A program made the position numbers and the translations under genes. 64,000 bases of DNA, from positions 3,470-67,469 of the forward strand of contig NZ_CANMEU010000015.1 in the NCBI RefSeq assembly GCF_947497045.1, written 5' to 3'. Shown here one piece after another: positions 1 through 64,000 of this stretch. Origin of the DNA: an uncultured Tateyamaria sp. (GTDB lineage Bacteria; Pseudomonadota; Alphaproteobacteria; Rhodobacterales; Rhodobacteraceae). The notes beneath the pieces are model-generated. The model ran no database searches. It was not told the origin of the DNA and saw nothing but the letters and a program-made list of their open reading frames with translations. Position 1 is the stretch's first letter. Each line of letters starts with the position of its first letter.

Positions 1-573
1 GCAGTAGGTCTCGGGCCCGAAGATGTGACTCATGTGGTTTTCACCCACGCCCATCCGGACCACATCTGGGGGCTTCTGGATGATTTTGATGAGCCCCTGT
101 TTTCGGAGGCGACCTACATAATGGGACGTGCGGAATGGGATTATTGGTGGAACCCTGAAACCGTCAACACAATCGGGGAAGCGCGTGCCGCCTTTGCCGT
201 GGGGGCAAAACGCCGGATGGAGGCGATCGAAGATGCGGTCGCGCTTATTGATGATGGTGATGAGGTTCTGCCCGGCATTTCGGCTGTTTCATCACCGGGT
301 CATACACCGGGGCACATGGCGTTCGAGGTCCGCAAGGGGTCCGGCTCTGCTCTGATTATCGGTGATGCAATCGGCAATCATCATGTGGCGTCCCGAAAAC
401 CTGAATGGATCAGCGGCTCTGATCAGGATGGTACGTTGGGCGTCAAATCTCGCAAGATGCTGCTGGACCGACTGGCCGCAGAACAGATGGCCGTGATCGG
501 CTTTCACCTGCCCGGTGGCGGTATGGGTCGGGTGGAGCGTGACGGCGATGGTTACCGCTTTGTGGGCACATGA
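1..573 (+). CDS. MBL-fold metallo-hydrolase; 5' end lies outside the window
   Basis: Frame 1 is open from base 1. It has a canonical HxHxDH motif (THAHPDHIWG) and SPGHTPGH. Its stop overlaps the next start (ATGA at 570-573). Confidence 0.75.
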   Translation, partial: AVGLGPEDVTHVVFTHAHPDHIWGLLDDFDEPLFSEATYIMGRAEWDYWWNPETVNTIGEARAAFAVGAKRRMEAIEDAVALIDDGDEVLPGISAVSSPGHTPGHMAFEVRKGSGSALIIGDAIGNHHVASRKPEWISGSDQDGTLGVKSRKMLLDRLAAEQMAVIGFHLPGGGMGRVERDGDGYRFVGT

Positions 574-1517
574 TGATGCGGTGGGTTGCCTTGCTTTGCC
601 TGATGGCGCACCCGGTTCTGGCGGATGAGGATATTCCCGACCAGTACCCGGGCTCGCCGCTCTATTCCAAACCCATTGAGGTCATTCCAAACGTCTGGTC
701 CGCCATCGGGGCCACTGCCCCGCCCACATATGAAAACTCGGGCCATAACAACAACCTCAGCTTCATCATCACCGGCAACGGGGTGATCGTGATAAACGGA
801 GGCGCGGCCTACATTCTGGCCAAGGCCCTGCACATGGAAATCCGAACGATCACCAATCAGCCAGTGAAACTGGTGATCGACGAAAACGGTCAGGGCCATG
901 CAATGCTGGGCAATTCCTATTGGACGGAACAGGGCGTTCCCATTTTGGCGCATGTGGATGCTGCCCATGAGTTCGAAGAACGTGGCAACCGGATCCTGGA
1001 AGGTATGAAACGCTACAACCGTGACAAGGCAGACGGCACCTTTGTTGCCCTGCCAACGGAGACGTTTGAAGACAAACGCGTTATCGAAATGGGTGATTTC
1101 ACCATCGAAGTCCTTCACCTTGGACCCGCGCACGGCCCCGGTGACACGCAGGTCTGGCTGCCGGAGCAAAGCATGGTGATTGCCGGTGACATGGCTTTTC
1201 ATCAACGTATGCTGCCAATCTTTGAGGAGACTATTGTCCATGATTGGATCGAAACCTGGGATGACGGTTTTGAGGCGTTAAACGCGACCTACGTCATCCC
1301 GGGTCATGGCACGCCCACGAATATGGCACAGGTGCGTCGCTATACGCGGGACTACCTTGTCTATCTACGCGAGAAAGTCGGCGAACATCTGGACAATGGC
1401 GGAGATCTGGCCGAAGCCTATTACGTGGATCAAAGCCCTTACAGACACCTTGATACGTTCGATGAACTTGCCACCCGCAATGCGGGCCGCGTTTACGAGC
1501 AGATGGAATTTGAGTGA
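570..1517 (+). CDS. Secreted MBL-fold protein, SoxH-like by size and context
   Basis: Signal-peptide-like N-terminus (MMMRWVALLCLMAHPVLA). MBL motifs GPAHGPGD, IAGDMAF and IPGHG are present. The HxHxDH position reads ENGQGH when aligned by eye. It lies next to the sox locus. Confidence 0.65.
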   Translation: MMMRWVALLCLMAHPVLADEDIPDQYPGSPLYSKPIEVIPNVWSAIGATAPPTYENSGHNNNLSFIITGNGVIVINGGAAYILAKALHMEIRTITNQPVKLVIDENGQGHAMLGNSYWTEQGVPILAHVDAAHEFEERGNRILEGMKRYNRDKADGTFVALPTETFEDKRVIEMGDFTIEVLHLGPAHGPGDTQVWLPEQSMVIAGDMAFHQRMLPIFEETIVHDWIETWDDGFEALNATYVIPGHGTPTNMAQVRRYTRDYLVYLREKVGEHLDNGGDLAEAYYVDQSPYRHLDTFDELATRNAGRVYEQMEFE

Positions 1518-2137
1518 CCTCACCTGTACCGCATGATCTTTCGGCATATTTTGCCAAAGGCGATCGCCTTGAGGCACCCGATGGCGCATGCCTTTTTCGA
1601 CCGGGTGATGAAGGGCGCGCATTTCTGATCGTGAAATCCGGTGCGGTGCGGGTCGAACAGACAAACGGTGCCGGGCGGACTGTCGTACTTTACCGCGTTG
1701 AGGCGGGTGACAGCTGTGTGCTGACAACCACGTGCTTGCTGTCCGGCAAGCCATACTCGGGCTATGGTTATGCCGAAGGCGCAGTCGCCGCAGCCGCGAT
1801 ATCAGCGGACAAGTTTCGCACACTGCTCGGCACGGATCTGCGGTTTCAGGCGCTTGTCTTTCGCGGGTTCGCCGCGCGGGTCGGAGAATTGACCGATGTC
1901 ATCGACGACCTTCTGGAACACCGCACTGATCTTCGTCTGGCCCGCTGGCTGGCGCAGCGCGAAACATCGAACATCCGGATGACACAACAAGAGCTTGCGC
2001 AAGAGCTTGGCACGGCACGTGAAGTCGTCTCGCGCACGTTGAAGTCCTTTGAAGCACGCGGCTGGATAGAGATCGGTCGCGGTTCTGTGAGCGTTCTTCA
2101 GCCATCAGCCTTGGCAAGCTACGGAAACACGCAATGA
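1514..2137 (+). CDS. Crp/Fnr-family transcriptional regulator
   Basis: The N-terminal half looks like a cNMP-binding beta-barrel. The C-terminal HTH reads TQQELAQELGTAREVVSRTLKSFEARGWI. The GTG start overlaps the upstream stop (GTGA). Confidence 0.8.
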   Translation: MTSPVPHDLSAYFAKGDRLEAPDGACLFRPGDEGRAFLIVKSGAVRVEQTNGAGRTVVLYRVEAGDSCVLTTTCLLSGKPYSGYGYAEGAVAAAAISADKFRTLLGTDLRFQALVFRGFAARVGELTDVIDDLLEHRTDLRLARWLAQRETSNIRMTQQELAQELGTAREVVSRTLKSFEARGWIEIGRGSVSVLQPSALASYGNTQ

Positions 2138-2140
2138 AAT

Positions 2141-2153
2141 GTGACACAGTCAC
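2141..2153. promoter_or_regulatory. Perfect 13-bp palindrome GTGACacaGTCAC, candidate operator
   Basis: Read directly from the sequence. It starts 4 nt after the Crp/Fnr stop and lies about 60 nt upstream of the DUF2892 start. Confidence 0.3.
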
Positions 2154-2212
2154 TGATCGTTTTGCGCGATCCTGTTTGAATGCATCCCATGCAACAACAG
2201 GAACCTTAACGC

Positions 2213-2401
2213 ATGACACGCAATCTTGGACAATTCGACCGCATCGCCCGCCTCGTGCTTGGTGCACTTTTGGCATTACTGGCGGTGACAGGAACAGTCG
2301 GCATCTGGGGCTATCTCGGCCTGGTCTTCGTCGGTACCGCCTTCGTGAATTTCTGCCCCATCTACAAAGTTCTTGGCCTCAAGACGTGCCAAGACTGCTG
2401 A
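2213..2401 (+). CDS. DUF2892 (YgaP-like) small membrane protein
   Basis: 62 aa. The family-typical N-terminus NLGQFDRIARLVLG is followed by two hydrophobic segments and a C-terminal CPIY...C. Confidence 0.7.
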   Translation: MTRNLGQFDRIARLVLGALLALLAVTGTVGIWGYLGLVFVGTAFVNFCPIYKVLGLKTCQDC

Positions 2402-2710
2402 TCCAACGCTTCCTTTGGGTGATGGGTCTTGTGGCTGTCGCGGCTGTTGTCCTGATGATCGCAACCGCAGCTGTTTTCGCATAAACACCTGTCCTCAGCG
2501 TACCTGAAGCCTCTGAAAAGGCGGCTTTGGGCGAACTCATGCTGTTTTGGATATCCGCCCGCCCGAGAAATGGCGGCGATGCGGCGTTGCCAAAGGGGCT
2601 TGGCCCCTAACCGCCTCTTGAGCCTGCACATTGATAGCCCCAAAGCAGAATAGTGCGAGAATCAATTCGGATCTCGGGTCATCCCCGAAACGTGCCGCTG
2701 CTTTTGGCGG

Positions 2711-2745
2711 AATGATGAAACAGGCCCCGAGCTGAAATCGGGACC
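2711..2745 (-). terminator. Weak stem-loop downstream of soxF
   Basis: Minus strand reads GGTCCCGA-tttcagc-TCGGGGCC followed by a partly T-rich tract (tgTTTcatcaTT). Confidence 0.3.
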
Positions 2746-2757
2746 TGCGTTCATTGC

Positions 2758-4032
2758 TCAGACTTTTGCACCAAACATGTCGGCAGTGATGCCTGCGTAC
2801 CAGCCTTCGGACTCCTCGTAGGTGGTCTGGCGCACTTCCGCGCTTTCACCTGTTGTGGAGATAAAGCCGTCAACCTTGGCAATCTTCTCGTCTGTCGCCT
2901 CATAAGTGGCACCGACTTTGACGCCATCGTTGGTATCGATCAGTGACCAGCAGGTGTTGGCGAACTTGGCGGGGAATACTTTTGACCCCGTCAGCGCACC
3001 ACGAACCGCATTGGCGCAGACCTTGGCCTGACTGTTGGCAGCGAAACCGGATTTCGGCATATCACCCTGCTGGCTCGCGTCACCCAACACATACACATCC
3101 GCGTCTGCCTTCGTGGACATGTCCGCTGCGTTGACCGGTGCCCAGTTTCCATCCGTGACGCCAGCAATCTGTGCAATGCGGCCGGCCTTCATGGCGGGGA
3201 TCACGTTGCAAACGTCAACCTTTGTCTCTTCATCGTCGATGCTCAAGGTCATGCCAGAAGGATCGACACTGACATTGCCGCCACCGAAGTCTTCGCCGAT
3301 CCAGTCGATCATACCCTCGTAATGATCTGCCCAGCCTTCCTGGAACAACGCCATTTTGGAAAACTTCGGCTTGGGATCCGCCACGATGATCTTGGCTGTG
3401 GGGTTGTTGGCCTTGAGGTAATGCGCAACCATCGACACCCGCTCATATGGCCCGGGAGGGCAGCGGTATGGGTTTGGCGGTGCCACCATGGCAAAGGTGC
3501 CGCCTTCGGGCATTGCCATCAGTTGTGCTTTGAGAAGTTCGGTTTGCGAACCCCCTTTGTAGGCATGGGGCATTGCGTTCTGCGCATTCAGATCCCAGCC
3601 TGCGACAGCGTTATCCACGAAATCAATGCCGGGGCTGAGGATCAGCTTGTCATAGCCGAGGGTCGCGCCGCCCGCCAATGATACGGTCTTTGCGTCGCGG
3701 TCCACATCAACGGCCCAATCATGTACGACATTCACGCCGGCAGCGGCGAGACCACCATATGAATGACCAAGGTCATCCATTTGTTTGATCCCACCCAAAT
3801 ACAGGTTGGAGAAAAAGCAGGTGAAGTAAGTACGCGTGGGCTCAACCAATGTCACGTCGACAGCACCTTTGCTGTCCTTGGCGATATAGCGCGCTGCCGT
3901 TGCGCCGCCGGCACCGCCGCCGATGACGACCACGCGCGGCTCGGCGTGGCCATCGGCCAGAACCATAGGTGCCGCCAGCGTGGCTGATGCCGCCGCAGCC
4001 GTCCCGATAAAAAGTCTTCTGTTTATAGTCAT
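2758..4032 (-). CDS. soxF: Flavocytochrome-c sulfide dehydrogenase-like flavoprotein
   Basis: Tat signal (INRRLFIGTAAAA). FAD dinucleotide fold VVVIGGGAGGATAA. At 424 aa it matches SoxF size and position. Confidence 0.85.
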   Translation of the reverse strand: MTINRRLFIGTAAAASATLAAPMVLADGHAEPRVVVIGGGAGGATAARYIAKDSKGAVDVTLVEPTRTYFTCFFSNLYLGGIKQMDDLGHSYGGLAAAGVNVVHDWAVDVDRDAKTVSLAGGATLGYDKLILSPGIDFVDNAVAGWDLNAQNAMPHAYKGGSQTELLKAQLMAMPEGGTFAMVAPPNPYRCPPGPYERVSMVAHYLKANNPTAKIIVADPKPKFSKMALFQEGWADHYEGMIDWIGEDFGGGNVSVDPSGMTLSIDDEETKVDVCNVIPAMKAGRIAQIAGVTDGNWAPVNAADMSTKADADVYVLGDASQQGDMPKSGFAANSQAKVCANAVRGALTGSKVFPAKFANTCWSLIDTNDGVKVGATYEATDEKIAKVDGFISTTGESAEVRQTTYEESEGWYAGITADMFGAKV

Positions 4033-4056
4033 ATGGGTCTCCTCCCTAAAGTGGCC

Positions 4057-4746
4057 TCAATTTTCGAGGCTCTTGAAATATGCCGCGAGTGCAGCAATCT
4101 CTTCGTTGGACAGACGGCTTGTAACCATCTGCATGACCGGGTGCTCCCGGTTTTTCTGTTTGTAGGCATGCATGGCTGTTACGAAATCGTCGGTCTCCCA
4201 ACCCACAATGGCGGGAATGCCATCGTCCGACCCGCTCTCCTGGTGGCAGGTGGTACATTCCGATGACAGGTATTCGCCGTACTCGACATCGCCCTCTATG
4301 GCCAGGATATCTGCGGAAATCACAAACCCCTCATCCACCTGTGCGGCCATGGCGCCACCAGAAAAGCTGGCCAGATAGGCAATCACATCAATGCGGTCTT
4401 CTTCGCTCTTGAGGCCCCGAAAACTCATCTTTGTGCGTGGGACCATTTGTTTGGGATCTTGCAGGAAGGCGTCGAGGGTCTCTGCTGTCCAATGCAGCCC
4501 ATCTTGAGCGGCCTCTTTTATCGCTTCCGAGTACTTGAATTCAGGAACGCCAGCCGCGCGCGCCGACAGGATGTTGTTCAGCACCGGACCCACCCTGTTG
4601 CGGGCCTCGGGCCCCACCATGTGGCAGCTTGCGCATTTTTTATAGACCTGTTGGCCCCGCTCAGGATCACCGACAACTTCAGCCGCAGCGCCCGTGACAA
4701 ACACGGACACTGCAACCGACAGGGAGAACCACTTAATGGACTTCAT
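4057..4746 (-). CDS. soxE: Di-haem cytochrome c
   Basis: Signal peptide. Two CxxCH motifs (CASCH, CTTCH). 229 aa, located between soxD and soxF. Confidence 0.75.
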   Translation of the reverse strand: MKSIKWFSLSVAVSVFVTGAAAEVVGDPERGQQVYKKCASCHMVGPEARNRVGPVLNNILSARAAGVPEFKYSEAIKEAAQDGLHWTAETLDAFLQDPKQMVPRTKMSFRGLKSEEDRIDVIAYLASFSGGAMAAQVDEGFVISADILAIEGDVEYGEYLSSECTTCHQESGSDDGIPAIVGWETDDFVTAMHAYKQKNREHPVMQMVTSRLSNEEIAALAAYFKSLEN

Positions 4747-4751
4747 CGTTA

Positions 4752-6086
4752 CTATTCCCCGAACGTCTTGAGGTATTCGGTGACGGCCTCGACATCACCG
4801 TCTTTCCTGAGGCCCGAGAAGGACATCTTGGTTCCCTTCATGTACGCCTTGGGCTTGGCGAGAAATCCGGCCAACGATGCCTCATCCCAGATCCGCCCGG
4901 CATCCAAGGCGTCTTGAAACGCCGCAGAATATTCGAAGCCGTCAACGGCACCCATTGTTCGGCCCATCAGCGCATTAAGCTGTGGTCCTGACCGGTTCTT
5001 GGCACCTTCACCTATCTGGTGACATGCTTTGCATTTCTTGAAGACTTTCTCACCTGCCGCCACAAGTTCCGCATTACCATCTGTGGGCTCAGTTGCCGCT
5101 GCTGCCTCTGTTTCTTCAGTGGGTGTTTCCGCGGGTGCATCTTCCCGCGGCTTTTCAGCGGCGACCGGAATAAACGAAGGCCCCGCCGCAGAGAAGGTTG
5201 GCAACTCTTCCACGCTGGCATGGTTCATCGTCGATTCACTGCCACCCTCCTCGGGTGTTTCCACAAGGAAGACAGAGCGCATCGTGACAGCGACCTCTTC
5301 TTTGCAGTTCTCCATGCAAGGCTCTGTGCGCCATTTCGCGTATTCCTGCGCGGGGCGATCATCGATAACAAACCCGCCACCGTTCGGCATCTCGAAAGTG
5401 CCGAGGTTGTCTCGGGTCAGCTCGAACTCATCGTCAATCAGGTCGTTTGAATAGAGAATATAAGCAACGATTGCATAGGTCTCATCCGGGGTGAGCGTGC
5501 CTGCCTCACCAAAGGGCATGGATCGGTTCACATAGTCCCAGACCGTCGACAGATGTGGCCAGTAAGAACCGACAGTCTTGACCGGGTCCTTGTCACCCAA
5601 CGTGTCAAAACCGCCCGCCAGCACCGGCCAGTTGTCGACACCTTCGGCAAAGTCGCCATGGCAGGCGGCACATTTGTCAACGAATATTTCCTCGCCATCA
5701 AATGCGTTTCCTGACCCCGCGGGCAAACCCCTACCGTCAGGCAGAACATCAACGTCCCAAGCCGCAATTTCTTCGGGCAGGGCGGGGCGACCAATCGCAA
5801 GACTACCGTCGATCTCCGGCGCTGTCAGATTTACAGCTATTGCACTGCGTTCTGCGGCAGCGGCGTGCATCTCAGCAACCCTGGCTTCTAGCTCCGCAGC
5901 CCGCGCGGCTTCAGCTTTGGCCTTTTCGGTTGCGGTCATGGCGTTGGCTTCGACCTGGCCCAAACGGGTCTCCAAAAGCTCGATCTTGTCGGCACCATAG
6001 TCGCGCGACGCAACGCCATACGCCAGGCCCACAGCCAGTGCGGTGCCACCCAAAGCGGGAATGAAGATGTTAGGAGACTTCGACAT
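4752..6086 (-). CDS. soxD: Cytochrome c subunit of sulfane dehydrogenase
   Basis: Two CxxCH motifs (CAACH, CKACH). Its start overlaps the soxC 3' end by 17 nt. It has an A/E/P/T-rich linker between the haem domains. Confidence 0.8.
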   Translation of the reverse strand: MSKSPNIFIPALGGTALAVGLAYGVASRDYGADKIELLETRLGQVEANAMTATEKAKAEAARAAELEARVAEMHAAAAERSAIAVNLTAPEIDGSLAIGRPALPEEIAAWDVDVLPDGRGLPAGSGNAFDGEEIFVDKCAACHGDFAEGVDNWPVLAGGFDTLGDKDPVKTVGSYWPHLSTVWDYVNRSMPFGEAGTLTPDETYAIVAYILYSNDLIDDEFELTRDNLGTFEMPNGGGFVIDDRPAQEYAKWRTEPCMENCKEEVAVTMRSVFLVETPEEGGSESTMNHASVEELPTFSAAGPSFIPVAAEKPREDAPAETPTEETEAAAATEPTDGNAELVAAGEKVFKKCKACHQIGEGAKNRSGPQLNALMGRTMGAVDGFEYSAAFQDALDAGRIWDEASLAGFLAKPKAYMKGTKMSFSGLRKDGDVEAVTEYLKTFGE

Positions 6087-7332
6087 TCTCGGCGATCCCT
6101 TCTGCGTTCACGTACCAGGTCTGGATACAGTTGTTGTGATAGACGGAGTTCTCACCACGCTCGGTGCGCAGTTGCTCTTTGGTTGGCTGGACATAGCCGG
6201 TGTCGTCCATTGCACGGGCCTGGAGCAGCATCGGCGCGCCGTCCCATTCGGTATCGAGATAGAACCGGGTAAGTGCTTTGGTGTCGCCCCGCTTGCCAAG
6301 ACGTGCGGTTTCCCAGGAAATGCCGCCGTCTTTGGACACATCCACGCGGTTGATTTGCCCGTGACCGGACCATGCAAGACCTGAAATGACCGTCTGCCCC
6401 GGCCCATGCTTGATCGGCATCTGAGGGCTGGGCGACGTGATCACGGATTTTGCATCCATTACCCAGGTCCACTTGCGCGCGGTGCCGTCTTCCAGAACGT
6501 CGGTGTATTTCGAGGTCTCTTCTCGGCTTTCCACAGCCATGTCCGTGATCTCGATCCGGCGCAGCCATTTGACCCACATGTTGCCTTCCCAGCCCGGCAC
6601 GACCAGACGCACAGGGTAGCCATGTTCCATCCGCAGCGCCTCGCCGTTGGCCTTGAAAGCCACCAGCACATCGTCCAACGCCTTTTCCATCGGTATGGAA
6701 CGGCCATTCGAGGACGCATCCGCGCCTTCCACATAGACCCATTTGTCAGGTGATATATCAGCGCCCGCCGCCTTGAGCAGCGCCCGCAACGGCACGCCCG
6801 TGTATTCCATGTTGTGGATCATGCCATGCGTGAACTGCACACCGTTCAGCTGTGCGCCCGCCCATTCCATGCCGGTATTCGCGGCACATTCGCAGAAATA
6901 AACATGGTTCTCGCGTGGCAAGCGTTCGATGTCGTCATAGGTAAAGACCAGCGGTGTCTCTACCAGCCCGTTGATCATCAACCGATAGTCTTCCTTGCGC
7001 ATTTCAATCGCACCGGAATGGTGACGTTCAAAAGCGCAGCCTTGCGGGGTGATCGTGCCGTCAAGCGCATGGATCGGTGTGAAGTTGATCGAAGAGATGG
7101 GCGAAGCGGTCAGCCACTCCACGTTGCGGCGCACCACATGCTTCTCGAACTCGATGGGCATGCCGTAAGGGACTTCGTCCACTCCGACGCCTGTGTAGGA
7201 CGCCCAATCCTGCAATTCGGTGATCAGCGGGTCCGCCTCTTGTGCAGCGGCGGCTCCGGCAACGGACCCCGCAGCCATTGCAGCACTTCCTCTCAGAAAC
7301 GCGCGGCGGGACGGTTTGAACATCTCATCCAT
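6070..7332 (-). CDS. soxC: Molybdopterin sulfane dehydrogenase subunit
   Basis: Tat signal (SRRAFLRGSAAMAAG). Sulfite-oxidase-like fold with a conserved Cys region (VYFCECAANTG). Confidence 0.9.
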   Translation of the reverse strand: MDEMFKPSRRAFLRGSAAMAAGSVAGAAAAQEADPLITELQDWASYTGVGVDEVPYGMPIEFEKHVVRRNVEWLTASPISSINFTPIHALDGTITPQGCAFERHHSGAIEMRKEDYRLMINGLVETPLVFTYDDIERLPRENHVYFCECAANTGMEWAGAQLNGVQFTHGMIHNMEYTGVPLRALLKAAGADISPDKWVYVEGADASSNGRSIPMEKALDDVLVAFKANGEALRMEHGYPVRLVVPGWEGNMWVKWLRRIEITDMAVESREETSKYTDVLEDGTARKWTWVMDAKSVITSPSPQMPIKHGPGQTVISGLAWSGHGQINRVDVSKDGGISWETARLGKRGDTKALTRFYLDTEWDGAPMLLQARAMDDTGYVQPTKEQLRTERGENSVYHNNCIQTWYVNAEGIAENVEVS

Positions 7333-7357
7333 GTTTCAATGTCTCCTGTAATTCGGG

Positions 7358-9067
7358 TCAGGCGCCGACGATTTCGACGCTGTTGTTTTCCTGCACCGTG
7401 ACGGTGCCAAGCTTGGCGATATGGCTTTCCACCACGTCCCAGATCTGCGGACCTTCGGTGCCCTCATTGACGCTGGCCCATCCGGCAACAACGTAGTTGC
7501 GGGCCGCATCAATCGGTGTACCCGTGCCAAGCAGCGTCATGTTGGAAATCCGCGCGCCCTGGGGTTTGGAAATGTCGATGCGGTAGCCAAGACCGCCCGT
7601 GCGCACCATGTCACCGCCCTGCTGATAGTAGGGATCTGGGTTGAAGATATTGTCAGCCACATCTTCCAGAACCACCTTCAGGAATTCCCCTGTGAACTCG
7701 GTCCGATAGGCCTCTCCGTAAGTCATGGATGTCACGCCAAAGATGTCCTCGCGCGTAATGTCCTGACCGGGGATCAAGGATGGCCCCCAACGCACACCGG
7801 GGCTGAGGGCGATCTCAGCATCCCGCTCGCTGATGAGCGCATCGCAGATCAAGTCATCCCAGCTACCGTTAAAGTTACCCCGTCGATAAAGCAGGCTGTC
7901 GGTCTGACCGATGACCTCTGCCATCTCTGCCGCGTAAGGTGCGCGTTGCGCATCGATCAGAGCCGCTACATCGGCATCCGGCGCAATCACGTCCGAAAAC
8001 AGCGGAATGAGCTTGGTCTTGTAGCCCATCATGCGCCCGTCCCGAATATCGAGATCTATGCGACTGACGAACTTTCCGTTGGATCCCGATGCGATGATGA
8101 TCGTCTCGCCAATCAGCACAGGCTCGGGAAGCGCATCATGGGTATGGCCCGACAGGATCACGTCAATGCCGGGCACAACGCTGGCCATCTTCTTGTCCAC
8201 GTCAAAGCCGTTGTGGCTAAGCACGACAACACATTCGGCACCGGCGGCACGTACCTCTTCGACCATCGCCGCCATGTTTTCATCACGGATACCAAAGGAA
8301 TACTCGGGGAACATCCAACCGGGGTTGGCGATAGGCATATAGGGGAAGGCCTGTCCGATGACGGCGATCTTGGTGCCGCCACGTTCAAACATCTTGTAGG
8401 GCTTGAACAACTCAGCGGGCTCGTCCCATTCGGAATCAAAAATGTTCTGCCCGAGGGCGGCAAAGGGCAACCTTTCAACAATCTCGTTCACCCGTTCAGA
8501 CCCGAGCGTAAATTCCCAATGGAAGGTCATCGCGTCGGGCTTGAGCGCATTCATCACGTTCACCATGTCTTGACCTTCGGTCTTGAGACAGGTGTAGGAG
8601 CCATGCCAGGTATCACCACCATCCAGCAAAATCGCATCAGGCCGGTCGGCACGGATCGCGTTGATCACCGTTGCCATGCGATCCAAACCACCAATACGGC
8701 CATATGTCTTTGCCAGAGCGGAGAAATCTTCAGAACTCAGCGCGTAGTGGCTGGGGCTCCCATCCTCGATCCCATAGAGCCGGCGAAAGTCGGCACCGGT
8801 CACGTGGGGCACAACGCCTTTGTTGTCTCCCACGCCGATATTTACTGATGGTTCACGGAAATGCAGTGGCTTGAGCTGGCCGTGAATATCCGTCACATGG
8901 ATCAGTGACACATTGCCGTAAGTTTCGAACTGCAAAAGCCCGTCCTGCGACAGAGTCTGCTGTGCTGCCAAACGCGCCCAATTGCCAAAGCCCGAGGCAC
9001 CCACCATGGCCGATGCCGCCATGCCAACCTGAAGAAAATCACGACGCGAGATCATGTGCTGATCCAT
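7358..9067 (-). CDS. soxB: Thiosulfohydrolase
   Basis: Tat signal (ISRRDFLQVG). Metallophosphoesterase motifs HVTDIHGQ and GGDTWHGS. The C-terminal half is 5'-nucleotidase-like. Confidence 0.95.
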   Translation of the reverse strand: MDQHMISRRDFLQVGMAASAMVGASGFGNWARLAAQQTLSQDGLLQFETYGNVSLIHVTDIHGQLKPLHFREPSVNIGVGDNKGVVPHVTGADFRRLYGIEDGSPSHYALSSEDFSALAKTYGRIGGLDRMATVINAIRADRPDAILLDGGDTWHGSYTCLKTEGQDMVNVMNALKPDAMTFHWEFTLGSERVNEIVERLPFAALGQNIFDSEWDEPAELFKPYKMFERGGTKIAVIGQAFPYMPIANPGWMFPEYSFGIRDENMAAMVEEVRAAGAECVVVLSHNGFDVDKKMASVVPGIDVILSGHTHDALPEPVLIGETIIIASGSNGKFVSRIDLDIRDGRMMGYKTKLIPLFSDVIAPDADVAALIDAQRAPYAAEMAEVIGQTDSLLYRRGNFNGSWDDLICDALISERDAEIALSPGVRWGPSLIPGQDITREDIFGVTSMTYGEAYRTEFTGEFLKVVLEDVADNIFNPDPYYQQGGDMVRTGGLGYRIDISKPQGARISNMTLLGTGTPIDAARNYVVAGWASVNEGTEGPQIWDVVESHIAKLGTVTVQENNSVEIVGA

Positions 9068-9079
9068 TCCTTAAGTTAA

Positions 9080-9107
9080 ATGCGCATATTTGAATATCGC
9101 GCATAAA
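9080..9107. repeat. Palindromic element ATGCGCATATTTGA-ATAT-CGCGCATAAA (copy 1)
   Basis: Read directly from the sequence. It matches the reverse complement of 58002-58025 except for a 4-nt ATAT insertion. Confidence 0.6.
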
Positions 9108-9137
9108 GAAGAACCCCGAACAAACATGTGCGGGGTC
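9103..9137 (-). terminator. Terminator/attenuator-like hairpin between soxA and soxB
   Basis: Minus strand reads GACCCCG-cacatgtttgt-tCGGGGTTC followed by TTCTTTAT. Confidence 0.4.
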
Positions 9138-9147
9138 AAACTTCAGA

Positions 9148-9981
9148 TCAGTTGCGCACGGAGGGGGACTCGACTGCAAGGCCCTGACCACGAGACGCAA
9201 GATACAGCTCAAGCGCCTTGAACTCATCACCACCTTCGGCAAACGGTGTCGCACGAATATTCTTCATGCAGCCTTTGAAACGCCCATGCGTGGAGTTCAG
9301 CTTGGCATTTTTCAAACGATAGGTCGGGAAACCGTTGATTTGCCCCTGTGAAAGGTGATCGGCGCGGATCATCGTACCGTAGTTGTCCTCGTGGCAGTTG
9401 GAGCAGGACATATCCAGCTGACCGACACGGGTGTAGTACAGCTCTTTGCCTTTTTCCCAGAAGGGAGCTGCATCGCCGTCAATCGCCACATCGATTGGCA
9501 TGCCGCGCGACTGCAACCCGATCAGGGCCGTCACAGCAGTCATCTGGCCACCAGACCATTTCCAGGGCTCTGCACCCATCCGTTCGGTCCGGCAGGTGTT
9601 GACAAGATTTTCCATGGAAACCAGTTTACCGTCCTGAACGCGCGGCAGTTGCGGGCGCAGACCGGCAAAATCCTCGATGTTCTCGTGACAGGATGAGCAT
9701 GCCTTGCCCTCCGTGCCGTCAATCTTGCCGAACTGATCAATGCCCTGATCGACAAAGACCATTGCAGGATTGTCAAAGTCGTCCGTTTGCAGTGCCTGCG
9801 TTTCGCCAGAGCGGAAACGCCACCCCGAATAAATCGTGTCGACATTTTCCATATGTGAGGGTGCCGCGGCCTCAGTGACAAGGGCTGTGCCCTCAACATT
9901 GAGCGCTTTGCTATCCTGTGCGACAGCAGCCCCGCCAAAACCCATTGCGACCAGCGCAACCCATGGTGCAGACTTCATCAT
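9148..9981 (-). CDS. soxA: Di-haem cytochrome c of the SoxAX complex
   Basis: The start was moved to MMKSAPWVALVAMGFGG (signal peptide, GGAGGG upstream). The longer ORF would overlap soxZ. Two CxxCH motifs (CSSCH, CSNCH). Confidence 0.9.
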   Translation of the reverse strand: MMKSAPWVALVAMGFGGAAVAQDSKALNVEGTALVTEAAAPSHMENVDTIYSGWRFRSGETQALQTDDFDNPAMVFVDQGIDQFGKIDGTEGKACSSCHENIEDFAGLRPQLPRVQDGKLVSMENLVNTCRTERMGAEPWKWSGGQMTAVTALIGLQSRGMPIDVAIDGDAAPFWEKGKELYYTRVGQLDMSCSNCHEDNYGTMIRADHLSQGQINGFPTYRLKNAKLNSTHGRFKGCMKNIRATPFAEGGDEFKALELYLASRGQGLAVESPSVRN

Positions 9982-10009
9982 ATTCCCTCCCTGACAATCC
10001 TGCGTTTTC

Positions 10010-10339
10010 TTATGAGACAGTGATTGACTTGGTTTCCTTGTAAATATCCCCGTCGTCGTCGTACCATGTGAACTGGAAGTCACCGGATTCAGGGACAACA
10101 GCCTCGAACTGGAAGTAGGGGTTTGTCGAGATCGCAGGTTCAAGCGTTACGTCAATGACGTTCTGGCCGTTAAAATCCGCCGTAAAGCGATTGATGATCG
10201 AACGCGGGATGATGTTGCCGTCATCATCCTTGCGCTGACCACTTTCCATCTTGTGGCTGATCAGCGTCTTGATGGTGATCGTATCACCCGCTGCGGCGTT
10301 CTTTGGGACTTTGACCCGTGGTTTTACACCAGATGCCAT
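10010..10339 (-). CDS. soxZ: Sulfur-compound chelating protein
   Basis: 109 aa, directly downstream of soxY. Contains the LISHKMESG motif. Confidence 0.9.
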   Translation of the reverse strand: MASGVKPRVKVPKNAAAGDTITIKTLISHKMESGQRKDDDGNIIPRSIINRFTADFNGQNVIDVTLEPAISTNPYFQFEAVVPESGDFQFTWYDDDGDIYKETKSITVS

Positions 10340-10362
10340 GGTTTATCTCCTTGTCTGTTTGC

Positions 10363-10785
10363 TTAGCCGCCGCAGCCGCCAATTGTGACTTTCACGTTGG
10401 CTTTCGCCATCTGGAATGAGCCGTCTTCCATCTTGGCCACAGCGACGACATTCTGCGTGGTGGCGAGCCGGATCCGCGTAGACGCGCTGCGCGACGCGCT
10501 GAGTGGGCCGAATTTGAAGGTTGCGACGTTCGGAACCGGGTTGCCGTCCGCGTATAGCGTCACTTCGACGGCACCGGGCGCGTCGACTTCGATTGGGACA
10601 GTGTTGCCGTTCTCAGCGATTTCCGGCGCGGTCAGCTTGATGGTGCCCTCACCCACATCCGCCCCGCCCGTCAGCTCGGCAATCGCATCATCTGTCAGGC
10701 TCGCAAATGCAGGCAGGCTGGACAGCGTTGCAAAAGCAACTGATCCGGCACTGAGGGCAAGAATCTTTCTACGTGTCAGTTCCAT
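10363..10785 (-). CDS. soxY: Sulfur carrier protein
   Basis: Tat-like signal. The diagnostic C-terminal GGCGG is present. Confidence 0.95.
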   Translation of the reverse strand: MELTRRKILALSAGSVAFATLSSLPAFASLTDDAIAELTGGADVGEGTIKLTAPEIAENGNTVPIEVDAPGAVEVTLYADGNPVPNVATFKFGPLSASRSASTRIRLATTQNVVAVAKMEDGSFQMAKANVKVTIGGCGG

Positions 10786-10807
10786 GTGAACCTCCGAATT
10801 GAGAAGT

Positions 10808-11263
10808 TTAGTCTTCTTTGAGCGTTATAAGGTAGGCAACGATGTCCTCGACCTGTTGTGCGGTCAGGATGCTCTTGCCTGCGAATTCGTCCAGCGGGCG
10901 TTCATAGCCGCTGTCGACGTAAAAGGCGGGCATGATCGTGCCCTCAAACATCATCTTTGAATTGGTCACGATGCCGCGCAGTTCAGCTTTGGTCCACCGA
11001 TCCGCGACCCCATCCATTGGTGGGCCCACTTCGCCGTGAAAGCTTTCCTCGGGCAAATCGGCATTCATGTGACATGCAAGGCAATTTCCCTGCTTGCGGT
11101 TGGCAAACACTTTGCGACCGTTCGCCGGGTCACCTGCTGTACTTGTCAGCGCGGCCTCAACCGACCCATCCGCAAAGGACACGGCCATCGGCTTCACATC
11201 CTCAGCGAAAGCCATTGATGCGCCAAAAACGGCGATCGCGGCAAATCCCATTGCGTGTTTCAT
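10808..11263 (-). CDS. soxX: Mono-haem cytochrome c of SoxAX
   Basis: Signal peptide, a single CLACH motif, 151 aa, first gene of the soxXYZAB run. Confidence 0.85.
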   Translation of the reverse strand: MKHAMGFAAIAVFGASMAFAEDVKPMAVSFADGSVEAALTSTAGDPANGRKVFANRKQGNCLACHMNADLPEESFHGEVGPPMDGVADRWTKAELRGIVTNSKMMFEGTIMPAFYVDSGYERPLDEFAGKSILTAQQVEDIVAYLITLKED

Positions 11264-11339
11264 GTACCCTCCCTAGGCAGATTCTTCACGGATCTTTTTT
11301 CGGTACACTACGGCACACCCAGTTTCTGATGCAACGATA

Positions 11340-11357
11340 AATTCAATTACATGAATT
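11340..11357. promoter_or_regulatory. Inverted repeat AATTCA-N6-TGAATT in the soxW-soxX spacer, candidate SoxR operator
   Basis: Read directly, within a 150-nt AT-rich spacer upstream of soxX. Confidence 0.3.
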
Positions 11358-11412
11358 TTAATATGTTTGCGCGCACAGCATCAGTAAGGCAATTGTCTTC
11401 CCGGATTCGGCA

Positions 11413-11973
11413 CTACTGGGATTGTTCCGCAAATTTGCGTGCGTGGTATTTCTGGAAGGGTTCATCACTCTTGTACCCTTCCTCCACCACCCAGCTAAGC
11501 ATGTTGAGAGTGGTCCAGTGCCCAAAGGCACCCGGCATGTTTGCAACGGCAGCCTGCGGTACGGTTTGGCTGCGTTCAACCTCTTGCGGGAGGAAGTAGA
11601 TGTTGGGCGTGAACAAGGCACCCCATCGCTTTGCCATGTCTTTCTCAGGCAACACTGTCCCGTCAAAATCAGTGACCTCCACGTCGCCAAACATGTTGAT
11701 CTGCACAACAAAGTATTTGTCTTCAATGTACTGCGCGATTTCTGGCACCACAAAGACTTCTTCGTGCATCTTCCTGCAGTAAATGCAGCCGCGCTGCTCG
11801 ATGATGACCATCAGGCGTTTGCCTTCCGCGTTTGCCTCGGCCAGATCTTCCCCCAGATCCTTGAACGTGTCACGCATCCAGTCCGCCTTGTGCAAACCGT
11901 CATCACCCAATTCGGCGGCATGCAGGCTTGTGGCGATCATGCACGCCGCGAGAAATGCCAAAAATCGTTTCAT
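11413..11973 (-). CDS. soxW: Periplasmic thioredoxin
   Basis: The start was moved to MKRFLAFLAACMIATSLHA (AGGAGG 8 nt upstream). CxxC motif (CIYC). The longer ORF would overlap soxV. Confidence 0.8.
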   Translation of the reverse strand: MKRFLAFLAACMIATSLHAAELGDDGLHKADWMRDTFKDLGEDLAEANAEGKRLMVIIEQRGCIYCRKMHEEVFVVPEIAQYIEDKYFVVQINMFGDVEVTDFDGTVLPEKDMAKRWGALFTPNIYFLPQEVERSQTVPQAAVANMPGAFGHWTTLNMLSWVVEEGYKSDEPFQKYHARKFAEQSQ

Positions 11974-11984
11974 GCGTTTTCCTC

Positions 11985-12725
11985 CTATCCAATGGCAGAG
12001 AACCAAGGGATGGTCTCCAGCATCCATTGCGCAATGTAGTTGATGGAATTGGTGGCGATCAGCACACCAAACAGGATGAGCAGCACGCCCATCCCCTTTT
12101 CCACAAGCCCAAGATGACGCCGGAAACGTGCCATGAACCGAATGAATGGCCCGATGAAAAGCGCGGCGATCACAAATGGCAAAGTCATCCCGACACCATA
12201 GACGAACAACAGCCCGGCCCCTTGCCCGGCTGTTTCCTGACCCGCAGCCGTAAAGAGGATCGCGGCCAGAACGGGCCCGACGCAGGGTGTCCAGCCAAAG
12301 GCAAAGGCCAGCCCGATCACAAAGGCACCAATGTAACTGACCTTTGAGCCGTTGCCCGCATCTGCCCGAAATTGTCGGTAAAGGATGCCGATCCGGATCA
12401 CACCCAGAAAATGCAGGCCCATCGCGATGATGATGCCCGCAGCAACCCAACGCAGCACGTCAAAATACTCTCGCACCATTTGGCCAAAGATCGTGGCAGT
12501 CGCGCCAAGACCCATAAACACGACAATCACCCCGAAAGCGAAGAACAGCGCAGAGATCACCGCCCGGCGACGCACGGCCCCGGTCACCTCGGCTTCTGCA
12601 CTGATCTGGTTCATCCCGACCCCTGCCAGATAGCTGAGATAGAACGGGACAATCGGCAGAATGCACGGAGATAAAAAGGAGAGCAGACCTGCGACCAACG
12701 CCCCAACGAACGTGACATCAAACAT
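11985..12725 (-). CDS. soxV: CcdA/DsbD-type thiol-disulfide membrane transporter
   Basis: Multi-TM protein with the two conserved Cys-Pro contexts (LSPCILP, WTPCVGP). I prefer the ATG at 12725 over the TTG at 12728. Confidence 0.85.
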   Translation of the reverse strand: MFDVTFVGALVAGLLSFLSPCILPIVPFYLSYLAGVGMNQISAEAEVTGAVRRRAVISALFFAFGVIVVFMGLGATATIFGQMVREYFDVLRWVAAGIIIAMGLHFLGVIRIGILYRQFRADAGNGSKVSYIGAFVIGLAFAFGWTPCVGPVLAAILFTAAGQETAGQGAGLLFVYGVGMTLPFVIAALFIGPFIRFMARFRRHLGLVEKGMGVLLILFGVLIATNSINYIAQWMLETIPWFSAIG

Positions 12726-12743
12726 CAAGTGCCGCCTCTTGCC

Positions 12744-12756
12744 TTGAAGTATTCAA
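12744..12756. promoter_or_regulatory. Palindrome TTGAAgtaTTCAA in the soxV-soxS divergent spacer, candidate SoxR operator
   Basis: Read directly. The TGAA/TTCA half-sites resemble ArsR/SmtB-type operators. Confidence 0.3.
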
Positions 12757-12766
12757 AGATTAGATT

Positions 12767-13171
12767 ATGATGTATACAACAAATACGTCAACCACGGGAA
12801 TTCAAGCAGTGTTGAAAGTGGTCTCACTGGCCTTTGGTCTCGCGCTTCCTTTGCCAGCAGCAGCAGACACGTATCTTCTGATGGCAGAGGAAAGTGGATG
12901 CTATTGGTGCGCGCGCTGGAACGAAGAAATCGCACATATCTATCCGAAAACCACTGAGGGCCAGATAGCGCCACTCCGGCGCTATGACCTGCACAGTGAA
13001 ACGCCTGATGTGGATTTTGCCAAAAAAGTGCACTTCACGCCGACATTCATCCTTGTTGAGGACGGAAAAGAACAAGGACGTATCGAGGGGTATCCAGGCG
13101 AGGACTTTTTCTGGGGTTTGCTGACAATGATGTTCGAGGGGGCAAACATCTCCTTGGAAAAGGCGAGCTAG
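12767..13171 (+). CDS. soxS: Periplasmic thioredoxin-like protein
   Basis: Hydrophobic leader and a CxxC motif (CYWC). A GTG at 12809 is an alternative start. Confidence 0.7.
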   Translation: MMYTTNTSTTGIQAVLKVVSLAFGLALPLPAAADTYLLMAEESGCYWCARWNEEIAHIYPKTTEGQIAPLRRYDLHSETPDVDFAKKVHFTPTFILVEDGKEQGRIEGYPGEDFFWGLLTMMFEGANISLEKAS

Positions 13172-13177
13172 GTCAAT

Positions 13178-13561
13178 ATGAAAATGAAGATGTCCATCGA
13201 TTCTGATACATCAGTCGTTACGCCCTCCGGATTGCCCGTGTTCAACAAGAATATGTGCGCGGAAGATATCGACAAAATGATGCAGAACGCTCAGGAGGCT
13301 TCCAACTTTCTCAAGGCCATCAGCCATGAGGGAAGGTTGATGATCCTGTGCCACCTCGCGTCCGGCGAAAAGACCGTTACCGAGCTCGAAGAATTGTTAT
13401 CGGCACGTCAGTCTGCGGTATCGCAACAACTGTCACGGTTGCGCCTGGAAGGGATCGTCAAGCCCCGCAGAGATGGTAAGGCGATATACTACAGCTTGAC
13501 AGACAGCCGCTCCACACAAATCATGGAAGTGGTCTACGAACTGTTCTGCAAGCAGGACTGA
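13178..13561 (+). CDS. soxR: ArsR-family repressor
   Basis: ArsR wHTH (LKAISHEGRLMILCHL ... TVTELEELLSARQSAVSQQLSRLRLEGIV). Confidence 0.85.
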   Translation: MKMKMSIDSDTSVVTPSGLPVFNKNMCAEDIDKMMQNAQEASNFLKAISHEGRLMILCHLASGEKTVTELEELLSARQSAVSQQLSRLRLEGIVKPRRDGKAIYYSLTDSRSTQIMEVVYELFCKQD

Positions 13562-13579
13562 CCTGATGCCTCGCCAGTA

Positions 13580-14653
13580 TTGGGTACTGGGAGGGAAGCT
13601 ATGCTGGAATTTATCGGAGAGACGAATGCCGTCGCTCTTATTGGCCTTTTGGGTGGGATCGCCCTTGGCCTTGCTGCGCGCATCGGTCGGTTTTGCACCT
13701 TGGGCGCAATCGAGGATGTCCTTTACGGCGCTGACGACCGCCGCTTGCGCATGTGGGGTATCGCAATAGGCATCGCCATAATTGGGACCCATATCGCCAT
13801 GCCCCTGGGTTTGTTCGAGAGTGCAGAAACCGCATATCTGGATCGGGTCTGGAACCCCGTCGGAACGATCATTGGTGGTTTGTTGTTCGGCTACGGCATG
13901 GCCCTCAGCGGCAACTGCGGTTACGGTGCACTTGCCCGTTTGGGCGGGGGCGATTTGCGGTCTTTCGTCATCGTGCTTGTGATGGGGCTGTCGGCCTATT
14001 TTGTCATGTCCGGCCCGTTGGCACACGCCCGTGTCTGGCTTTTCCCTGTGGAAAACGACGCATCCTCGCCCCAAGGGTTTACTCAACTACTGTCAGCCGT
14101 CGGTGTCTCCCCACTTGTTACCGGCCTTGTGGCCGGTGGGGCACTGCTGATCTTTACACTGTCCAAGGCCGAAATGCGGGCGTCTCCATCGTATATCTTC
14201 TGGGGCGCTGTGGTCGGATTGGCTATCGTCACAGGCTGGCTTGGCACATTCTGGGTGGCCGCATACGGTTTCGAAGCCGAGCCCATCGAAACACATACAT
14301 TCGCCGCCCCGATCGGAGACACAATCCTCTACAGCATGACAGCATCGGGCAACACCCTGTCTTTCAGTGTCGGGTCCGTTGTCGGCGTCGTCATTGGCGC
14401 GGCCCTTGGCTCCTACTCGAAAGGTCATTTCCGATGGGAAGCCTGTGAAGATCCCCGCGAACTGCGACGACAGATACTCGGTGCCGCGATCATGGGACCA
14501 GGTGCCATCCTGGCAGTTGGGTGTAGCGTCGGTCAGGGCATTTCGGCCTTTTCTGTCTTGGCATTCAGCGCCCCTGTTGCCTTCGTTGCAATCTTACTTG
14601 GTGCTGCCTTTGGCCTGAAACAATTGATCACGGGGTTTGCACCCGCCGAGTAG
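13580..14653 (+). CDS. soxT: YeeE/YedE-family sulfur-compound permease
   Basis: 357 aa polytopic membrane protein with conserved Cys-containing loops (GRFCTLGA, SGNCGYGA, VGCSVGQG). Confidence 0.75.
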   Translation: MGTGREAMLEFIGETNAVALIGLLGGIALGLAARIGRFCTLGAIEDVLYGADDRRLRMWGIAIGIAIIGTHIAMPLGLFESAETAYLDRVWNPVGTIIGGLLFGYGMALSGNCGYGALARLGGGDLRSFVIVLVMGLSAYFVMSGPLAHARVWLFPVENDASSPQGFTQLLSAVGVSPLVTGLVAGGALLIFTLSKAEMRASPSYIFWGAVVGLAIVTGWLGTFWVAAYGFEAEPIETHTFAAPIGDTILYSMTASGNTLSFSVGSVVGVVIGAALGSYSKGHFRWEACEDPRELRRQILGAAIMGPGAILAVGCSVGQGISAFSVLAFSAPVAFVAILLGAAFGLKQLITGFAPAE

Positions 14654-15026
14654 GACCTTGCACACCTCGCCTGTCGTTCTCTCGGGACTCTTCACAGGCT
14701 TCCCACCGGATCGCTCACCGTCGCGCCAACGGGGTCGACGTCAGAACCATTCAGGTTTGGGTTCAACAAATCGCGGCCAGAGCGAAGGGTTGCGAGGAAA
14801 GATGGGGCAAGATCAGGCAGGCAGGTCGCGTGACGTAGCGAAATGCGCTCGCTCCGCAAACCCCACGCCCGGCCAGCATCCGGTTGGCGTCACCAGAATC
14901 ACGAAACATGGCGGGAGTGCGCAAAACATTCCTGACCATTTTAATCAGAAAGGGTTGCCTTGTACGCTCAATCCTGTAATTGACTATTTCTGTAAGGTTA
15001 ATACCCCAGGAACCGGGAGAGCTTCC

Positions 15027-16046
15027 ATGACGACCAAAACAACATTCGTAACGCTGGCCACACTGGCGATCACAGCCACCAGCGCCGTGGCCGAAGGCGA
15101 GTTGAACCTCTATTCGTCGCGCCACTATGATACAGACGAACGGCTCTATTCTGACTTCACCGAAGCCACCGGAATCACCATCAACCGCATCGAGGGCAAA
15201 GCCGACGAACTGATCGAGCGGATGAAAGCCGAGGGCGCGAACTCGCCCGCTGACGTCCTGTTAACGGTCGACACATCCCGGCTCGAACGCGCCAAGGATG
15301 CGGATGTTCTGCAATCCATCGACAGCGACGTGCTTGAGCGGCGTATCCCCGCCAGCCTGCAAGATGCCGACAACCAGTGGTTCGGTTTTTCGCAACGCGC
15401 GCGGATCATTTTCTATGACAAGAACGATGTGACAAACCCACCCCAGACCTACGTCGATCTGGCGGACCCCGCCTATAAGGGTCAGGTGTGCCACCGCTCG
15501 TCCTCAAATGTGTATTCCCAAACCCTTTTGTCTGCCGTGATCGAGAACCACGGAGAAGAGGCGGCCAAGACTTGGGCGCAGGGCGTCGTTGACAACTTTG
15601 CACGCGCGCCTCAGGGCGGTGACACCGACCAGCTGCGGGGTCTTGTGTCGGGTGAATGCGACATCTCGATTTCAAACACCTATTACTTCGCCCGTGCCGT
15701 GCGCAAAGACGTTGATGGCCTGCCCGCAGAGGCGCGCGCCGATATCGGTTGGGTCTTTCCTGCCCAAAACGGCGAAGGGGCCCACATGAACCTGTCGGGT
15801 GGTGGCGTCGCCGCCAACGCGCCGAACAAGGACAACGCGATCAAGTTCATGGAATATCTGGCAAGCGATCAGGCGCAGCAGTATTTTTCGGCCGGCAATG
15901 ATGAGTATCCAGCCGTGCCGGGCGTGGGTCTCAGCCCGTCAGTGGCAAGTCTTGGGCTGTTCCGCCCTGACTCGGTTGATCTGAGCAAAGTGGCGAAGAA
16001 CGTGCCAACAGCGCAAAGGATCTTCAATGACGTGGGTTGGGAATAA
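15027..16046 (+). CDS. Fe(3+) ABC-transporter periplasmic binding protein (FbpA/AfuA-like)
   Basis: The start was moved to MTTKTTFVTLATLAITATSAVAEG (signal peptide). Followed by ELNLYSSRHYDTDERLY... The 130 upstream codons of the ORF are not protein-like. Confidence 0.85.
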   Translation: MTTKTTFVTLATLAITATSAVAEGELNLYSSRHYDTDERLYSDFTEATGITINRIEGKADELIERMKAEGANSPADVLLTVDTSRLERAKDADVLQSIDSDVLERRIPASLQDADNQWFGFSQRARIIFYDKNDVTNPPQTYVDLADPAYKGQVCHRSSSNVYSQTLLSAVIENHGEEAAKTWAQGVVDNFARAPQGGDTDQLRGLVSGECDISISNTYYFARAVRKDVDGLPAEARADIGWVFPAQNGEGAHMNLSGGGVAANAPNKDNAIKFMEYLASDQAQQYFSAGNDEYPAVPGVGLSPSVASLGLFRPDSVDLSKVAKNVPTAQRIFNDVGWE

Positions 16047-16070
16047 CCCATCCGGCAAAAAAACAGACAA

Positions 16071-16103
16071 AGGCGCGGCGGAAACCCGCGCCTTTTTCTT
16101 TTC
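16071..16103 (+). terminator. Rho-independent terminator
   Basis: GGCGCGG-cggaaac-CCGCGCC followed by TTTTTCTTTTCTT. Confidence 0.75.
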
Positions 16104-16218
16104 TTAGTTTAATACTCTGGATTGACGTATCCGACTAAAACAGTCAACATCTCTACAGTGAGTCTCAGCCACCCGACATTGGACAGCCCGGACGCCCCGA
16201 TTTGACAGGAGCTGAGAC

Positions 16219-16371
16219 ATGGCAAAGACCCAGAAACGCGAGGGTACCGACGCGATCAAGCGTTGCGAAAGAGATTGGCGTCGCGAGTTGTTGCAGGAGG
16301 CCATGATGGGGGCCGTGCCCGCTGACCAGTGCCTCGAACGCATGCTCGATCATCTGGAGCGGACCCCATGA
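16219..16371 (+). CDS. Unannotated 50-aa ORF upstream of hemP (MAKTQKREGTDAIKRCERDWRRELLQEAMMGAVPADQCLERMLDHLERTP)
   Basis: AGGAG lies 8 nt upstream. Third codon positions are G/C-rich. Its stop overlaps the hemP ATG (ATGA). It is below the 60-aa cutoff of the ORF track. Confidence 0.35.
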   Translation: MAKTQKREGTDAIKRCERDWRRELLQEAMMGAVPADQCLERMLDHLERTP

Positions 16372-16541
16372 ACGCGATGAGCCAAATTCCCGGCACCACC
16401 GCCGCCCCGGATCGGCAAACGATCGACACCTATGATGCCCGCGCGCTGATCAAGGACGGCGTTCAGGCCTGCATCGTTCTGGACGCGCAAATCTACTACC
16501 TGCGTATCACGCGTGCCGGAAAGTTGATCCTTACAAAATGA
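16368..16541 (+). CDS. hemP: Hemin uptake protein HemP
   Basis: The C-terminal signature YYLRITRAGKLILTK is characteristic of HemP. I prefer the ATG at 16368 over the GTG at 16329. Confidence 0.8.
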   Translation: MNAMSQIPGTTAAPDRQTIDTYDARALIKDGVQACIVLDAQIYYLRITRAGKLILTK

Positions 16542-17017
16542 CACCTCCACATCACGCACACGGCGGTGCCGCCATCGCCGCCCTGACCAGCATGGACGCT
16601 TGGGAAGCCGACTTGATCCTGAATCTGCGCCTTTGGTGCGACGGACCACGCGGTCAGGCAAAGGCCCGCCATGCCTATCACAACCTCTTCCCCGAGACAG
16701 AGGCGGATCGCGCGTGGTATATGTTCGAAACCCTGGTGACCAAGATTGTCGGGACCGCGAACCGCCCCCTTGTCCGGCACCAGCTTGGCTGCAACTGCGT
16801 CGGCTCGGATGAATGCGTCTTTGTGCATCTGATCCGCACCGCCTCTGACGGGCACCTGAACGATGCGGCCCTGATCGCCACATTGCTGTCCGGGGCAGCC
16901 CATGCCGAACATATCGCCATCCTCGCAGGCGAGGTTGGCAGCATCGCCCGCAGCTTTCACCGCAAACGCAAACCGCAATCGACCGCCGCCGCACCCAACG
17001 TGGTGCGCCTGCACTAG
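16538..17017 (+). CDS. Hypothetical protein, paralogue of 18434-18898
   Basis: ATGA overlap with hemP. The segment RPLVRHQLGCNCVGSDECVFVHLIRTASDGHLNDAALIATLL aligns by eye with the paralogue. Confidence 0.6.
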   Translation: MTPPHHAHGGAAIAALTSMDAWEADLILNLRLWCDGPRGQAKARHAYHNLFPETEADRAWYMFETLVTKIVGTANRPLVRHQLGCNCVGSDECVFVHLIRTASDGHLNDAALIATLLSGAAHAEHIAILAGEVGSIARSFHRKRKPQSTAAAPNVVRLH

Positions 17018-17051
17018 ACCCGCTGAATGAACCAACAAGGGACAGCCACCT

Positions 17052-18311
17052 ATGACTTTCAAATTTACGACCGCCGTCGGCACATTGCTATGCGCCGCCG
17101 CGCCCGCCTTTGCGGACAAGGCCGCGGTTCTGGACAATTACGCCGACATCGCATTGGCCAAATACACGGACAGCCTGACAACGGGCCAGTCCCTTCTGGC
17201 GGCGGTCAACAACCTCACTGAAAACCCCTCTGCCGAAGCACTGCAAGCGGCCAAGGACGCATGGCTTGCAGCCCGCGTGCCCTATCAGCAAACCGAGGTC
17301 TACCGTTTTGGCAATGCCATCGTCGATGACTGGGAGGGCAAGGTAAACGCCTGGCCGCTGGACGAGGGGCTGATCGACTATGTGGACGGCACCTATGGCG
17401 GTGCGACGGACGAAAACGAATATGCGGTGCTGAACGTCGTGGCGAACCCGTCCTTCACCCTGTCGGGCAACACGATCGACGCATCCGACATCACGCCTGC
17501 CCTGCTTGAAGGATCGCTGCACGAAGCGGACGGCGTGGAATCCAATGTCGCCACCGGCTACCACGCCGTTGAATTTCTGCTCTGGGGTCAGGATCTGAAT
17601 GGCCACGGCGCAGGTGCAGGCAACCGCCCCTGGACGGACTATGCCTCGGGCGATGCCTGCACAGGCGGAAACTGCGACCGCCGCGCTGACTATCTGACGG
17701 CGGCAACGGCGCTGCTGGTGTCCGATCTGGAATGGATGGTCGCGCAATGGCAGGACGACGGGGACGCCCGCACCCAACTCAGCGCAGACGAAAACGCCGG
17801 GATCAGCGCAATCCTGACGGGCATGGGGTCACTGTCTTACGGGGAAACGGCGGGCGAACGGATGCGCTTGGGCGTGATGCTGAATGACCCCGAAGAAGAA
17901 CATTCCTGCTTTGCCGACAACACCTACAACGACCATTTCTACAACGCGGTGGGCATCCGCAACGTTTATCTGGGCAGCTACACGCGGGTGGATGGGTCCA
18001 TCGTCTCGGGCGAGTCGCTGGCATCATTGGTCGCCGCTGCGGATGCAGGCGTGGACGCAGAGATGCGGGCCAAGCTGGATGCAACCATCCTGAAAATGCT
18101 GGACATGAAGATCGCAGCCGAAGCCGGGTTTGCCTACGATTCAATGCTCGAACGTGGCAACGCCGCGGGTGAGGCGTTGATCATGGGCGGGGTGGACGCA
18201 CTCATCGACCAGACCCGGTCGATTGAACGGGCCGTGGTCGCCCTGGGCGGCAATGCGATCGAGATCGAAGGATCCGACAGCCTCGATGATCCGGAGGCCG
18301 TGTTCCAATAA
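17052..18311 (+). CDS. Imelysin-family (peptidase M75-like) iron-regulated protein A-like lipoprotein/periplasmic protein
   Basis: Signal peptide. Family-typical region GYHAVEFLLWGQD. Confidence 0.85.
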   Translation: MTFKFTTAVGTLLCAAAPAFADKAAVLDNYADIALAKYTDSLTTGQSLLAAVNNLTENPSAEALQAAKDAWLAARVPYQQTEVYRFGNAIVDDWEGKVNAWPLDEGLIDYVDGTYGGATDENEYAVLNVVANPSFTLSGNTIDASDITPALLEGSLHEADGVESNVATGYHAVEFLLWGQDLNGHGAGAGNRPWTDYASGDACTGGNCDRRADYLTAATALLVSDLEWMVAQWQDDGDARTQLSADENAGISAILTGMGSLSYGETAGERMRLGVMLNDPEEEHSCFADNTYNDHFYNAVGIRNVYLGSYTRVDGSIVSGESLASLVAAADAGVDAEMRAKLDATILKMLDMKIAAEAGFAYDSMLERGNAAGEALIMGGVDALIDQTRSIERAVVALGGNAIEIEGSDSLDDPEAVFQ

Positions 18312-18433
18312 GGCTCCCCCGCGCGGTTGCGGCGTTCCCGAAAACGCGACCGCGCACATCTGTCACCCTCGGGTGGCACAGCGCGCACCGGTTGCCTTCG
18401 CAGGGCCGGTGCGCGTGTTGATTCCCTCAACCT

Positions 18434-18898
18434 TCAGGAATTGTCCGCAAGCGATGGACCATAGTCCGAAATGTGACCAACCAGATAGCGGATCAACCGA
18501 CGGTGTTGCGGCAGCACGCGAGAACCCAACAGAAAATTCATGCTGGCGCTGTCACCGCGCGCATGGGCCTTGCCCAATTCCACCAGCCATGTCTCGTCAA
18601 AACTCATTTCAAGCGTGCCGGGTGCATGTAAACGAGGGGACTTGCCCAAGGCCTCGGCCAGACAGCGCATCAACGCCTCGGCGTGTGCCTCCCGGCTGGC
18701 GGATCGGGTCACTTGCAACAAGGCGCAGGCCTCAAACAGGTCCGCACGCGGTTTGGTGCGACATTCCATCGCCTTGAGGCGCAGCTGATCGAGATAGGCA
18801 AAAGCCTGCGGTGCAAGTGGGGTGACGGGCCGGGGCTCAGCAGATACATTCAAACGTAAGGGCACCATGTCGCAGGTCTTTCTTTGCAAAGCAGGCAT
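18434..18898 (-). CDS. Hypothetical protein, paralogue of 16538-17017
   Basis: The segment SPRLHAPGTLEMSFDETWLVELGKAHARGDSASMNFLLGSRV aligns with the paralogue. The start is uncertain (alternative Met at 18868). Confidence 0.55.
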   Translation of the reverse strand: MPALQRKTCDMVPLRLNVSAEPRPVTPLAPQAFAYLDQLRLKAMECRTKPRADLFEACALLQVTRSASREAHAEALMRCLAEALGKSPRLHAPGTLEMSFDETWLVELGKAHARGDSASMNFLLGSRVLPQHRRLIRYLVGHISDYGPSLADNS

Positions 18899-18941
18899 GA
18901 ATCATTTTGCCAAAACCTATTCCTGAGTATATTTATAAGTT

Positions 18942-20465
18942 ATGAAGCAGATCACAACCTTTAAGCTGACACTTGTTGCCATAAGCCTGTCAATTCCTGG
19001 GGGTGCATCCGCTGAATTGGCGGATCTGCACATGCCGGTAATCCCCCGCACACAGGCCGAAGCCGAGCGGATCCTTCAGGTCATCGCCCCGACCACGGAT
19101 TTCGAAAAAGCTGAACAATTTGAAAGCAATTCGGCAGGTTCGGCGACCGTACGGGTCATCAATACAGCCGATGCTTTCTCGTTGCCGTCAGACAATATCA
19201 GCTTTGAAAAAGAGCTGGATTTCAAGGTTGGGAACGGACTTTTCAGGAAGCTGTGGGTGTCCGCGCCCTCGTCCACGCTGGCTTCTGACGGTCTTGGACC
19301 CCTGTTCAACGCGCGGTCCTGCCAACGCTGCCATCTCAAGGACGGGCGCGGCCATCCGCCCGATGGCCCACATGACTCCGCGACATCAATGCTGATGCGC
19401 ATTTCGGTCCCCGGCGGTGTCGCACCACAAGAGATCGCGGATTACATCGCAACCCTGCCAGAGCCCACCTATGGCACACAGATACAGGATGCTTCGGTGG
19501 CCGACATCCCCGCCGAGGCCAAAATCCAGATCACCTATACCGAGCAGACAATCGCACTTTCGGGGGGTAAAACGGCGACTTTGCGCCGTCCGGATTACGC
19601 ATTGACCGATCTCGGCTATGGCGATCTGCACCCTGACGTTATGGTCAGCCCGCGCATCGCGCCGCAGATGATTGGCCTTGGCCAGCTTGACGCGATCCCG
19701 GCGGCGGACATTCTGGCGCGCGCAGACCCGGACGATGCAGATGGCGATGGCATTTCGGGCCGCGCCCAGATCGTGATGTCGTCGCGATACGGCGCACCGA
19801 TGCTGGGCCGTTTTGGGTTGAAGGCAGGTCAGCCGTCGATCTGGGAACAATCCGCCAGCGCCTTTGCGGGAGATATCGGTATTTCGACCACCCTGCACCC
19901 TTCAGGGTTCGGGGATTGCACCCAGGCACAGACCAAATGCCGCACGGCCCCCAACGGGAATACCGCGGCGCATGATGATGCAGAGATCGGGGATATGGGT
20001 CTTGAGCTTGTATCCTTTTACTCCACCAATCTCGCTGTGCCTGCGCGCCGTGATGTAAGCGATCCGCAGGTCCTGCGCGGCAAACAGGTGTTTTATGAAA
20101 CGGGCTGCATTGCCTGCCACACACCCAAACACGTGACCCACCGGCTTGAGGGGCAGCCCGAACAGAGTTTCCAACTGATCTGGCCTTATACCGACATGCT
20201 TTTGCACGATATGGGCCCGGACCTTGCCGACAACCGGCCCGAGGGGCGGGCGACGGGTCAGGAATGGCGCACCCCGCCGCTGTGGGGGGTCGGCTTGACC
20301 GAACAGGTGTCAGGCCACACCTTTTTCCTGCACGACGGGCGCGCGCGCAACCTGCTCGAAGCGGTGCTGTGGCATGGCGGCGAAGCCGAGGCGCAAAAAC
20401 AATCCGTCATCGACATGGACCCGCCGGATCGTGCCGCCCTTCTCCGTTTCCTGGAAAGCCTCTGA
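18942..20465 (+). CDS. DUF1111 di-haem oxidoreductase ('thiol oxidoreductase')
   Basis: Signal peptide. Two CxxCH motifs (CQRCH, CIACH). About 500 aa, sitting between two imelysin genes. Confidence 0.85.
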   Translation: MKQITTFKLTLVAISLSIPGGASAELADLHMPVIPRTQAEAERILQVIAPTTDFEKAEQFESNSAGSATVRVINTADAFSLPSDNISFEKELDFKVGNGLFRKLWVSAPSSTLASDGLGPLFNARSCQRCHLKDGRGHPPDGPHDSATSMLMRISVPGGVAPQEIADYIATLPEPTYGTQIQDASVADIPAEAKIQITYTEQTIALSGGKTATLRRPDYALTDLGYGDLHPDVMVSPRIAPQMIGLGQLDAIPAADILARADPDDADGDGISGRAQIVMSSRYGAPMLGRFGLKAGQPSIWEQSASAFAGDIGISTTLHPSGFGDCTQAQTKCRTAPNGNTAAHDDAEIGDMGLELVSFYSTNLAVPARRDVSDPQVLRGKQVFYETGCIACHTPKHVTHRLEGQPEQSFQLIWPYTDMLLHDMGPDLADNRPEGRATGQEWRTPPLWGVGLTEQVSGHTFFLHDGRARNLLEAVLWHGGEAEAQKQSVIDMDPPDRAALLRFLESL

Positions 20466-20466
20466 C

Positions 20467-21435
20467 ATGCGACTCGCCCTTATCCTGCCCTTCTGCGCCC
20501 TGCCCGCATTTGCAGATGTGGATCGCGCACTCGACACCCACATCCTGCCCGCCCAGACGGAATTGGCGGACACGACGCAAGCACTGGCCGACACAGCGCA
20601 AGCTGATTGCACGCCGCAGGCCGTACGCCCCGCCTTCCACATCGCCTATGACGCCTGGATCAGCATCAGCCACATCCAGTTCGGCCCACTCGAAGATCAG
20701 GCACTCACGTTGCCCATGTCCTTCTGGCCCGACCCCAAGGACAGCACGGGCAAGGCCCTCGCCCGCCTGACCGCAGCGCGCGACCCTATCGTGGATGACC
20801 CCGACAACTTTGACGATGTGTCCGCAGCGGCCCAAGGGTTCACGGCACTGGAACGGATGCTCTATGACCCGCAGCCCGACGCCGATTATGCCTGCCGTCT
20901 GACGCAGGCCATTGCCACCGGGCTGGCCCGGAAATCGGAGGCCATCACCCATGACTGGCCCGCCTTTGCCGATCTCATGCGCAGCGCGGGCACAGACGGG
21001 AATACCCGCTTCCAGGATGAAGATGAGGCCCGCCGCGCGCTTTACACGGCCCTGTCCACCGGGCTCCAATTTCTGCATGACCAACGCCTTGGCCGTCCTC
21101 TGGGCACGTTCGATCGACCCAGACCCCGTCGGGCCGAGGCGCGGCGCTCTGAACGCACACTCCGACATATCCAACTGCAACTCGCAGCGCTCGAAACGCT
21201 TGCGACGGCCATGACTGACACCGACCTTACGCAAACCCGCACGGCCTTTGCCGAAGCCCGGCAACGAGCCAAAACGCTGGACGATCCGGCACTGCAAGAT
21301 GTCGCGGACCCCGCCAGACGGTTCAAGGTCGAGGTGCTGCAACAGGCGGTTCGCGCCGTGCAAGTGGCCATGATCAACGAGATCGGCACACCCCTTGGCA
21401 TCAGCGCCGGGTTCAACTCACTCGACGGGGACTGA
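20467..21435 (+). CDS. Imelysin-like protein (second copy)
   Basis: The start was moved to MRLALILPFCALPAFA (signal peptide), 1 nt after the upstream stop. Confidence 0.8.
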   Translation: MRLALILPFCALPAFADVDRALDTHILPAQTELADTTQALADTAQADCTPQAVRPAFHIAYDAWISISHIQFGPLEDQALTLPMSFWPDPKDSTGKALARLTAARDPIVDDPDNFDDVSAAAQGFTALERMLYDPQPDADYACRLTQAIATGLARKSEAITHDWPAFADLMRSAGTDGNTRFQDEDEARRALYTALSTGLQFLHDQRLGRPLGTFDRPRPRRAEARRSERTLRHIQLQLAALETLATAMTDTDLTQTRTAFAEARQRAKTLDDPALQDVADPARRFKVEVLQQAVRAVQVAMINEIGTPLGISAGFNSLDGD

Positions 21436-22511
21436 TGCCCTCGCGACGCGCCTTTCTGGCCGGGCTGGCCTCGGCCTCTGTCACACCCACGCTCGGGTGG
21501 TCTGACGTTGGCAATCCGATCGCCCTGAGCGCGGCAATGACCCCAGAGGGGCAACATGTTCTGGTCGGACTGTCGGTGACGGGAGCGATCACCTTCCAGC
21601 TGCCCCTGCCCGCCCGCGGTCACGCCGCCGCAGCGCATCCTCATCTGGCCGAAGCGGTTGCCATCGCCCGCCGTCCCGGCACCTTTGCCAAGGTGATCAA
21701 CTGCGCAACGGGCCACGTCGCCCAAACCCTGACCGCACCCTTCGGGCATCACTTTTACGGGCACGGCGCATTTTCGGCAGATGGCGCGCTGTTGTTCACC
21801 ACCGAAAACGAGATCGCAACCGGTCAGGGGCGGATCGGGGTCTGGGACCGCAGCGCAGGCTACACGCGGCTGGATGCGTTCGCCTCTGCCGGGATCGGAC
21901 CACATGAAATCCTGCGGCTGCCCGGCGGCATGCTGGCGGTGGCAAATGGTGGGATCCGCACCCATCCCGATACGGGCCGGGATAAACTGAACCTGGACAC
22001 GATGCGACCCAACCTGGCCCTGTTCGACACGGGCGGGCAGCTGACCGACCTTGCCGAAGGGCCCGCCGCCGAACACCTCAACTCGCTGCGCCACATCTCG
22101 GTGGGGACAAACGGCACCATTGCCTGCGGTTTCCAATGGCAAGGCGATCCGTTCGAGGCACCCGCCCTTGTGGGCCTCTACAAAGGGAACGGGACCCTGA
22201 TCCCGGCACACATCAACGACCTGACCCTACGCCAACTTGATGGATATATCGGCAGCGTGAGTGCCTTTGGCACGCATATCGCCGCCTCGGCGCCGCGCGG
22301 GGGGCACATGCTGACCTTTGATCAAAGCGGCGCGGAGACCGGCGTGCACCGCGCAGCGGATGTGTGCGGGCTGTGCAGTACGCCGCAGAACAGCTGCCTC
22401 GTCACCGACGGGTTCGGGCATGTCTACACACTCTCGGACGCGGACCTCACCTTGCGGGCAAAACACCCGCTGGCCTTCGACAATCATCTTGTCGCCCTGA
22501 CTGCGGCCTGA
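21435..22511 (+). CDS. DUF1513 Tat-exported beta-propeller-like protein
   Basis: Tat motif (SRRAFLAGLA). TGATG overlap with the upstream gene. It holds the fourth position of the known four-gene module. Confidence 0.8.
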   Translation: MPSRRAFLAGLASASVTPTLGWSDVGNPIALSAAMTPEGQHVLVGLSVTGAITFQLPLPARGHAAAAHPHLAEAVAIARRPGTFAKVINCATGHVAQTLTAPFGHHFYGHGAFSADGALLFTTENEIATGQGRIGVWDRSAGYTRLDAFASAGIGPHEILRLPGGMLAVANGGIRTHPDTGRDKLNLDTMRPNLALFDTGGQLTDLAEGPAAEHLNSLRHISVGTNGTIACGFQWQGDPFEAPALVGLYKGNGTLIPAHINDLTLRQLDGYIGSVSAFGTHIAASAPRGGHMLTFDQSGAETGVHRAADVCGLCSTPQNSCLVTDGFGHVYTLSDADLTLRAKHPLAFDNHLVALTAA

Positions 22512-22877
22512 ACTGTACAGACAAGGCACCATCGCCGATTTCATTTGACAGCTTCATGGGACGATGCTCTGCTTTGGCATCGATATTGATTGCATTGGCT
22601 CAATGGAAAACCACAGCGCACCCTGTTGTATCAGACGGTTGGACAAGTCCAATCTGGTCTGCTGTTGAAGGTGATGCACAACTGACGACTGGCCTGTGGT
22701 TGACAGTGGCACTGACAACACCGGACAAATCCCAAGCCTGATTTTCCCGCACCGTCTGACCTCAAGACAACCCGCCACGCGACATCACGTTTTCCAGCAA
22801 TTGGACTGTGGGCCGTGCGCCTTGGATGCCTCGTCGCATCGGCCCGGCCACATTTGCATCTCGCACCGGATCAACAC

Positions 22878-25800
22878 ATGAACAACGCAGAACCCGCCCC
22901 CCGTCTGGCTGTCGATATTGGCGGCACTTTCACGGATATCGCCATCGAACATGGCACCAAAATCGACACGGCCAAAACCCTCACATCCCATGACGACCCA
23001 GTCCGGGGGGTCCTGCAAGGCATCCGCTACGCACTTGATGAAGCGGGGCGCGCCCCGGCTGAATTCGGGTCGATCATTCATGGCACCACACTGGCCACAA
23101 ACGCGCTGATCGAACGACGCGGGGCATCGGTTGCCGTCATGACCACCGAAGGGTTCCGCGACATTCTCGAAATCGGGTACGAGCGCCGCTTTGACCAATA
23201 CGACATCAACATCGAAAAACAGGACCTGATCGTGCCACGCGACATGGTGTTCACCGTGCCCGAACGGGTCGGGGTCTCGGGCGAGGTGTTGCAGCCGCTC
23301 GACCTCGCAGCCGTTGAGGCGCAGATCCTTGAGGCGCGCGATGCAGGTGCCGGCAGTCTGGCCGTCTGCCTGTTGCACAGCTACAAGAACCGCGCCCACG
23401 AATTCGCAATCCGGGAGGTCGCAGCCCGCATCGCGCCCGAACTGTCGGTGACCTTGTCTTGCGAAGTGTCCCCCGAAATCCGCGAGTTCGACCGGCTGTG
23501 TACAACGGTCTGCAACGCCTACATCAAGCCCTTGATGGCCGGATACCTCTCCGAACTCAGAACCCGGCTTGAGGCGACAGGGTTTGGCTGCCCACTGTTC
23601 ATTATGACCTCGGGCGGGGGGATGACGGACCTGAAAACCGCCATCGACTTCCCCATTCGCCTTGTGGAATCCGGCCCCAGTGGCGGTGCGATCATGGCCG
23701 CAAAAATTGCGCAGGAACGCCAGATCGACAAGGTCGTGTCCTTTGATATGGGCGGCACCACGGCCAAGATCACGCTGATCGAAAACCAGGTGCCCAAATC
23801 CTCCCGCGCGTTTGAAATCGACCGGACCGCGCGGTTTATGAAAGGCAGCGGCATCCCGGTTCGCATCCCCGTCATCGAAATGATCGAGATTGGGGCCGGT
23901 GGTGGATCCATCGCGCGCATCGACGGGATGGGCCGGTTGCGCATTGGACCCAAAAGCGCGTCTTCCAATCCCGGCCCCGCCTGCTATGGCAAGGGCGGTC
24001 AGGATGCGACGGTGACCGATGCGGATGTGTCCATCGGCTATATCGATCCTGCTGCCTTTGCCGAGGGCCGCCTGACCCTCCGACCCGACCTTTCGGACAA
24101 CGCAATCAAAGGCAGTATCGGGCAAGCTCTGGACCTGTCCCTGACCGAGGCCGCTGACGCCATTTCCCGGACCGTGGACGAGGCGATGGCCAACGCAGCG
24201 CGCATGCACGCGGTCGAGCAGGGCAAGGACCTGACAGACTGCACGATGGTGGCCTTTGGTGGCAACGGCCCGCTGCATGCGACGCGCATTGCCGAGCGGA
24301 CGGGCGTGCGCAAGATCATCGTGCCACCCAATCCCAGTGTCGGGTCAGCCATCGGGTTCCTCTTTGCGCCGGTGTCCTTTGAAACCGTGCGCACCTTTCC
24401 GGCCCAATCCTCGGCGTTTCCGATAGCGAAGGTGAACGCACTGCTCAACGAGATGGCCGAACACGCGACCCAAATCGTCAAGGCGGGGGCCCAGGGGCGC
24501 GATGTCCAAGTGCGGCGCATCGCCTTTGCGCGCTATGCCGGTCAGGGTCAGGAAATTGAAATCGATATTCCACACGGGCCCATCGACGGCGCGGCCCTAA
24601 GGGCGCTGATCGCTGCGTTTGAGGTCGAATATCAACGCCAGTTCAGCCGCATCGTGCCGGGGATGGAAGTGGAATTCATCAACTGGTCGGTGACAGCCTC
24701 CAACGATCCACCACGCCCGACGCCAGTGGGTGCAACACCCGGCGACTGCGTTCAAGCCAAACCAAGCGCCACCCGGCAACTCAAGATCGGACCGAACGCA
24801 CAAGGCGTCGATGTGCCCGTCTACCAGCGTGCTGCCCTGTCGGCGGGCCAGTGCCTGAGCGGCCCCGCCCTGATCACCGAGCCGCAGACAACCACCTATG
24901 TCTCGCCCCTGTTTGACGTCGAAATCGACGCCGCCCTCAACATCGTGATGCAGCGCAACGAGGTCGAGGCGGGCCGCGATGGGCAGGCACGCTCGACCCT
25001 CGATCTGCAAGTGATGTGGGATCGGCTGCTCGCGGCGGTCGAGGAACAGGGACAGGTCCTGATCCGTACCGCCTTCAGCCCCATCGTGCGCGAATGCGGC
25101 GATATCTCGGCGGGCATTTTCGACCCAGACGGTGATATGTTGGCGCAAGCCGTGACCGGCACGCCGGGCCATATCAACACAATGGCGGAAACGGTCAAAC
25201 TGATGCTGCCGCATCTGGATGTGGGGGCGATGCGCCCGGGCGATGTCTATTGCACCAACGATCCGTGGATCGGGGCCGGGCATCTGAACGACATCGCTCT
25301 GATTGCACCCATTATCCTCGGCGGGGCACTGGTCGCCTTCACCGCCTGCACCTCTCACGTCTATGACCTTGGGGGGCGGGGCATGGGCCCGGACGGCACC
25401 GACGTCTTTGACGAAGGGCTGTTCATTCCGGTCTGCAAACTGGTGGATCGCGGCGACGTCAACCGGCTGGTTGTGGACTTCATCAAGGCCAATTCACGCT
25501 CCCCGATCTCGAATGAAGGGGACATCTACGCGCTGATCGCGTGCTGCGATGTCGCCGCCGACCGCGTGGTCCAAATGATGCAGGAATTCAGCCTGCCCAA
25601 TCTGGATGAGTTGGGCGCACACATCCTGCACAGCTCGAAAATGGCGACCGAGGCGGCCATTCGCGCATTGCCCTGCGGCACCTATCACAGCGCGCTCGAC
25701 ATCGACGGCTATGATTTCGAGATCAGGCTTTGTGCCGCAATGACCATTTCCGATAACCGCATCACCATCGACCTGTCGGGGACCTCCGGGCATTCGGCAT

Positions 25801-26693
25801 TGGGGATCAACTGCCCGATCAACTACACTGCCGCCTATGGCGTCTTTGCCATGCGGTGCCTGATCGGACCCGAAGTGCCAAACAACGCCGCCTCGCTTGC
25901 GCCCTTTGTCTTTGTCGCCCCCAAGGATTGCATCCTGAACGCACAGTCCCCCGCCCCCGTGGCCATGCGCCATGCCACTGGCCAGATGGTGGCCGATCTG
26001 GTGTTCGGGGCGCTGCATCAGGCTGTGCCGGGGCTGGCCCCCGCAGAAGGGGCCACATGCCTTTGGGATCTGCCGATCCGCAGTGCGCCCTCCGCCGCGC
26101 GCGGGGGCAGCACAGCAACCGTCTTTGCGACCGAGTTCACCCATTCGGGTGGCACGGGCGCGCGCCCCGCCAGGGACGGGCTGTCGGCCACGGCCTTTCC
26201 AAGTGGCGTGTTCGGCACCCAGACCGAGATCGCGGAAAGCACCGCCCCGATCCGCTATCTGCGGCGCGAGCTGATCCCCGACAGCGGGGGCGCTGGCACG
26301 TTTCGGGGCGGGCTTGGCCAGATCATCGAAATGGAAAGCAGCGAGGACGCGGATATCCTGCTGCTGGCAGGGGTCGAGCGGGTCAAATTCCCCGCCAATG
26401 GCCGCGATGGCGGATTGCAGGGTGCGGCAGGGCATATCCAACTCCGCTCTGGCCCTGTGCTGCGGTGCAAGGGCGAACAGACGATCCCGGCGGGTGATCT
26501 GTTGTACTGGCACACACCGGGAGGGGCCGGATATGGCGACCCGCTCGGGCGCGATCCGGCGCTTGTGGCCCGGGATGTGCGCCAAGGGCTGGTGACGCCC
26601 GAGGCCGCGCGGGATCTGTACGGTGTCGTCTTGCAGGCCGATGGGACCGTGGATGCTGATGCGACGGGCATGCTGCGCGATCCCGATCCCTAG
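22878..26693 (+). CDS. Fused hydantoinase/oxoprolinase A+B (HyuA-HyuB type)
   Basis: The start was moved to MNNAEPAPRLAVDIGGTFTDIA (HyuA N-terminal motif). The second half has HyuB-type regions (DPWIGAGHLNDI, GGGAGYGDP). Confidence 0.9.
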   Translation: MNNAEPAPRLAVDIGGTFTDIAIEHGTKIDTAKTLTSHDDPVRGVLQGIRYALDEAGRAPAEFGSIIHGTTLATNALIERRGASVAVMTTEGFRDILEIGYERRFDQYDINIEKQDLIVPRDMVFTVPERVGVSGEVLQPLDLAAVEAQILEARDAGAGSLAVCLLHSYKNRAHEFAIREVAARIAPELSVTLSCEVSPEIREFDRLCTTVCNAYIKPLMAGYLSELRTRLEATGFGCPLFIMTSGGGMTDLKTAIDFPIRLVESGPSGGAIMAAKIAQERQIDKVVSFDMGGTTAKITLIENQVPKSSRAFEIDRTARFMKGSGIPVRIPVIEMIEIGAGGGSIARIDGMGRLRIGPKSASSNPGPACYGKGGQDATVTDADVSIGYIDPAAFAEGRLTLRPDLSDNAIKGSIGQALDLSLTEAADAISRTVDEAMANAARMHAVEQGKDLTDCTMVAFGGNGPLHATRIAERTGVRKIIVPPNPSVGSAIGFLFAPVSFETVRTFPAQSSAFPIAKVNALLNEMAEHATQIVKAGAQGRDVQVRRIAFARYAGQGQEIEIDIPHGPIDGAALRALIAAFEVEYQRQFSRIVPGMEVEFINWSVTASNDPPRPTPVGATPGDCVQAKPSATRQLKIGPNAQGVDVPVYQRAALSAGQCLSGPALITEPQTTTYVSPLFDVEIDAALNIVMQRNEVEAGRDGQARSTLDLQVMWDRLLAAVEEQGQVLIRTAFSPIVRECGDISAGIFDPDGDMLAQAVTGTPGHINTMAETVKLMLPHLDVGAMRPGDVYCTNDPWIGAGHLNDIALIAPIILGGALVAFTACTSHVYDLGGRGMGPDGTDVFDEGLFIPVCKLVDRGDVNRLVVDFIKANSRSPISNEGDIYALIACCDVAADRVVQMMQEFSLPNLDELGAHILHSSKMATEAAIRALPCGTYHSALDIDGYDFEIRLCAAMTISDNRITIDLSGTSGHSALGINCPINYTAAYGVFAMRCLIGPEVPNNAASLAPFVFVAPKDCILNAQSPAPVAMRHATGQMVADLVFGALHQAVPGLAPAEGATCLWDLPIRSAPSAARGGSTATVFATEFTHSGGTGARPARDGLSATAFPSGVFGTQTEIAESTAPIRYLRRELIPDSGGAGTFRGGLGQIIEMESSEDADILLLAGVERVKFPANGRDGGLQGAAGHIQLRSGPVLRCKGEQTIPAGDLLYWHTPGGAGYGDPLGRDPALVARDVRQGLVTPEAARDLYGVVLQADGTVDADATGMLRDPDP

Positions 26694-26834
26694 GCCCCGG
26701 GCACCACCTTATCCCTCTGTTCTGAAGCCGTTTTGGCAAAATATGTCACCGGGACACAGGAAGGTCATTTACCTTTTGACCAGACCCCGCACTATTGTCC
26801 CTTAACAAGACGTCCCAGATAGAAGTACCCAAGC

Positions 26835-28379
26835 ATGTTCAGCACCGAGATCGCGATGGATGCGCCCGTCAGGGACGGCTTGATGCTGGCGGGCGGGTCG
26901 GTCCTGCTGGCGCTGATCTGGTTCGTGTTCCGGCGCACGAGCGTCGGCACGCGGGTGCTGTCGTGCTATATGTGGATTGATACGGCCGCAAACTTTGTGA
27001 TCATTCCACTGACGATCTTTGGGGTCGGTCGTTTTCTGACACAGCTGTTCGACGTTCTGCAATATGCGGAATTCGCAAACCTGACAGTCACGATCACGCA
27101 GCTTGCGCTTTATGTGACCATATCCATCGGGCTTGGGCGTATTGTCGAAGTGTGGATCAGCGTCGCCCACGCAGATGATGTCAGTGACGGGCATCTGCCC
27201 CAGCTTTTGCGGCTGATCCTCTACGGGCTGTGCGTGATCGGCGGGCTTGCGGTCTTTCTGACCATGAACGGCTATCGCCCGACCGAACTTTATCTGTCGA
27301 CCGGGGTGCTGGCTGCCATCCTTGCCTTTGCGACGCAACAAACGCTTGGGGACTTTTTCGCCGGGCTCACGCTCAGCCTCGAAAGCCCCTTCAAGCTCGA
27401 AGACTGGATCATGCTTGAGGATGGCACCGAAGGCCGGGTGATCGACATCAACTGGCGCACCACCCGACTGCGGCAATGGGACAATGCCACGCTTGTGGTG
27501 CCCAACAGCGTGCTGGCCAAAACGCGCATTCGCAACCTGCACGACCGCAACCACAAATATTCGCCATGGTACATGATCCGCATCTCGGCAGATTACGACC
27601 CGCGCGCAATCAAGGTTCTACTGCTTGAGGCCGCGTTGCGGTGCAAACGGTCGGTTCCGGGGGCCTTGCCCACGATCCGTCTGACGGATGCGACCCAATC
27701 GCCTTATTCCTACATGGTGTGGGTGCATTTCCCCAACTACCAGGCCATGTTCGCCGGACGCGAAGAGCTGTTTCGCGAAATTCACAACGCCCTGAAAGAC
27801 GCCGGACTGCAAGTCGCCGTCGACCTGCAAGAGGTCCGCTATGCCCGCGCCACCCACAGCCCGATGGAGCCACCAAACGTCCTGATGGCCCTCAAATCAC
27901 TGGATTTCGCCGCCTTCCTCACCGACGAGGATCTGGGCAAAATCGCCGCCATGAGCGAGCGGTCCTTTTTTGAGGCGGGCAGCGTGATCCTCAACGAGGG
28001 CGAACAGGCGGACCAGATGCAGATCATCTCGACCGGCGTGGTCGAGGTCAGCGTGTCCTCAAATACAGGGCGGCGCCACCATGTCGAAGAACTGAACCCC
28101 GGCCAGTATTTCGGGCTTGCCGCGATGCTGACCAATGAACCTGCCGCCATGCAATATCTGGCCAGGACCGACGTGTCGATCATCCGCGTCAATGTCGATT
28201 GTCTGCGCCACGTTGTCTCCGGCAGGGACGGGATCACCGAACAGTTTGCGCAACTCGTGCAACACCGCCGTCAGCGCGCCGAAGACGCCAAGACCTACGT
28301 TCAGGACAGCGGGCAGGCCATCACCTTCCAGGACCTCGTGCGTCGTGTGGATCGTGTGTTTCGGGGCGGGACGCGCTGA
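26835..28379 (+). CDS. MscS-family mechanosensitive channel with a C-terminal cyclic-nucleotide-binding domain
   Basis: TM segments followed by the MscS beta-domain (GRVIDINWRTTRLRQWDNATLVVPNS). cNMP-like region (FFEAGSVILNEGEQADQMQII ... GQYFGLAAML). Confidence 0.85.
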   Translation: MFSTEIAMDAPVRDGLMLAGGSVLLALIWFVFRRTSVGTRVLSCYMWIDTAANFVIIPLTIFGVGRFLTQLFDVLQYAEFANLTVTITQLALYVTISIGLGRIVEVWISVAHADDVSDGHLPQLLRLILYGLCVIGGLAVFLTMNGYRPTELYLSTGVLAAILAFATQQTLGDFFAGLTLSLESPFKLEDWIMLEDGTEGRVIDINWRTTRLRQWDNATLVVPNSVLAKTRIRNLHDRNHKYSPWYMIRISADYDPRAIKVLLLEAALRCKRSVPGALPTIRLTDATQSPYSYMVWVHFPNYQAMFAGREELFREIHNALKDAGLQVAVDLQEVRYARATHSPMEPPNVLMALKSLDFAAFLTDEDLGKIAAMSERSFFEAGSVILNEGEQADQMQIISTGVVEVSVSSNTGRRHHVEELNPGQYFGLAAMLTNEPAAMQYLARTDVSIIRVNVDCLRHVVSGRDGITEQFAQLVQHRRQRAEDAKTYVQDSGQAITFQDLVRRVDRVFRGGTR

Positions 28380-28529
28380 TCACGCGCAAGCCCCACTGCA
28401 CCTGTCAGCGCCGTGTTCATTGCACAACAACCCCGTCCAAGATCGGCCCCTGCCCCCTCGCAATGATTGCCTTCATCATTCAATACTGCGCGGAGTGCAG
28501 CACACCAGATACGGGAAAGCGATTTGCAG

Positions 28530-29954
28530 ATGTCCATTACACCTGTCCTCCTGTGCGGCGGCGCGGGGTCGCGCCTGTGGCCCCTGTCGCGCAAAAGCTA
28601 TCCCAAACAGTTTGTGCCCCTGCTTGGTGATGAAACACTGTTTCAGGCCTCGGCCAGCCGCCTCCGGTCGTTCGAGGATCCGCTGATCGTAACCGCGTCC
28701 GACTTCCGGTTCATCGTGACCGAACAACTGGCCGCCATTGGCATCGACCCCGGTGCCATCCTGCTTGAACCCGAGGGGCGCAACACCGCGCCCGCGGTTC
28801 TGGCCGCCGCGCTTTATCTGCACGCGCGTGATCCCGATGCGATCATGCTGGTTTGCCCCTCCGACCATCTGATCCCCGACCCTGCCCAATTTCTTGACGC
28901 CGCGCAGGTCGCGCAGGACGTGGCCGAACAAGGGCAGCTCGTGACCTTCGGGATCACACCGACCCATCCCGAAACCGGGTACGGATATCTCGAACTCGCC
29001 GAGGCACCCCAAGGCGGCCCCGCGCCCCTGAAACGTTTTGTGGAAAAGCCGGATGCGGCCACGGCAGCGACACTTGTCGCCTCGGGCAAACACATGTGGA
29101 ACGCCGGAATCTTCATGTTCCGCGCCGCCGCCATCATCAAGGCATTCAAGGCCCATGCCCCCAACCTGATGGACCCGGTATCAGCCGCGCTTGATACGGC
29201 AAAGCCCGACCTTGGATTCCTGCGCCTCGCACCCGACCCATGGGGACAGGCCGAAAACATCTCGATCGATTATGCGGTGATGGAACGGGCCGACAACCTG
29301 TCGGTCGTGCCCTACACCCACGCGTGGTCGGACTTGGGCGGATGGGAAGCGGTCTGGCGCGAAAGCGCACGCAACGACCGCGGCGTCGCCACCCACGGGA
29401 ATGCAACAGCCATTGACTGCGACAACGCCCTGTTACGCTCGGAAAGTGACGAGATGGCCCTCGTGGGCATCGGCCTCAGGAACATCGTGGCCGTGGCGAT
29501 GAACGACGCCGTGCTGGTCGCCGACACCGCGCGCGGGCAGGACGTCAGGCTGGCGGTGCAATCCCTCAAGGCGCAAGGGGCGGTGCAGGCCGAACAGTTC
29601 CCCAAGGATCACCGCCCATGGGGCTGGTTCGAAAGCCTCGTGATCGGGAACCGCTTTCAGGTGAAACGGATCGTCGTGCATCCCGGTGCCGCACTCAGCC
29701 TGCAAAGCCACCACCACCGCGCCGAACACTGGATCGTTGTCGAAGGCACCGCCAAGGTCACGATAGATAATGAGGTCAAGCTGATCAGCGAAAACCAGTC
29801 CGTCTATATCCCGCTCGGGGCGGTGCACCGGATGGAAAACCCCGGCAAGATGCCCATGGTCCTGATCGAAGTGCAGACCGGATCCTATCTGGGTGAGGAC
29901 GACATCATTCGCTACGAAGACGTCTATGCGCGCGGCGCCGGGGCCAAAGGATAA
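28530..29954 (+). CDS. manC: Mannose-1-phosphate guanylyltransferase / mannose-6-phosphate isomerase
   Basis: The start was moved to MSITPVLLCGGAGSRLWPLSRKSYPKQF. C-terminal cupin (RPWGWFE ... HHHRAEHWIVVEG). Confidence 0.9.
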   Translation: MSITPVLLCGGAGSRLWPLSRKSYPKQFVPLLGDETLFQASASRLRSFEDPLIVTASDFRFIVTEQLAAIGIDPGAILLEPEGRNTAPAVLAAALYLHARDPDAIMLVCPSDHLIPDPAQFLDAAQVAQDVAEQGQLVTFGITPTHPETGYGYLELAEAPQGGPAPLKRFVEKPDAATAATLVASGKHMWNAGIFMFRAAAIIKAFKAHAPNLMDPVSAALDTAKPDLGFLRLAPDPWGQAENISIDYAVMERADNLSVVPYTHAWSDLGGWEAVWRESARNDRGVATHGNATAIDCDNALLRSESDEMALVGIGLRNIVAVAMNDAVLVADTARGQDVRLAVQSLKAQGAVQAEQFPKDHRPWGWFESLVIGNRFQVKRIVVHPGAALSLQSHHHRAEHWIVVEGTAKVTIDNEVKLISENQSVYIPLGAVHRMENPGKMPMVLIEVQTGSYLGEDDIIRYEDVYARGAGAKG

Positions 29955-30178
29955 CGCCGCACGCATCGGCGCAAATATCGCGTCAAATCAAAGCCCACTT
30001 GCGACATTGACGCCAAAGCGCTTAGTCTGAATGTCCAACGCCCCCGGCAAAACCATGTCCGAGGTTGGAACCTGAAGCCATGCGGGGGTGTTTACCCTTG
30101 CCTGTCTCGCAGGCGCACACGATTCCGGCCGGTCTCCGGCACCGCGCGAACCCGTCAGCCAAAAGGTATGCCACACAT

Positions 30179-32383
30179 ATGGCCGCACCATCTCACACCG
30201 ACCCGGGTACGCGCCCCGCCTTCCTGACAGCAAATGACATCTCAGCCTTGAACGCAGGCGACCACCCGGCCCCCTTTGACGTGCTCGGCCCGCACAAAAT
30301 CAAGAACCGGCGTTGGATCATTGCGCTCAAACCCGGGGCCGTTTCGGTCACCGCCCATGTGGGCAGCAAGGACACCGAGTTGCTGCGTCTGGACGGCGAC
30401 GTGTTCGCCGCCCCCGTGCCCGGCAAATCCTACACGCTGACAGCACATTATGCGGACGGCACCACCCATATGGCTGGCGACCCTTTCGCCTATGACCCGG
30501 TGCTGACCGACTTCGATCAATACCTGGTCGGCGAAGGCACGCATAAGGAACTCTGGCGCGTTCTGGGCGCGCACGTCATGTCCCATCAGGGCACGCATGG
30601 CACCCATTTCGCGGTCTGGGCCCCGAACGCGCGCAAGGTCAGCGTGATCGGCGATTTCAACGGATGGGACGGGCGGCAACATCCCATGCGCCGCGCCGGC
30701 ATCACCGGCGTGTGGGAGACGTTCCTGCCCGGCGTCGGTGACGGTGCGCTTTATAAATACGAGATCACGTCGGATGCGGGCACCGCCCTCAAGGCCGACC
30801 CGGTGGGCTTCGGCTCTCAGCATCCGCCAGAAAAGGCATCCATCGTGCGCGACATCACAGGCTATGGCTGGAAGGATGCGGCATGGATGAAATCTCGGGC
30901 GGCACGCGCAGATCGTGGCCAGCCCATTTCGATTTACGAGGTGCATCTGGGGTCGTGGCGGCGACGCTATGACGACGGGGGCCGCCCGCTCAGCTACAAG
31001 GAACTCGCGCACGATCTGATCGGCTACGTCAAACATATGGGCTTCACCCATATCGAACTCATGCCGGTATCGGAATTCCCCTTTGACGGCTCCTGGGGCT
31101 ATCAGCCCGTGGGCATCTACGCCCCCACAATCCGCTTTGGCCCCCCCCACGAGTTTCGCGACCTGATCGAGGCGGCCCATGCCAGCGAGATCGGCGTGCT
31201 GCTCGACTGGGTGCCGGGGCATTTCCCCACCGACGATCATGGGCTGGCGAAATTCGACGGCACCGCCCTTTATGAACATGCCGACCCGCGCGAGGGCTTT
31301 CATCAGGACTGGAACACGCTGATCTACAACTACGGGCGGGTTGAGGTGAAAAACTACCTCGTCGCCAACGCGCTCTACTGGATGGAGGAATATCACCTCG
31401 ACGGGCTGCGCGTGGATGCGGTCGCCTCGATGCTCTACCGCGACTATTCGCGCAACGATGGGCAATGGGTCCCGAACAAGGACGGGGGGCGCGAGAACTA
31501 CGAGGCCATCGACTTTCTCAAGGACATGAACGTGGCCGTCTACGGGGCCAATGCAGGCGTGATGACCGTGGCCGAGGAAAGCACCTCCTTTCCCGGTGTG
31601 TCGCAACCTGTGCACAGCGGCGGCCTCGGGTTCGGCTACAAATGGAACATGGGGTGGATGAACGACACCCTGCGCTACATGGAAAAGGACCCCGTCTATC
31701 GCCAATACGATCATCACCTGATGACCTTCCCCATCGATTGGGCCTTCAGCGAAAATTTCATCCTGCCGATCAGCCACGATGAGGTGGTGCATGGCAAAGG
31801 GTCGATGCTGTCCAAAATGCCCGGCAGTGACTGGGAAAAATTCGCAAACCTGCGGGCCTATTACGCCTATATGTGGATGTTTCCGGGCAAAAAGCTGTTG
31901 TTCATGGGTTGCGAATTTGCACAACCGGCCGAGTGGAGCCATGACGGCGAACTTGATTGGGGTGCTGCCGAACAGCCCGCCCACAAGGGTGTGCAGAAAC
32001 TCGTGCAGGACCTCAACGTGCTTTACCGCGCCACCCCTGCCCTCTTTGCTTACGACTGCGAGGCGCGCGGGTTCGGCTGGCTTGGCAACGATCCGGCACA
32101 ATCGACCATCGCTTTCGCCCGCTTTGGCACGGACGGGGACGCGCCCGTCGTGGTCGTGTGCAACTTTACGCCCATCGAGCGCGTTGGGTTCCAAATCGGC
32201 GTCCCGGCGGCAGGGCATTGGGCCGAAGTGCTCAACACTGACGCAAGCAGCTATGGCGGCGGCAATCGGGGCAATCTCGGCGGCGTCACGACATCCACCG
32301 ACCCACGCGACGGGCAGGATCAGTCGATCACGCTGACGCTGCCACCGCTGTCCGTGATCGTACTGCGCCACACGCAGGAATGA
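30179..32383 (+). CDS. glgB: 1,4-alpha-glucan branching enzyme
   Basis: GH13 motifs DWVPGHF, GLRVDAVASM, EESTSFP and SHDEVVHGKGS. I prefer the internal ATG at 30179. Confidence 0.95.
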   Translation: MAAPSHTDPGTRPAFLTANDISALNAGDHPAPFDVLGPHKIKNRRWIIALKPGAVSVTAHVGSKDTELLRLDGDVFAAPVPGKSYTLTAHYADGTTHMAGDPFAYDPVLTDFDQYLVGEGTHKELWRVLGAHVMSHQGTHGTHFAVWAPNARKVSVIGDFNGWDGRQHPMRRAGITGVWETFLPGVGDGALYKYEITSDAGTALKADPVGFGSQHPPEKASIVRDITGYGWKDAAWMKSRAARADRGQPISIYEVHLGSWRRRYDDGGRPLSYKELAHDLIGYVKHMGFTHIELMPVSEFPFDGSWGYQPVGIYAPTIRFGPPHEFRDLIEAAHASEIGVLLDWVPGHFPTDDHGLAKFDGTALYEHADPREGFHQDWNTLIYNYGRVEVKNYLVANALYWMEEYHLDGLRVDAVASMLYRDYSRNDGQWVPNKDGGRENYEAIDFLKDMNVAVYGANAGVMTVAEESTSFPGVSQPVHSGGLGFGYKWNMGWMNDTLRYMEKDPVYRQYDHHLMTFPIDWAFSENFILPISHDEVVHGKGSMLSKMPGSDWEKFANLRAYYAYMWMFPGKKLLFMGCEFAQPAEWSHDGELDWGAAEQPAHKGVQKLVQDLNVLYRATPALFAYDCEARGFGWLGNDPAQSTIAFARFGTDGDAPVVVVCNFTPIERVGFQIGVPAAGHWAEVLNTDASSYGGGNRGNLGGVTTSTDPRDGQDQSITLTLPPLSVIVLRHTQE

Positions 32384-32407
32384 AATTCTTTGGGAGGAGA
32401 TATTCAG

Positions 32408-33664
32408 ATGAAGACGAAACGCCTAACACAACGCTCCATGGTCTTTGTGCTGGCCGGGGGTCGTGGAAGTCGCCTCAAGGAATTGACAGATCGGCGGGTA
32501 AAGCCAGCCGTGCCGTTCGGGGGCAAGGCCCGGATCATCGACTTTGCGCTGTCCAACGCGATGAATTCGGGCATTCGGAAAATGGCCATCGCTACTCAAT
32601 ACAAGGCCCACAGCCTGATCCGGCACGTGCAACGGGGCTGGAATTTCCTCGGGGCCGAGCGCAACGAATTCATCGACGTGCTGCCCGCCTCGCAGCGGGG
32701 TGGTACCGAAAGCTGGTACAAGGGCACGGCCGATGCGGTCACCCAGAACATCGATATCGTGGACAGCTACGGCGTGGACTATGTGGTGATCCTGGCGGGC
32801 GACCACATCTACAAGATGGACTATGAAATCATGCTGCGTCAGCACGTGGAATCCGCCGCCGATGTGACCGTGGGCTGCCTGACCGTGCCGCGGATGGAGG
32901 CGACGGCCTTTGGCGTCATGGCCACCAACAAGGAGGGGCAGATCACCAGCTTTCTTGAGAAGCCCGCCGATCCGCCCGGCACGCCCGAAGACCCCGAAAA
33001 GGCGCTCGCCTCGATGGGAATCTATGTGTTTGATTGGACATTCCTGCGCGATCTGCTGCGCAGGGACGCGGAAAACCCCGACTCCTCCAACGATTTCGGT
33101 AACGACCTGATCCCCGACATCGTGGCCAACGGCAAGGCAATGGCGCACCGGTTCGACGACAGCTGCGTGCGGGCCGACGAGGCACCGGCCTACTGGAAAG
33201 ACGTGGGCACGGTCGATGCCTTCTGGCAGGCGCATATCGATCTGACCAACTTCACCCCCGAACTGGACCTGTGGGATCGCGACTGGCCGATCTGGACCTA
33301 CAATGCCAGCGTGCCACCGGCCAAGTTCATCCACGACGAACGCGACAGACGGGGGATCGCCATCTCGTCCATGGTGTCGGGGGGGTGCATTGTCTCGGGC
33401 ACCGAAGTCCGCAATTCCGTCCTGTTCACCAATGTGCACACCAACTCCTACGCTGTCCTTGATCATGCGGTGGTCCTACCGGATGTGGTCGTCCACCGCT
33501 CGGCCCGGCTGCGGCAGGTGGTGATCGACGGCGGCGTCATCATTCCCGAAGGACTTGTGGTCGGCGAGGACCCGACCGAGGACGCCAAGTGGTTCCGCGT
33601 GACCGAACGGGGCACGACCCTGATCACCCAGGCCATGCTTGACACGCGCGCAGCCGCCACATGA
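32408..33664 (+). CDS. glgC: Glucose-1-phosphate adenylyltransferase
   Basis: [46 protein letters not shown] lies upstream of the ATG at 32408. Confidence 0.95.
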
Positions 33665-35094
33665 TCAAGGTCCTGTCCATCACGTCCGAATGCGCCCCCC
33701 TGATCAAGACGGGCGGGCTCGCGGATGTGGCCGGGGCCCTGCCCCTCGCGCTGACCCGGCAGGGCTGCGAGATGCGCACGCTGCTGCCTGGTTACCGCGC
33801 GATCATGGGCAAGCTCGGGCAGACGAAAAAGGTGGCGACGTTCAGGAACCTGTTCGGCGGCAAGGCAACGCTGCTGGTCTGCTCGGTCGCTGGCCTCGAC
33901 CTGCTGGTGCTGGACGCGCCGCACCTCTTTGACCGTGACGGCGGGATTTACGTTGATGCGGCGGGGCAGGACTGGCCCGACAACCCCGAACGGTTTGCGG
34001 CCCTCAGCTTTGCGGCGGCGCATATTGGGGGGGGTGCGCTCGACTGGACACCGGACATCCTGCATGGCCATGACTGGCAGGCGGGGCTGACGCCGGAATA
34101 TCTGCACAGCGCGGGCGTGCAGACGCCCTTCGTCTTCACGATCCACAACATCGCATTTCACGGCAATTGCAGCAGCGACAAACTTGGCGATCTGCATCTC
34201 GACCAGGCCCGCTTTGACGTGGATCATTTCGAATTCTGGGGCCAGATTTCCGCGCTCAAGGCCGGGCTGATGGGCGCGGCCAAGATCAACACCGTCTCGC
34301 GCACCTATGCCGAAGAGTTGCTGACGCCCGAGTTCGGCATGGGGCTGGATGGGGTGCTGGCCCGGCGCAAGGCGGACCTGACGGGCATCGTAAACGGCAT
34401 CGACACGGCGGCCTGGGACCCTCAAACCGACCCCAACATCAAACCCTTCAAATCCCCCGCGGGCAAAGCCGCCAACAAGAAGGCCCTGCAAAAGACCTTT
34501 GGCCTCACCCCTGCTGACGGCCCACTCTGTGTCCTGATCTCACGATTGACCGAGCAAAAGGGCATCGACCTGCTAATCGACGCCCTGCCCACTCTGCTGG
34601 AGCGTGGCGGCCAACTCGCCCTGCTTGGCTCGGGCGATCCAAGGCTCGAGGTCTCGCTGCTCGAAGCCGCCGCGCGCCATGACAATGTCGCCGTCAGGAT
34701 CGGCTATGACGAACCGCTCTCGCATCAGATGGTGGCCGGGGGCGACGCCATCCTCGTGCCCTCACGGTTCGAACCCTGCGGGCTGACGCAGCTTTACGGG
34801 CTGCGCTATGGCGCACTGCCGCTGGTGGCGCTGACCGGGGGGCTGGCCGATACGGTCATCAACGCCTCGCCCGCCGCCATGTCCTCAGGGGTCGCAACGG
34901 GCATTCAGTTCTTCCCCGTGACCGCCCCGGCGCTGTCGAATGCCTTCACCCGTCTGCATGACCTTTATCGCCAGCCCAAACTCTGGCAACAGATGCAGCG
35001 CAATGCGATGAAACAGCAGGTCGGTTGGGAAACGTCCGCCGCCGCCTATCGCGCCATCTACGCACCCCTTGTCGAGGCAGGCAACGCACAGTGA
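33661..35094 (+). CDS. glgA: Glycogen synthase
   Basis: N-terminal [15 protein letters not shown] (KTGGL motif). ATGA overlap with glgC. Confidence 0.95.
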
Positions 35095-37166
35095 GCAATT
35101 TCGGAATTCGGCCCGGCCTTCCGGCCCCGCTTGGGGCCAGTTTCGACGGTGAAGGCGTGAATTTCGCCGTCTACTCGCGCCACGCGACCAAGGTCATCCT
35201 ATGCCTGTTCGACGACAGCGGTGTGGCCACACAAGAGATCATCCTGCCCGAACGCGAAGGGCACATCTGGCACGGCTACTTCACCGGCATGCGACCGGGC
35301 CAGCAATATGGCTACCGGATGGACGGGCCCTACGTGCCGGAGGAAGGGCATCGGTTCAACCCGTTCAAACTGCTAATCGACCCCTATGCCAAGCAGTTGA
35401 CGGGGCATCCGATCTGGAATGATGCGCTGTTCGGCTATGTACCGGGACACAAGACCAAGGATCGCAGCTTTTCCAAGACCGACAGCGCGCCCTACATGCC
35501 GCGCTCGATCGTGGTCGACCCAAGCTTTGACTGGGGCAACACCCCGCGCCCGCATCACAGCTATGAGGACACGGTGATTTACGAGGCCCACGTCAAAGGC
35601 ATGACGGCCGGGCGCAGCGACGTATCCAATCCGGGGACCTATCTGGCCATGGCCTCCAACCCGGTACTGGAACACCTGACAAATCTTGGAATCACAACGG
35701 TCGAATTGCTCCCGGTCCAAGCCTTCCTCAACGAAAAATTCCTGCTGGATCGGGGGCTTACCAACTACTGGGGATACATGACCTACGGGTTCTTTGCGCC
35801 CGACCCGCGGTACATGCGTGGGGCCGACATCGCAGAGTTTCAACAGATGGTGGCGCGCTTTCACAGCGCAGGCATCGAAGTGATCCTAGATGTCGTCTAC
35901 AATCACACCGCCGAAGGGTCCGAACTGGGGCCGACGCTGATGTTTCGCGGTCTCGACAATGCGAGCTACTACCGGCTGGCCGAAAACAAGCGGTTCTATA
36001 TCGACGATGCGGGCTGCGGCAACACGCTCGATTTCGAAAACCCCGCAGTGATCCGGCTGGTCATGGACAGCTTGCGCTATTGGGTCGATGTCATGCATGT
36101 GGACGGGTTCCGCTTTGACCTCTGCTCGGCGCTTGGGCGCACCCGCGAAGGGTTCGACCGCAACGGTCCCTTCTTCCGGGCCATCGGACAGGACCCGGTG
36201 CTGAACCGCGTGAAACTGATCGCCGAGCCGTGGGATATCGGGCCCGGCGGCTATCAGCTTGGGGCTTACCCAGCCCCCTTTGCGGAATGGAACGACCAGT
36301 ACCGCGACGACGTGCGCGCCTTCTGGCGGGGCGATCCAGGCAAGGTGGCGGCGGTGGCCGCGCGGCTGTCAGGCTCCGCACAATTCTTTGACCATGACGG
36401 GCGGCACGCCACCTCATCGCTCAACTTCCTGACGGCCCATGACGGGTTCACGCTGCACGACAAGGTCAGCTACAACCAGAAACACAACCTCAACAACGGC
36501 GAGGGAAATCGCGACGGGCACTCCGACAACCACAGCGACAACATGGGCATCGAGGGGCCAACAGACGATCCCGACATCCTCGCGGCGCGCACAAGGCGCA
36601 AGCGCAACATGATCGCAACGCTGATGCTGTCGCAAGGCACCCCGATGATGCTGGCAGGCGACGAGGTCAGCAATTCGCAAAGGGGCAATAACAACGCCTA
36701 TTGTCAGGACAACGAAGTAGGTTGGGTGAACTGGCCGGAAAAGGGCGATCCGTTCTTCACCTTCTGCCAGCAGGCCATCGCGTTTCGCCGGATGCACCCG
36801 CTGCTGCGCCAGCACCGGTTCCTGCATTCGCGCCAACGGCTGATCGACGGCGAACCCGACCTGTTCTGGCGGAGGCCTGATGGGGAGCCGATGGAACAAG
36901 GCGATTGGGACAATCCCGATCTCAAGGTCATCGTGGCGGAAATGCGCATGGCCTCCGGCACACCCGAATATGTGCGGCGCGAGGGCGTGTTGCTTATCGT
37001 GCTCAACAGCGGCGATGCGGTCACGATCAATCCACCCGAATTGCCGCAGGGCGATGCGTGGGTGCGCCGCTTTGACACCAGCCAGGACGACGCCATCGCC
37101 GTCACACCGGGAATGGAGGTGGCGGCGGATGCGGTCGTCGTCTTCTCGCATGAACAACAGAACTGA
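35091..37166 (+). CDS. glgX: Glycogen debranching enzyme
   Basis: GTG start overlapping the glgA stop (GTGA). PLGASFDGEGVNFAVYS. GH13 motifs DVVYNHT, GFRFDL, EPWD. Confidence 0.9.
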   Translation: MSNFGIRPGLPAPLGASFDGEGVNFAVYSRHATKVILCLFDDSGVATQEIILPEREGHIWHGYFTGMRPGQQYGYRMDGPYVPEEGHRFNPFKLLIDPYAKQLTGHPIWNDALFGYVPGHKTKDRSFSKTDSAPYMPRSIVVDPSFDWGNTPRPHHSYEDTVIYEAHVKGMTAGRSDVSNPGTYLAMASNPVLEHLTNLGITTVELLPVQAFLNEKFLLDRGLTNYWGYMTYGFFAPDPRYMRGADIAEFQQMVARFHSAGIEVILDVVYNHTAEGSELGPTLMFRGLDNASYYRLAENKRFYIDDAGCGNTLDFENPAVIRLVMDSLRYWVDVMHVDGFRFDLCSALGRTREGFDRNGPFFRAIGQDPVLNRVKLIAEPWDIGPGGYQLGAYPAPFAEWNDQYRDDVRAFWRGDPGKVAAVAARLSGSAQFFDHDGRHATSSLNFLTAHDGFTLHDKVSYNQKHNLNNGEGNRDGHSDNHSDNMGIEGPTDDPDILAARTRRKRNMIATLMLSQGTPMMLAGDEVSNSQRGNNNAYCQDNEVGWVNWPEKGDPFFTFCQQAIAFRRMHPLLRQHRFLHSRQRLIDGEPDLFWRRPDGEPMEQGDWDNPDLKVIVAEMRMASGTPEYVRREGVLLIVLNSGDAVTINPPELPQGDAWVRRFDTSQDDAIAVTPGMEVAADAVVVFSHEQQN

Positions 37167-37204
37167 GGGGCCGCGCGGGCGGATCAAAGAGGGAGAGTAA
37201 GACC

Positions 37205-38836
37205 ATGCCGATGCAAACAGTCAGAACCCACCCAATCGAGGGGCAAAAACCCGGCACCAGCGGGTTGCGCAAGAAAACCGCGATCTTCATGCGACCGCAT
37301 TTCCTGGAAAACTACGTGCAGGCAACCTTTGACGGGATCGGCGGCGTGGCGGGCAAAACCCTCGTGATTGGGGGCGACGGGCGGTATTTCAACGACCGCG
37401 CCATTCAGGTCATTCTGCGCATGGCCGCCGCCAACGAGGCGGCCCGTTGCATCGTCGGTCAGAACGGCATCCTGTCCACACCTGCCGCCTCGAACCTGAT
37501 CCGCACGCGTGGGGCGAATGGCGGGCTGATCCTGTCGGCCAGCCACAACCCCGGCGGCCCGGACGCGGATTTCGGGCTGAAATATAACGGCGACAACGGC
37601 GGGCCAGCCACCGAAAGCGTGACGGATAAAATCTATGAACGGACCCAGAATATCGAGGTCTACCGCATCTGCGCAGCCCAAGACGTCAACATCGCGGATC
37701 AGGGCACAACCGACCTTCACGGCATGAAAGTCGAGGTGATCGACCCTATTGCGGATTACGTCACTGCCATGGAAAAACTATTCGATTTCAGCAAGATAAA
37801 AGCCCTGTTCGCCCGCGGTTTTACCATGCGGTTCGATGCGATGCACGCGGTCACGGGCCCCTACGCACATGCCATCCTCGAGGACATGCTCGGCGCGCCC
37901 AAGGGCACCGTGACCAACGGCATCCCCTCGCCCGACTTCGGTGGCGGGCATCCCGACCCCAACCCGATCTGGGCCAAGGATCTGATGGACACCATGTATG
38001 GCAACAACGCGCCCGATTTCGGGGCTGCATCTGATGGCGATGGGGATCGCAACATGATCGTGGGGCGGCACGCCTATGTGACACCCTCCGACAGCCTCGC
38101 GCTGCTGGTGGCCAAGGCGCATCTGGCACCGGGCTACAAGGGCGGGCTGGCAGGGGTTGCACGCTCCATGCCGACCTCGCGCGCGGCAGACAGGGTGGCG
38201 GCCAGCCTCGGGATCACCTGCTATGAAACGCCCACGGGGTGGAAATTTTTCGGCAACCTGCTCGACGCAGGCAAGGCAACGCTCTGTGGCGAGGAAAGCG
38301 CAGGCACGGGATCGGACCATGTGCGCGAAAAGGACGGGTTGTGGGCGGTGCTGCTGTGGCTGAACATCCTCGCCGAAACCGGGCAATCGGTGGCCGAGCT
38401 GATGCAGGATCTCTGGGCGACCCACGGGCGGTACTACTACTCGCGGCTGGACTACGAAGACGTGGACAGCGACAAGGCGGGCGCAATGATCAATGCCTTG
38501 CGCGACAAGCTCGCCACCCTGCCCGGCACCACCATCAACGGGCTGACCTGCGACATGGCGGATGAATTTGCCTATGACGATCCGGTGGACGGGTCGCGAT
38601 CAACCCATCAGGGCATCCGGCTGATCCTTGAAAATGACGCGCGGGTGATCTTTCGATTGTCCGGCACCGGCACCGCAGGCGCAACCATCAGGGTCTACCT
38701 CGAACAGCTTGAAACCGACCCGGCCCGGCTGGACCTGCCCCCCCAAGACGCGCTGCGCAATGTGCAAACCGCCGCACTCGCCGTCTCGGACCTGATCGCG
38801 ATGACGGGCCGCACCAACCCCGACGTCGTCACATAA
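37205..38836 (+). CDS. pgm: Phosphoglucomutase (alpha-D-glucose phosphate-specific)
   Basis: Phosphoserine loop SASHNPGG, Mg loop GDGDRNMI, sugar loop GEESAG. Confidence 0.9.
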   Translation: MPMQTVRTHPIEGQKPGTSGLRKKTAIFMRPHFLENYVQATFDGIGGVAGKTLVIGGDGRYFNDRAIQVILRMAAANEAARCIVGQNGILSTPAASNLIRTRGANGGLILSASHNPGGPDADFGLKYNGDNGGPATESVTDKIYERTQNIEVYRICAAQDVNIADQGTTDLHGMKVEVIDPIADYVTAMEKLFDFSKIKALFARGFTMRFDAMHAVTGPYAHAILEDMLGAPKGTVTNGIPSPDFGGGHPDPNPIWAKDLMDTMYGNNAPDFGAASDGDGDRNMIVGRHAYVTPSDSLALLVAKAHLAPGYKGGLAGVARSMPTSRAADRVAASLGITCYETPTGWKFFGNLLDAGKATLCGEESAGTGSDHVREKDGLWAVLLWLNILAETGQSVAELMQDLWATHGRYYYSRLDYEDVDSDKAGAMINALRDKLATLPGTTINGLTCDMADEFAYDDPVDGSRSTHQGIRLILENDARVIFRLSGTGTAGATIRVYLEQLETDPARLDLPPQDALRNVQTAALAVSDLIAMTGRTNPDVVT

Positions 38837-39064
38837 ACACAAGGACCATGCCCTTTGCGGCGGCAGGCTTTGCATTTCAACGTATCGCACCCGCCCGCAT
38901 GCTTCTTTGGCTTTTTAATTGCGCGCAAACGTGGCAACACATCCGTGGCCACGCGCCCGCAGCGCAAGCGACCCTCAGGATGCAGTGGCGGATTTGGAAA
39001 ACGATACGTTCGCCATGCCGCCCCCGGGCGGGTCTGGCTGACCTGAACAAGGCAACGACGCCAG

Positions 39065-41454
<2,390 letters not shown>

Positions 41455-41458
<4 letters not shown>

Positions 41459-43071
41459 TCCGCGCTCAACGCCAGCGCCCCGCCATGCGACAGATACGCA
41501 AACCCATTGCCCGGCAACGCAAGGGTCGCGCCATCAAGCGTTGCGGCATGCGGCCCGGTCAGCTTTGCTGCCCCGTCCAAGGCCACCATCTGCGGCGTCT
41601 TTGACAGGTTGAACACGCAAGTCAGCGCCCCCTCCCCTGCCCCACGCGTGAATGCAAGCAACGGCTCGGGCAGATCGTGAAACGCCGTCGCCCCGGTGCG
41701 CAGCGCGGGCACGGATTTGCGAAAGGCAATCGCCTCCCTGTAAAACGCCAGAATACCATCCGAGCTCTGCTGATCGACAGCGCGGGCAAGCTGCGGTGCC
41801 TTCACTGGCAGCCACGGTTTCGCTTCGGAAAACCCCCCATGGGGCGCGTTCTTTTCCCAGACCATCGGCGTGCGGCAGCCATCGCGGCCCTTGACCGCAG
41901 GCCAGAAGCGGATCGCGGGCGGGTCTGTCAGCTCTTCAAAGGTCATTTCAGTCTCTAACTGGCCCAATTCCTCGCCCTGATAGATGCCGATGGTGCCCTC
42001 GAACGACATCAACATCGCGCAAGTAAGGCGGGCCATCGCATCGTCGGACACAGCATAGTCCGCCCACCGGCTGACTTGGCGCGCGACATCATGGTTGCTG
42101 AACGACCAGTAGGGATGCCCATCAGGCGCGCCCTGCTGGAACCCTTCGATACAGTTGCGAAAGTGCTCGGCCGAGAAATCCGGCCCAAGCATCGCAAAAC
42201 TGTAGGCCATGTGGAGGCGGGTCGTCCCGGCGGTGTATTCGCCCATGATCTGGATCGATCGGCGGCCCATCTCGCCCACTTCGCCCACCATCATAATGTC
42301 GTCATATTGATCGGTCAGCGCGCGCAGCCGCTCAAGAAAGCCCAGATTTTCAGGCCGCGTCTTGTTGTAAATATTGTCCTGCATCCCATAAAGATCGGTC
42401 GCCATCACCTGTGGCTTGGACTGCGCAGGCGGGTTCGAGCGCAGCTTTTGATCGTGGAAATAGTAGTTCACGGTATCAAGGCGAAAACCATCCAGCCCCC
42501 GATCCAGCCAGAACCTGCAGGTCTCAAGGATCGCGTCGATCACATCCGGATTATGGAAATTCAGATCGGGCTGCGAGGCGAGGAAATTGTGCAGGTAATA
42601 CTGCCCCCGTTGCGGATCGAACTCCCATGCGGGGCCGCCGAAATGACTGTGCCAATTGGTTGGGGGCGACCCGTCCGGCTTGGGGTCGGCCCACACATAC
42701 CAGTCCGCCTTGTCATTGGCGCGGTTGGTGCGGGACTGGGCAAACCACTCATGCTTGTCAGAGGTATGGGACAGAACCTGATCCACGATCACCTTCAGGC
42801 CCAGATCATGCGCGGTCGCGATCAGTCGGTCGAAATCATCAAGGTCGCCAAACAACGCATCGATGGTCAGATAGTCCGACACATCATAGCCCATGTCGGC
42901 CTGCGGTGACTGAAACACCGGGGACAACCAGATGCAGTCCGCCCCCAGTTCGGCGATATGGGGCAGACGGCGGGTGATACCGTTCAGATCGCCCACACCA
43001 TCCCCGTTGTCGTCCTGATATGAGCGGGGATAGACCTGATAGACAACCGCGTCGCGCCACCATTCCTGCAT
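41455..43071 (-). CDS. GH13 alpha-glucosidase (oligo-1,6-glucosidase-like)
   Basis: VVYQVYPRSYQDDNGDGVGDLNG, GFRLDTVN, VGEV. Its stop overlaps the glgP stop. Confidence 0.85.
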
Positions 43072-43161
43072 GAAACTCTCCTTGTTGGTGATGCTTCATA
43101 TCAGGAGGGGACTGATTGACAAATCCGGTTCGCCCCCTGCGCGCACGCGCACCTGTCACTC

Positions 43162-45099
43162 TCAGCTTTGGTAGTACGGCGCACTGTGGGGCAACTCATA
43201 GCCATAGCGTTTCATGCCCTTGGGACTGATCTGACTCAGCACCAATCCCGTAACGCGCTGCCCAGAGGTGTGGAAAACGCGCAGCGCCTCCTCGACCTGG
43301 GTTTCACTGGTCTTGTCCCATTGCACGGAAAAGATGATGGCATCGACCTGTTCGGCGATAATGCGGGCATCCGGGACAACCAGAACAGGCGGCGTGTCGA
43401 TGATGATGGTGTCGTAAACCGCCCGCGCCTCGCTCATCAGGGCGCGGAAACTCTCCGAGGCGAACAGGTCCGCCGCGCTGACCGTCGTGGCCTCTCCGGC
43501 CAGTATGTCCGCGCCGAAATGCGCGCTCCGAAACACCGCCTCAGTCAACGACTTTTCCCCGTTCAGCACGGACACGATCCCATCGTCCGGCAGGGCCGTG
43601 AAATATTCGTGCAAGGTGCGCCGCCGAATGTCGCCCTCGATCAGCAACACACGTTTGCCCAGACCCAACAGGTTCTGCGCAAGGGCAAGCGCATTGGTGG
43701 TCTTGCCCTCACCCGGCACAGAAGAGGTGAACAAAATCACCTGCGGTGGCGTGTCGACATTGGACAGCATGATCGAGGTACGCAGATTGCGGATCGCCTC
43801 GACCGCGGCCGAAGTCGGCTTGTCCGACAGATATTGCAGCACATCACGCCGGCCGGCGACGGGCATGATCGGCACCTGCCCCAACACCGCATATCCGGCA
43901 AAGGCCTCAAGATCCTGCGCCGTGCGGAACCCGTTGTGACCCATCTCGCGCAGCAATACAAAGCCGGTGCCCAGCATCAGGCCCAACACGCCGGACATGG
44001 TCAGGATCAGTGATTTGCGCGGCTCAGAAGCAAACAGCGGCACAACCGCATCCGACAATATGCGGCTGTCGGCCTGCTGAATGCCCTGTTGGGCCGAGGT
44101 CTCGTTAAAGCGGGTCAGAAAATACTCATAAAGCACCCGCGTCGCCTCTGCTTCGCGGGTCAGTTGTTGCAAGGTGATCAGGTCTTCGCCTTGACGCTCC
44201 AGCGCCTGTTTCAACTCGCGCTCCGAGGCGCGCAAAGCCTGCACTTGCTGATCGGTGCCGCTCAGGGACGCGGTGGTGATACGGTCGCGCACATCCTTGA
44301 TCTGACGCTCAAGCGCCTGCATCCCACCCACCGACACCAATTCCGTCGATCCGCGAAAGGTCGATACATCGGCCTCCGCGCCCTCCAGCCGTGCCTGCAA
44401 CTCAGCCACCCGCGTACCCAGCCAAAGCGTTGCTTGCCGGGTCGTCTCGAACTTCACCTCGACCTGATTGAGGATATACAGCTCCACAATCATATCCGCG
44501 ATGCTTGCAGATTTGCGCGGGCTTTCCGTCTCTACTGTGACCTGAAACACAAGGCTCAGCGGGACATTGCGCACCGTCACCGCGTGCAACAGGGTCGAAA
44601 TCACCGCGTCCCGGGTCTGTTGTGTCTGCTCCTCCGGGGTCAGCTCAAATATGGGGCCGCCCAGACCCAGGCCCGATTTGATCAGCCCCTTGATACGATC
44701 CCACAGCGTGACAGGGCGCAGGGCGCGGTTGAATTCCGGGTCCTGGGTCAGGTTCAGCCGGTCCACAACCTCTCCCATCAGGCCACGGGCGCGCAGCACC
44801 TCGACCTCGGAATTGACCTCGGATGTGTCACCGGACAAACCGCCCACCACGCTTTGCAAATCGATGATCTGTTCCTGATTGGTCTCAAGGATCACCACCG
44901 CGGTGGAGCGGAAGATGGGTATGGCCAGCACATAGGCGTAATAGCCGCCAAGCAGGATCGCAATTGCAGTCGCCGCACAGATCACCCATTTGCCGCGCCA
45001 AATGGTCGACGCCAGACCGCCCAAATCAATGACATCGCCATCGCTGTGCGGTCGGGCGGGCGATATGCTACCGGCCGAGATATGTCTGCTGTATTGCAT
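43162..45099 (-). CDS. Polysaccharide co-polymerase / BY-kinase (Wzc/ExoP-like)
   Basis: N-terminal Wzz-type TM plus coiled coil. Walker A reads SSVPGEGKTT. Tyr-rich C-terminal tail (RYGYELPHSAPYYQS). Confidence 0.85.
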   Translation of the reverse strand: MQYSRHISAGSISPARPHSDGDVIDLGGLASTIWRGKWVICAATAIAILLGGYYAYVLAIPIFRSTAVVILETNQEQIIDLQSVVGGLSGDTSEVNSEVEVLRARGLMGEVVDRLNLTQDPEFNRALRPVTLWDRIKGLIKSGLGLGGPIFELTPEEQTQQTRDAVISTLLHAVTVRNVPLSLVFQVTVETESPRKSASIADMIVELYILNQVEVKFETTRQATLWLGTRVAELQARLEGAEADVSTFRGSTELVSVGGMQALERQIKDVRDRITTASLSGTDQQVQALRASERELKQALERQGEDLITLQQLTREAEATRVLYEYFLTRFNETSAQQGIQQADSRILSDAVVPLFASEPRKSLILTMSGVLGLMLGTGFVLLREMGHNGFRTAQDLEAFAGYAVLGQVPIMPVAGRRDVLQYLSDKPTSAAVEAIRNLRTSIMLSNVDTPPQVILFTSSVPGEGKTTNALALAQNLLGLGKRVLLIEGDIRRRTLHEYFTALPDDGIVSVLNGEKSLTEAVFRSAHFGADILAGEATTVSAADLFASESFRALMSEARAVYDTIIIDTPPVLVVPDARIIAEQVDAIIFSVQWDKTSETQVEEALRVFHTSGQRVTGLVLSQISPKGMKRYGYELPHSAPYYQS

Positions 45100-45299
45100 G
45101 GTTTTTGCTGCTGATGCCCTGCGATTGGGGTGGTGTCACACGGGTTCGACCCAAGCGTGCTGCGGCACCCTAGCATTGCCAAGGTTACCGATATGTTAAC
45201 GCCAAACGGGCACTGAAACCGCTTCAGATTCGGGCCACGTCGAAATGACTATGGTCTACTCAGCGAATAAGGGGGCGGTTGTGTCTGTGCTGACGGTTC

Positions 45300-45425
45300 A
45301 GCACTGAGGCTAATTTATCATTGAAAAACAATAGCTTGCCGCTTTTCTTTCAGGCATCCCACGCAATTAAAAGAATTACTTGCCTTAGTCCTTGTATTTA
45401 GCGCTATATTGCCCTCAATATCAAG
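45300..45425. other. AT-rich tract, candidate replication origin / unwinding element
   Basis: By eye it is clearly AT-rich against a roughly 60% GC background. It contains ATATTG-ccct-CAATAT and lies about 280 nt upstream of rep. Confidence 0.3.
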
Positions 45426-45703
45426 AGTAAGCGGCACTAGACCGCACCAGAGGCTGGCGATGCATATACACTACCGCAAACGATGGGTCATTCCCGTTGG
45501 GGCCCTCCCTGCATGTGCTGTCGCAGCCGCGACACGCAGGAGGCATGATCCATAAACAGGCAAGGCTAAACGAAACAGGGCCGGACGGCGGCAACCATCC
45601 AACCCTGTGAAATGAAACCAAAGAGGCCCATTCTGTTCGCAGTTTCAGAATAGCCTCGTCGCGCAGAACCCGCAAGCTTTTGCTGTGCGGGAACGAGGAA
45701 AAT

Positions 45704-46675
45704 ATGTCAGAAACAATCGAATTTGACCGGCGCAAGGGCTTTGTCGCCCTGCCGGTTGAAGTGCTGGAACTGGAACTGTCCCCCGGTGCCTTCAGGCTGT
45801 TGGTGGAACTGTGCCGCATGGCAAATATGGACGGGTTTTGCTGGCCTTCACTAGGGCAATTGGGTGAACGGTTGGGTCGGTCCAAGGCGGCGATTTCGGG
45901 ATATGTGACCGCCTTGCGAGAAGCGGAACTGATCTCGACCGAAACACAGACCACCGCCAATGGGTACAACTATCGCCTGCGCTATTGCGTGGTGTTCTGG
46001 AAGGCTTGGCGCGCGTCACTGTCGGGCAAAGTGGCCGCCTCTTGCACCGAAAAAGTCGATCACAAAGATGAATGCAGTGTTCAAAAGAGTGAACGCCTTA
46101 GGGATTCAAAAAAACAGATTCATATAAAACATGACCCCTGCGGGCTGTCCGTTCATGCAAAATTGATTTCTGAGTGGGCCGAGTGCACCAAAGGGACCCC
46201 GTATCCTGCATTAAAGCATACTCCCTCCGAGGGCCTCGTCGCTGCAACGAACCGATGTGTTCAAGACACTGACACAACGATTGAGCTTATGTCCGCGGAT
46301 ATACGATCTGCCTTGGAGCGCACATTCAGCGCTGTTGATCTGGACAAAGATCGGGTTGCTGTGACTGCGGCGGTCGATCACCTCGCCGAAAAAGGGCTGT
46401 CGCGACCGGAGCTGAATGCGTTTTGTGCAGCACTCACGAAAAGCTGGCAGCGGCATTGGCGCAAGGTTCCGACCCCAAAACAGCTTGACCAGACACTCAA
46501 ATCCGCGGCCATAATCCCCTACCGCGCCCAACTCAAACTGCTTGAGGGCTATCTGCGGCGGTGGACATTGGCGCAAAAGACCTTGCGCCCCGCCCCGCCT
46601 TGCGAGAAGTTGCCGGTGCGGATTGGGGCCCCTGCCCTGTCCGGCACACCCACATATATCCGTGGATATAATTAA
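45704..46675 (+). CDS. Putative plasmid replication initiator with an N-terminal winged-helix/HTH
   Basis: N-terminal FVALPVEVLELELSPGAFRLLVELCRMANMDGFCWPSLGQLGERLGRSKAAISGYVTALREAELI. It sits directly upstream of parAB. I prefer the ATG at 45704 over the TTG at 45680. Confidence 0.55.
   Translation: MSETIEFDRRKGFVALPVEVLELELSPGAFRLLVELCRMANMDGFCWPSLGQLGERLGRSKAAISGYVTALREAELISTETQTTANGYNYRLRYCVVFWKAWRASLSGKVAASCTEKVDHKDECSVQKSERLRDSKKQIHIKHDPCGLSVHAKLISEWAECTKGTPYPALKHTPSEGLVAATNRCVQDTDTTIELMSADIRSALERTFSAVDLDKDRVAVTAAVDHLAEKGLSRPELNAFCAALTKSWQRHWRKVPTPKQLDQTLKSAAIIPYRAQLKLLEGYLRRWTLAQKTLRPAPPCEKLPVRIGAPALSGTPTYIRGYN
46289..46303. repeat. Motif copy ATGTCCGCGGATATA (inside rep)
   Basis: Read directly. 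It has the TCCGCGGA palindromic core. Confidence 0.4.
46656..46673. repeat. Motif copy ATATCCGTGGATATAATT (rep 3' end, just before the parA ATG)
   Basis: Read directly. It is a 14-bp near-palindrome, ATATCCnnGGATAT. Confidence 0.4.
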
Positions 46676-46676
46676 C

Positions 46677-48008
46677 ATGGCGTACGGGCAGTTTGAGCAA
46701 TTTATACGGAACATGACCCGCGTCATGGGGGCCGTGAACACAAAGCTGCAACGCGATCTGACGCTGCGCACCCGGGTTGCCCGTCGGTTTTCGATGACTG
46801 AAGTGGCGCAATTGCTGGCTGTCGACACCACTTATCTGACCCGCTTGACCAATGACGAACCACAATTTCCTGAAGGTGAGCGGATCGGGCGCGAGCGCAC
46901 TTTTTCGCCATCCGAGATCATGTTGATCCGGGCCTTGATCGGGTCAAATCCGGGTGCAAAACGCGATCACGTGCATTGGCGCAAACCCGGCGACCCGGTC
47001 AAGGTCGTGACCTTTGGTGCCCAGAAGGGCGGCACGGGCAAGTCACTAAGTGCGGCGCATTTTGCGCAATATATCAACCTGTTCTACGGGTTGCGCGTGG
47101 GCGTGATTGATGCCGATCCACAGGCCACGGTCTCGCTTTACTTTGCGGATGAGGGGCTGCCCTTGTTTGATCCCGACACGGCGACGCTCGCGGACTTCAT
47201 GGGGGTGGACAACCCCGGTGCGGATGCGGTCACGCCGCGCACGGCCGAGGATCTTGACGCGATCTGGCACGCCACACCCTGGCCGGGCATCCGGTTGATC
47301 CCGGGTGGTGCGAATATCCAGAACGGGGATATCAGCCTGTTTTTCCTGTCCCAGTCCAGCCGGGTGCCGGTGTATCGCGTGCTCAAGGACGCGATTGCCA
47401 CGTGGGACGCTGGCAATGGGCCGCGCACGCGCCCTGAGGATTTGCGCGATAACAGCGGTGCATTTGATGTGGCCCGCTATGAGCAGGCGCTGAATGAAAC
47501 GGTGGATGTGATCGTGATTGATCAGCAACCCTCGTTGACGCTGATGCAGCTGAATGGGCTGATCGCGGCGGACAATGTGGTGATCCCGCAGACCATGAAG
47601 GGCTTTGATCTGGCGACGCTGGCGACATACGTGTCCAACATTGGCGAATACCTTGAATTTATCATGGGATTTGAGGCGGATCTGGAGATTGGGGCCGGGG
47701 CCCACATGGTGCTGCCGACGATCGTGCAAGAGCAGAATAATCAGGATGTGGACCAGATTGTGGACCTGTATCGTAAGGCACCGCGCGAGGTGATGCAGGT
47801 GTGGTATTCACGCTCTGACGCGATTGCGAATGCGGCCGAAGAGTACAAGAGTATCTATGAATACCTGCCGCCCAAGACCCGCCGTGTGTCTGCGCGGGCG
47901 TTTATGGACAATGCCAATGCGGTGAATGACGCCCTGGTACAACGGATTTGGCCCACCCTGCCACCACGTGATTTTGCGCAGGCCTTTATGGAGGAGCGTT
48001 GGGACTGA
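46677..48008 (+). CDS. parA: Type Ia partition ATPase with an N-terminal HTH
   Basis: The start was moved to MAYGQFEQF, 1 nt after the rep stop. Deviant Walker A GAQKGGTGKS. HTH-like MTEVAQLLAVDTTYLTRL. Confidence 0.9.
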   Translation: MAYGQFEQFIRNMTRVMGAVNTKLQRDLTLRTRVARRFSMTEVAQLLAVDTTYLTRLTNDEPQFPEGERIGRERTFSPSEIMLIRALIGSNPGAKRDHVHWRKPGDPVKVVTFGAQKGGTGKSLSAAHFAQYINLFYGLRVGVIDADPQATVSLYFADEGLPLFDPDTATLADFMGVDNPGADAVTPRTAEDLDAIWHATPWPGIRLIPGGANIQNGDISLFFLSQSSRVPVYRVLKDAIATWDAGNGPRTRPEDLRDNSGAFDVARYEQALNETVDVIVIDQQPSLTLMQLNGLIAADNVVIPQTMKGFDLATLATYVSNIGEYLEFIMGFEADLEIGAGAHMVLPTIVQEQNNQDVDQIVDLYRKAPREVMQVWYSRSDAIANAAEEYKSIYEYLPPKTRRVSARAFMDNANAVNDALVQRIWPTLPPRDFAQAFMEERWD

Positions 48009-48943
48009 TGGCAAAGAAACGGAAATTGAGCGGGGCCTTGCCCGACGAGGATGTGAACGCTGTGGCGGACGAGCCTCGCAAGGGTGCGATGGGGGGCATG
48101 TGGGCCGGGTCGGCGATGAACATGCTGCAACAGCGCATTGAATCGACCCGTGGATCGCTGGTTGAGGCGGTGCTGGCCGGGACCATGGCCCTTGATCTTG
48201 ACCCTGATCAGATCGTTGATGATCTGGGCAGCGACCGCATGACCAATTGGGTGGCGGACGAAGATTTTGACAAGCTGGTCGCCAATATCGCGCGCCGTGG
48301 GCAGACGCAGCCCATTCGTGTCCGCCCTGCCGAGGCGGGATGGGTGCCCAATGAAGATACGCCGCTTGAGACTGATGCCCGCTTTGTCATTCAATCGGGC
48401 CGCCGCCGCCTTGAAGCCTGCCGGAAACTGGGCCGCACGGTCCGCGCGGTTGTGTCGACCGAGGTTGGGGATCAGGCGCTGGCCGACCTCGAGGAGCGGT
48501 TTCACGAGAACACGATGCGCCGCGACCTGAACGGGTTTGAGGAGCTGATCTCGATTGGTTTGCTGGCTGAAAGCATGACCGAGATGACCCAGACCGAGAT
48601 CGCTGAACGCATCGGTGTGAGCCAGGCGGATGTGTCGTTGGGGCAGGGGTGTCTTGCATTTCGGGACGAGATTTTGCGTCAGGTCGATATCGAGGACACC
48701 CCCAAGCGCGCCTACCGCACGATCCTGCCCAAGATTAAAAAGGGTGAGCGGCTGAAGGTGCCGGATTATGACAAGCCGATCCGCCAACGCTATGACGTGC
48801 GGGGCATTCCGATGGTGACGGTCCCGGTCACGGGTGGGTTTGATATTGCCATCAGCAAGGCCCGCGTCGATGAGGATGATCTGGATGATATGCTGGTCGA
48901 GATGGCGAAGCTGATTATGAAGTACCAGCGCAAGAAGCCTTAA
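48008..48943 (+). CDS. parB: Partition protein ParB/RepB-like
   Basis: ParB-N region (QPIRVRP ... IQSGRRRLEACRKLG). The ATG overlaps the parA stop (TGATG). Confidence 0.85.
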   Translation: MAKKRKLSGALPDEDVNAVADEPRKGAMGGMWAGSAMNMLQQRIESTRGSLVEAVLAGTMALDLDPDQIVDDLGSDRMTNWVADEDFDKLVANIARRGQTQPIRVRPAEAGWVPNEDTPLETDARFVIQSGRRRLEACRKLGRTVRAVVSTEVGDQALADLEERFHENTMRRDLNGFEELISIGLLAESMTEMTQTEIAERIGVSQADVSLGQGCLAFRDEILRQVDIEDTPKRAYRTILPKIKKGERLKVPDYDKPIRQRYDVRGIPMVTVPVTGGFDIAISKARVDEDDLDDMLVEMAKLIMKYQRKKP

Positions 48944-48959
48944 GTCCGCGGATATAATT
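48942..48959. repeat. Motif copy AAGTCCGCGGATATAATT (immediately after the parB stop)
   Basis: Read directly. It shares TCCGYGGATATAATT with 46659-46673. Confidence 0.4.
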
Positions 48960-49047
48960 GCGGTGCCCTGCCCCACCGCGCGCTTGCTTAGCAGTTGATT
49001 AACCCGTTTTCCGCATCTTCCGCCTGTCTTTTTCCAAGGAGGCTGCG

Positions 49048-49317
49048 ATGCCCATTTCCGATACATTCCGTGCGTTTCAACCCGGCCTGAACAGCCCTGT
49101 CGAAGGTGGGTTTGATGTGACGCCTGCGGATGGCGTTGATCTGCAATCTGTTACCCGTGCCGTCATGGTTGCCGGTGCTGGCGATCTGGCTGTGACGTTG
49201 AAAAATGGCGACACGATCACCCTGCCGGGCCTGACCGCTGGTGTGATCTATCCCGTCCGGTTGGCGCAGGTGGCAGCGACCGGCACAACGGCGACGGGCA
49301 TCAAGGGGCTGCTTTGA
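49048..49317 (+). CDS. Small protein resembling the RcGTA head-spike base protein (rcc01079/GhsA family)
   Basis: 89 aa with AGGAGG upstream. The pattern FxPGLxSP ... ITP-D ... LxxVTRAxxV ... GD ... TGTTATGIxGL was recognised from memory of this family. Confidence 0.55.
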   Translation: MPISDTFRAFQPGLNSPVEGGFDVTPADGVDLQSVTRAVMVAGAGDLAVTLKNGDTITLPGLTAGVIYPVRLAQVAATGTTATGIKGLL

Positions 49318-50657
49318 TGCTGGGTGTTGCGGTCGGTTTGCACCCTCAACATAGCGCGCGGCGTGCTGTTGCTTTTCCTGCGGGGTTTGGCTGGGATCAG
49401 GGCCGCTTTGGCTTTGGCATTGCGGAGGTGGGTGGCCGGTTCGAGACGGATCTGGACCCGCGTGCGCTTGTCGATCCGGCGATCTGGACGGCCCCCGCCT
49501 TTCATGTCGACACGGGCGGCAGTGATGCCAACAGCGGGTTGGGTGCACAGGACGGTGATTTTTCCGATGCCAAGCGCACGATCTATGCCGCCTTTGTTGC
49601 GGGCAATGCGACCGGTGCGCCCTATCGTGTGTTGGTGAACGCTGGCCAATACAAGGAAAGTGAATTCACCCGCAACGGCAACGATGAGCCGGATCAGCCG
49701 GTTGCGCTGATTGCCTGGGGTGGTCGTGTGCAGTACCGCACCGGCCCGTTCACCGTGAACTGGAGCGATGCGGGCGGCACCTACTCCGCCTCGGCCAGTG
49801 CGGTCAAGCGCGTGTTTCGCACCGATGTGCTGACGCCTGAGGGCTTGTATTCCGAGCTGGAGCAGGTCGCAGATGTTGCTGTCTGTGCTGCGACGCCGGG
49901 GAGTTGGGTCCTTGATGGGTCTGTGGTTCATGTGAATGTGGGCGGTGTGCCGGGCCCTTCTGATATTGCGCTGATGCGTGGGTTTCATGGTGCGCGGTTC
50001 ATGCAGCATGTCGATGATTTCTATATCGAGGGGTTTGATCTTGAGGGCGGGATCACCGGCACGTTGCATTTCGACAAGCTGTCGGTGCGCAACATTGTGG
50101 GTGTCGATTGCACCTTTCGGTATTCGGCACCGTACAATCTGGGCGCGCCTTTGGATGCAGTGCGTGTGCGCCGGGTTGATGGGCTGTGTGCTTTTTTCCG
50201 CTGTGATGCGAGCTTTGGCGCCAAGGATGGCTGGTCTTTCCATGATGATGGCGCTGCGGGCATGCATGTGCTGTTGCAGGATTGCTCGGGGTGGCGCAAT
50301 GGCGCGTTGGGCGCGACGTCGGTCAATGCGTTTACTGTCCATGATGCGGTGCGTGCGATTGGGCTGAACGGTCGGTTTGGGTTGTCGCGCAATGGGTCCG
50401 AACTGCATTCGATCCAGGATGCGCAGTGGTGGCTGGCTGGCACGCGGGTTGTGGCGCGGGATGTGGATGGGTCTTCGGTGGCGTATCAATGTTCGAACGC
50501 GTCGCAGATGTGGCTTGAGCGTTGCGTGGCGGATGCGGCGGGTGGGGCCGACAATTTCGCGATCGAGGCGAATGGTGGAACTGTCTCTATCCGGCGTTTT
50601 GAGCCTGTATCAGGGTCTATTGAGGTCTATTCGGGTGGGTCTGTGACTCCGTTCTGA
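49317..50657 (+). CDS. Putative spike fibre / right-handed beta-helix protein
   Basis: TGATG coupling to the upstream gene. G/N/D/V-rich repetitive beta-strand-like segments. Position is equivalent to rcc01080/GhsB. Confidence 0.4.
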   Translation: MLGVAVGLHPQHSARRAVAFPAGFGWDQGRFGFGIAEVGGRFETDLDPRALVDPAIWTAPAFHVDTGGSDANSGLGAQDGDFSDAKRTIYAAFVAGNATGAPYRVLVNAGQYKESEFTRNGNDEPDQPVALIAWGGRVQYRTGPFTVNWSDAGGTYSASASAVKRVFRTDVLTPEGLYSELEQVADVAVCAATPGSWVLDGSVVHVNVGGVPGPSDIALMRGFHGARFMQHVDDFYIEGFDLEGGITGTLHFDKLSVRNIVGVDCTFRYSAPYNLGAPLDAVRVRRVDGLCAFFRCDASFGAKDGWSFHDDGAAGMHVLLQDCSGWRNGALGATSVNAFTVHDAVRAIGLNGRFGLSRNGSELHSIQDAQWWLAGTRVVARDVDGSSVAYQCSNASQMWLERCVADAAGGADNFAIEANGGTVSIRRFEPVSGSIEVYSGGSVTPF

Positions 50658-50679
50658 GCTGCGGGGTATGTGTGGCTGG

Positions 50680-52050
50680 TCAGGCAGCGTTCCGGGGTGT
50701 CCGGGGCGCTGTTTGTGTTGTTGTGTCAGTTATATTGACCTTTCTGCGTCCGGCGTACAGTGCCGCTGCGTAGAATGCTGTTCCGAGCAGGACCTGAGTG
50801 GCGAGGTTGAGTGCGGGTATCAGTAGCAGTCCGCCTGCCATGAGTGCCCCTGCGATGAGGGGTGCCATGATGGGGGAGAGGTCGTGGCGTGTTAGCTTTA
50901 GCGGTTTCAGGCTGTGTGGCAGGAACCAAAGGCTGGTGATCAGGGCCGCCATGCTGAGGCTGGCCGCACTGAGTGTCGGATTGCACAGCAGTGTTGGTGC
51001 GACCAGTATGACGGCGAGCATTGATCCGAGGGTCGCGTGTCTTAGCACAAGTTGTGTGTGTCCGGTCGCCGTGAGGGCTTGGAGAAGCGGCATCCAGAGC
51101 GCGGTGAACAGCCCGGTCAGTGCGAGTGCCCGCAGGATGGGGCTGACCGTGTTGGCGTGTTCTGTGCCTACCACCAGTGCGAGGATGTTTGGGGCGGCTG
51201 CCACTGTGCCCCCCCAGATCCATGCTGCCAGCGTTGCATTAAGTCGTAAGTGTCGCTGCAGGGAGGTGCGCAGATCGGTTGCCGCGCGCAATTGGGGCAA
51301 GGCGATAAAGCGCAGGGGGGACAGTGTAAGTGCCTCGATCAGGCTGAGCATCCGTGTGGCGATTTGGAAGGCCCCTGCGGCGGTCATTCCCAGGGTCAGT
51401 CCGATCGCGAGTTGCGCGAGCGGGAATTGCGCATTTGTCAGCAGGTCTCGGGTTGTGATCTGGGTGATCAATGGCCTTATTAGGCTCTGATATCGCCAGT
51501 TGGGCACGGATTTGGGGTAGTACCCTGCCAAACAGATCGAGAGGCCACAGGACAGCCCCGTGTTGAGCAGCGCAAATGTGGCGAGCGCCCATGGTCCGAT
51601 GCCGCTGACCAGCATCCAGAGGGTGATGGCAGCGGCAAATGTCTGGACAGCCATCGTGCGCAGGGCCAGTGCGCGCAGGGCGAGGCGGCGGCGCAGGAGC
51701 CCTTCGGAGACGGCGGCGAGGCCGTTGAGCGTCGGGATTGCTGCCAGAGTGGTCAGCAGGGGTGTTTGCGTGGCGATGCCGACGCTGGCCAGCAGTACCG
51801 ACAGCAGCAGCCCTGTTCCCGTGGACATCGCAAAGAGCGCGTCGCAGCGGCGTCGGGATTTGCCGGTTATGATGACCGCTTCGCCGATGCCCGCCTTGTG
51901 CAGACCTTGGGTCAGCCGCACGGGTGCGATGGCGGTGGCGAAAAGCCCGATCTCGGCCAGGGTCAGGAACCGCGTGGCGACCAGAAACACCGCAGCGGCG
52001 ATGCCGACCCGCGCCCATTGCAATGCGAAGGACCAAAGGCGCATTGTCAT
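50680..52050 (-). CDS. Wzx-type polysaccharide flippase (MOP superfamily)
   Basis: The start was moved to MTMRLWSFALQWARVG (ATGA overlap with the acyltransferase stop). It has at least 10 hydrophobic segments. Confidence 0.7.
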   Translation of the reverse strand: MTMRLWSFALQWARVGIAAAVFLVATRFLTLAEIGLFATAIAPVRLTQGLHKAGIGEAVIITGKSRRRCDALFAMSTGTGLLLSVLLASVGIATQTPLLTTLAAIPTLNGLAAVSEGLLRRRLALRALALRTMAVQTFAAAITLWMLVSGIGPWALATFALLNTGLSCGLSICLAGYYPKSVPNWRYQSLIRPLITQITTRDLLTNAQFPLAQLAIGLTLGMTAAGAFQIATRMLSLIEALTLSPLRFIALPQLRAATDLRTSLQRHLRLNATLAAWIWGGTVAAAPNILALVVGTEHANTVSPILRALALTGLFTALWMPLLQALTATGHTQLVLRHATLGSMLAVILVAPTLLCNPTLSAASLSMAALITSLWFLPHSLKPLKLTRHDLSPIMAPLIAGALMAGGLLLIPALNLATQVLLGTAFYAAALYAGRRKVNITDTTTQTAPRTPRNAA

Positions 52051-53063
52051 GCGGGCAGGGCTTTGGGCTTGGGTGCGAGGGTGCGCATCATTGGCCGTTC
52101 GATCAACAGATGCGTCAGCAGCCCGACGGCAAGCGCGAGGGCGCAGACGCTGATCACATAGATTGCCGCCCCAAAGGGCGAGGCGGGCAGCAGTGGTAAC
52201 AGCAAGATCGTTGCGGCCCGCAAGGCAAAGCGGTGCGACAGATAGAGCGCATAGGACGCATCCCCCCAGATCTGGCCGGGCAGGTTGCGTTGTGGGCACA
52301 GCAGCGTGCCGCTGGCGACGATCAGTGCGGCGGGCACGCCAGCGGCGATGAACCGGGGCAGGGGGGTCGGATCAAGCACGATCAGCAGGCCCAACCCGAT
52401 GCCCACGAGTGCCGCCGCCCCGCCCCAATGCGGCCACCGCCAGCCGCGTTGCCAGAGCTGTGCAAGGCCGATGCCTATGAGGAACTCAAGGATGATCGGA
52501 TCGCTCCAGAATACCAAGGGCGCGCTGGTCCATGGGATGAAAGCCCCGAGGGTCGCGATGCTGCATATCAGTGCCGTCAGCGCCAGAAACGGGCGTGGCA
52601 GGGCGAGGCAGAGGGCGGCGAGCGCGTAGAAGAAGATTTCGTAATTCAGCGTCCAGCCGAGGGACAGGACAGGCGCAATCCGCCCGTCGCCGCGTTCGTA
52701 GGGGATGAAGCTGTAGGAGCTGAGGATTTGGGCGGGGTCCAATGTGGTGTCCTTGGCCCCGCCGGGCAGTGCGATCAGCACCGCCACCATCAGCGTTGTG
52801 AACAGGAAATAGAGCGGCACCACCCGCACCAGCCTGCGCCACAGGAACGGGCCGGGCTGGCCCATCAACCGATTGGCTGACAGCGTGATCACGAAGCCCG
52901 AAATCACGAAGAAGATGTCGACCCCGCGTGTCCATGGTACCGCGTCGCCGGGCAGGGGCAGGCCAAAATAGTGTTCGGCCTCGGCCAGCACATGCCCGAT
53001 CAAGACCATGAGGGCGGCAAGCGCGCGCAGGACTTGCAAACCGGGGAGGCGCCGCGGGGTCAT
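52047..53063 (-). CDS. Acyltransferase family 3 (O-acetyltransferase)
   Basis: LPGLQVLRALAALMVLIGH plus a polytopic membrane topology. Confidence 0.85.
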   Translation of the reverse strand: MTPRRLPGLQVLRALAALMVLIGHVLAEAEHYFGLPLPGDAVPWTRGVDIFFVISGFVITLSANRLMGQPGPFLWRRLVRVVPLYFLFTTLMVAVLIALPGGAKDTTLDPAQILSSYSFIPYERGDGRIAPVLSLGWTLNYEIFFYALAALCLALPRPFLALTALICSIATLGAFIPWTSAPLVFWSDPIILEFLIGIGLAQLWQRGWRWPHWGGAAALVGIGLGLLIVLDPTPLPRFIAAGVPAALIVASGTLLCPQRNLPGQIWGDASYALYLSHRFALRAATILLLPLLPASPFGAAIYVISVCALALAVGLLTHLLIERPMMRTLAPKPKALPA

Positions 53064-54352
53064 GTGCGCACCTGTGATGAGAGCGCGTGCCTGCGTCGCC
53101 GACTGCGGAAGGTGATGCGCGGGGCAGGGCGCGCCGCTTCTCCGCTTGGTCGTTTCCTGGACAGGAAGATGACCCCGCCCATCAGCGCCACGGAAAAATA
53201 GAAGTTCTGATGCGTGAAATAGAGCGAATGGCTGGAAAACAGCAGCGCTGCCCCGATCTGTGCATAGACCACGGCCCAGCCAAGTGATGTGTGCGCCCGC
53301 ATGAAAATCTGCCGAAACACAAAGGCGCAGATCGCGATGAAAATCGCGCCGCCGATGGGGCCATAATCCACATAACCGGCCGTGAAAAATGGGAACTCAC
53401 CGCCCCCGAGGACCCCGTCCAGCGTTCGCATCTTGCTGGCGAGCAGGGTTTGGAAATAGCCGTCACTGAAGGTCATAAACATCAGCCCCTCAAGCGTGAC
53501 CCCGCCATATGTGTGCGGGATCGGGATCGACAGGGGCGCAAAGCCGTTGAACATGTCGTTGACCAGATAGAAGGCCAGTTTTTGCGTCGCGATATCGAGC
53601 GCCGGACGTTGGATGATCGGGTTTGTGATCGCCTCGCGCGCGGTCCACAGCGCCAGAAACAGCAGGATACCGCACCCCACCCAATGCAGCGCGATCACCC
53701 GTTGTTTGACGATGCAGGCGACGATGTAGCTGCTGAGCACCAGTTGCAGCAAAAGCAGTCGCTGGCTCATCACGATGGGCAGGATGAACAGGGCTGCGGT
53801 GTTCACGGCCAGCACGCTCCACATCATCAGGCAGGCCTGGCGGGGCAGGGTGTGTGTGGCCAGAAGTGCCGCGGCAAGGCAGGCGGTGGCTGGCAGTGCG
53901 GCATAGAACAGCCGCATGCCGGTGAAGAGTTTGTTCTGAAGCAGGATATCGCGGGTTGTGAGGCTGTCGGCATAGGCCGCCCTTGCCAGTTCGATCAGCC
54001 CCCCCGCATTGGCCGCTGCCCCAAAGATCCACAGTGCTGTCACCCCAAGCAGGACCAGATTGGCGAGCCCCGTCAGGATCGCCATGCGTTTGAGATCAAA
54101 GGCAGCGGGCTGCGCCCGTGTTGGCTGTCGGATCATCCGTGCGCAGAGGTCCCCGACCAGATAGATGACCAGCCCGAGCAGCGTCCATGACAGCCCCGCC
54201 CATCCGAAAGCCGACAGGTGCAGCCCTTCGCGGATGATGAACGCCTGCACCAGATCAAGTTGGTCCAGTTGCGCCAGCGTCCACCCCGCGCCAATGCCCG
54301 TGAGCCCCCAGCACAAGAATACCAGCGCAAGAGGGGAGAGCGCATGCCGCAT
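53060..54352 (-). CDS. Wzy/O-antigen-polymerase-like membrane protein
   Basis: Polytopic 430-aa membrane protein, ATGA-coupled inside the polysaccharide operon. No specific motif was recognised. Confidence 0.5.
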   Translation of the reverse strand: MRHALSPLALVFLCWGLTGIGAGWTLAQLDQLDLVQAFIIREGLHLSAFGWAGLSWTLLGLVIYLVGDLCARMIRQPTRAQPAAFDLKRMAILTGLANLVLLGVTALWIFGAAANAGGLIELARAAYADSLTTRDILLQNKLFTGMRLFYAALPATACLAAALLATHTLPRQACLMMWSVLAVNTAALFILPIVMSQRLLLLQLVLSSYIVACIVKQRVIALHWVGCGILLFLALWTAREAITNPIIQRPALDIATQKLAFYLVNDMFNGFAPLSIPIPHTYGGVTLEGLMFMTFSDGYFQTLLASKMRTLDGVLGGGEFPFFTAGYVDYGPIGGAIFIAICAFVFRQIFMRAHTSLGWAVVYAQIGAALLFSSHSLYFTHQNFYFSVALMGGVIFLSRKRPSGEAARPAPRITFRSRRRRHALSSQVRT

Positions 54353-54355
54353 GGC

Positions 54356-55075
54356 TTAGGCCGCCTGCGCGAGAAACTGGCTTTGAAAGATGGCGATGTC
54401 GGGCGCGCACAGGGCCTCGATCTGCGCGCGCAACTCGGGTGGTACTGTCAGGGGGACGGGGGCCGCATTGCGGTGCCAGCGGATCAGGGGTGTGTGTGTC
54501 AGTCGCCGCAGATCGCGGGCAAAGGCGTCTGGTGCCCCAAGGTCGCCCACGATGTCAAAGCGCCCCAGATTGCGGATTGCCTGCCGGATCAGGGCCCCTG
54601 TGTTCTGGCCGGGTCGTTGCCACTGTCCGGCGAAATAGAACAGGTATTGCGATGCGATCCGCTGCGCCTCGTGGCTGTCGAGAAACCCGCGCAGGGTGGT
54701 GGCGCGGGCGGGATCGGGGTGTTTGCGTTGCAGGTAGTGGTAATGCGAGACGAACCGCAGGGCTGGGTCGCGCAGTAAGGTCACAAAGCGGTACTGCGCT
54801 GCGGGTCCATCGTGGAAATCGGGATCATATTGGACATGCCCCGCGATCATCCGTTTGCCGCTGGCCACAAGCGTATGAAGTGCGCGCTGCCGCGCCGCAT
54901 AGTCGCTGAGTATCCGCGCCTCGCCCGTCAGGGTCGTATCTCCCTGATCCAGCCCGATCGTGGATTGTGATGCGAAATAGCGCAGCCGAAGGGCCGCCCC
55001 AAAGCTCGACCCGCCGCATTTGGGCACGTGAATGTAGATGATGCGACCCATGCGCGCTCCCACCTGATTAACCAT
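54356..55075 (-). CDS. Sulfotransferase-family protein
   Basis: PAPS 5'-phosphosulfate-binding-loop-like motif IHVPKCGGSS near the N-terminus. 239 aa. Confidence 0.7.
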   Translation of the reverse strand: MVNQVGARMGRIIYIHVPKCGGSSFGAALRLRYFASQSTIGLDQGDTTLTGEARILSDYAARQRALHTLVASGKRMIAGHVQYDPDFHDGPAAQYRFVTLLRDPALRFVSHYHYLQRKHPDPARATTLRGFLDSHEAQRIASQYLFYFAGQWQRPGQNTGALIRQAIRNLGRFDIVGDLGAPDAFARDLRRLTHTPLIRWHRNAAPVPLTVPPELRAQIEALCAPDIAIFQSQFLAQAA

Positions 55076-55197
55076 CTGTTAACACATGAGAAAAACCGTC
55101 CTTTTTCTGCACGTATTAGGATTTTGGTAAGGATCGCACGCGATGGTTAATGCGGGCTTAACAGTGATGGGGGTGATAATGCGGCCAAGGAGATCCA

Positions 55198-56346
55198 ATG
55201 CACATCGCGCATGTTCTAACCCGCCTTTTGCGTGCGGGATCCGAAGAAAACACGCTTGCCACATGTCGCTGGCAGGTCGCTGCGGGCCATCGTGTCAGCC
55301 TGATCCACGGCAATATGTGTGACCCGTTCTGGCATGATCATTTGCCCCGTGGCGTGACCCGCATCGCGGTCCCCGAGATGGTGCATCCCATCCGTCCCGT
55401 GCAGGATGCCCGCGCGGTGACCCGCCTGCGCGCGCTTTACCGCGATCTGCGCCCCGATGTTATCCACACCCACCAAAGCAAGGCTGGTGTTCTGGGCCGG
55501 TTGGCGGCGGATGCGGTGCCGGATGCGGTTGTCGCGCACGGCATCCACATCATTCCCTTTGAGGGTGTCGGTGATCCAAAGCGCGCGCTGTATGTTGCCG
55601 CAGAGCGGATGGTGGCCCGCCGCACGGATGTCTTCATCGCCGTGTCTGAGGCCGTGGGTTGCGCCTATGTCGAGGCGGGCATAACGGGGCAGGTGCATTG
55701 TGTCCGCTCGGGCATGGATCTGGCGCGGTTCCGCGACGCGCCGCTGCCTGCGGATTGGCCCGCTGTGTTGGGCGTGGCCCCCGGCGCTGCCCGTCCGCCC
55801 GTTGCGCTGATGATGGCCGCCTTTGAGCCGCGCAAGCGTCATGTCCCGTTCTTGCGCGCCTTTGCCAGGGCGGTGGATGTTTTGCCTGACATGAAGCTGC
55901 TGTTGGCGGGGCGCGGCCCGGAAGAGGCGCGGGTCCGCGCCGAGGTGGCCGCGTTGGGTCTGGGCGACCGCGTGGTGTTTTGCGGTCACCGCCCTGATCC
56001 CGAGGCGCTGTTTGCGCTGGCGGATGTGTCCATTCTGACCTCTGAACGTGAGGGGTTGCCGCGTGTCGTGGTACAGTCCATCGCGGCGGGCTGTCCGCCT
56101 GTCGTGCAGCACCTGCCGGGCCTTGATGAGGTCGTTGTGGATGGGCGCAATGGCGTGATTGCGGCGCCGGACAATATGGACGCCACTGTGCGCGCCCTGC
56201 GCGAGGTTCTTGCATCGCCAAAGCAATTGGCGGCGTTGAGGCGGGGTGCACGCGCCACCGACCTGAGCGCATGGGCCCTGGACAGGTTGGGGGCCCGGAC
56301 CACGGCTCTTTATCAGGCCCCTGCGGCCCTGTCGGAGGTCGCATGA
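55198..56346 (+). CDS. Glycosyltransferase family 4
   Basis: GT-B fold features. C-terminal LTSEREGLPRVVVQSIAAGCP (EX7E-type region). Confidence 0.85.
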   Translation: MHIAHVLTRLLRAGSEENTLATCRWQVAAGHRVSLIHGNMCDPFWHDHLPRGVTRIAVPEMVHPIRPVQDARAVTRLRALYRDLRPDVIHTHQSKAGVLGRLAADAVPDAVVAHGIHIIPFEGVGDPKRALYVAAERMVARRTDVFIAVSEAVGCAYVEAGITGQVHCVRSGMDLARFRDAPLPADWPAVLGVAPGAARPPVALMMAAFEPRKRHVPFLRAFARAVDVLPDMKLLLAGRGPEEARVRAEVAALGLGDRVVFCGHRPDPEALFALADVSILTSEREGLPRVVVQSIAAGCPPVVQHLPGLDEVVVDGRNGVIAAPDNMDATVRALREVLASPKQLAALRRGARATDLSAWALDRLGARTTALYQAPAALSEVA

Positions 56347-57440
56347 CCGTTTACATCAATGGCCGTTTTCTGACCCAACCGGTATCGGGTGTGCAGCGCT
56401 ATGCGCGCGAAATGATGGGTGCCTTGGATGCTTGCCTTGGGGCGTCGCCGTCGATGCAGGCGCGGCTTGGCCCGGTGGAGGTGTTGGTGCCGCGTGCGGT
56501 TCCTGCGCCGGGGTGGTCCACGCTTGGGGTCCGTGTGGTGCGTGGTGGCAAGGGCCATATGTGGGAGCAGGGGGCCTTGTATCAGGCCAGCAAGGACGAT
56601 GTGCTGGTCAGTCTGGGCAACAGCGGGCCGCTGCGTCACCGCGCCCATATCCTGTGCCTGCATGATGCCAATCTGTTTGAAATCCCGCGGGCCTTTGGTC
56701 GCCGCTATCGCGTGGCGCATCGGTTGCTGCGCCCGGCCCTCGCGCAGCGCGCCGCTGCTTTGCTGACGGTGAGCCAGCATTCTGCCGGTGTCTTGTCTCA
56801 CCATCTGGGCGTGCCTGCTGATCGCTTTACGATTGTGCCCAACAGCGCCGAGCATGTCTTGCGCTGGCCCCATGCCCCCGGCGTGCTGGCCACCTATGGA
56901 CTGACTCGGGGGCGCTATCTGCTGAGTGTGGGCAATCAAAGCCCCAACAAGAACCTTGGTGCGCTGATTGCGGCCCATGAGCTCGCGGGGCCGGATGTGC
57001 CCCCGCTGGTCTTGGTCGGGGGTGATGTGCCGGGTGTGACCCATGCGGAGGCGGGGCAGGGCACGCGCGCCCTTGGTCGCGTGCCGGACAGTCATTTGCG
57101 TGCGCTTTATGAGGGTGCGGCGGCTTTCGTGTTTCCGTCCTTGCACGAAGGATTCGGGATTCCCCCGCTTGAGGCGATGCAGTTGGGTGTGCCTGTTTTA
57201 TGTGCCCGGAGTGGCGCGATGCCTGCAGTGCTGGGCAATGCGCCGCTGTGGTTTGATCCGCTGGACGTGGTCGATATGGCCCGTGCCCTGCGCACCTTTG
57301 CCCGGATGGCCCCGTCAGAGCGGGCTGCCATGCAGGTGATCGGCAAGGCGATGGCCGCGCAGTACCGATGGGATCAGAGCGCGCGGCGCCTGGCCGGGAT
57401 TGTCGTGCGCGTCAGGTTGCATGCGGCGCTGGCGGCCTAG
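56343..57440 (+). CDS. Glycosyltransferase family 4
   Basis: The start was moved to MTVYINGRFLTQPVSGVQRY (ATGA overlap). FPSLHEGFGIPPLEAMQLGVPV. Confidence 0.85.
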   Translation: MTVYINGRFLTQPVSGVQRYAREMMGALDACLGASPSMQARLGPVEVLVPRAVPAPGWSTLGVRVVRGGKGHMWEQGALYQASKDDVLVSLGNSGPLRHRAHILCLHDANLFEIPRAFGRRYRVAHRLLRPALAQRAAALLTVSQHSAGVLSHHLGVPADRFTIVPNSAEHVLRWPHAPGVLATYGLTRGRYLLSVGNQSPNKNLGALIAAHELAGPDVPPLVLVGGDVPGVTHAEAGQGTRALGRVPDSHLRALYEGAAAFVFPSLHEGFGIPPLEAMQLGVPVLCARSGAMPAVLGNAPLWFDPLDVVDMARALRTFARMAPSERAAMQVIGKAMAAQYRWDQSARRLAGIVVRVRLHAALAA

Positions 57441-57730
57441 AACCCGGTGAACAGCATGTCGAGGGCGGCTGTGATTTCGTCCTGTGCCGCGCTGAGGCTG
57501 CTGTGCCTGTCGCCGAGAATGGAGGTGGGCACCGTTGCGATGAACTGGGTTGCCATCAGCAGTTGCGTTCCATCAAGGTCGAAGATCGGGTTCAGCCTGC
57601 GGGCGGGCGTGGGGGCCTGATCAAGCGGGATCAGTGGCACCACCACGCGGGTGGTCAACACGTCGAGCAGATCGGACTGAACGTCCAGCAACAGCCCGCT
57701 GTCGCTGGCAAACACGTCAAAGCGCGCCAC
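57437..57730 (-). CDS. ccdB: CcdB-family toxin
   Basis: GTG start 1 nt into the ccdA stop (TAGTG). ARFDVFASDSGLLLDVQSDLL ... RLNPIFDLDG is the typical CcdB layout. Confidence 0.85.
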   Translation of the reverse strand: MARFDVFASDSGLLLDVQSDLLDVLTTRVVVPLIPLDQAPTPARRLNPIFDLDGTQLLMATQFIATVPTSILGDRHSSLSAAQDEITAALDMLFTGF

Positions 57731-57960
57731 TAGAAATTCCGGTATTTGGCCAGCGGCAACCCGTTGCGCGCGGCCCAATCGTTTGAGCTGCTGAGTGCGG
57801 CCGCGTTTTCCTGTTTCCAACGCGCGGCGCGGGCCTGTGCGACGGCTTGGGCAACCCCGTCCTCGGCGGCGCGGGACAGGTTGATGTCAAGGCTGCGCGC
57901 CTCTTGCAGAAGGGACGCATCAAGCGAGAGATTGGTGGGCTTGCGAACGGTGGATGGCAT
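57730..57960 (-). CDS. ccdA: CcdA-family antitoxin
   Basis: KPTNLSLDASLLQEARSLDINLSRAAEDGV ... WKQENAAALSSSNDWAARNGLPLAKYRNF. Confidence 0.85.
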   Translation of the reverse strand: MPSTVRKPTNLSLDASLLQEARSLDINLSRAAEDGVAQAVAQARAARWKQENAAALSSSNDWAARNGLPLAKYRNF

Positions 57961-57986
57961 GTGCGCTCCTCTCTTGGTAGAGGCAT

Positions 57987-58015
57987 AACATAGGGCGCAG
58001 GTTTATGCGCGTCAA
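57987..58015 (-). promoter_or_regulatory. Predicted sigma70-type promoter of ccdAB
   Basis: Minus strand reads TTGACG, a 17-nt spacer, then TATGTT. GAGAGGAG SD lies before the ATG. Confidence 0.35.
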
Positions 58016-58025
58016 ATATGCGCAT
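58002..58025. repeat. Palindromic element (copy 2); reverse complement reads ATGCGCATATTTGACGCGCATAAA
   Basis: Read directly. It overlaps the predicted ccdAB -35 box. Confidence 0.6.
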
Positions 58026-58045
58026 AGATTGTGTAGTGAGAGATT

Positions 58046-58717
58046 CTAACGCCCTGTGGGGCGCACCACCACCAAAGCGGTGCGTGCGATCAGCCCCAAG
58101 TCCTGCAACAAGCTGATCCGCTGTTCGTAGGTTTGGTCGAGGTGTAGCCGTTGCGTATAGCATCCGTTGGCGCGTGCGGTGACCTGCCACAGCCCTGTGA
58201 TCCCCGGTTTCAGGGACAGGTAGACATGGCTATGCGGCCCGTAGCGTTCAAGTTCGGGGAGGGTGACGGGGCGGGGGCCCACAAAGCTCATGTCGCCGCG
58301 CAACACGTTCCAGATTTGGGGGAGTTCATCCAGACTGGTGCGCCGTAGGAGGTGGCCCAAACGGGTAATGCGCGGATCGTTTTCCAGCTTTTGGGTGCGG
58401 TGCCATTCGGCGCGCGCAACCGGGTCGGTGTTCAGGTGATGTTCAAGCCGCGCCTCGGCGTCGGGCAGCATGGTGCGGATTTTCCAGCAGGCGAAGGTCT
58501 GGCCGTGACGGCCCACACGGGTGTGGGCGAACAACCCCGCGCTGCCGTCGCGGCGAACGAGCAGGACCAGGACCGCGATAATGGGCAGCAGGGCAGGCAG
58601 CAGGATCACGGTAAGGGTCAGATCAAGGGCGCGTTTGCCGATCCGCCGATAGAGGTGCCGCGCGCCAAGGGTGCGGATAGAGGCATGTGGATCAGACAGC
58701 AGATCAAGATGCGCCAT
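58046..58717 (-). CDS. Undecaprenyl-phosphate sugar phosphotransferase (ExoY/WbaP C-terminal-type priming enzyme)
   Basis: KRALDLTLTVILLPALLP ... KIRTM ... DPRITRLGHLLRRTSLDELPQIWNVLRGDMSFVGPRP. Confidence 0.9.
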   Translation of the reverse strand: MAHLDLLSDPHASIRTLGARHLYRRIGKRALDLTLTVILLPALLPIIAVLVLLVRRDGSAGLFAHTRVGRHGQTFACWKIRTMLPDAEARLEHHLNTDPVARAEWHRTQKLENDPRITRLGHLLRRTSLDELPQIWNVLRGDMSFVGPRPVTLPELERYGPHSHVYLSLKPGITGLWQVTARANGCYTQRLHLDQTYEQRISLLQDLGLIARTALVVVRPTGR

Positions 58718-58844
58718 AAGCAGGCTCCGTCATGTGATCCCACCCACAGTCCGGTTACGAAGCTTTAAGCATTTCCACGCTTAACAGAGGGTAAACGCGG
58801 CATCGAGAATTTGAAATAATTTGAGGTGGGTGAGGATGCCCGGC

Positions 58845-59570
58845 TCAGGTGATCACCGTAAACGTGATCCTGCCCGGCGCGATCAGTGCGGTGGTCAGCT
58901 GCCCCGTCGCATATGCCCCGGTGTCGATGGCGATACGGCCCTGCGTTGCATTTGGTGCTGCAACGATGGTGTGCCCGTGCACGACCCACATACCGTCGGA
59001 TCGAGTGGTTTTCATAAAATTTGGGTGGCCCCAGTGCAGGGTTTCAATCTGTTGATCCGCCAGTTTGTGCGTGGGGTCCGCTCCGGCATGGACCACCGCG
59101 ACATTGCCCGACTGCCAATAGGCGGGCAGCCCGTTGATCCACGCGATCAGGTCTGGCCCCATCGCCTCGTAAAGCTGATCGCGCGCGCGCATCAGCGCCT
59201 CCGCCCCGCTGATTTGGCTGACACTTGCGATCCCGAAACTTGCCAGTGTCTGCAAGCCCCCGTTGTGCAGCCAACGCGGCCCTTCGCCAGCGGGGTTCTT
59301 GAGAAAGGCCAGCAGCATCACTTCGTGGTTGCCCGATAGGCAGGTGATGTCGGGGCGGGCGCGCAGCATCCCCAAAACCTCGGCGCTGTGATCACCGCGA
59401 TCCACGTAATCCCCGACGCACACAATCGGATGGGGCGGTGTCGTGTCCAGAAACCGGGCCAGCAGATCCGCGCGCCCGTGGATATCGCCCACGGCGATGA
59501 AGGGGCTGTCGGGGGCCACGTCCGGCAGTTCCGGTCGGCCCACAAATCGCTGAAACAGGCGTTTGATCAT
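58845..59570 (-). CDS. PPP-family metallophosphoesterase (PrpA/ApaH-like protein phosphatase)
   Basis: Motifs GDIHG, GDYVDRG and GNHE appear in the canonical order. Confidence 0.85.
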   Translation of the reverse strand: MIKRLFQRFVGRPELPDVAPDSPFIAVGDIHGRADLLARFLDTTPPHPIVCVGDYVDRGDHSAEVLGMLRARPDITCLSGNHEVMLLAFLKNPAGEGPRWLHNGGLQTLASFGIASVSQISGAEALMRARDQLYEAMGPDLIAWINGLPAYWQSGNVAVVHAGADPTHKLADQQIETLHWGHPNFMKTTRSDGMWVVHGHTIVAAPNATQGRIAIDTGAYATGQLTTALIAPGRITFTVIT

Positions 59571-59713
59571 ATGCGGTTCTCAGAAATGGTGGGCTGCGGC
59601 GGGGTGCGATGCCTGTCTCGTGTCTTAGGCTGTGTCACTTTGGAAGGGAAGTGTGGTGCGGGTTTGGCCGCGCTGTCGGTGTTGTTGCGATCTTTCGTGA
59701 CGGGGCGGCGCCG

Positions 59714-60310
59714 TCAGTTCGTGCAGTTCGCCCAATCCAGCCTGAAGCGATCAAGGTATTTGCGCAATCGGTCCGCGTCATTGCGGCTGGTCTTGGCCGC
59801 ACGGGACGCTGCAAACAGCCGCCGCCCCGCCGCGCTGAGGCTGGCGCTGATCTGGCAAATGCGAATGACGGCGGCCAGTTGCACGCGGTCAAATTCGTCA
59901 ATTTGCGCCGCTTTTGAGCCAAGGTATCTCGCGATAAGCTGCATGTCGGGATCTGTGTTGGCTGCGGCCCATGTGCCTCTGATCGTTGCGATTTCGGTTT
60001 CAACCATGGCCGGTGTGATTCGTCCGCGCGGGGCGAGGGTGCACATCCGCTGGACCGATGCGCCGAGATCGCGAAAGTTGCCGGGCCACAAGGTGCCGGG
60101 ATCGGTCGCAAACCGTTCATATGCGGCCTGTGCGTCGGCGTTGAATGTCACCCGGCTGCCAAGCAGTTTTTCGACGCGCGCGCGTTCGAATGCGATGTTG
60201 GGCGCGATGTCTTCGGGGCGTTCGCGCAATGCGGGCAGGTTGAACGTCCACAGATTGAGGCGCGCAAAGAGGTCGGCGCGGAACCGACCCTGGCGGATGT
60301 GGTCGACTAC
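59714..60310 (-). pseudogene. rtcR: 5'-truncated remnant of sigma54 activator RtcR
   Basis: Translation GRFRADLFARLNLWTFNLPALRERPEDIAPN ... WPGNFRDLGASVQRM ... NDADRLRKYLDRFRLDW matches the RtcR C-terminal third. There is no Walker A and no CARF region upstream. The first in-frame start is TTG at 60229. Confidence 0.65.
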
Positions 60311-60574
60311 ATCGACCCTTATGGCTGCATGATGGCGGGCGACGTGCCGCCGTTCTGGCTGAACAAGAAAAAGAAAGGGAGACGCGCGTGAGCTGCGTTT
60401 CCCACGCCCTTGGTTTTGGATTGAGAGGTGCGACTCGCGAACTGTAATGCCGCAAAGGCGAGGGCGTGGCCATATGGCAGTTGCCGGTTTGGGTTTAGGT
60501 GTCGCTGTGCTGCCTGTCCGGGATGGGTGAAAACACCCTGCTTTCGGTCCAACACAGTTGGCATCACCGAGGCG

Positions 60575-61792
60575 TCACTTTGCGTATCGCTTGGCCAAAT
60601 CGATGATCCGTGTCGCAGCCGCAATCGATGCCTGATGATCCTGCGAAAAATTCAGGCGAATGCGATTGGTATCCTGCCGTGCAAATTCTGTACCGGGCGT
60701 CACGATTACCGCCGCCTGTTCACGCAGAAACCTGACGAAGTCGGTGAGGCTGATCGTGAGATCCGGCAGGCGCGGATAAAGATAGCTGCCCGCATTCGGG
60801 CGTGCTGTTCGCAGACCTGCGCCATTGAAAATGCTCAGCAAGTCGTCACGAATGGCCTGATGTGCGGCAACCCTGTCCTGCAACCACCCTTCGGGCTCAC
60901 GAAACCAGGTTTCCAGCGCGGCCTGATTGTAACCGGCCGCACGCAGCGACACCAAGGCTTGCAGTTTCTCCATCCGGTCGACCAATGCCGCCGTTCCAAA
61001 GGCGACTCCAAGCCGGAACCCACTTAAGGACTCGGTTTTTGAGGGGCCAAGGATCGTAATGATGTTCTTGGGTGCGTTTTGATCCGCTCTGAGGTGGGTG
61101 TAACTGTCTTCGCCCGCATATTGCATGCGCGAATAAAGCTGATCGACCACAACCGTCACATCATAGGTCTGTGCGAGAGTGGCAATCTGCGCGATCACAT
61201 GCGCCGCTGTCACCGTTCCGGTCGGGTTGTTTGGTGTTGAAAAGATCAGGACCCCGGCACCGTCCCTGAATGCCTTTTCCAGCGCGCCGAGGTCGGGCCC
61301 CCGGTTAACCTCGTCATCCCCGTAATTCAGTGGGACGTGCATGACTGTGCCGCCAAAAAACGTGACCAGCTTTCGGTTTGCAAAATAGTCGGGTTCGATG
61401 ACAGCGACCTTTGTGCCATGGGTCACAATTGCACCCAAAGCGAGAAACAGTGCGCCCTGTGTTCCCGGCGTGATGATGAGTTCGCTGTTGTAATCGACCG
61501 GGGCTCCGGTGAAGGTGCCCAAGTCCTGCGAGACGCGTTGGCGCAATGTGTCCAGCCCGCGATACTCGGTATAGGCTTGCGCCGCGCCGCGCTCGAACCC
61601 TTGGTTCCAGGCCTGCAAGGCACTGGGTGTGGGGGGATGCGCATCCACATCACCATGCGAAAAGTCGACTGGAACACCGGCGAGCGTGGCACCTTTTTTC
61701 TGGTCTTCGCCGTGTTGGACGGATTGGCGGACTTCCTGCCCGGGGGCGTTGTCTGTGCCAAGTTCACGAAAGATCTGGTCGAGCGATTTCAT
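60575..61792 (-). CDS. PLP-dependent aminotransferase (class I/II)
   Basis: Fold-type I features (NNPTG, SKTESLSGFRLG with the PLP lysine). Start chosen at MKSLDQIF; the ATG at 61861 is also possible. Confidence 0.8.
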   Translation of the reverse strand: MKSLDQIFRELGTDNAPGQEVRQSVQHGEDQKKGATLAGVPVDFSHGDVDAHPPTPSALQAWNQGFERGAAQAYTEYRGLDTLRQRVSQDLGTFTGAPVDYNSELIITPGTQGALFLALGAIVTHGTKVAVIEPDYFANRKLVTFFGGTVMHVPLNYGDDEVNRGPDLGALEKAFRDGAGVLIFSTPNNPTGTVTAAHVIAQIATLAQTYDVTVVVDQLYSRMQYAGEDSYTHLRADQNAPKNIITILGPSKTESLSGFRLGVAFGTAALVDRMEKLQALVSLRAAGYNQAALETWFREPEGWLQDRVAAHQAIRDDLLSIFNGAGLRTARPNAGSYLYPRLPDLTISLTDFVRFLREQAAVIVTPGTEFARQDTNRIRLNFSQDHQASIAAATRIIDLAKRYAK

Positions 61793-62316
61793 CAGATGTC
61801 CTGTCCAGCTGTAGGACCCGTTTGTGGATCGGATGCGCCCTCGATACGTACTGTATTTCAAGATAAAAACTATGTAATTTTATCTTCAGGCGATAGAAAT
61901 CCCATGAATACAAGATACCTCAGGGCGATCCTGAACGTGGTATCAGCCGGGTCTTATGTGGCGCCAGATCGGCCTGACGGCCCGGATCATGTCCGAGGAC
62001 CATGCGCTTGTGCTGGCATGGAAGGGGCTGTCGACGCTGCACGATGTGCGCCAAATCCCGTCGCCCGAGATCGCGCAAACCAGAAATATCGGCATGTTGC
62101 ATCGGCGGCTGAATGCAGCCTGGATTAGACTTCTGACCGGATTGGAAGCGGCCTGACAGGAAGGGCAGGGCAAAGCGCGCCTGCTTTGGGCGCGGCCTGT
62201 CAAAGATTTGCGGCTTGGGCGCATCATCCGTGATTTCTGTGCCCGCCGCCCGCCCCGATGCTGGACTTGCGGCGCGTGGACGGGATAGGTCAAAGGTGCA
62301 TTTGGAGGATATCAAG

Positions 62317-63231
62317 ATGAGTGAGAACGGCAGTCTTACACGGCAAGAACGTCAGGCGCGTATTGTCGAAATCAGGGATCTTGCCCTTGAGCATCTGACG
62401 TCCTCACGCAAGGATTTCCGACCCCATGACTTGCAGGACGAGCTTGACGACCTCGCACCCGGCAAACCCAACAAGCGGCCCGCTGAAGCGCTTGAGGCAC
62501 AGATTTTGATCGTCGTCGGGGCGGGCCGAAAACCCCGCCGCGCGCAAAAGGCGCTTTATCACCTGTTTCGGTCTCGCCTTGCGACCGGTGAGCTGGAAAA
62601 ATATCAAGCCATTGAGGCGGCTTTGAAAGAGGCGGAACGCAATGGCATCTCTTTGGAGGGGCTGTTTTTCCCCCAATCTTTCGGTTCCCTTGACCATGCA
62701 GAAATCTGGACGAAAGTCGCAGATATGATGACCAAGATCGAAGATTTGGGCGGCGAGGTGTTCTTATGCTGCGGCACGCTTTTGGGTGCTATCCGGGACA
62801 AGAGCCTGATCGAACATGATGACGATGTGGATCTGGCCTATGTCCTGGACGCGGGCACGCCGCAGGAGGCCGCACAGCAGTGGATGGAGGTTTATGAATA
62901 CCTGCGCAGCCACGATTTGTTGCAAGAGACCGGGCCCAACCCGTGCAGCTACAAGCTGAAATCAGGCACCGAGTACAATATCGACCTTTTCCCGGCCTGG
63001 GTGTCTGACGGCAAGGTCCATGTCTACCCCTATGTCTGGGGCGAATTGGACGAGGCGGATGTGTTTCCGTTGCGGCCGTGCCCGACCACGAACCTGCCGA
63101 TCCCCAAGGACGCCGAGGCGATGCTTGCCGTCAGCTATGGGGAAGGCTGGCGCGTGCCGGACCCCGGTTTTTCGACCGCGTGGGGCCGACTCAACCGTCG
63201 GTTCGCCCCGTTTCGCGATGCGTTGGACTGA
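62317..63231 (+). CDS. LicD-family (nucleotidyltransferase-fold) phosphotransferase-like protein
   Basis: GGAGGAT lies upstream of the ATG at 62317. Motif CGTLLGAIRDKSLIEHDDDVDLAY. Confidence 0.6.
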   Translation: MSENGSLTRQERQARIVEIRDLALEHLTSSRKDFRPHDLQDELDDLAPGKPNKRPAEALEAQILIVVGAGRKPRRAQKALYHLFRSRLATGELEKYQAIEAALKEAERNGISLEGLFFPQSFGSLDHAEIWTKVADMMTKIEDLGGEVFLCCGTLLGAIRDKSLIEHDDDVDLAYVLDAGTPQEAAQQWMEVYEYLRSHDLLQETGPNPCSYKLKSGTEYNIDLFPAWVSDGKVHVYPYVWGELDEADVFPLRPCPTTNLPIPKDAEAMLAVSYGEGWRVPDPGFSTAWGRLNRRFAPFRDALD

Positions 63232-63282
63232 ACGCCCGCTGCGTGAACTCAACAGACCCCGACAGAAGGCGGGGTCCGCGAT

Positions 63283-63936
63283 TTACAGCTGTTCGACAAG
63301 CATTCGGACCACGAACGCGTCGTCATCCTTATACTTTGCATAGCCCGTGCCTTGGGTGAAATAGCTTGCCGTCAGGCCGCGCTGAAACAGCTCGTTCAGG
63401 AAATCAACCGGCTCGACATATCGGCGGTAGTGTTCGGCGGTGACCTTGGACAGCTTTTCATCTGCGGCGGTTCGAAATTCCAGTGCGAGCCGGCCGCCAT
63501 TCTTTTTCAGGAACGCGGCGCAAAAGTCCAGAAACCCTGCCTGTTCGTTGTCGGTGATGGCGTGGATGAAGAACCGGGCGTAAATTACGCCGACACCGGA
63601 CACGTCTATGCCCGACATTGCATCCGCGACTTTTTCCATCAGATCAGGATCATCACAGGCCGCAGACAAGGCCGCGATCGGCAGGCCCTGCGCGGAGGAG
63701 CGTTCAACAATATCGCTGATGGCGGCGGTGCTGCCATCCACGGACACAACCGGCATCTTGTGGCGCGCAAAAAAGAACGTATCCCGCCCGTTGCCGCATC
63801 CGACATCCAGAAAGTAATCGGCATCTCTGCATTCGCTCAGCACGAAGGCGGCGAATTGCGACGGAATATCTGGAACGGCTTTGGCGGTGTAGTAAGAGTC
63901 CCAATACTCGCCGCGCTCTTTGTGGGATGTGCCCAT
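63283..63936 (-). CDS. Class I SAM-dependent methyltransferase
   Basis: Motif I reads LDVGCGNGRDTFFFA. Confidence 0.85.
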   Translation of the reverse strand: MGTSHKERGEYWDSYYTAKAVPDIPSQFAAFVLSECRDADYFLDVGCGNGRDTFFFARHKMPVVSVDGSTAAISDIVERSSAQGLPIAALSAACDDPDLMEKVADAMSGIDVSGVGVIYARFFIHAITDNEQAGFLDFCAAFLKKNGGRLALEFRTAADEKLSKVTAEHYRRYVEPVDFLNELFQRGLTASYFTQGTGYAKYKDDDAFVVRMLVEQL

Positions 63937-64000
63937 GTGTAGGTCCTGCTGCCATTGGCGTCTTGAAGGTCAGTTGATCGCGCCGCTTTACTGCTCGAAA

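Follow-up and report, generated by a model that had tools for sequence, protein, structure and literature searches.

A candidate gene transfer agent head spike with a beta-helix distal protein, encoded beside a polysaccharide locus in an uncultured Tateyamaria sp.

The two coupled genes described here lie in a 64,000-nucleotide stretch of DNA (the window) and encode an 89-aa protein that is a true member of the head-spike base family of the Rhodobacter capsulatus gene transfer agent (RcGTA), followed by a 446-aa protein that is predicted to fold as a right-handed beta-helix. The pair is best explained as an RcGTA-type spike of the capsid vertices (a head spike) whose distal protein has been exchanged, a reading given a probability of roughly 60%. 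GTAs are regarded as important agents of gene exchange in marine Rhodobacterales, and to our knowledge head spikes have been characterized only in R. capsulatus. No other Rhodobacterales genome that was examined contained a homologue of the RcGTA fibre gene (PMC5026251), and the partner of the base protein GhsA elsewhere had therefore been unknown; the partner proposed here is a previously unnamed and unannotated family of 446-aa beta-helix proteins with a recognizable docking peptide.

In the proposed mechanism, pentamers of the 89-aa jellyroll protein would sit on the capsid pentons of the host's GTA, with one copy of the beta-helix protein plugging into a pentamer via its N-terminal L-G-V-A-V-G-L peptide. 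The beta-helix would bind, and probably cleave, the polysaccharide of the adjacent Wzx/Wzy locus; in this way particles would attach initially to the capsule of cells with the same cassette and get through it. Spike pair and polysaccharide locus alike have CtrA-type boxes and would probably be switched on with the GTA regulon, and the cassette adjoins the partition genes of what would be an extrachromosomal (chromid-like) replicon. On this account the spike pair would be both associated with the virion and enzymatically active.

The coupled genes and the spike base protein

The layout originally predicted, an 89-aa ORF with an AGGAGG Shine-Dalgarno sequence coupled through TGATG to a 446-aa ORF, was borne out when the sequence was read (Table 1), with the stop codon of the small gene (TGA, 49315–49317) and the ATG of the large gene (49317–49319) having one A in common. 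The large ORF as called by program is 447 aa, one in-frame TTG codon longer at its start. The pair also lies where the original prediction placed it, between parB (a ParB-like gene at 47999–48943) and a Wzx/Wzy locus with a convergent flippase, and the order of base gene, coupled larger gene and then polysaccharide genes is, as the original prediction had it, that of R. capsulatus (PMC5026251). A long antisense ORF (49248–50489) was rejected as a high-GC shadow; the plus frame is conserved in over 165 homologues and its product has a confidently predicted fold (pLDDT 93.6). A fusion of the two proteins by −1 frameshifting, once proposed for rcc01079/80, was likewise rejected, given that the proteins are separate chains in the RcGTA structure and that the genes here overlap as TGATG.

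Table 1. Features of the gene pair and its surroundings, in window coordinates.
Feature	Position	Strand	Remarks
Wzc-type chain-length regulator and tyrosine kinase	43162..45099	-	CtrA-type box upstream at 45185-45200
Replicon maintenance module: HTH_36 protein (putative initiator), ParA/RepA-like ATPase, ParB/RepB-like protein	45680..48943	+	Same module precedes the pair in L005 and L047 as well
Upstream motif CGCGCG-N5-TTAG-N7-TTAAC	48977..49003	+	CtrA-type box TTA-N8-TTAAC at 48988-49003, about 60 nt 5' of the small-gene ATG
Shine-Dalgarno AGGAGG	49037..49042	+	5 nt 5' of the small-gene ATG; sequence read
Small ORF, 89 aa, spike base protein (GhsA/Rcc01079 family), jellyroll fold	49048..49317	+	
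Large ORF, 446 aa, right-handed beta-helix; proposed fibre or depolymerase forming the distal part of the spike	49317..50657	+	
Codons for residues 2-10 (LGVAVGLHP), putative N-terminal plug docking in the base pentamer	49320..49346	+	
Wzx-type flippase (Polysacc_synt_3)	50680..52050	-	Conserved neighbour of the pair across related loci
Terminator-like hairpin (16 pairs) where the 446-aa and flippase genes converge	50681..50715	+	
Acyltransferase_3 (polysaccharide O-acylation)	52047..53063	-	Syntenic in related loci
Wzy-like repeat-unit polymerase candidate	53060..54352	-	TIGR04370 27 bits, below cutoff 40, near end-to-end match
Sulfotransferase-like protein	54356..55075	-	PF03567 at 8e-6
Divergent promoter region, two CtrA-type boxes (55068-55083; palindromic 55146-55162)	55068..55162	.	
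Two GT4 glycosyltransferases	55198..57440	+	
Initiating phosphoglycosyl transferase (WbaP-like catalytic domain)	58046..58717	-	

The 89-aa protein scores 101.1 bits with NF048002 (Spike base protein, RCAP_Rcc01079 family; cutoff 28) over model positions 1–84 of 85, and matches PDB 6TB9 by sequence with an E-value of 3.8e-10 (phmmer); it falls in phrog_12296. The AF2 model (pLDDT 82) has 6tb9 as its top Foldseek match (TM 0.77–0.81), followed by the spike base of phage Carin1 (8cjz). Its original assignment to the rcc01079 family is confirmed by these matches in sequence and fold, and it is homologous to the base of the RcGTA head spike (GhsA/Rcc01079 with GhsB/Rcc01080; 6TB9; PMC7296036, PMC5026251, PMC10218006), with 38–40% identity and the same fold. 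The RcGTA base contacts the capsid pentons through an N-terminal arm and a Glu12-cation-Asp210 contact; the N-terminal D-x-F is kept in the 89-aa protein, whereas Glu12 aligns with Asn15, a substitution that counts against a GTA spike. The small-protein family also carries a conserved stretch, ATGTTAT.

Base homologues followed by a partner gene are also found in phages (RcapNL gp29/gp30, Flavobacterium immuto gp205/206, Rhizobium RHph_Y60 and Carin1 8CJZ), where they lie in structural modules adjoining capsid and head-morphogenesis genes, in contrast to the bacterial polysaccharide locus here. The phage partners (144–717 aa) are unrelated to the 446-aa protein, although two of the three inspected have a glycine/hydrophobic N-terminal repeat like its own. 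These base homologues, together with beta-helix homologues at 25–28% identity in Gordonia, Arthrobacter and Pseudoalteromonas phages, the extra copies in prophages described by Hynes et al. (PMC5026251) and the pseudogenization of one related locus (L051), could point to a phage leftover or moron-like cargo that decorates the capsid of some phage, either resident or infecting, or has no function, and is unconnected with a GTA. This is quite improbable. No prophage genes adjoin the pair, whether in the window or in the inspected loci, and the 446-aa family is 446–451 aa long with 55–95% identity across about 20 genera and has a positionally conserved upstream motif, from which long-term selection as a host gene can be argued.

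Fold, relatives and N-terminal peptide of the 446-aa protein

The AF2 model of the 446-aa protein is a right-handed parallel beta-helix (pLDDT 93.6, pTM 0.92) that begins near residue 15 with no N-terminal adaptor domain before it, residues 1–12 being disordered in the monomer model. Its Foldseek neighbours in the PDB are the glycoside hydrolase BT_1002, phage tailspikes, capsule lyases and AlgE epimerases, and the TM-score reaches 0.85 against viral tail-fibre or hydrolase models (BFVD). By sequence it belongs with phrog_16653 (2.4e-32) and also matches phrog_32409, with nothing significant in Pfam, NCBIfam or the PDB, and no PDB match at E≤1. The original prediction had described it as G/N/D-rich, which is right for glycine (13.0%) and aspartate (7.6%) and wrong for asparagine (3.6%); with alanine at 12.3% and valine at 9.9%, the protein is G/A/V/D-rich.

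Two identities had been offered for this protein, a member of the rcc01080/ghsB family or a beta-helix lyase/depolymerase. The first was abandoned: the best BLASTP E-value against Rcc01080 is 1.6 and the two proteins belong to different PHROGs, which rules out homology to the RcGTA fibre, a 325-aa lectin-like protein of phrog_5939. This lack of similarity to the sole experimentally characterized fibre counts against a GTA spike, as does the lack of a GTA structural gene in the window; as the original prediction had stated, no other phage or GTA structural domain was found by Pfam or NCBIfam in the roughly 40 window ORFs that were scanned. The second identity fits the predicted fold and its Foldseek neighbours. 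This suggests that the depolymerase and spike readings are one and the same, with the beta-helix protein as the distal part of the spike, and the swapped fibre of the head spike is probably enzymatic.

The right-handed parallel beta-helix is held in common with P22 TSP, LKA1 gp49, the Klebsiella K1 lyase, BT_1002 and GH110. Acidic and histidine residues that would be candidates for catalysis are conserved on successive rungs, as they are in beta-helix glycanases and tailspike depolymerases: D304, T340 and H342 are invariant among sequences at 27–41% identity, and H309, N337 and S335 nearly so, with no residue-level match to a characterized active site. The protein is also, like tailspike depolymerases, genetically linked to a specific surface polysaccharide. 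Unlike tailspikes with an N-terminal tail-adaptor domain, it has a peptide of about 10 residues that matches the capsid-spike docking motif, and it would probably be present as one chain per pentamer and not as a tail-mounted trimer. Beta-helix tailspikes are usually trimers and the RcGTA fibre is a single chain, which counts against the spike reading. A homologue with 95% identity is found in an uncultured Tateyamaria sp., and longer relatives carry N-terminal extensions of 200–700 aa.

The RcGTA spike consists of a base pentamer and a single fibre anchored by its residues 2–10 (IALGLGLGL), which form a five-point star in the pentamer (PMC7296036), and here too the small gene is translationally coupled to a larger one whose product starts with an alternating hydrophobic/small peptide. 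The N-terminal consensus of the 446-aa family is M[LI]G[VL][GAS][VL]G[LM]xP (42 family members), and the pattern ^M.{0,2}([LIVM][GAS])3[LIVM], set post hoc from data already inspected, as were the DNA motif patterns below, matches 23 of 2237 ORFs, every one of the 23 directly downstream of a spike-base gene. Similar hydrophobic/small alternation is seen in the unrelated base partners of phage RcapNL and a Flavobacterium phage. By analogy, the LGVAVGL peptide is a putative base-pentamer plug equivalent to IALGLGLGL in Rcc01080. It has four clear hydrophobic positions plus a proline, compared with five in RcGTA, and this difference counts against a GTA spike.

The same two families form a coupled pair in the Hyphomicrobiales GTA of Kaistia dalseonensis (JAPKNG010000001), with 33% identity between the beta-helix proteins over 428 aa (E 6e-52, same PHROG), and a metagenome contig carries a base gene with a full-length homologue of the 446-aa protein (30% identity, E 4e-42). 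In both, the pair comes directly after GTA g15/DUF2793 genes and before an endolysin; the Kaistia pair is thus contiguous with GTA structural genes, whereas the pair here is detached from them, beside a polysaccharide locus and partition genes. The N-terminus of the Kaistia homologue (METAAIKIAG) is a poor fit to the docking motif, which also counts against a GTA spike.

The position of the Kaistia pair after baseplate genes, and the fact that beta-helix depolymerases are normally tail-borne, could instead suggest a GTA component on the tail or baseplate, or a free enzyme comparable with TspA, the loosely attached, detachable beta-helix tailspike of RcGTA (bioRxiv 10.64898/2026.07.19.739414). 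A location of this kind is very unlikely, since the partner is a homologue of the base that binds capsid pentons, the docking peptide is conserved, and the 446-aa protein has no PDB match by sequence at E≤1 and therefore no sequence similarity to any deposited tailspike.

Polysaccharide locus, CtrA-type motifs and replicon

Related loci from the Roseobacter group, 47 in all, were found via alignment of the large protein, and their number is for that reason a lower bound, biased towards the beta-helix type of partner. The pair is intact in 43 of them; cultured carriers include Marinovum algicola FF3, Roseivivax lentus DSM 29430, Sulfitobacter dubius DSM 16472 and Tateyamaria sp. SN6-1. Genes of the polysaccharide locus lie beside the pair in all 37 loci with enough downstream sequence; at least five of the six polysaccharide genes are directly downstream in 34 of these, with part of the locus in the other three. 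This synteny strongly supports the earlier suggestion that pair and polysaccharide locus are inherited together, and the adjacent Wzx/Wzy locus is likely to be the receptor locus of the spike. The RcGTA spike genes are similarly separate from the GTA structural cluster, adjoin genes for polysaccharide biosynthesis and have CtrA-type sites upstream, whereas the polysaccharide gene content differs and the cassette here adjoins rep/parAB genes.

A sigma-70 consensus scan upstream of the pair gave no promoter. Of 45 related upstream regions, 24 have the composite upstream motif, a pattern defined post hoc, at −70 to −74, compared with 0.07 expected from shuffles. The position of the motif varies by up to 3 nt, which makes ungapped column conservation uninformative, and these regions were therefore analysed anchored on the pattern. 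The exact motif is confined to the Tateyamaria clade, and its degeneracy elsewhere counts against a GTA spike. The window contains five TTA-N8-TTAAC boxes, compared with 0.15 expected, all in promoter regions of the pair or of polysaccharide genes; across the 47 loci there are 93 matches (6.25 expected), 60 of them in the intergenic region between the sulfotransferase and GT4 genes. At the position equivalent to the divergent promoter region, 30 related loci share the consensus GGTTAAcGcgNgcTTAACg. From the placement of these boxes, the pair and the polysaccharide locus may be under common CtrA control. CtrA boxes also occur at envelope genes unrelated to GTAs, which counts against a GTA spike.

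The fixed adjacency to one conserved Wzx/Wzy locus, the CtrA-type boxes common to both and the lack of virion genes in the window would also suit a cellular accessory of the polysaccharide locus, in which the beta-helix protein, secreted or in the periplasm, trims or modifies the polymer as a glycanase, lyase or epimerase (cf. ExoK, AlgL, PslG, AlgE) and the small protein has been co-opted with no role in a virion. The glycoside hydrolases and AlgE epimerases among the fold neighbours and the conserved D/H residues are consistent with this. Such a role is nevertheless unlikely: the match of the small protein to an equivalog model built on a capsid-attached protein is far above cutoff and its predicted fold resembles 6TB9, the same pair is found inside GTA clusters in Kaistia, the phage base homologues lie beside capsid and head-morphogenesis genes, and the N-terminus of the 446-aa protein resembles a base-docking peptide and not an evident signal peptide.

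Returning to the head spike, the spike genes and those for its candidate receptor make up a single conserved cassette, which has a DNA motif in common and is often carried on an extrachromosomal replicon. This may tentatively be extended to a portable "GTA recognition cassette" of the Roseobacter group, comprising a capsid-vertex spike with a beta-helix depolymerase tip, the Wzx/Wzy locus for the capsule it recognizes and shared CtrA-type control, often beside plasmid partition genes, a generalization that is possible rather than probable. If it holds, a replicon would decide who receives GTA-borne DNA from whom, and the head, not the tail, would bear an enzyme that degrades polysaccharide. 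The beta-helix fibre, with its relatives in GTA clusters of Hyphomicrobiales, would then be the usual head fibre of GTAs, for which Rcc01080 would be a substitute specific to Rhodobacter. Questions made testable in culturable roseobacters are whether a transferable module determines the host range of GTAs, whether enzymes are present on GTA heads and whether CtrA couples capsule production to GTA production.

The replicon had been described as mobile, a term that holds in part. Partition genes are present, and plasmid-type rep/par modules adjoin the pair in 15 of the 47 related loci, as they do here; transfer functions (T4SS, relaxase), on the other hand, are absent among the scanned ORFs of the 64-kb window, which also carries sox, glycogen and iron-uptake genes, the sox and glycogen genes being chromid-like. 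Positions 46000–52000 had no megablast match in PLSDB. Upstream of other loci, ParA-like matches (25–29%) were considered as polysaccharide kinases, and were identified by Pfam as true ParA/ParB or RepABC modules.

The spike base gene and its beta-helix partner

The 89-aa protein is established as a member of the GhsA family by sequence and fold, since it scores 101 bits (cutoff 28) against NCBIfam NF048002 ("spike base protein, RCAP_Rcc01079 family"), it matches the head spike base chain of the Rhodobacter capsulatus gene transfer agent (RcGTA; PDB 6TB9) with an E-value of 3.8e-10, and the best PDB neighbours of its AlphaFold model are 6tb9 (TM about 0.8) and, second, 8cjz, from the capsid of phage Carin1, where it is likewise the spike base protein. 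It does not share Glu12, the capsid-contact residue of the RcGTA base Rcc01079. The original prediction of a GTA head-spike-like pair was right in assigning the small protein to this family and in its reading of the layout, an 89-aa ORF preceded by AGGAGG whose stop codon (TGA) shares one base with the start codon of the 446-aa ORF. The head-spike interpretation stands for the base, but not for the large protein as a member of the rcc01080/GhsB family. For comparison with the window, the R. capsulatus locus was recovered via the PDB sequence, where the genes for the 84-aa Rcc01079 and the 325-aa Rcc01080 overlap and glycosyltransferases follow. The 446-aa protein gave no BLASTP match to Rcc01080 (E 1.6), and the two differ in PHROG assignment, with phrog_5939 for Rcc01080 as against phrog_16653 ("hydrolase," 2.4e-32) and phrog_32409 ("tail fiber") for the 446-aa protein; GhsB homology was therefore rejected. 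Nor is the protein N-rich, as had been described: it is rich in G/A/V/D, and a composition count revealed no asparagine enrichment. An antisense ORF at 49248-50489 was rejected as a GC-rich shadow, given the >165 conserved homologues (446–451 aa) and the pLDDT of 93.6 on the plus frame.

The beta-helix looked for in the original prediction was found, with the model forming a right-handed beta-helix in which residues 1–12 are disordered. Its structural neighbours include glycoside hydrolase BT_1002, XylC and GH110, the phage tailspikes LKA1 gp49, P22 and AP22, and capsule lyases and AlgE epimerases, and those in the viral library are tail-fibre or hydrolase models (TM up to 0.85). Full-length tblastn matches of 25–28% identity were obtained in Gordonia, Arthrobacter, Rhodococcus and Pseudoalteromonas phages, annotated as "hydrolase," "glycoside hydrolase" or "minor tail protein." An exhaustive profile search recovered 1323 cluster representatives with the beta-helix module, many of which carry 200–700 additional N-terminal residues before it. 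In a deep alignment (27–41% identity), D304, T340 and H342 are invariant and H309, S335 and N337 nearly so, a pattern that would be expected of an active-site groove. The protein may also be the depolymerase that had been proposed as the alternative to a spike; virion association and catalysis are both putative.

Proposed docking peptide and occurrence in GTA clusters

In the RcGTA head spike, a pentamer of Rcc01079 holds a single Rcc01080, of which only residues 2–10 (I-A-L-G-L-G-L-G-L) are ordered, forming a five-point star with its (iso)leucines seated in hydrophobic pockets on the five base subunits (Bárdy et al., PMC7296036). The 446-aa protein begins M-L-G-V-A-V-G-L-H-P, and the consensus of 42 family members is M-[LI]-G-[VL]-[GAS]-[VL]-G-[LM]-x-P. 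Unrelated phage proteins whose genes directly follow base homologues start in the same manner, with MGLGLGIGLGL in RcapNL and MYIGLGISL in Flavobacterium phage immuto. The pattern ^M.{0,2}([LIVM][GAS])3[LIVM] was run on six-frame ORFs of 100 aa or longer from the window and all comparison loci, 2237 in total, and matched 23, each of them the gene immediately 3' of a spike-base gene; although the pattern was defined post hoc, the lack of matches among the about 2200 other ORFs is informative.

Kaistia dalseonensis and a metagenome contig each carry an 85-aa base gene together with a full-length homologue of 451/452 aa (Kaistia, 33% identity, E 6e-52, same PHROG; contig, 30%, E 4e-42). Both pairs lie directly 3' of GTA baseplate genes (GTA_TIM/Rcc01698_C megatron, DUF2793) and 5' of an endolysin, so head-spike genes can belong to the main GTA cluster, and the family is a recurrent spike-base partner within true GTA clusters. 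Because of this context and its docking-type N-terminus, the 446-aa protein most likely fills the role of the spike fibre. A Yoonia MAG, in which base and partner lie inside a polysaccharide locus between Bac_transf and YjbH/YjbF/Wzz genes, supports a general design of conserved base, exchangeable tip and linked glycan genes. The gene call for this partner begins further upstream and gives 536 aa.

Features of the window and of comparison loci (L-numbers, own numbering)
Feature	Position	Strand	Remark
AGGAGG	49037-42	+	ahead of 89-aa ORF; sequence reading
89-aa ORF	49048-49317	+	sequence reading
446-aa ORF	ATG at 49317, end 50657	+	sequence reading
Hairpin, 16 pairs, then T-rich tract	50681-50715		between 446-aa gene and convergent flippase
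HTH_36 protein, ParA, ParB	45680-48943		upstream of pair
Wzx flippase, acyltransferase, Wzy-like polymerase, sulfotransferase, two GT4 transferases, WbaP-like initiating transferase			downstream of pair
sox set; complete glycogen operon	2758-10143; 30065-43071		same contig as rep/parAB; SoxA, SoxB-like, SoxC, SoxD, FCSD-like; glgB, glgC, glgA, glgX, pgm, glgP, alpha-amylase
Full CtrA-type boxes TTAA-N7-TTAAC, one palindromic	45185-45200, 55068-55083, 55146-55162		promoter regions of wzc and divergent polysaccharide operons
ORF at place of L001 ccdA/ccdB	about 57437-57960		
ccdA/ccdB toxin-antitoxin pair	L001 18118-18641		inside polysaccharide locus of closest (95%) relative
Extra GumK_N-like glycosyltransferase gene	L002/L006 11239-12411		between beta-helix gene and flippase in most relatives; missing from window, L005, L025, L030, L047
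Pseudogenised pair	L051 9863-11172		Tateyamaria sp. Alg231-49, NZ_FRFA01000013; downstream of RepABC
Base gene, third, unrelated partner	L055 8001-9852		Yoonia sp. MAG; coupled; 530 aa, probable start MIGLEL
Spike base + beta-helix pair	L057 10001-11616, L056 8001-9613		Kaistia dalseonensis (L057); Hyphomicrobiales-type GTA clusters; between g15/DUF2793 and endolysin

Distribution and genomic setting of the pair

With one genome taken per species, 47 loci were found across about 20 Roseobacter-group genera, and the adjacent pair is intact in 43 of them. For 37 loci the sequence extends at least 7.5 kb downstream; in 34 of these, at least five of six polysaccharide genes follow within 9 kb and in the same order, and the remaining three keep part of the locus. 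Beta-helix protein identity correlates with that of the polysaccharide proteins (Spearman 0.68–0.87), something that shared ancestry alone could explain. Homologues of rcc01079 were previously reported in 9 of 21 Rhodobacterales genomes, two on plasmids, with none of rcc01080 beyond R. capsulatus and synteny kept only within genera (Hynes et al., PMC5026251). The missing spike-base partner is identified here, with much wider synteny for this beta-helix variant than previously reported; no description of the variant was found in the literature searched.

The upstream flank differs between loci, with T6SS genes in Tateyamaria SN6-1 (3.8-Mb chromosome) and LysR or dehydrogenase genes in Ruegeria. 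A plasmid-type module occupies this flank in 15 of the 47 loci and is of one of four kinds, namely the window type (in L005 and L047), another ParAB type (Marinovum, Primorskyibacter, Roseivivax, Sulfitobacter), RepABC (L028, L029, L051) or a divergent ParAB (L048, L050). A ParA 84–98% identical lies about 2.5 kb upstream of the pair in L019, L023, L025, L030, L036, L043, L045 and L049 (Sulfitobacter, Marinovum, Primorskyibacter, Roseivivax), beside a far more divergent ParB (53–89%), and may be a sign of a widely shared plasmid backbone. In the pseudogenised pair, what remains of the base gene ends after residue 47 and continues directly into the beta-helix gene at residue 51; the latter contains several frameshifts, and the flippase is truncated.

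In the window, a Wzc kinase gene lies directly upstream of the rep gene, and the Wzy-like polymerase is a candidate with a sub-threshold TIGR04370 match. The remaining content comprises sox, iron-uptake, oxoprolinase, manC and glycogen genes, and with such cargo on the rep/parAB contig the replicon resembles a chromid or megaplasmid more than it does a small plasmid. No transfer genes were found among the window ORFs scanned, and no virion genes either, in agreement with the earlier observation that no other phage or GTA structural gene is present there.

CtrA-type motifs

The alphaproteobacterial CtrA box is TTAA-N7-TTAAC, and it is fitted by the 3' portion of a motif upstream of the pair, CGNNCG-N4-5-(G)TTN-N7-(G)TTAAC, which has a fixed position at -70 to -74 and occurs in 24 of 45 regions vs. 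0.07 expected from shuffles, the regulatory motifs all being defined post hoc. A similar string, CGAACGGTCCGTTTGGATCGCAGTTTCC, lies upstream of R. capsulatus rcc01079. The shorter TTA-N8-TTAAC occurs five times in the 64-kb window (0.15 expected), always in promoter regions of the pair and polysaccharide gene set, with sites 5' of the pair, 5' of wzc and two in the divergent region between the sulfotransferase and GT4 genes. The 47 loci together have 93 matches (6.25 expected), 60 of them in this divergent region.

R. capsulatus co-regulates its spike and capsule genes, and its head-spike genes are switched on by CtrA~P acting with GafA (PMC9638019, PMC10218006). Judging from the motifs, the pair and the polysaccharide genes are probably co-regulated in the organism of the window. 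The CtrA-type boxes in the promoters, and the conservation of the palindromic one (consensus GGTTAAcGcgNgcTTAACg) in the sulfotransferase–GT4 divergent region of 30 related loci, suggest that this Roseobacter polysaccharide locus is part of the CtrA regulon.
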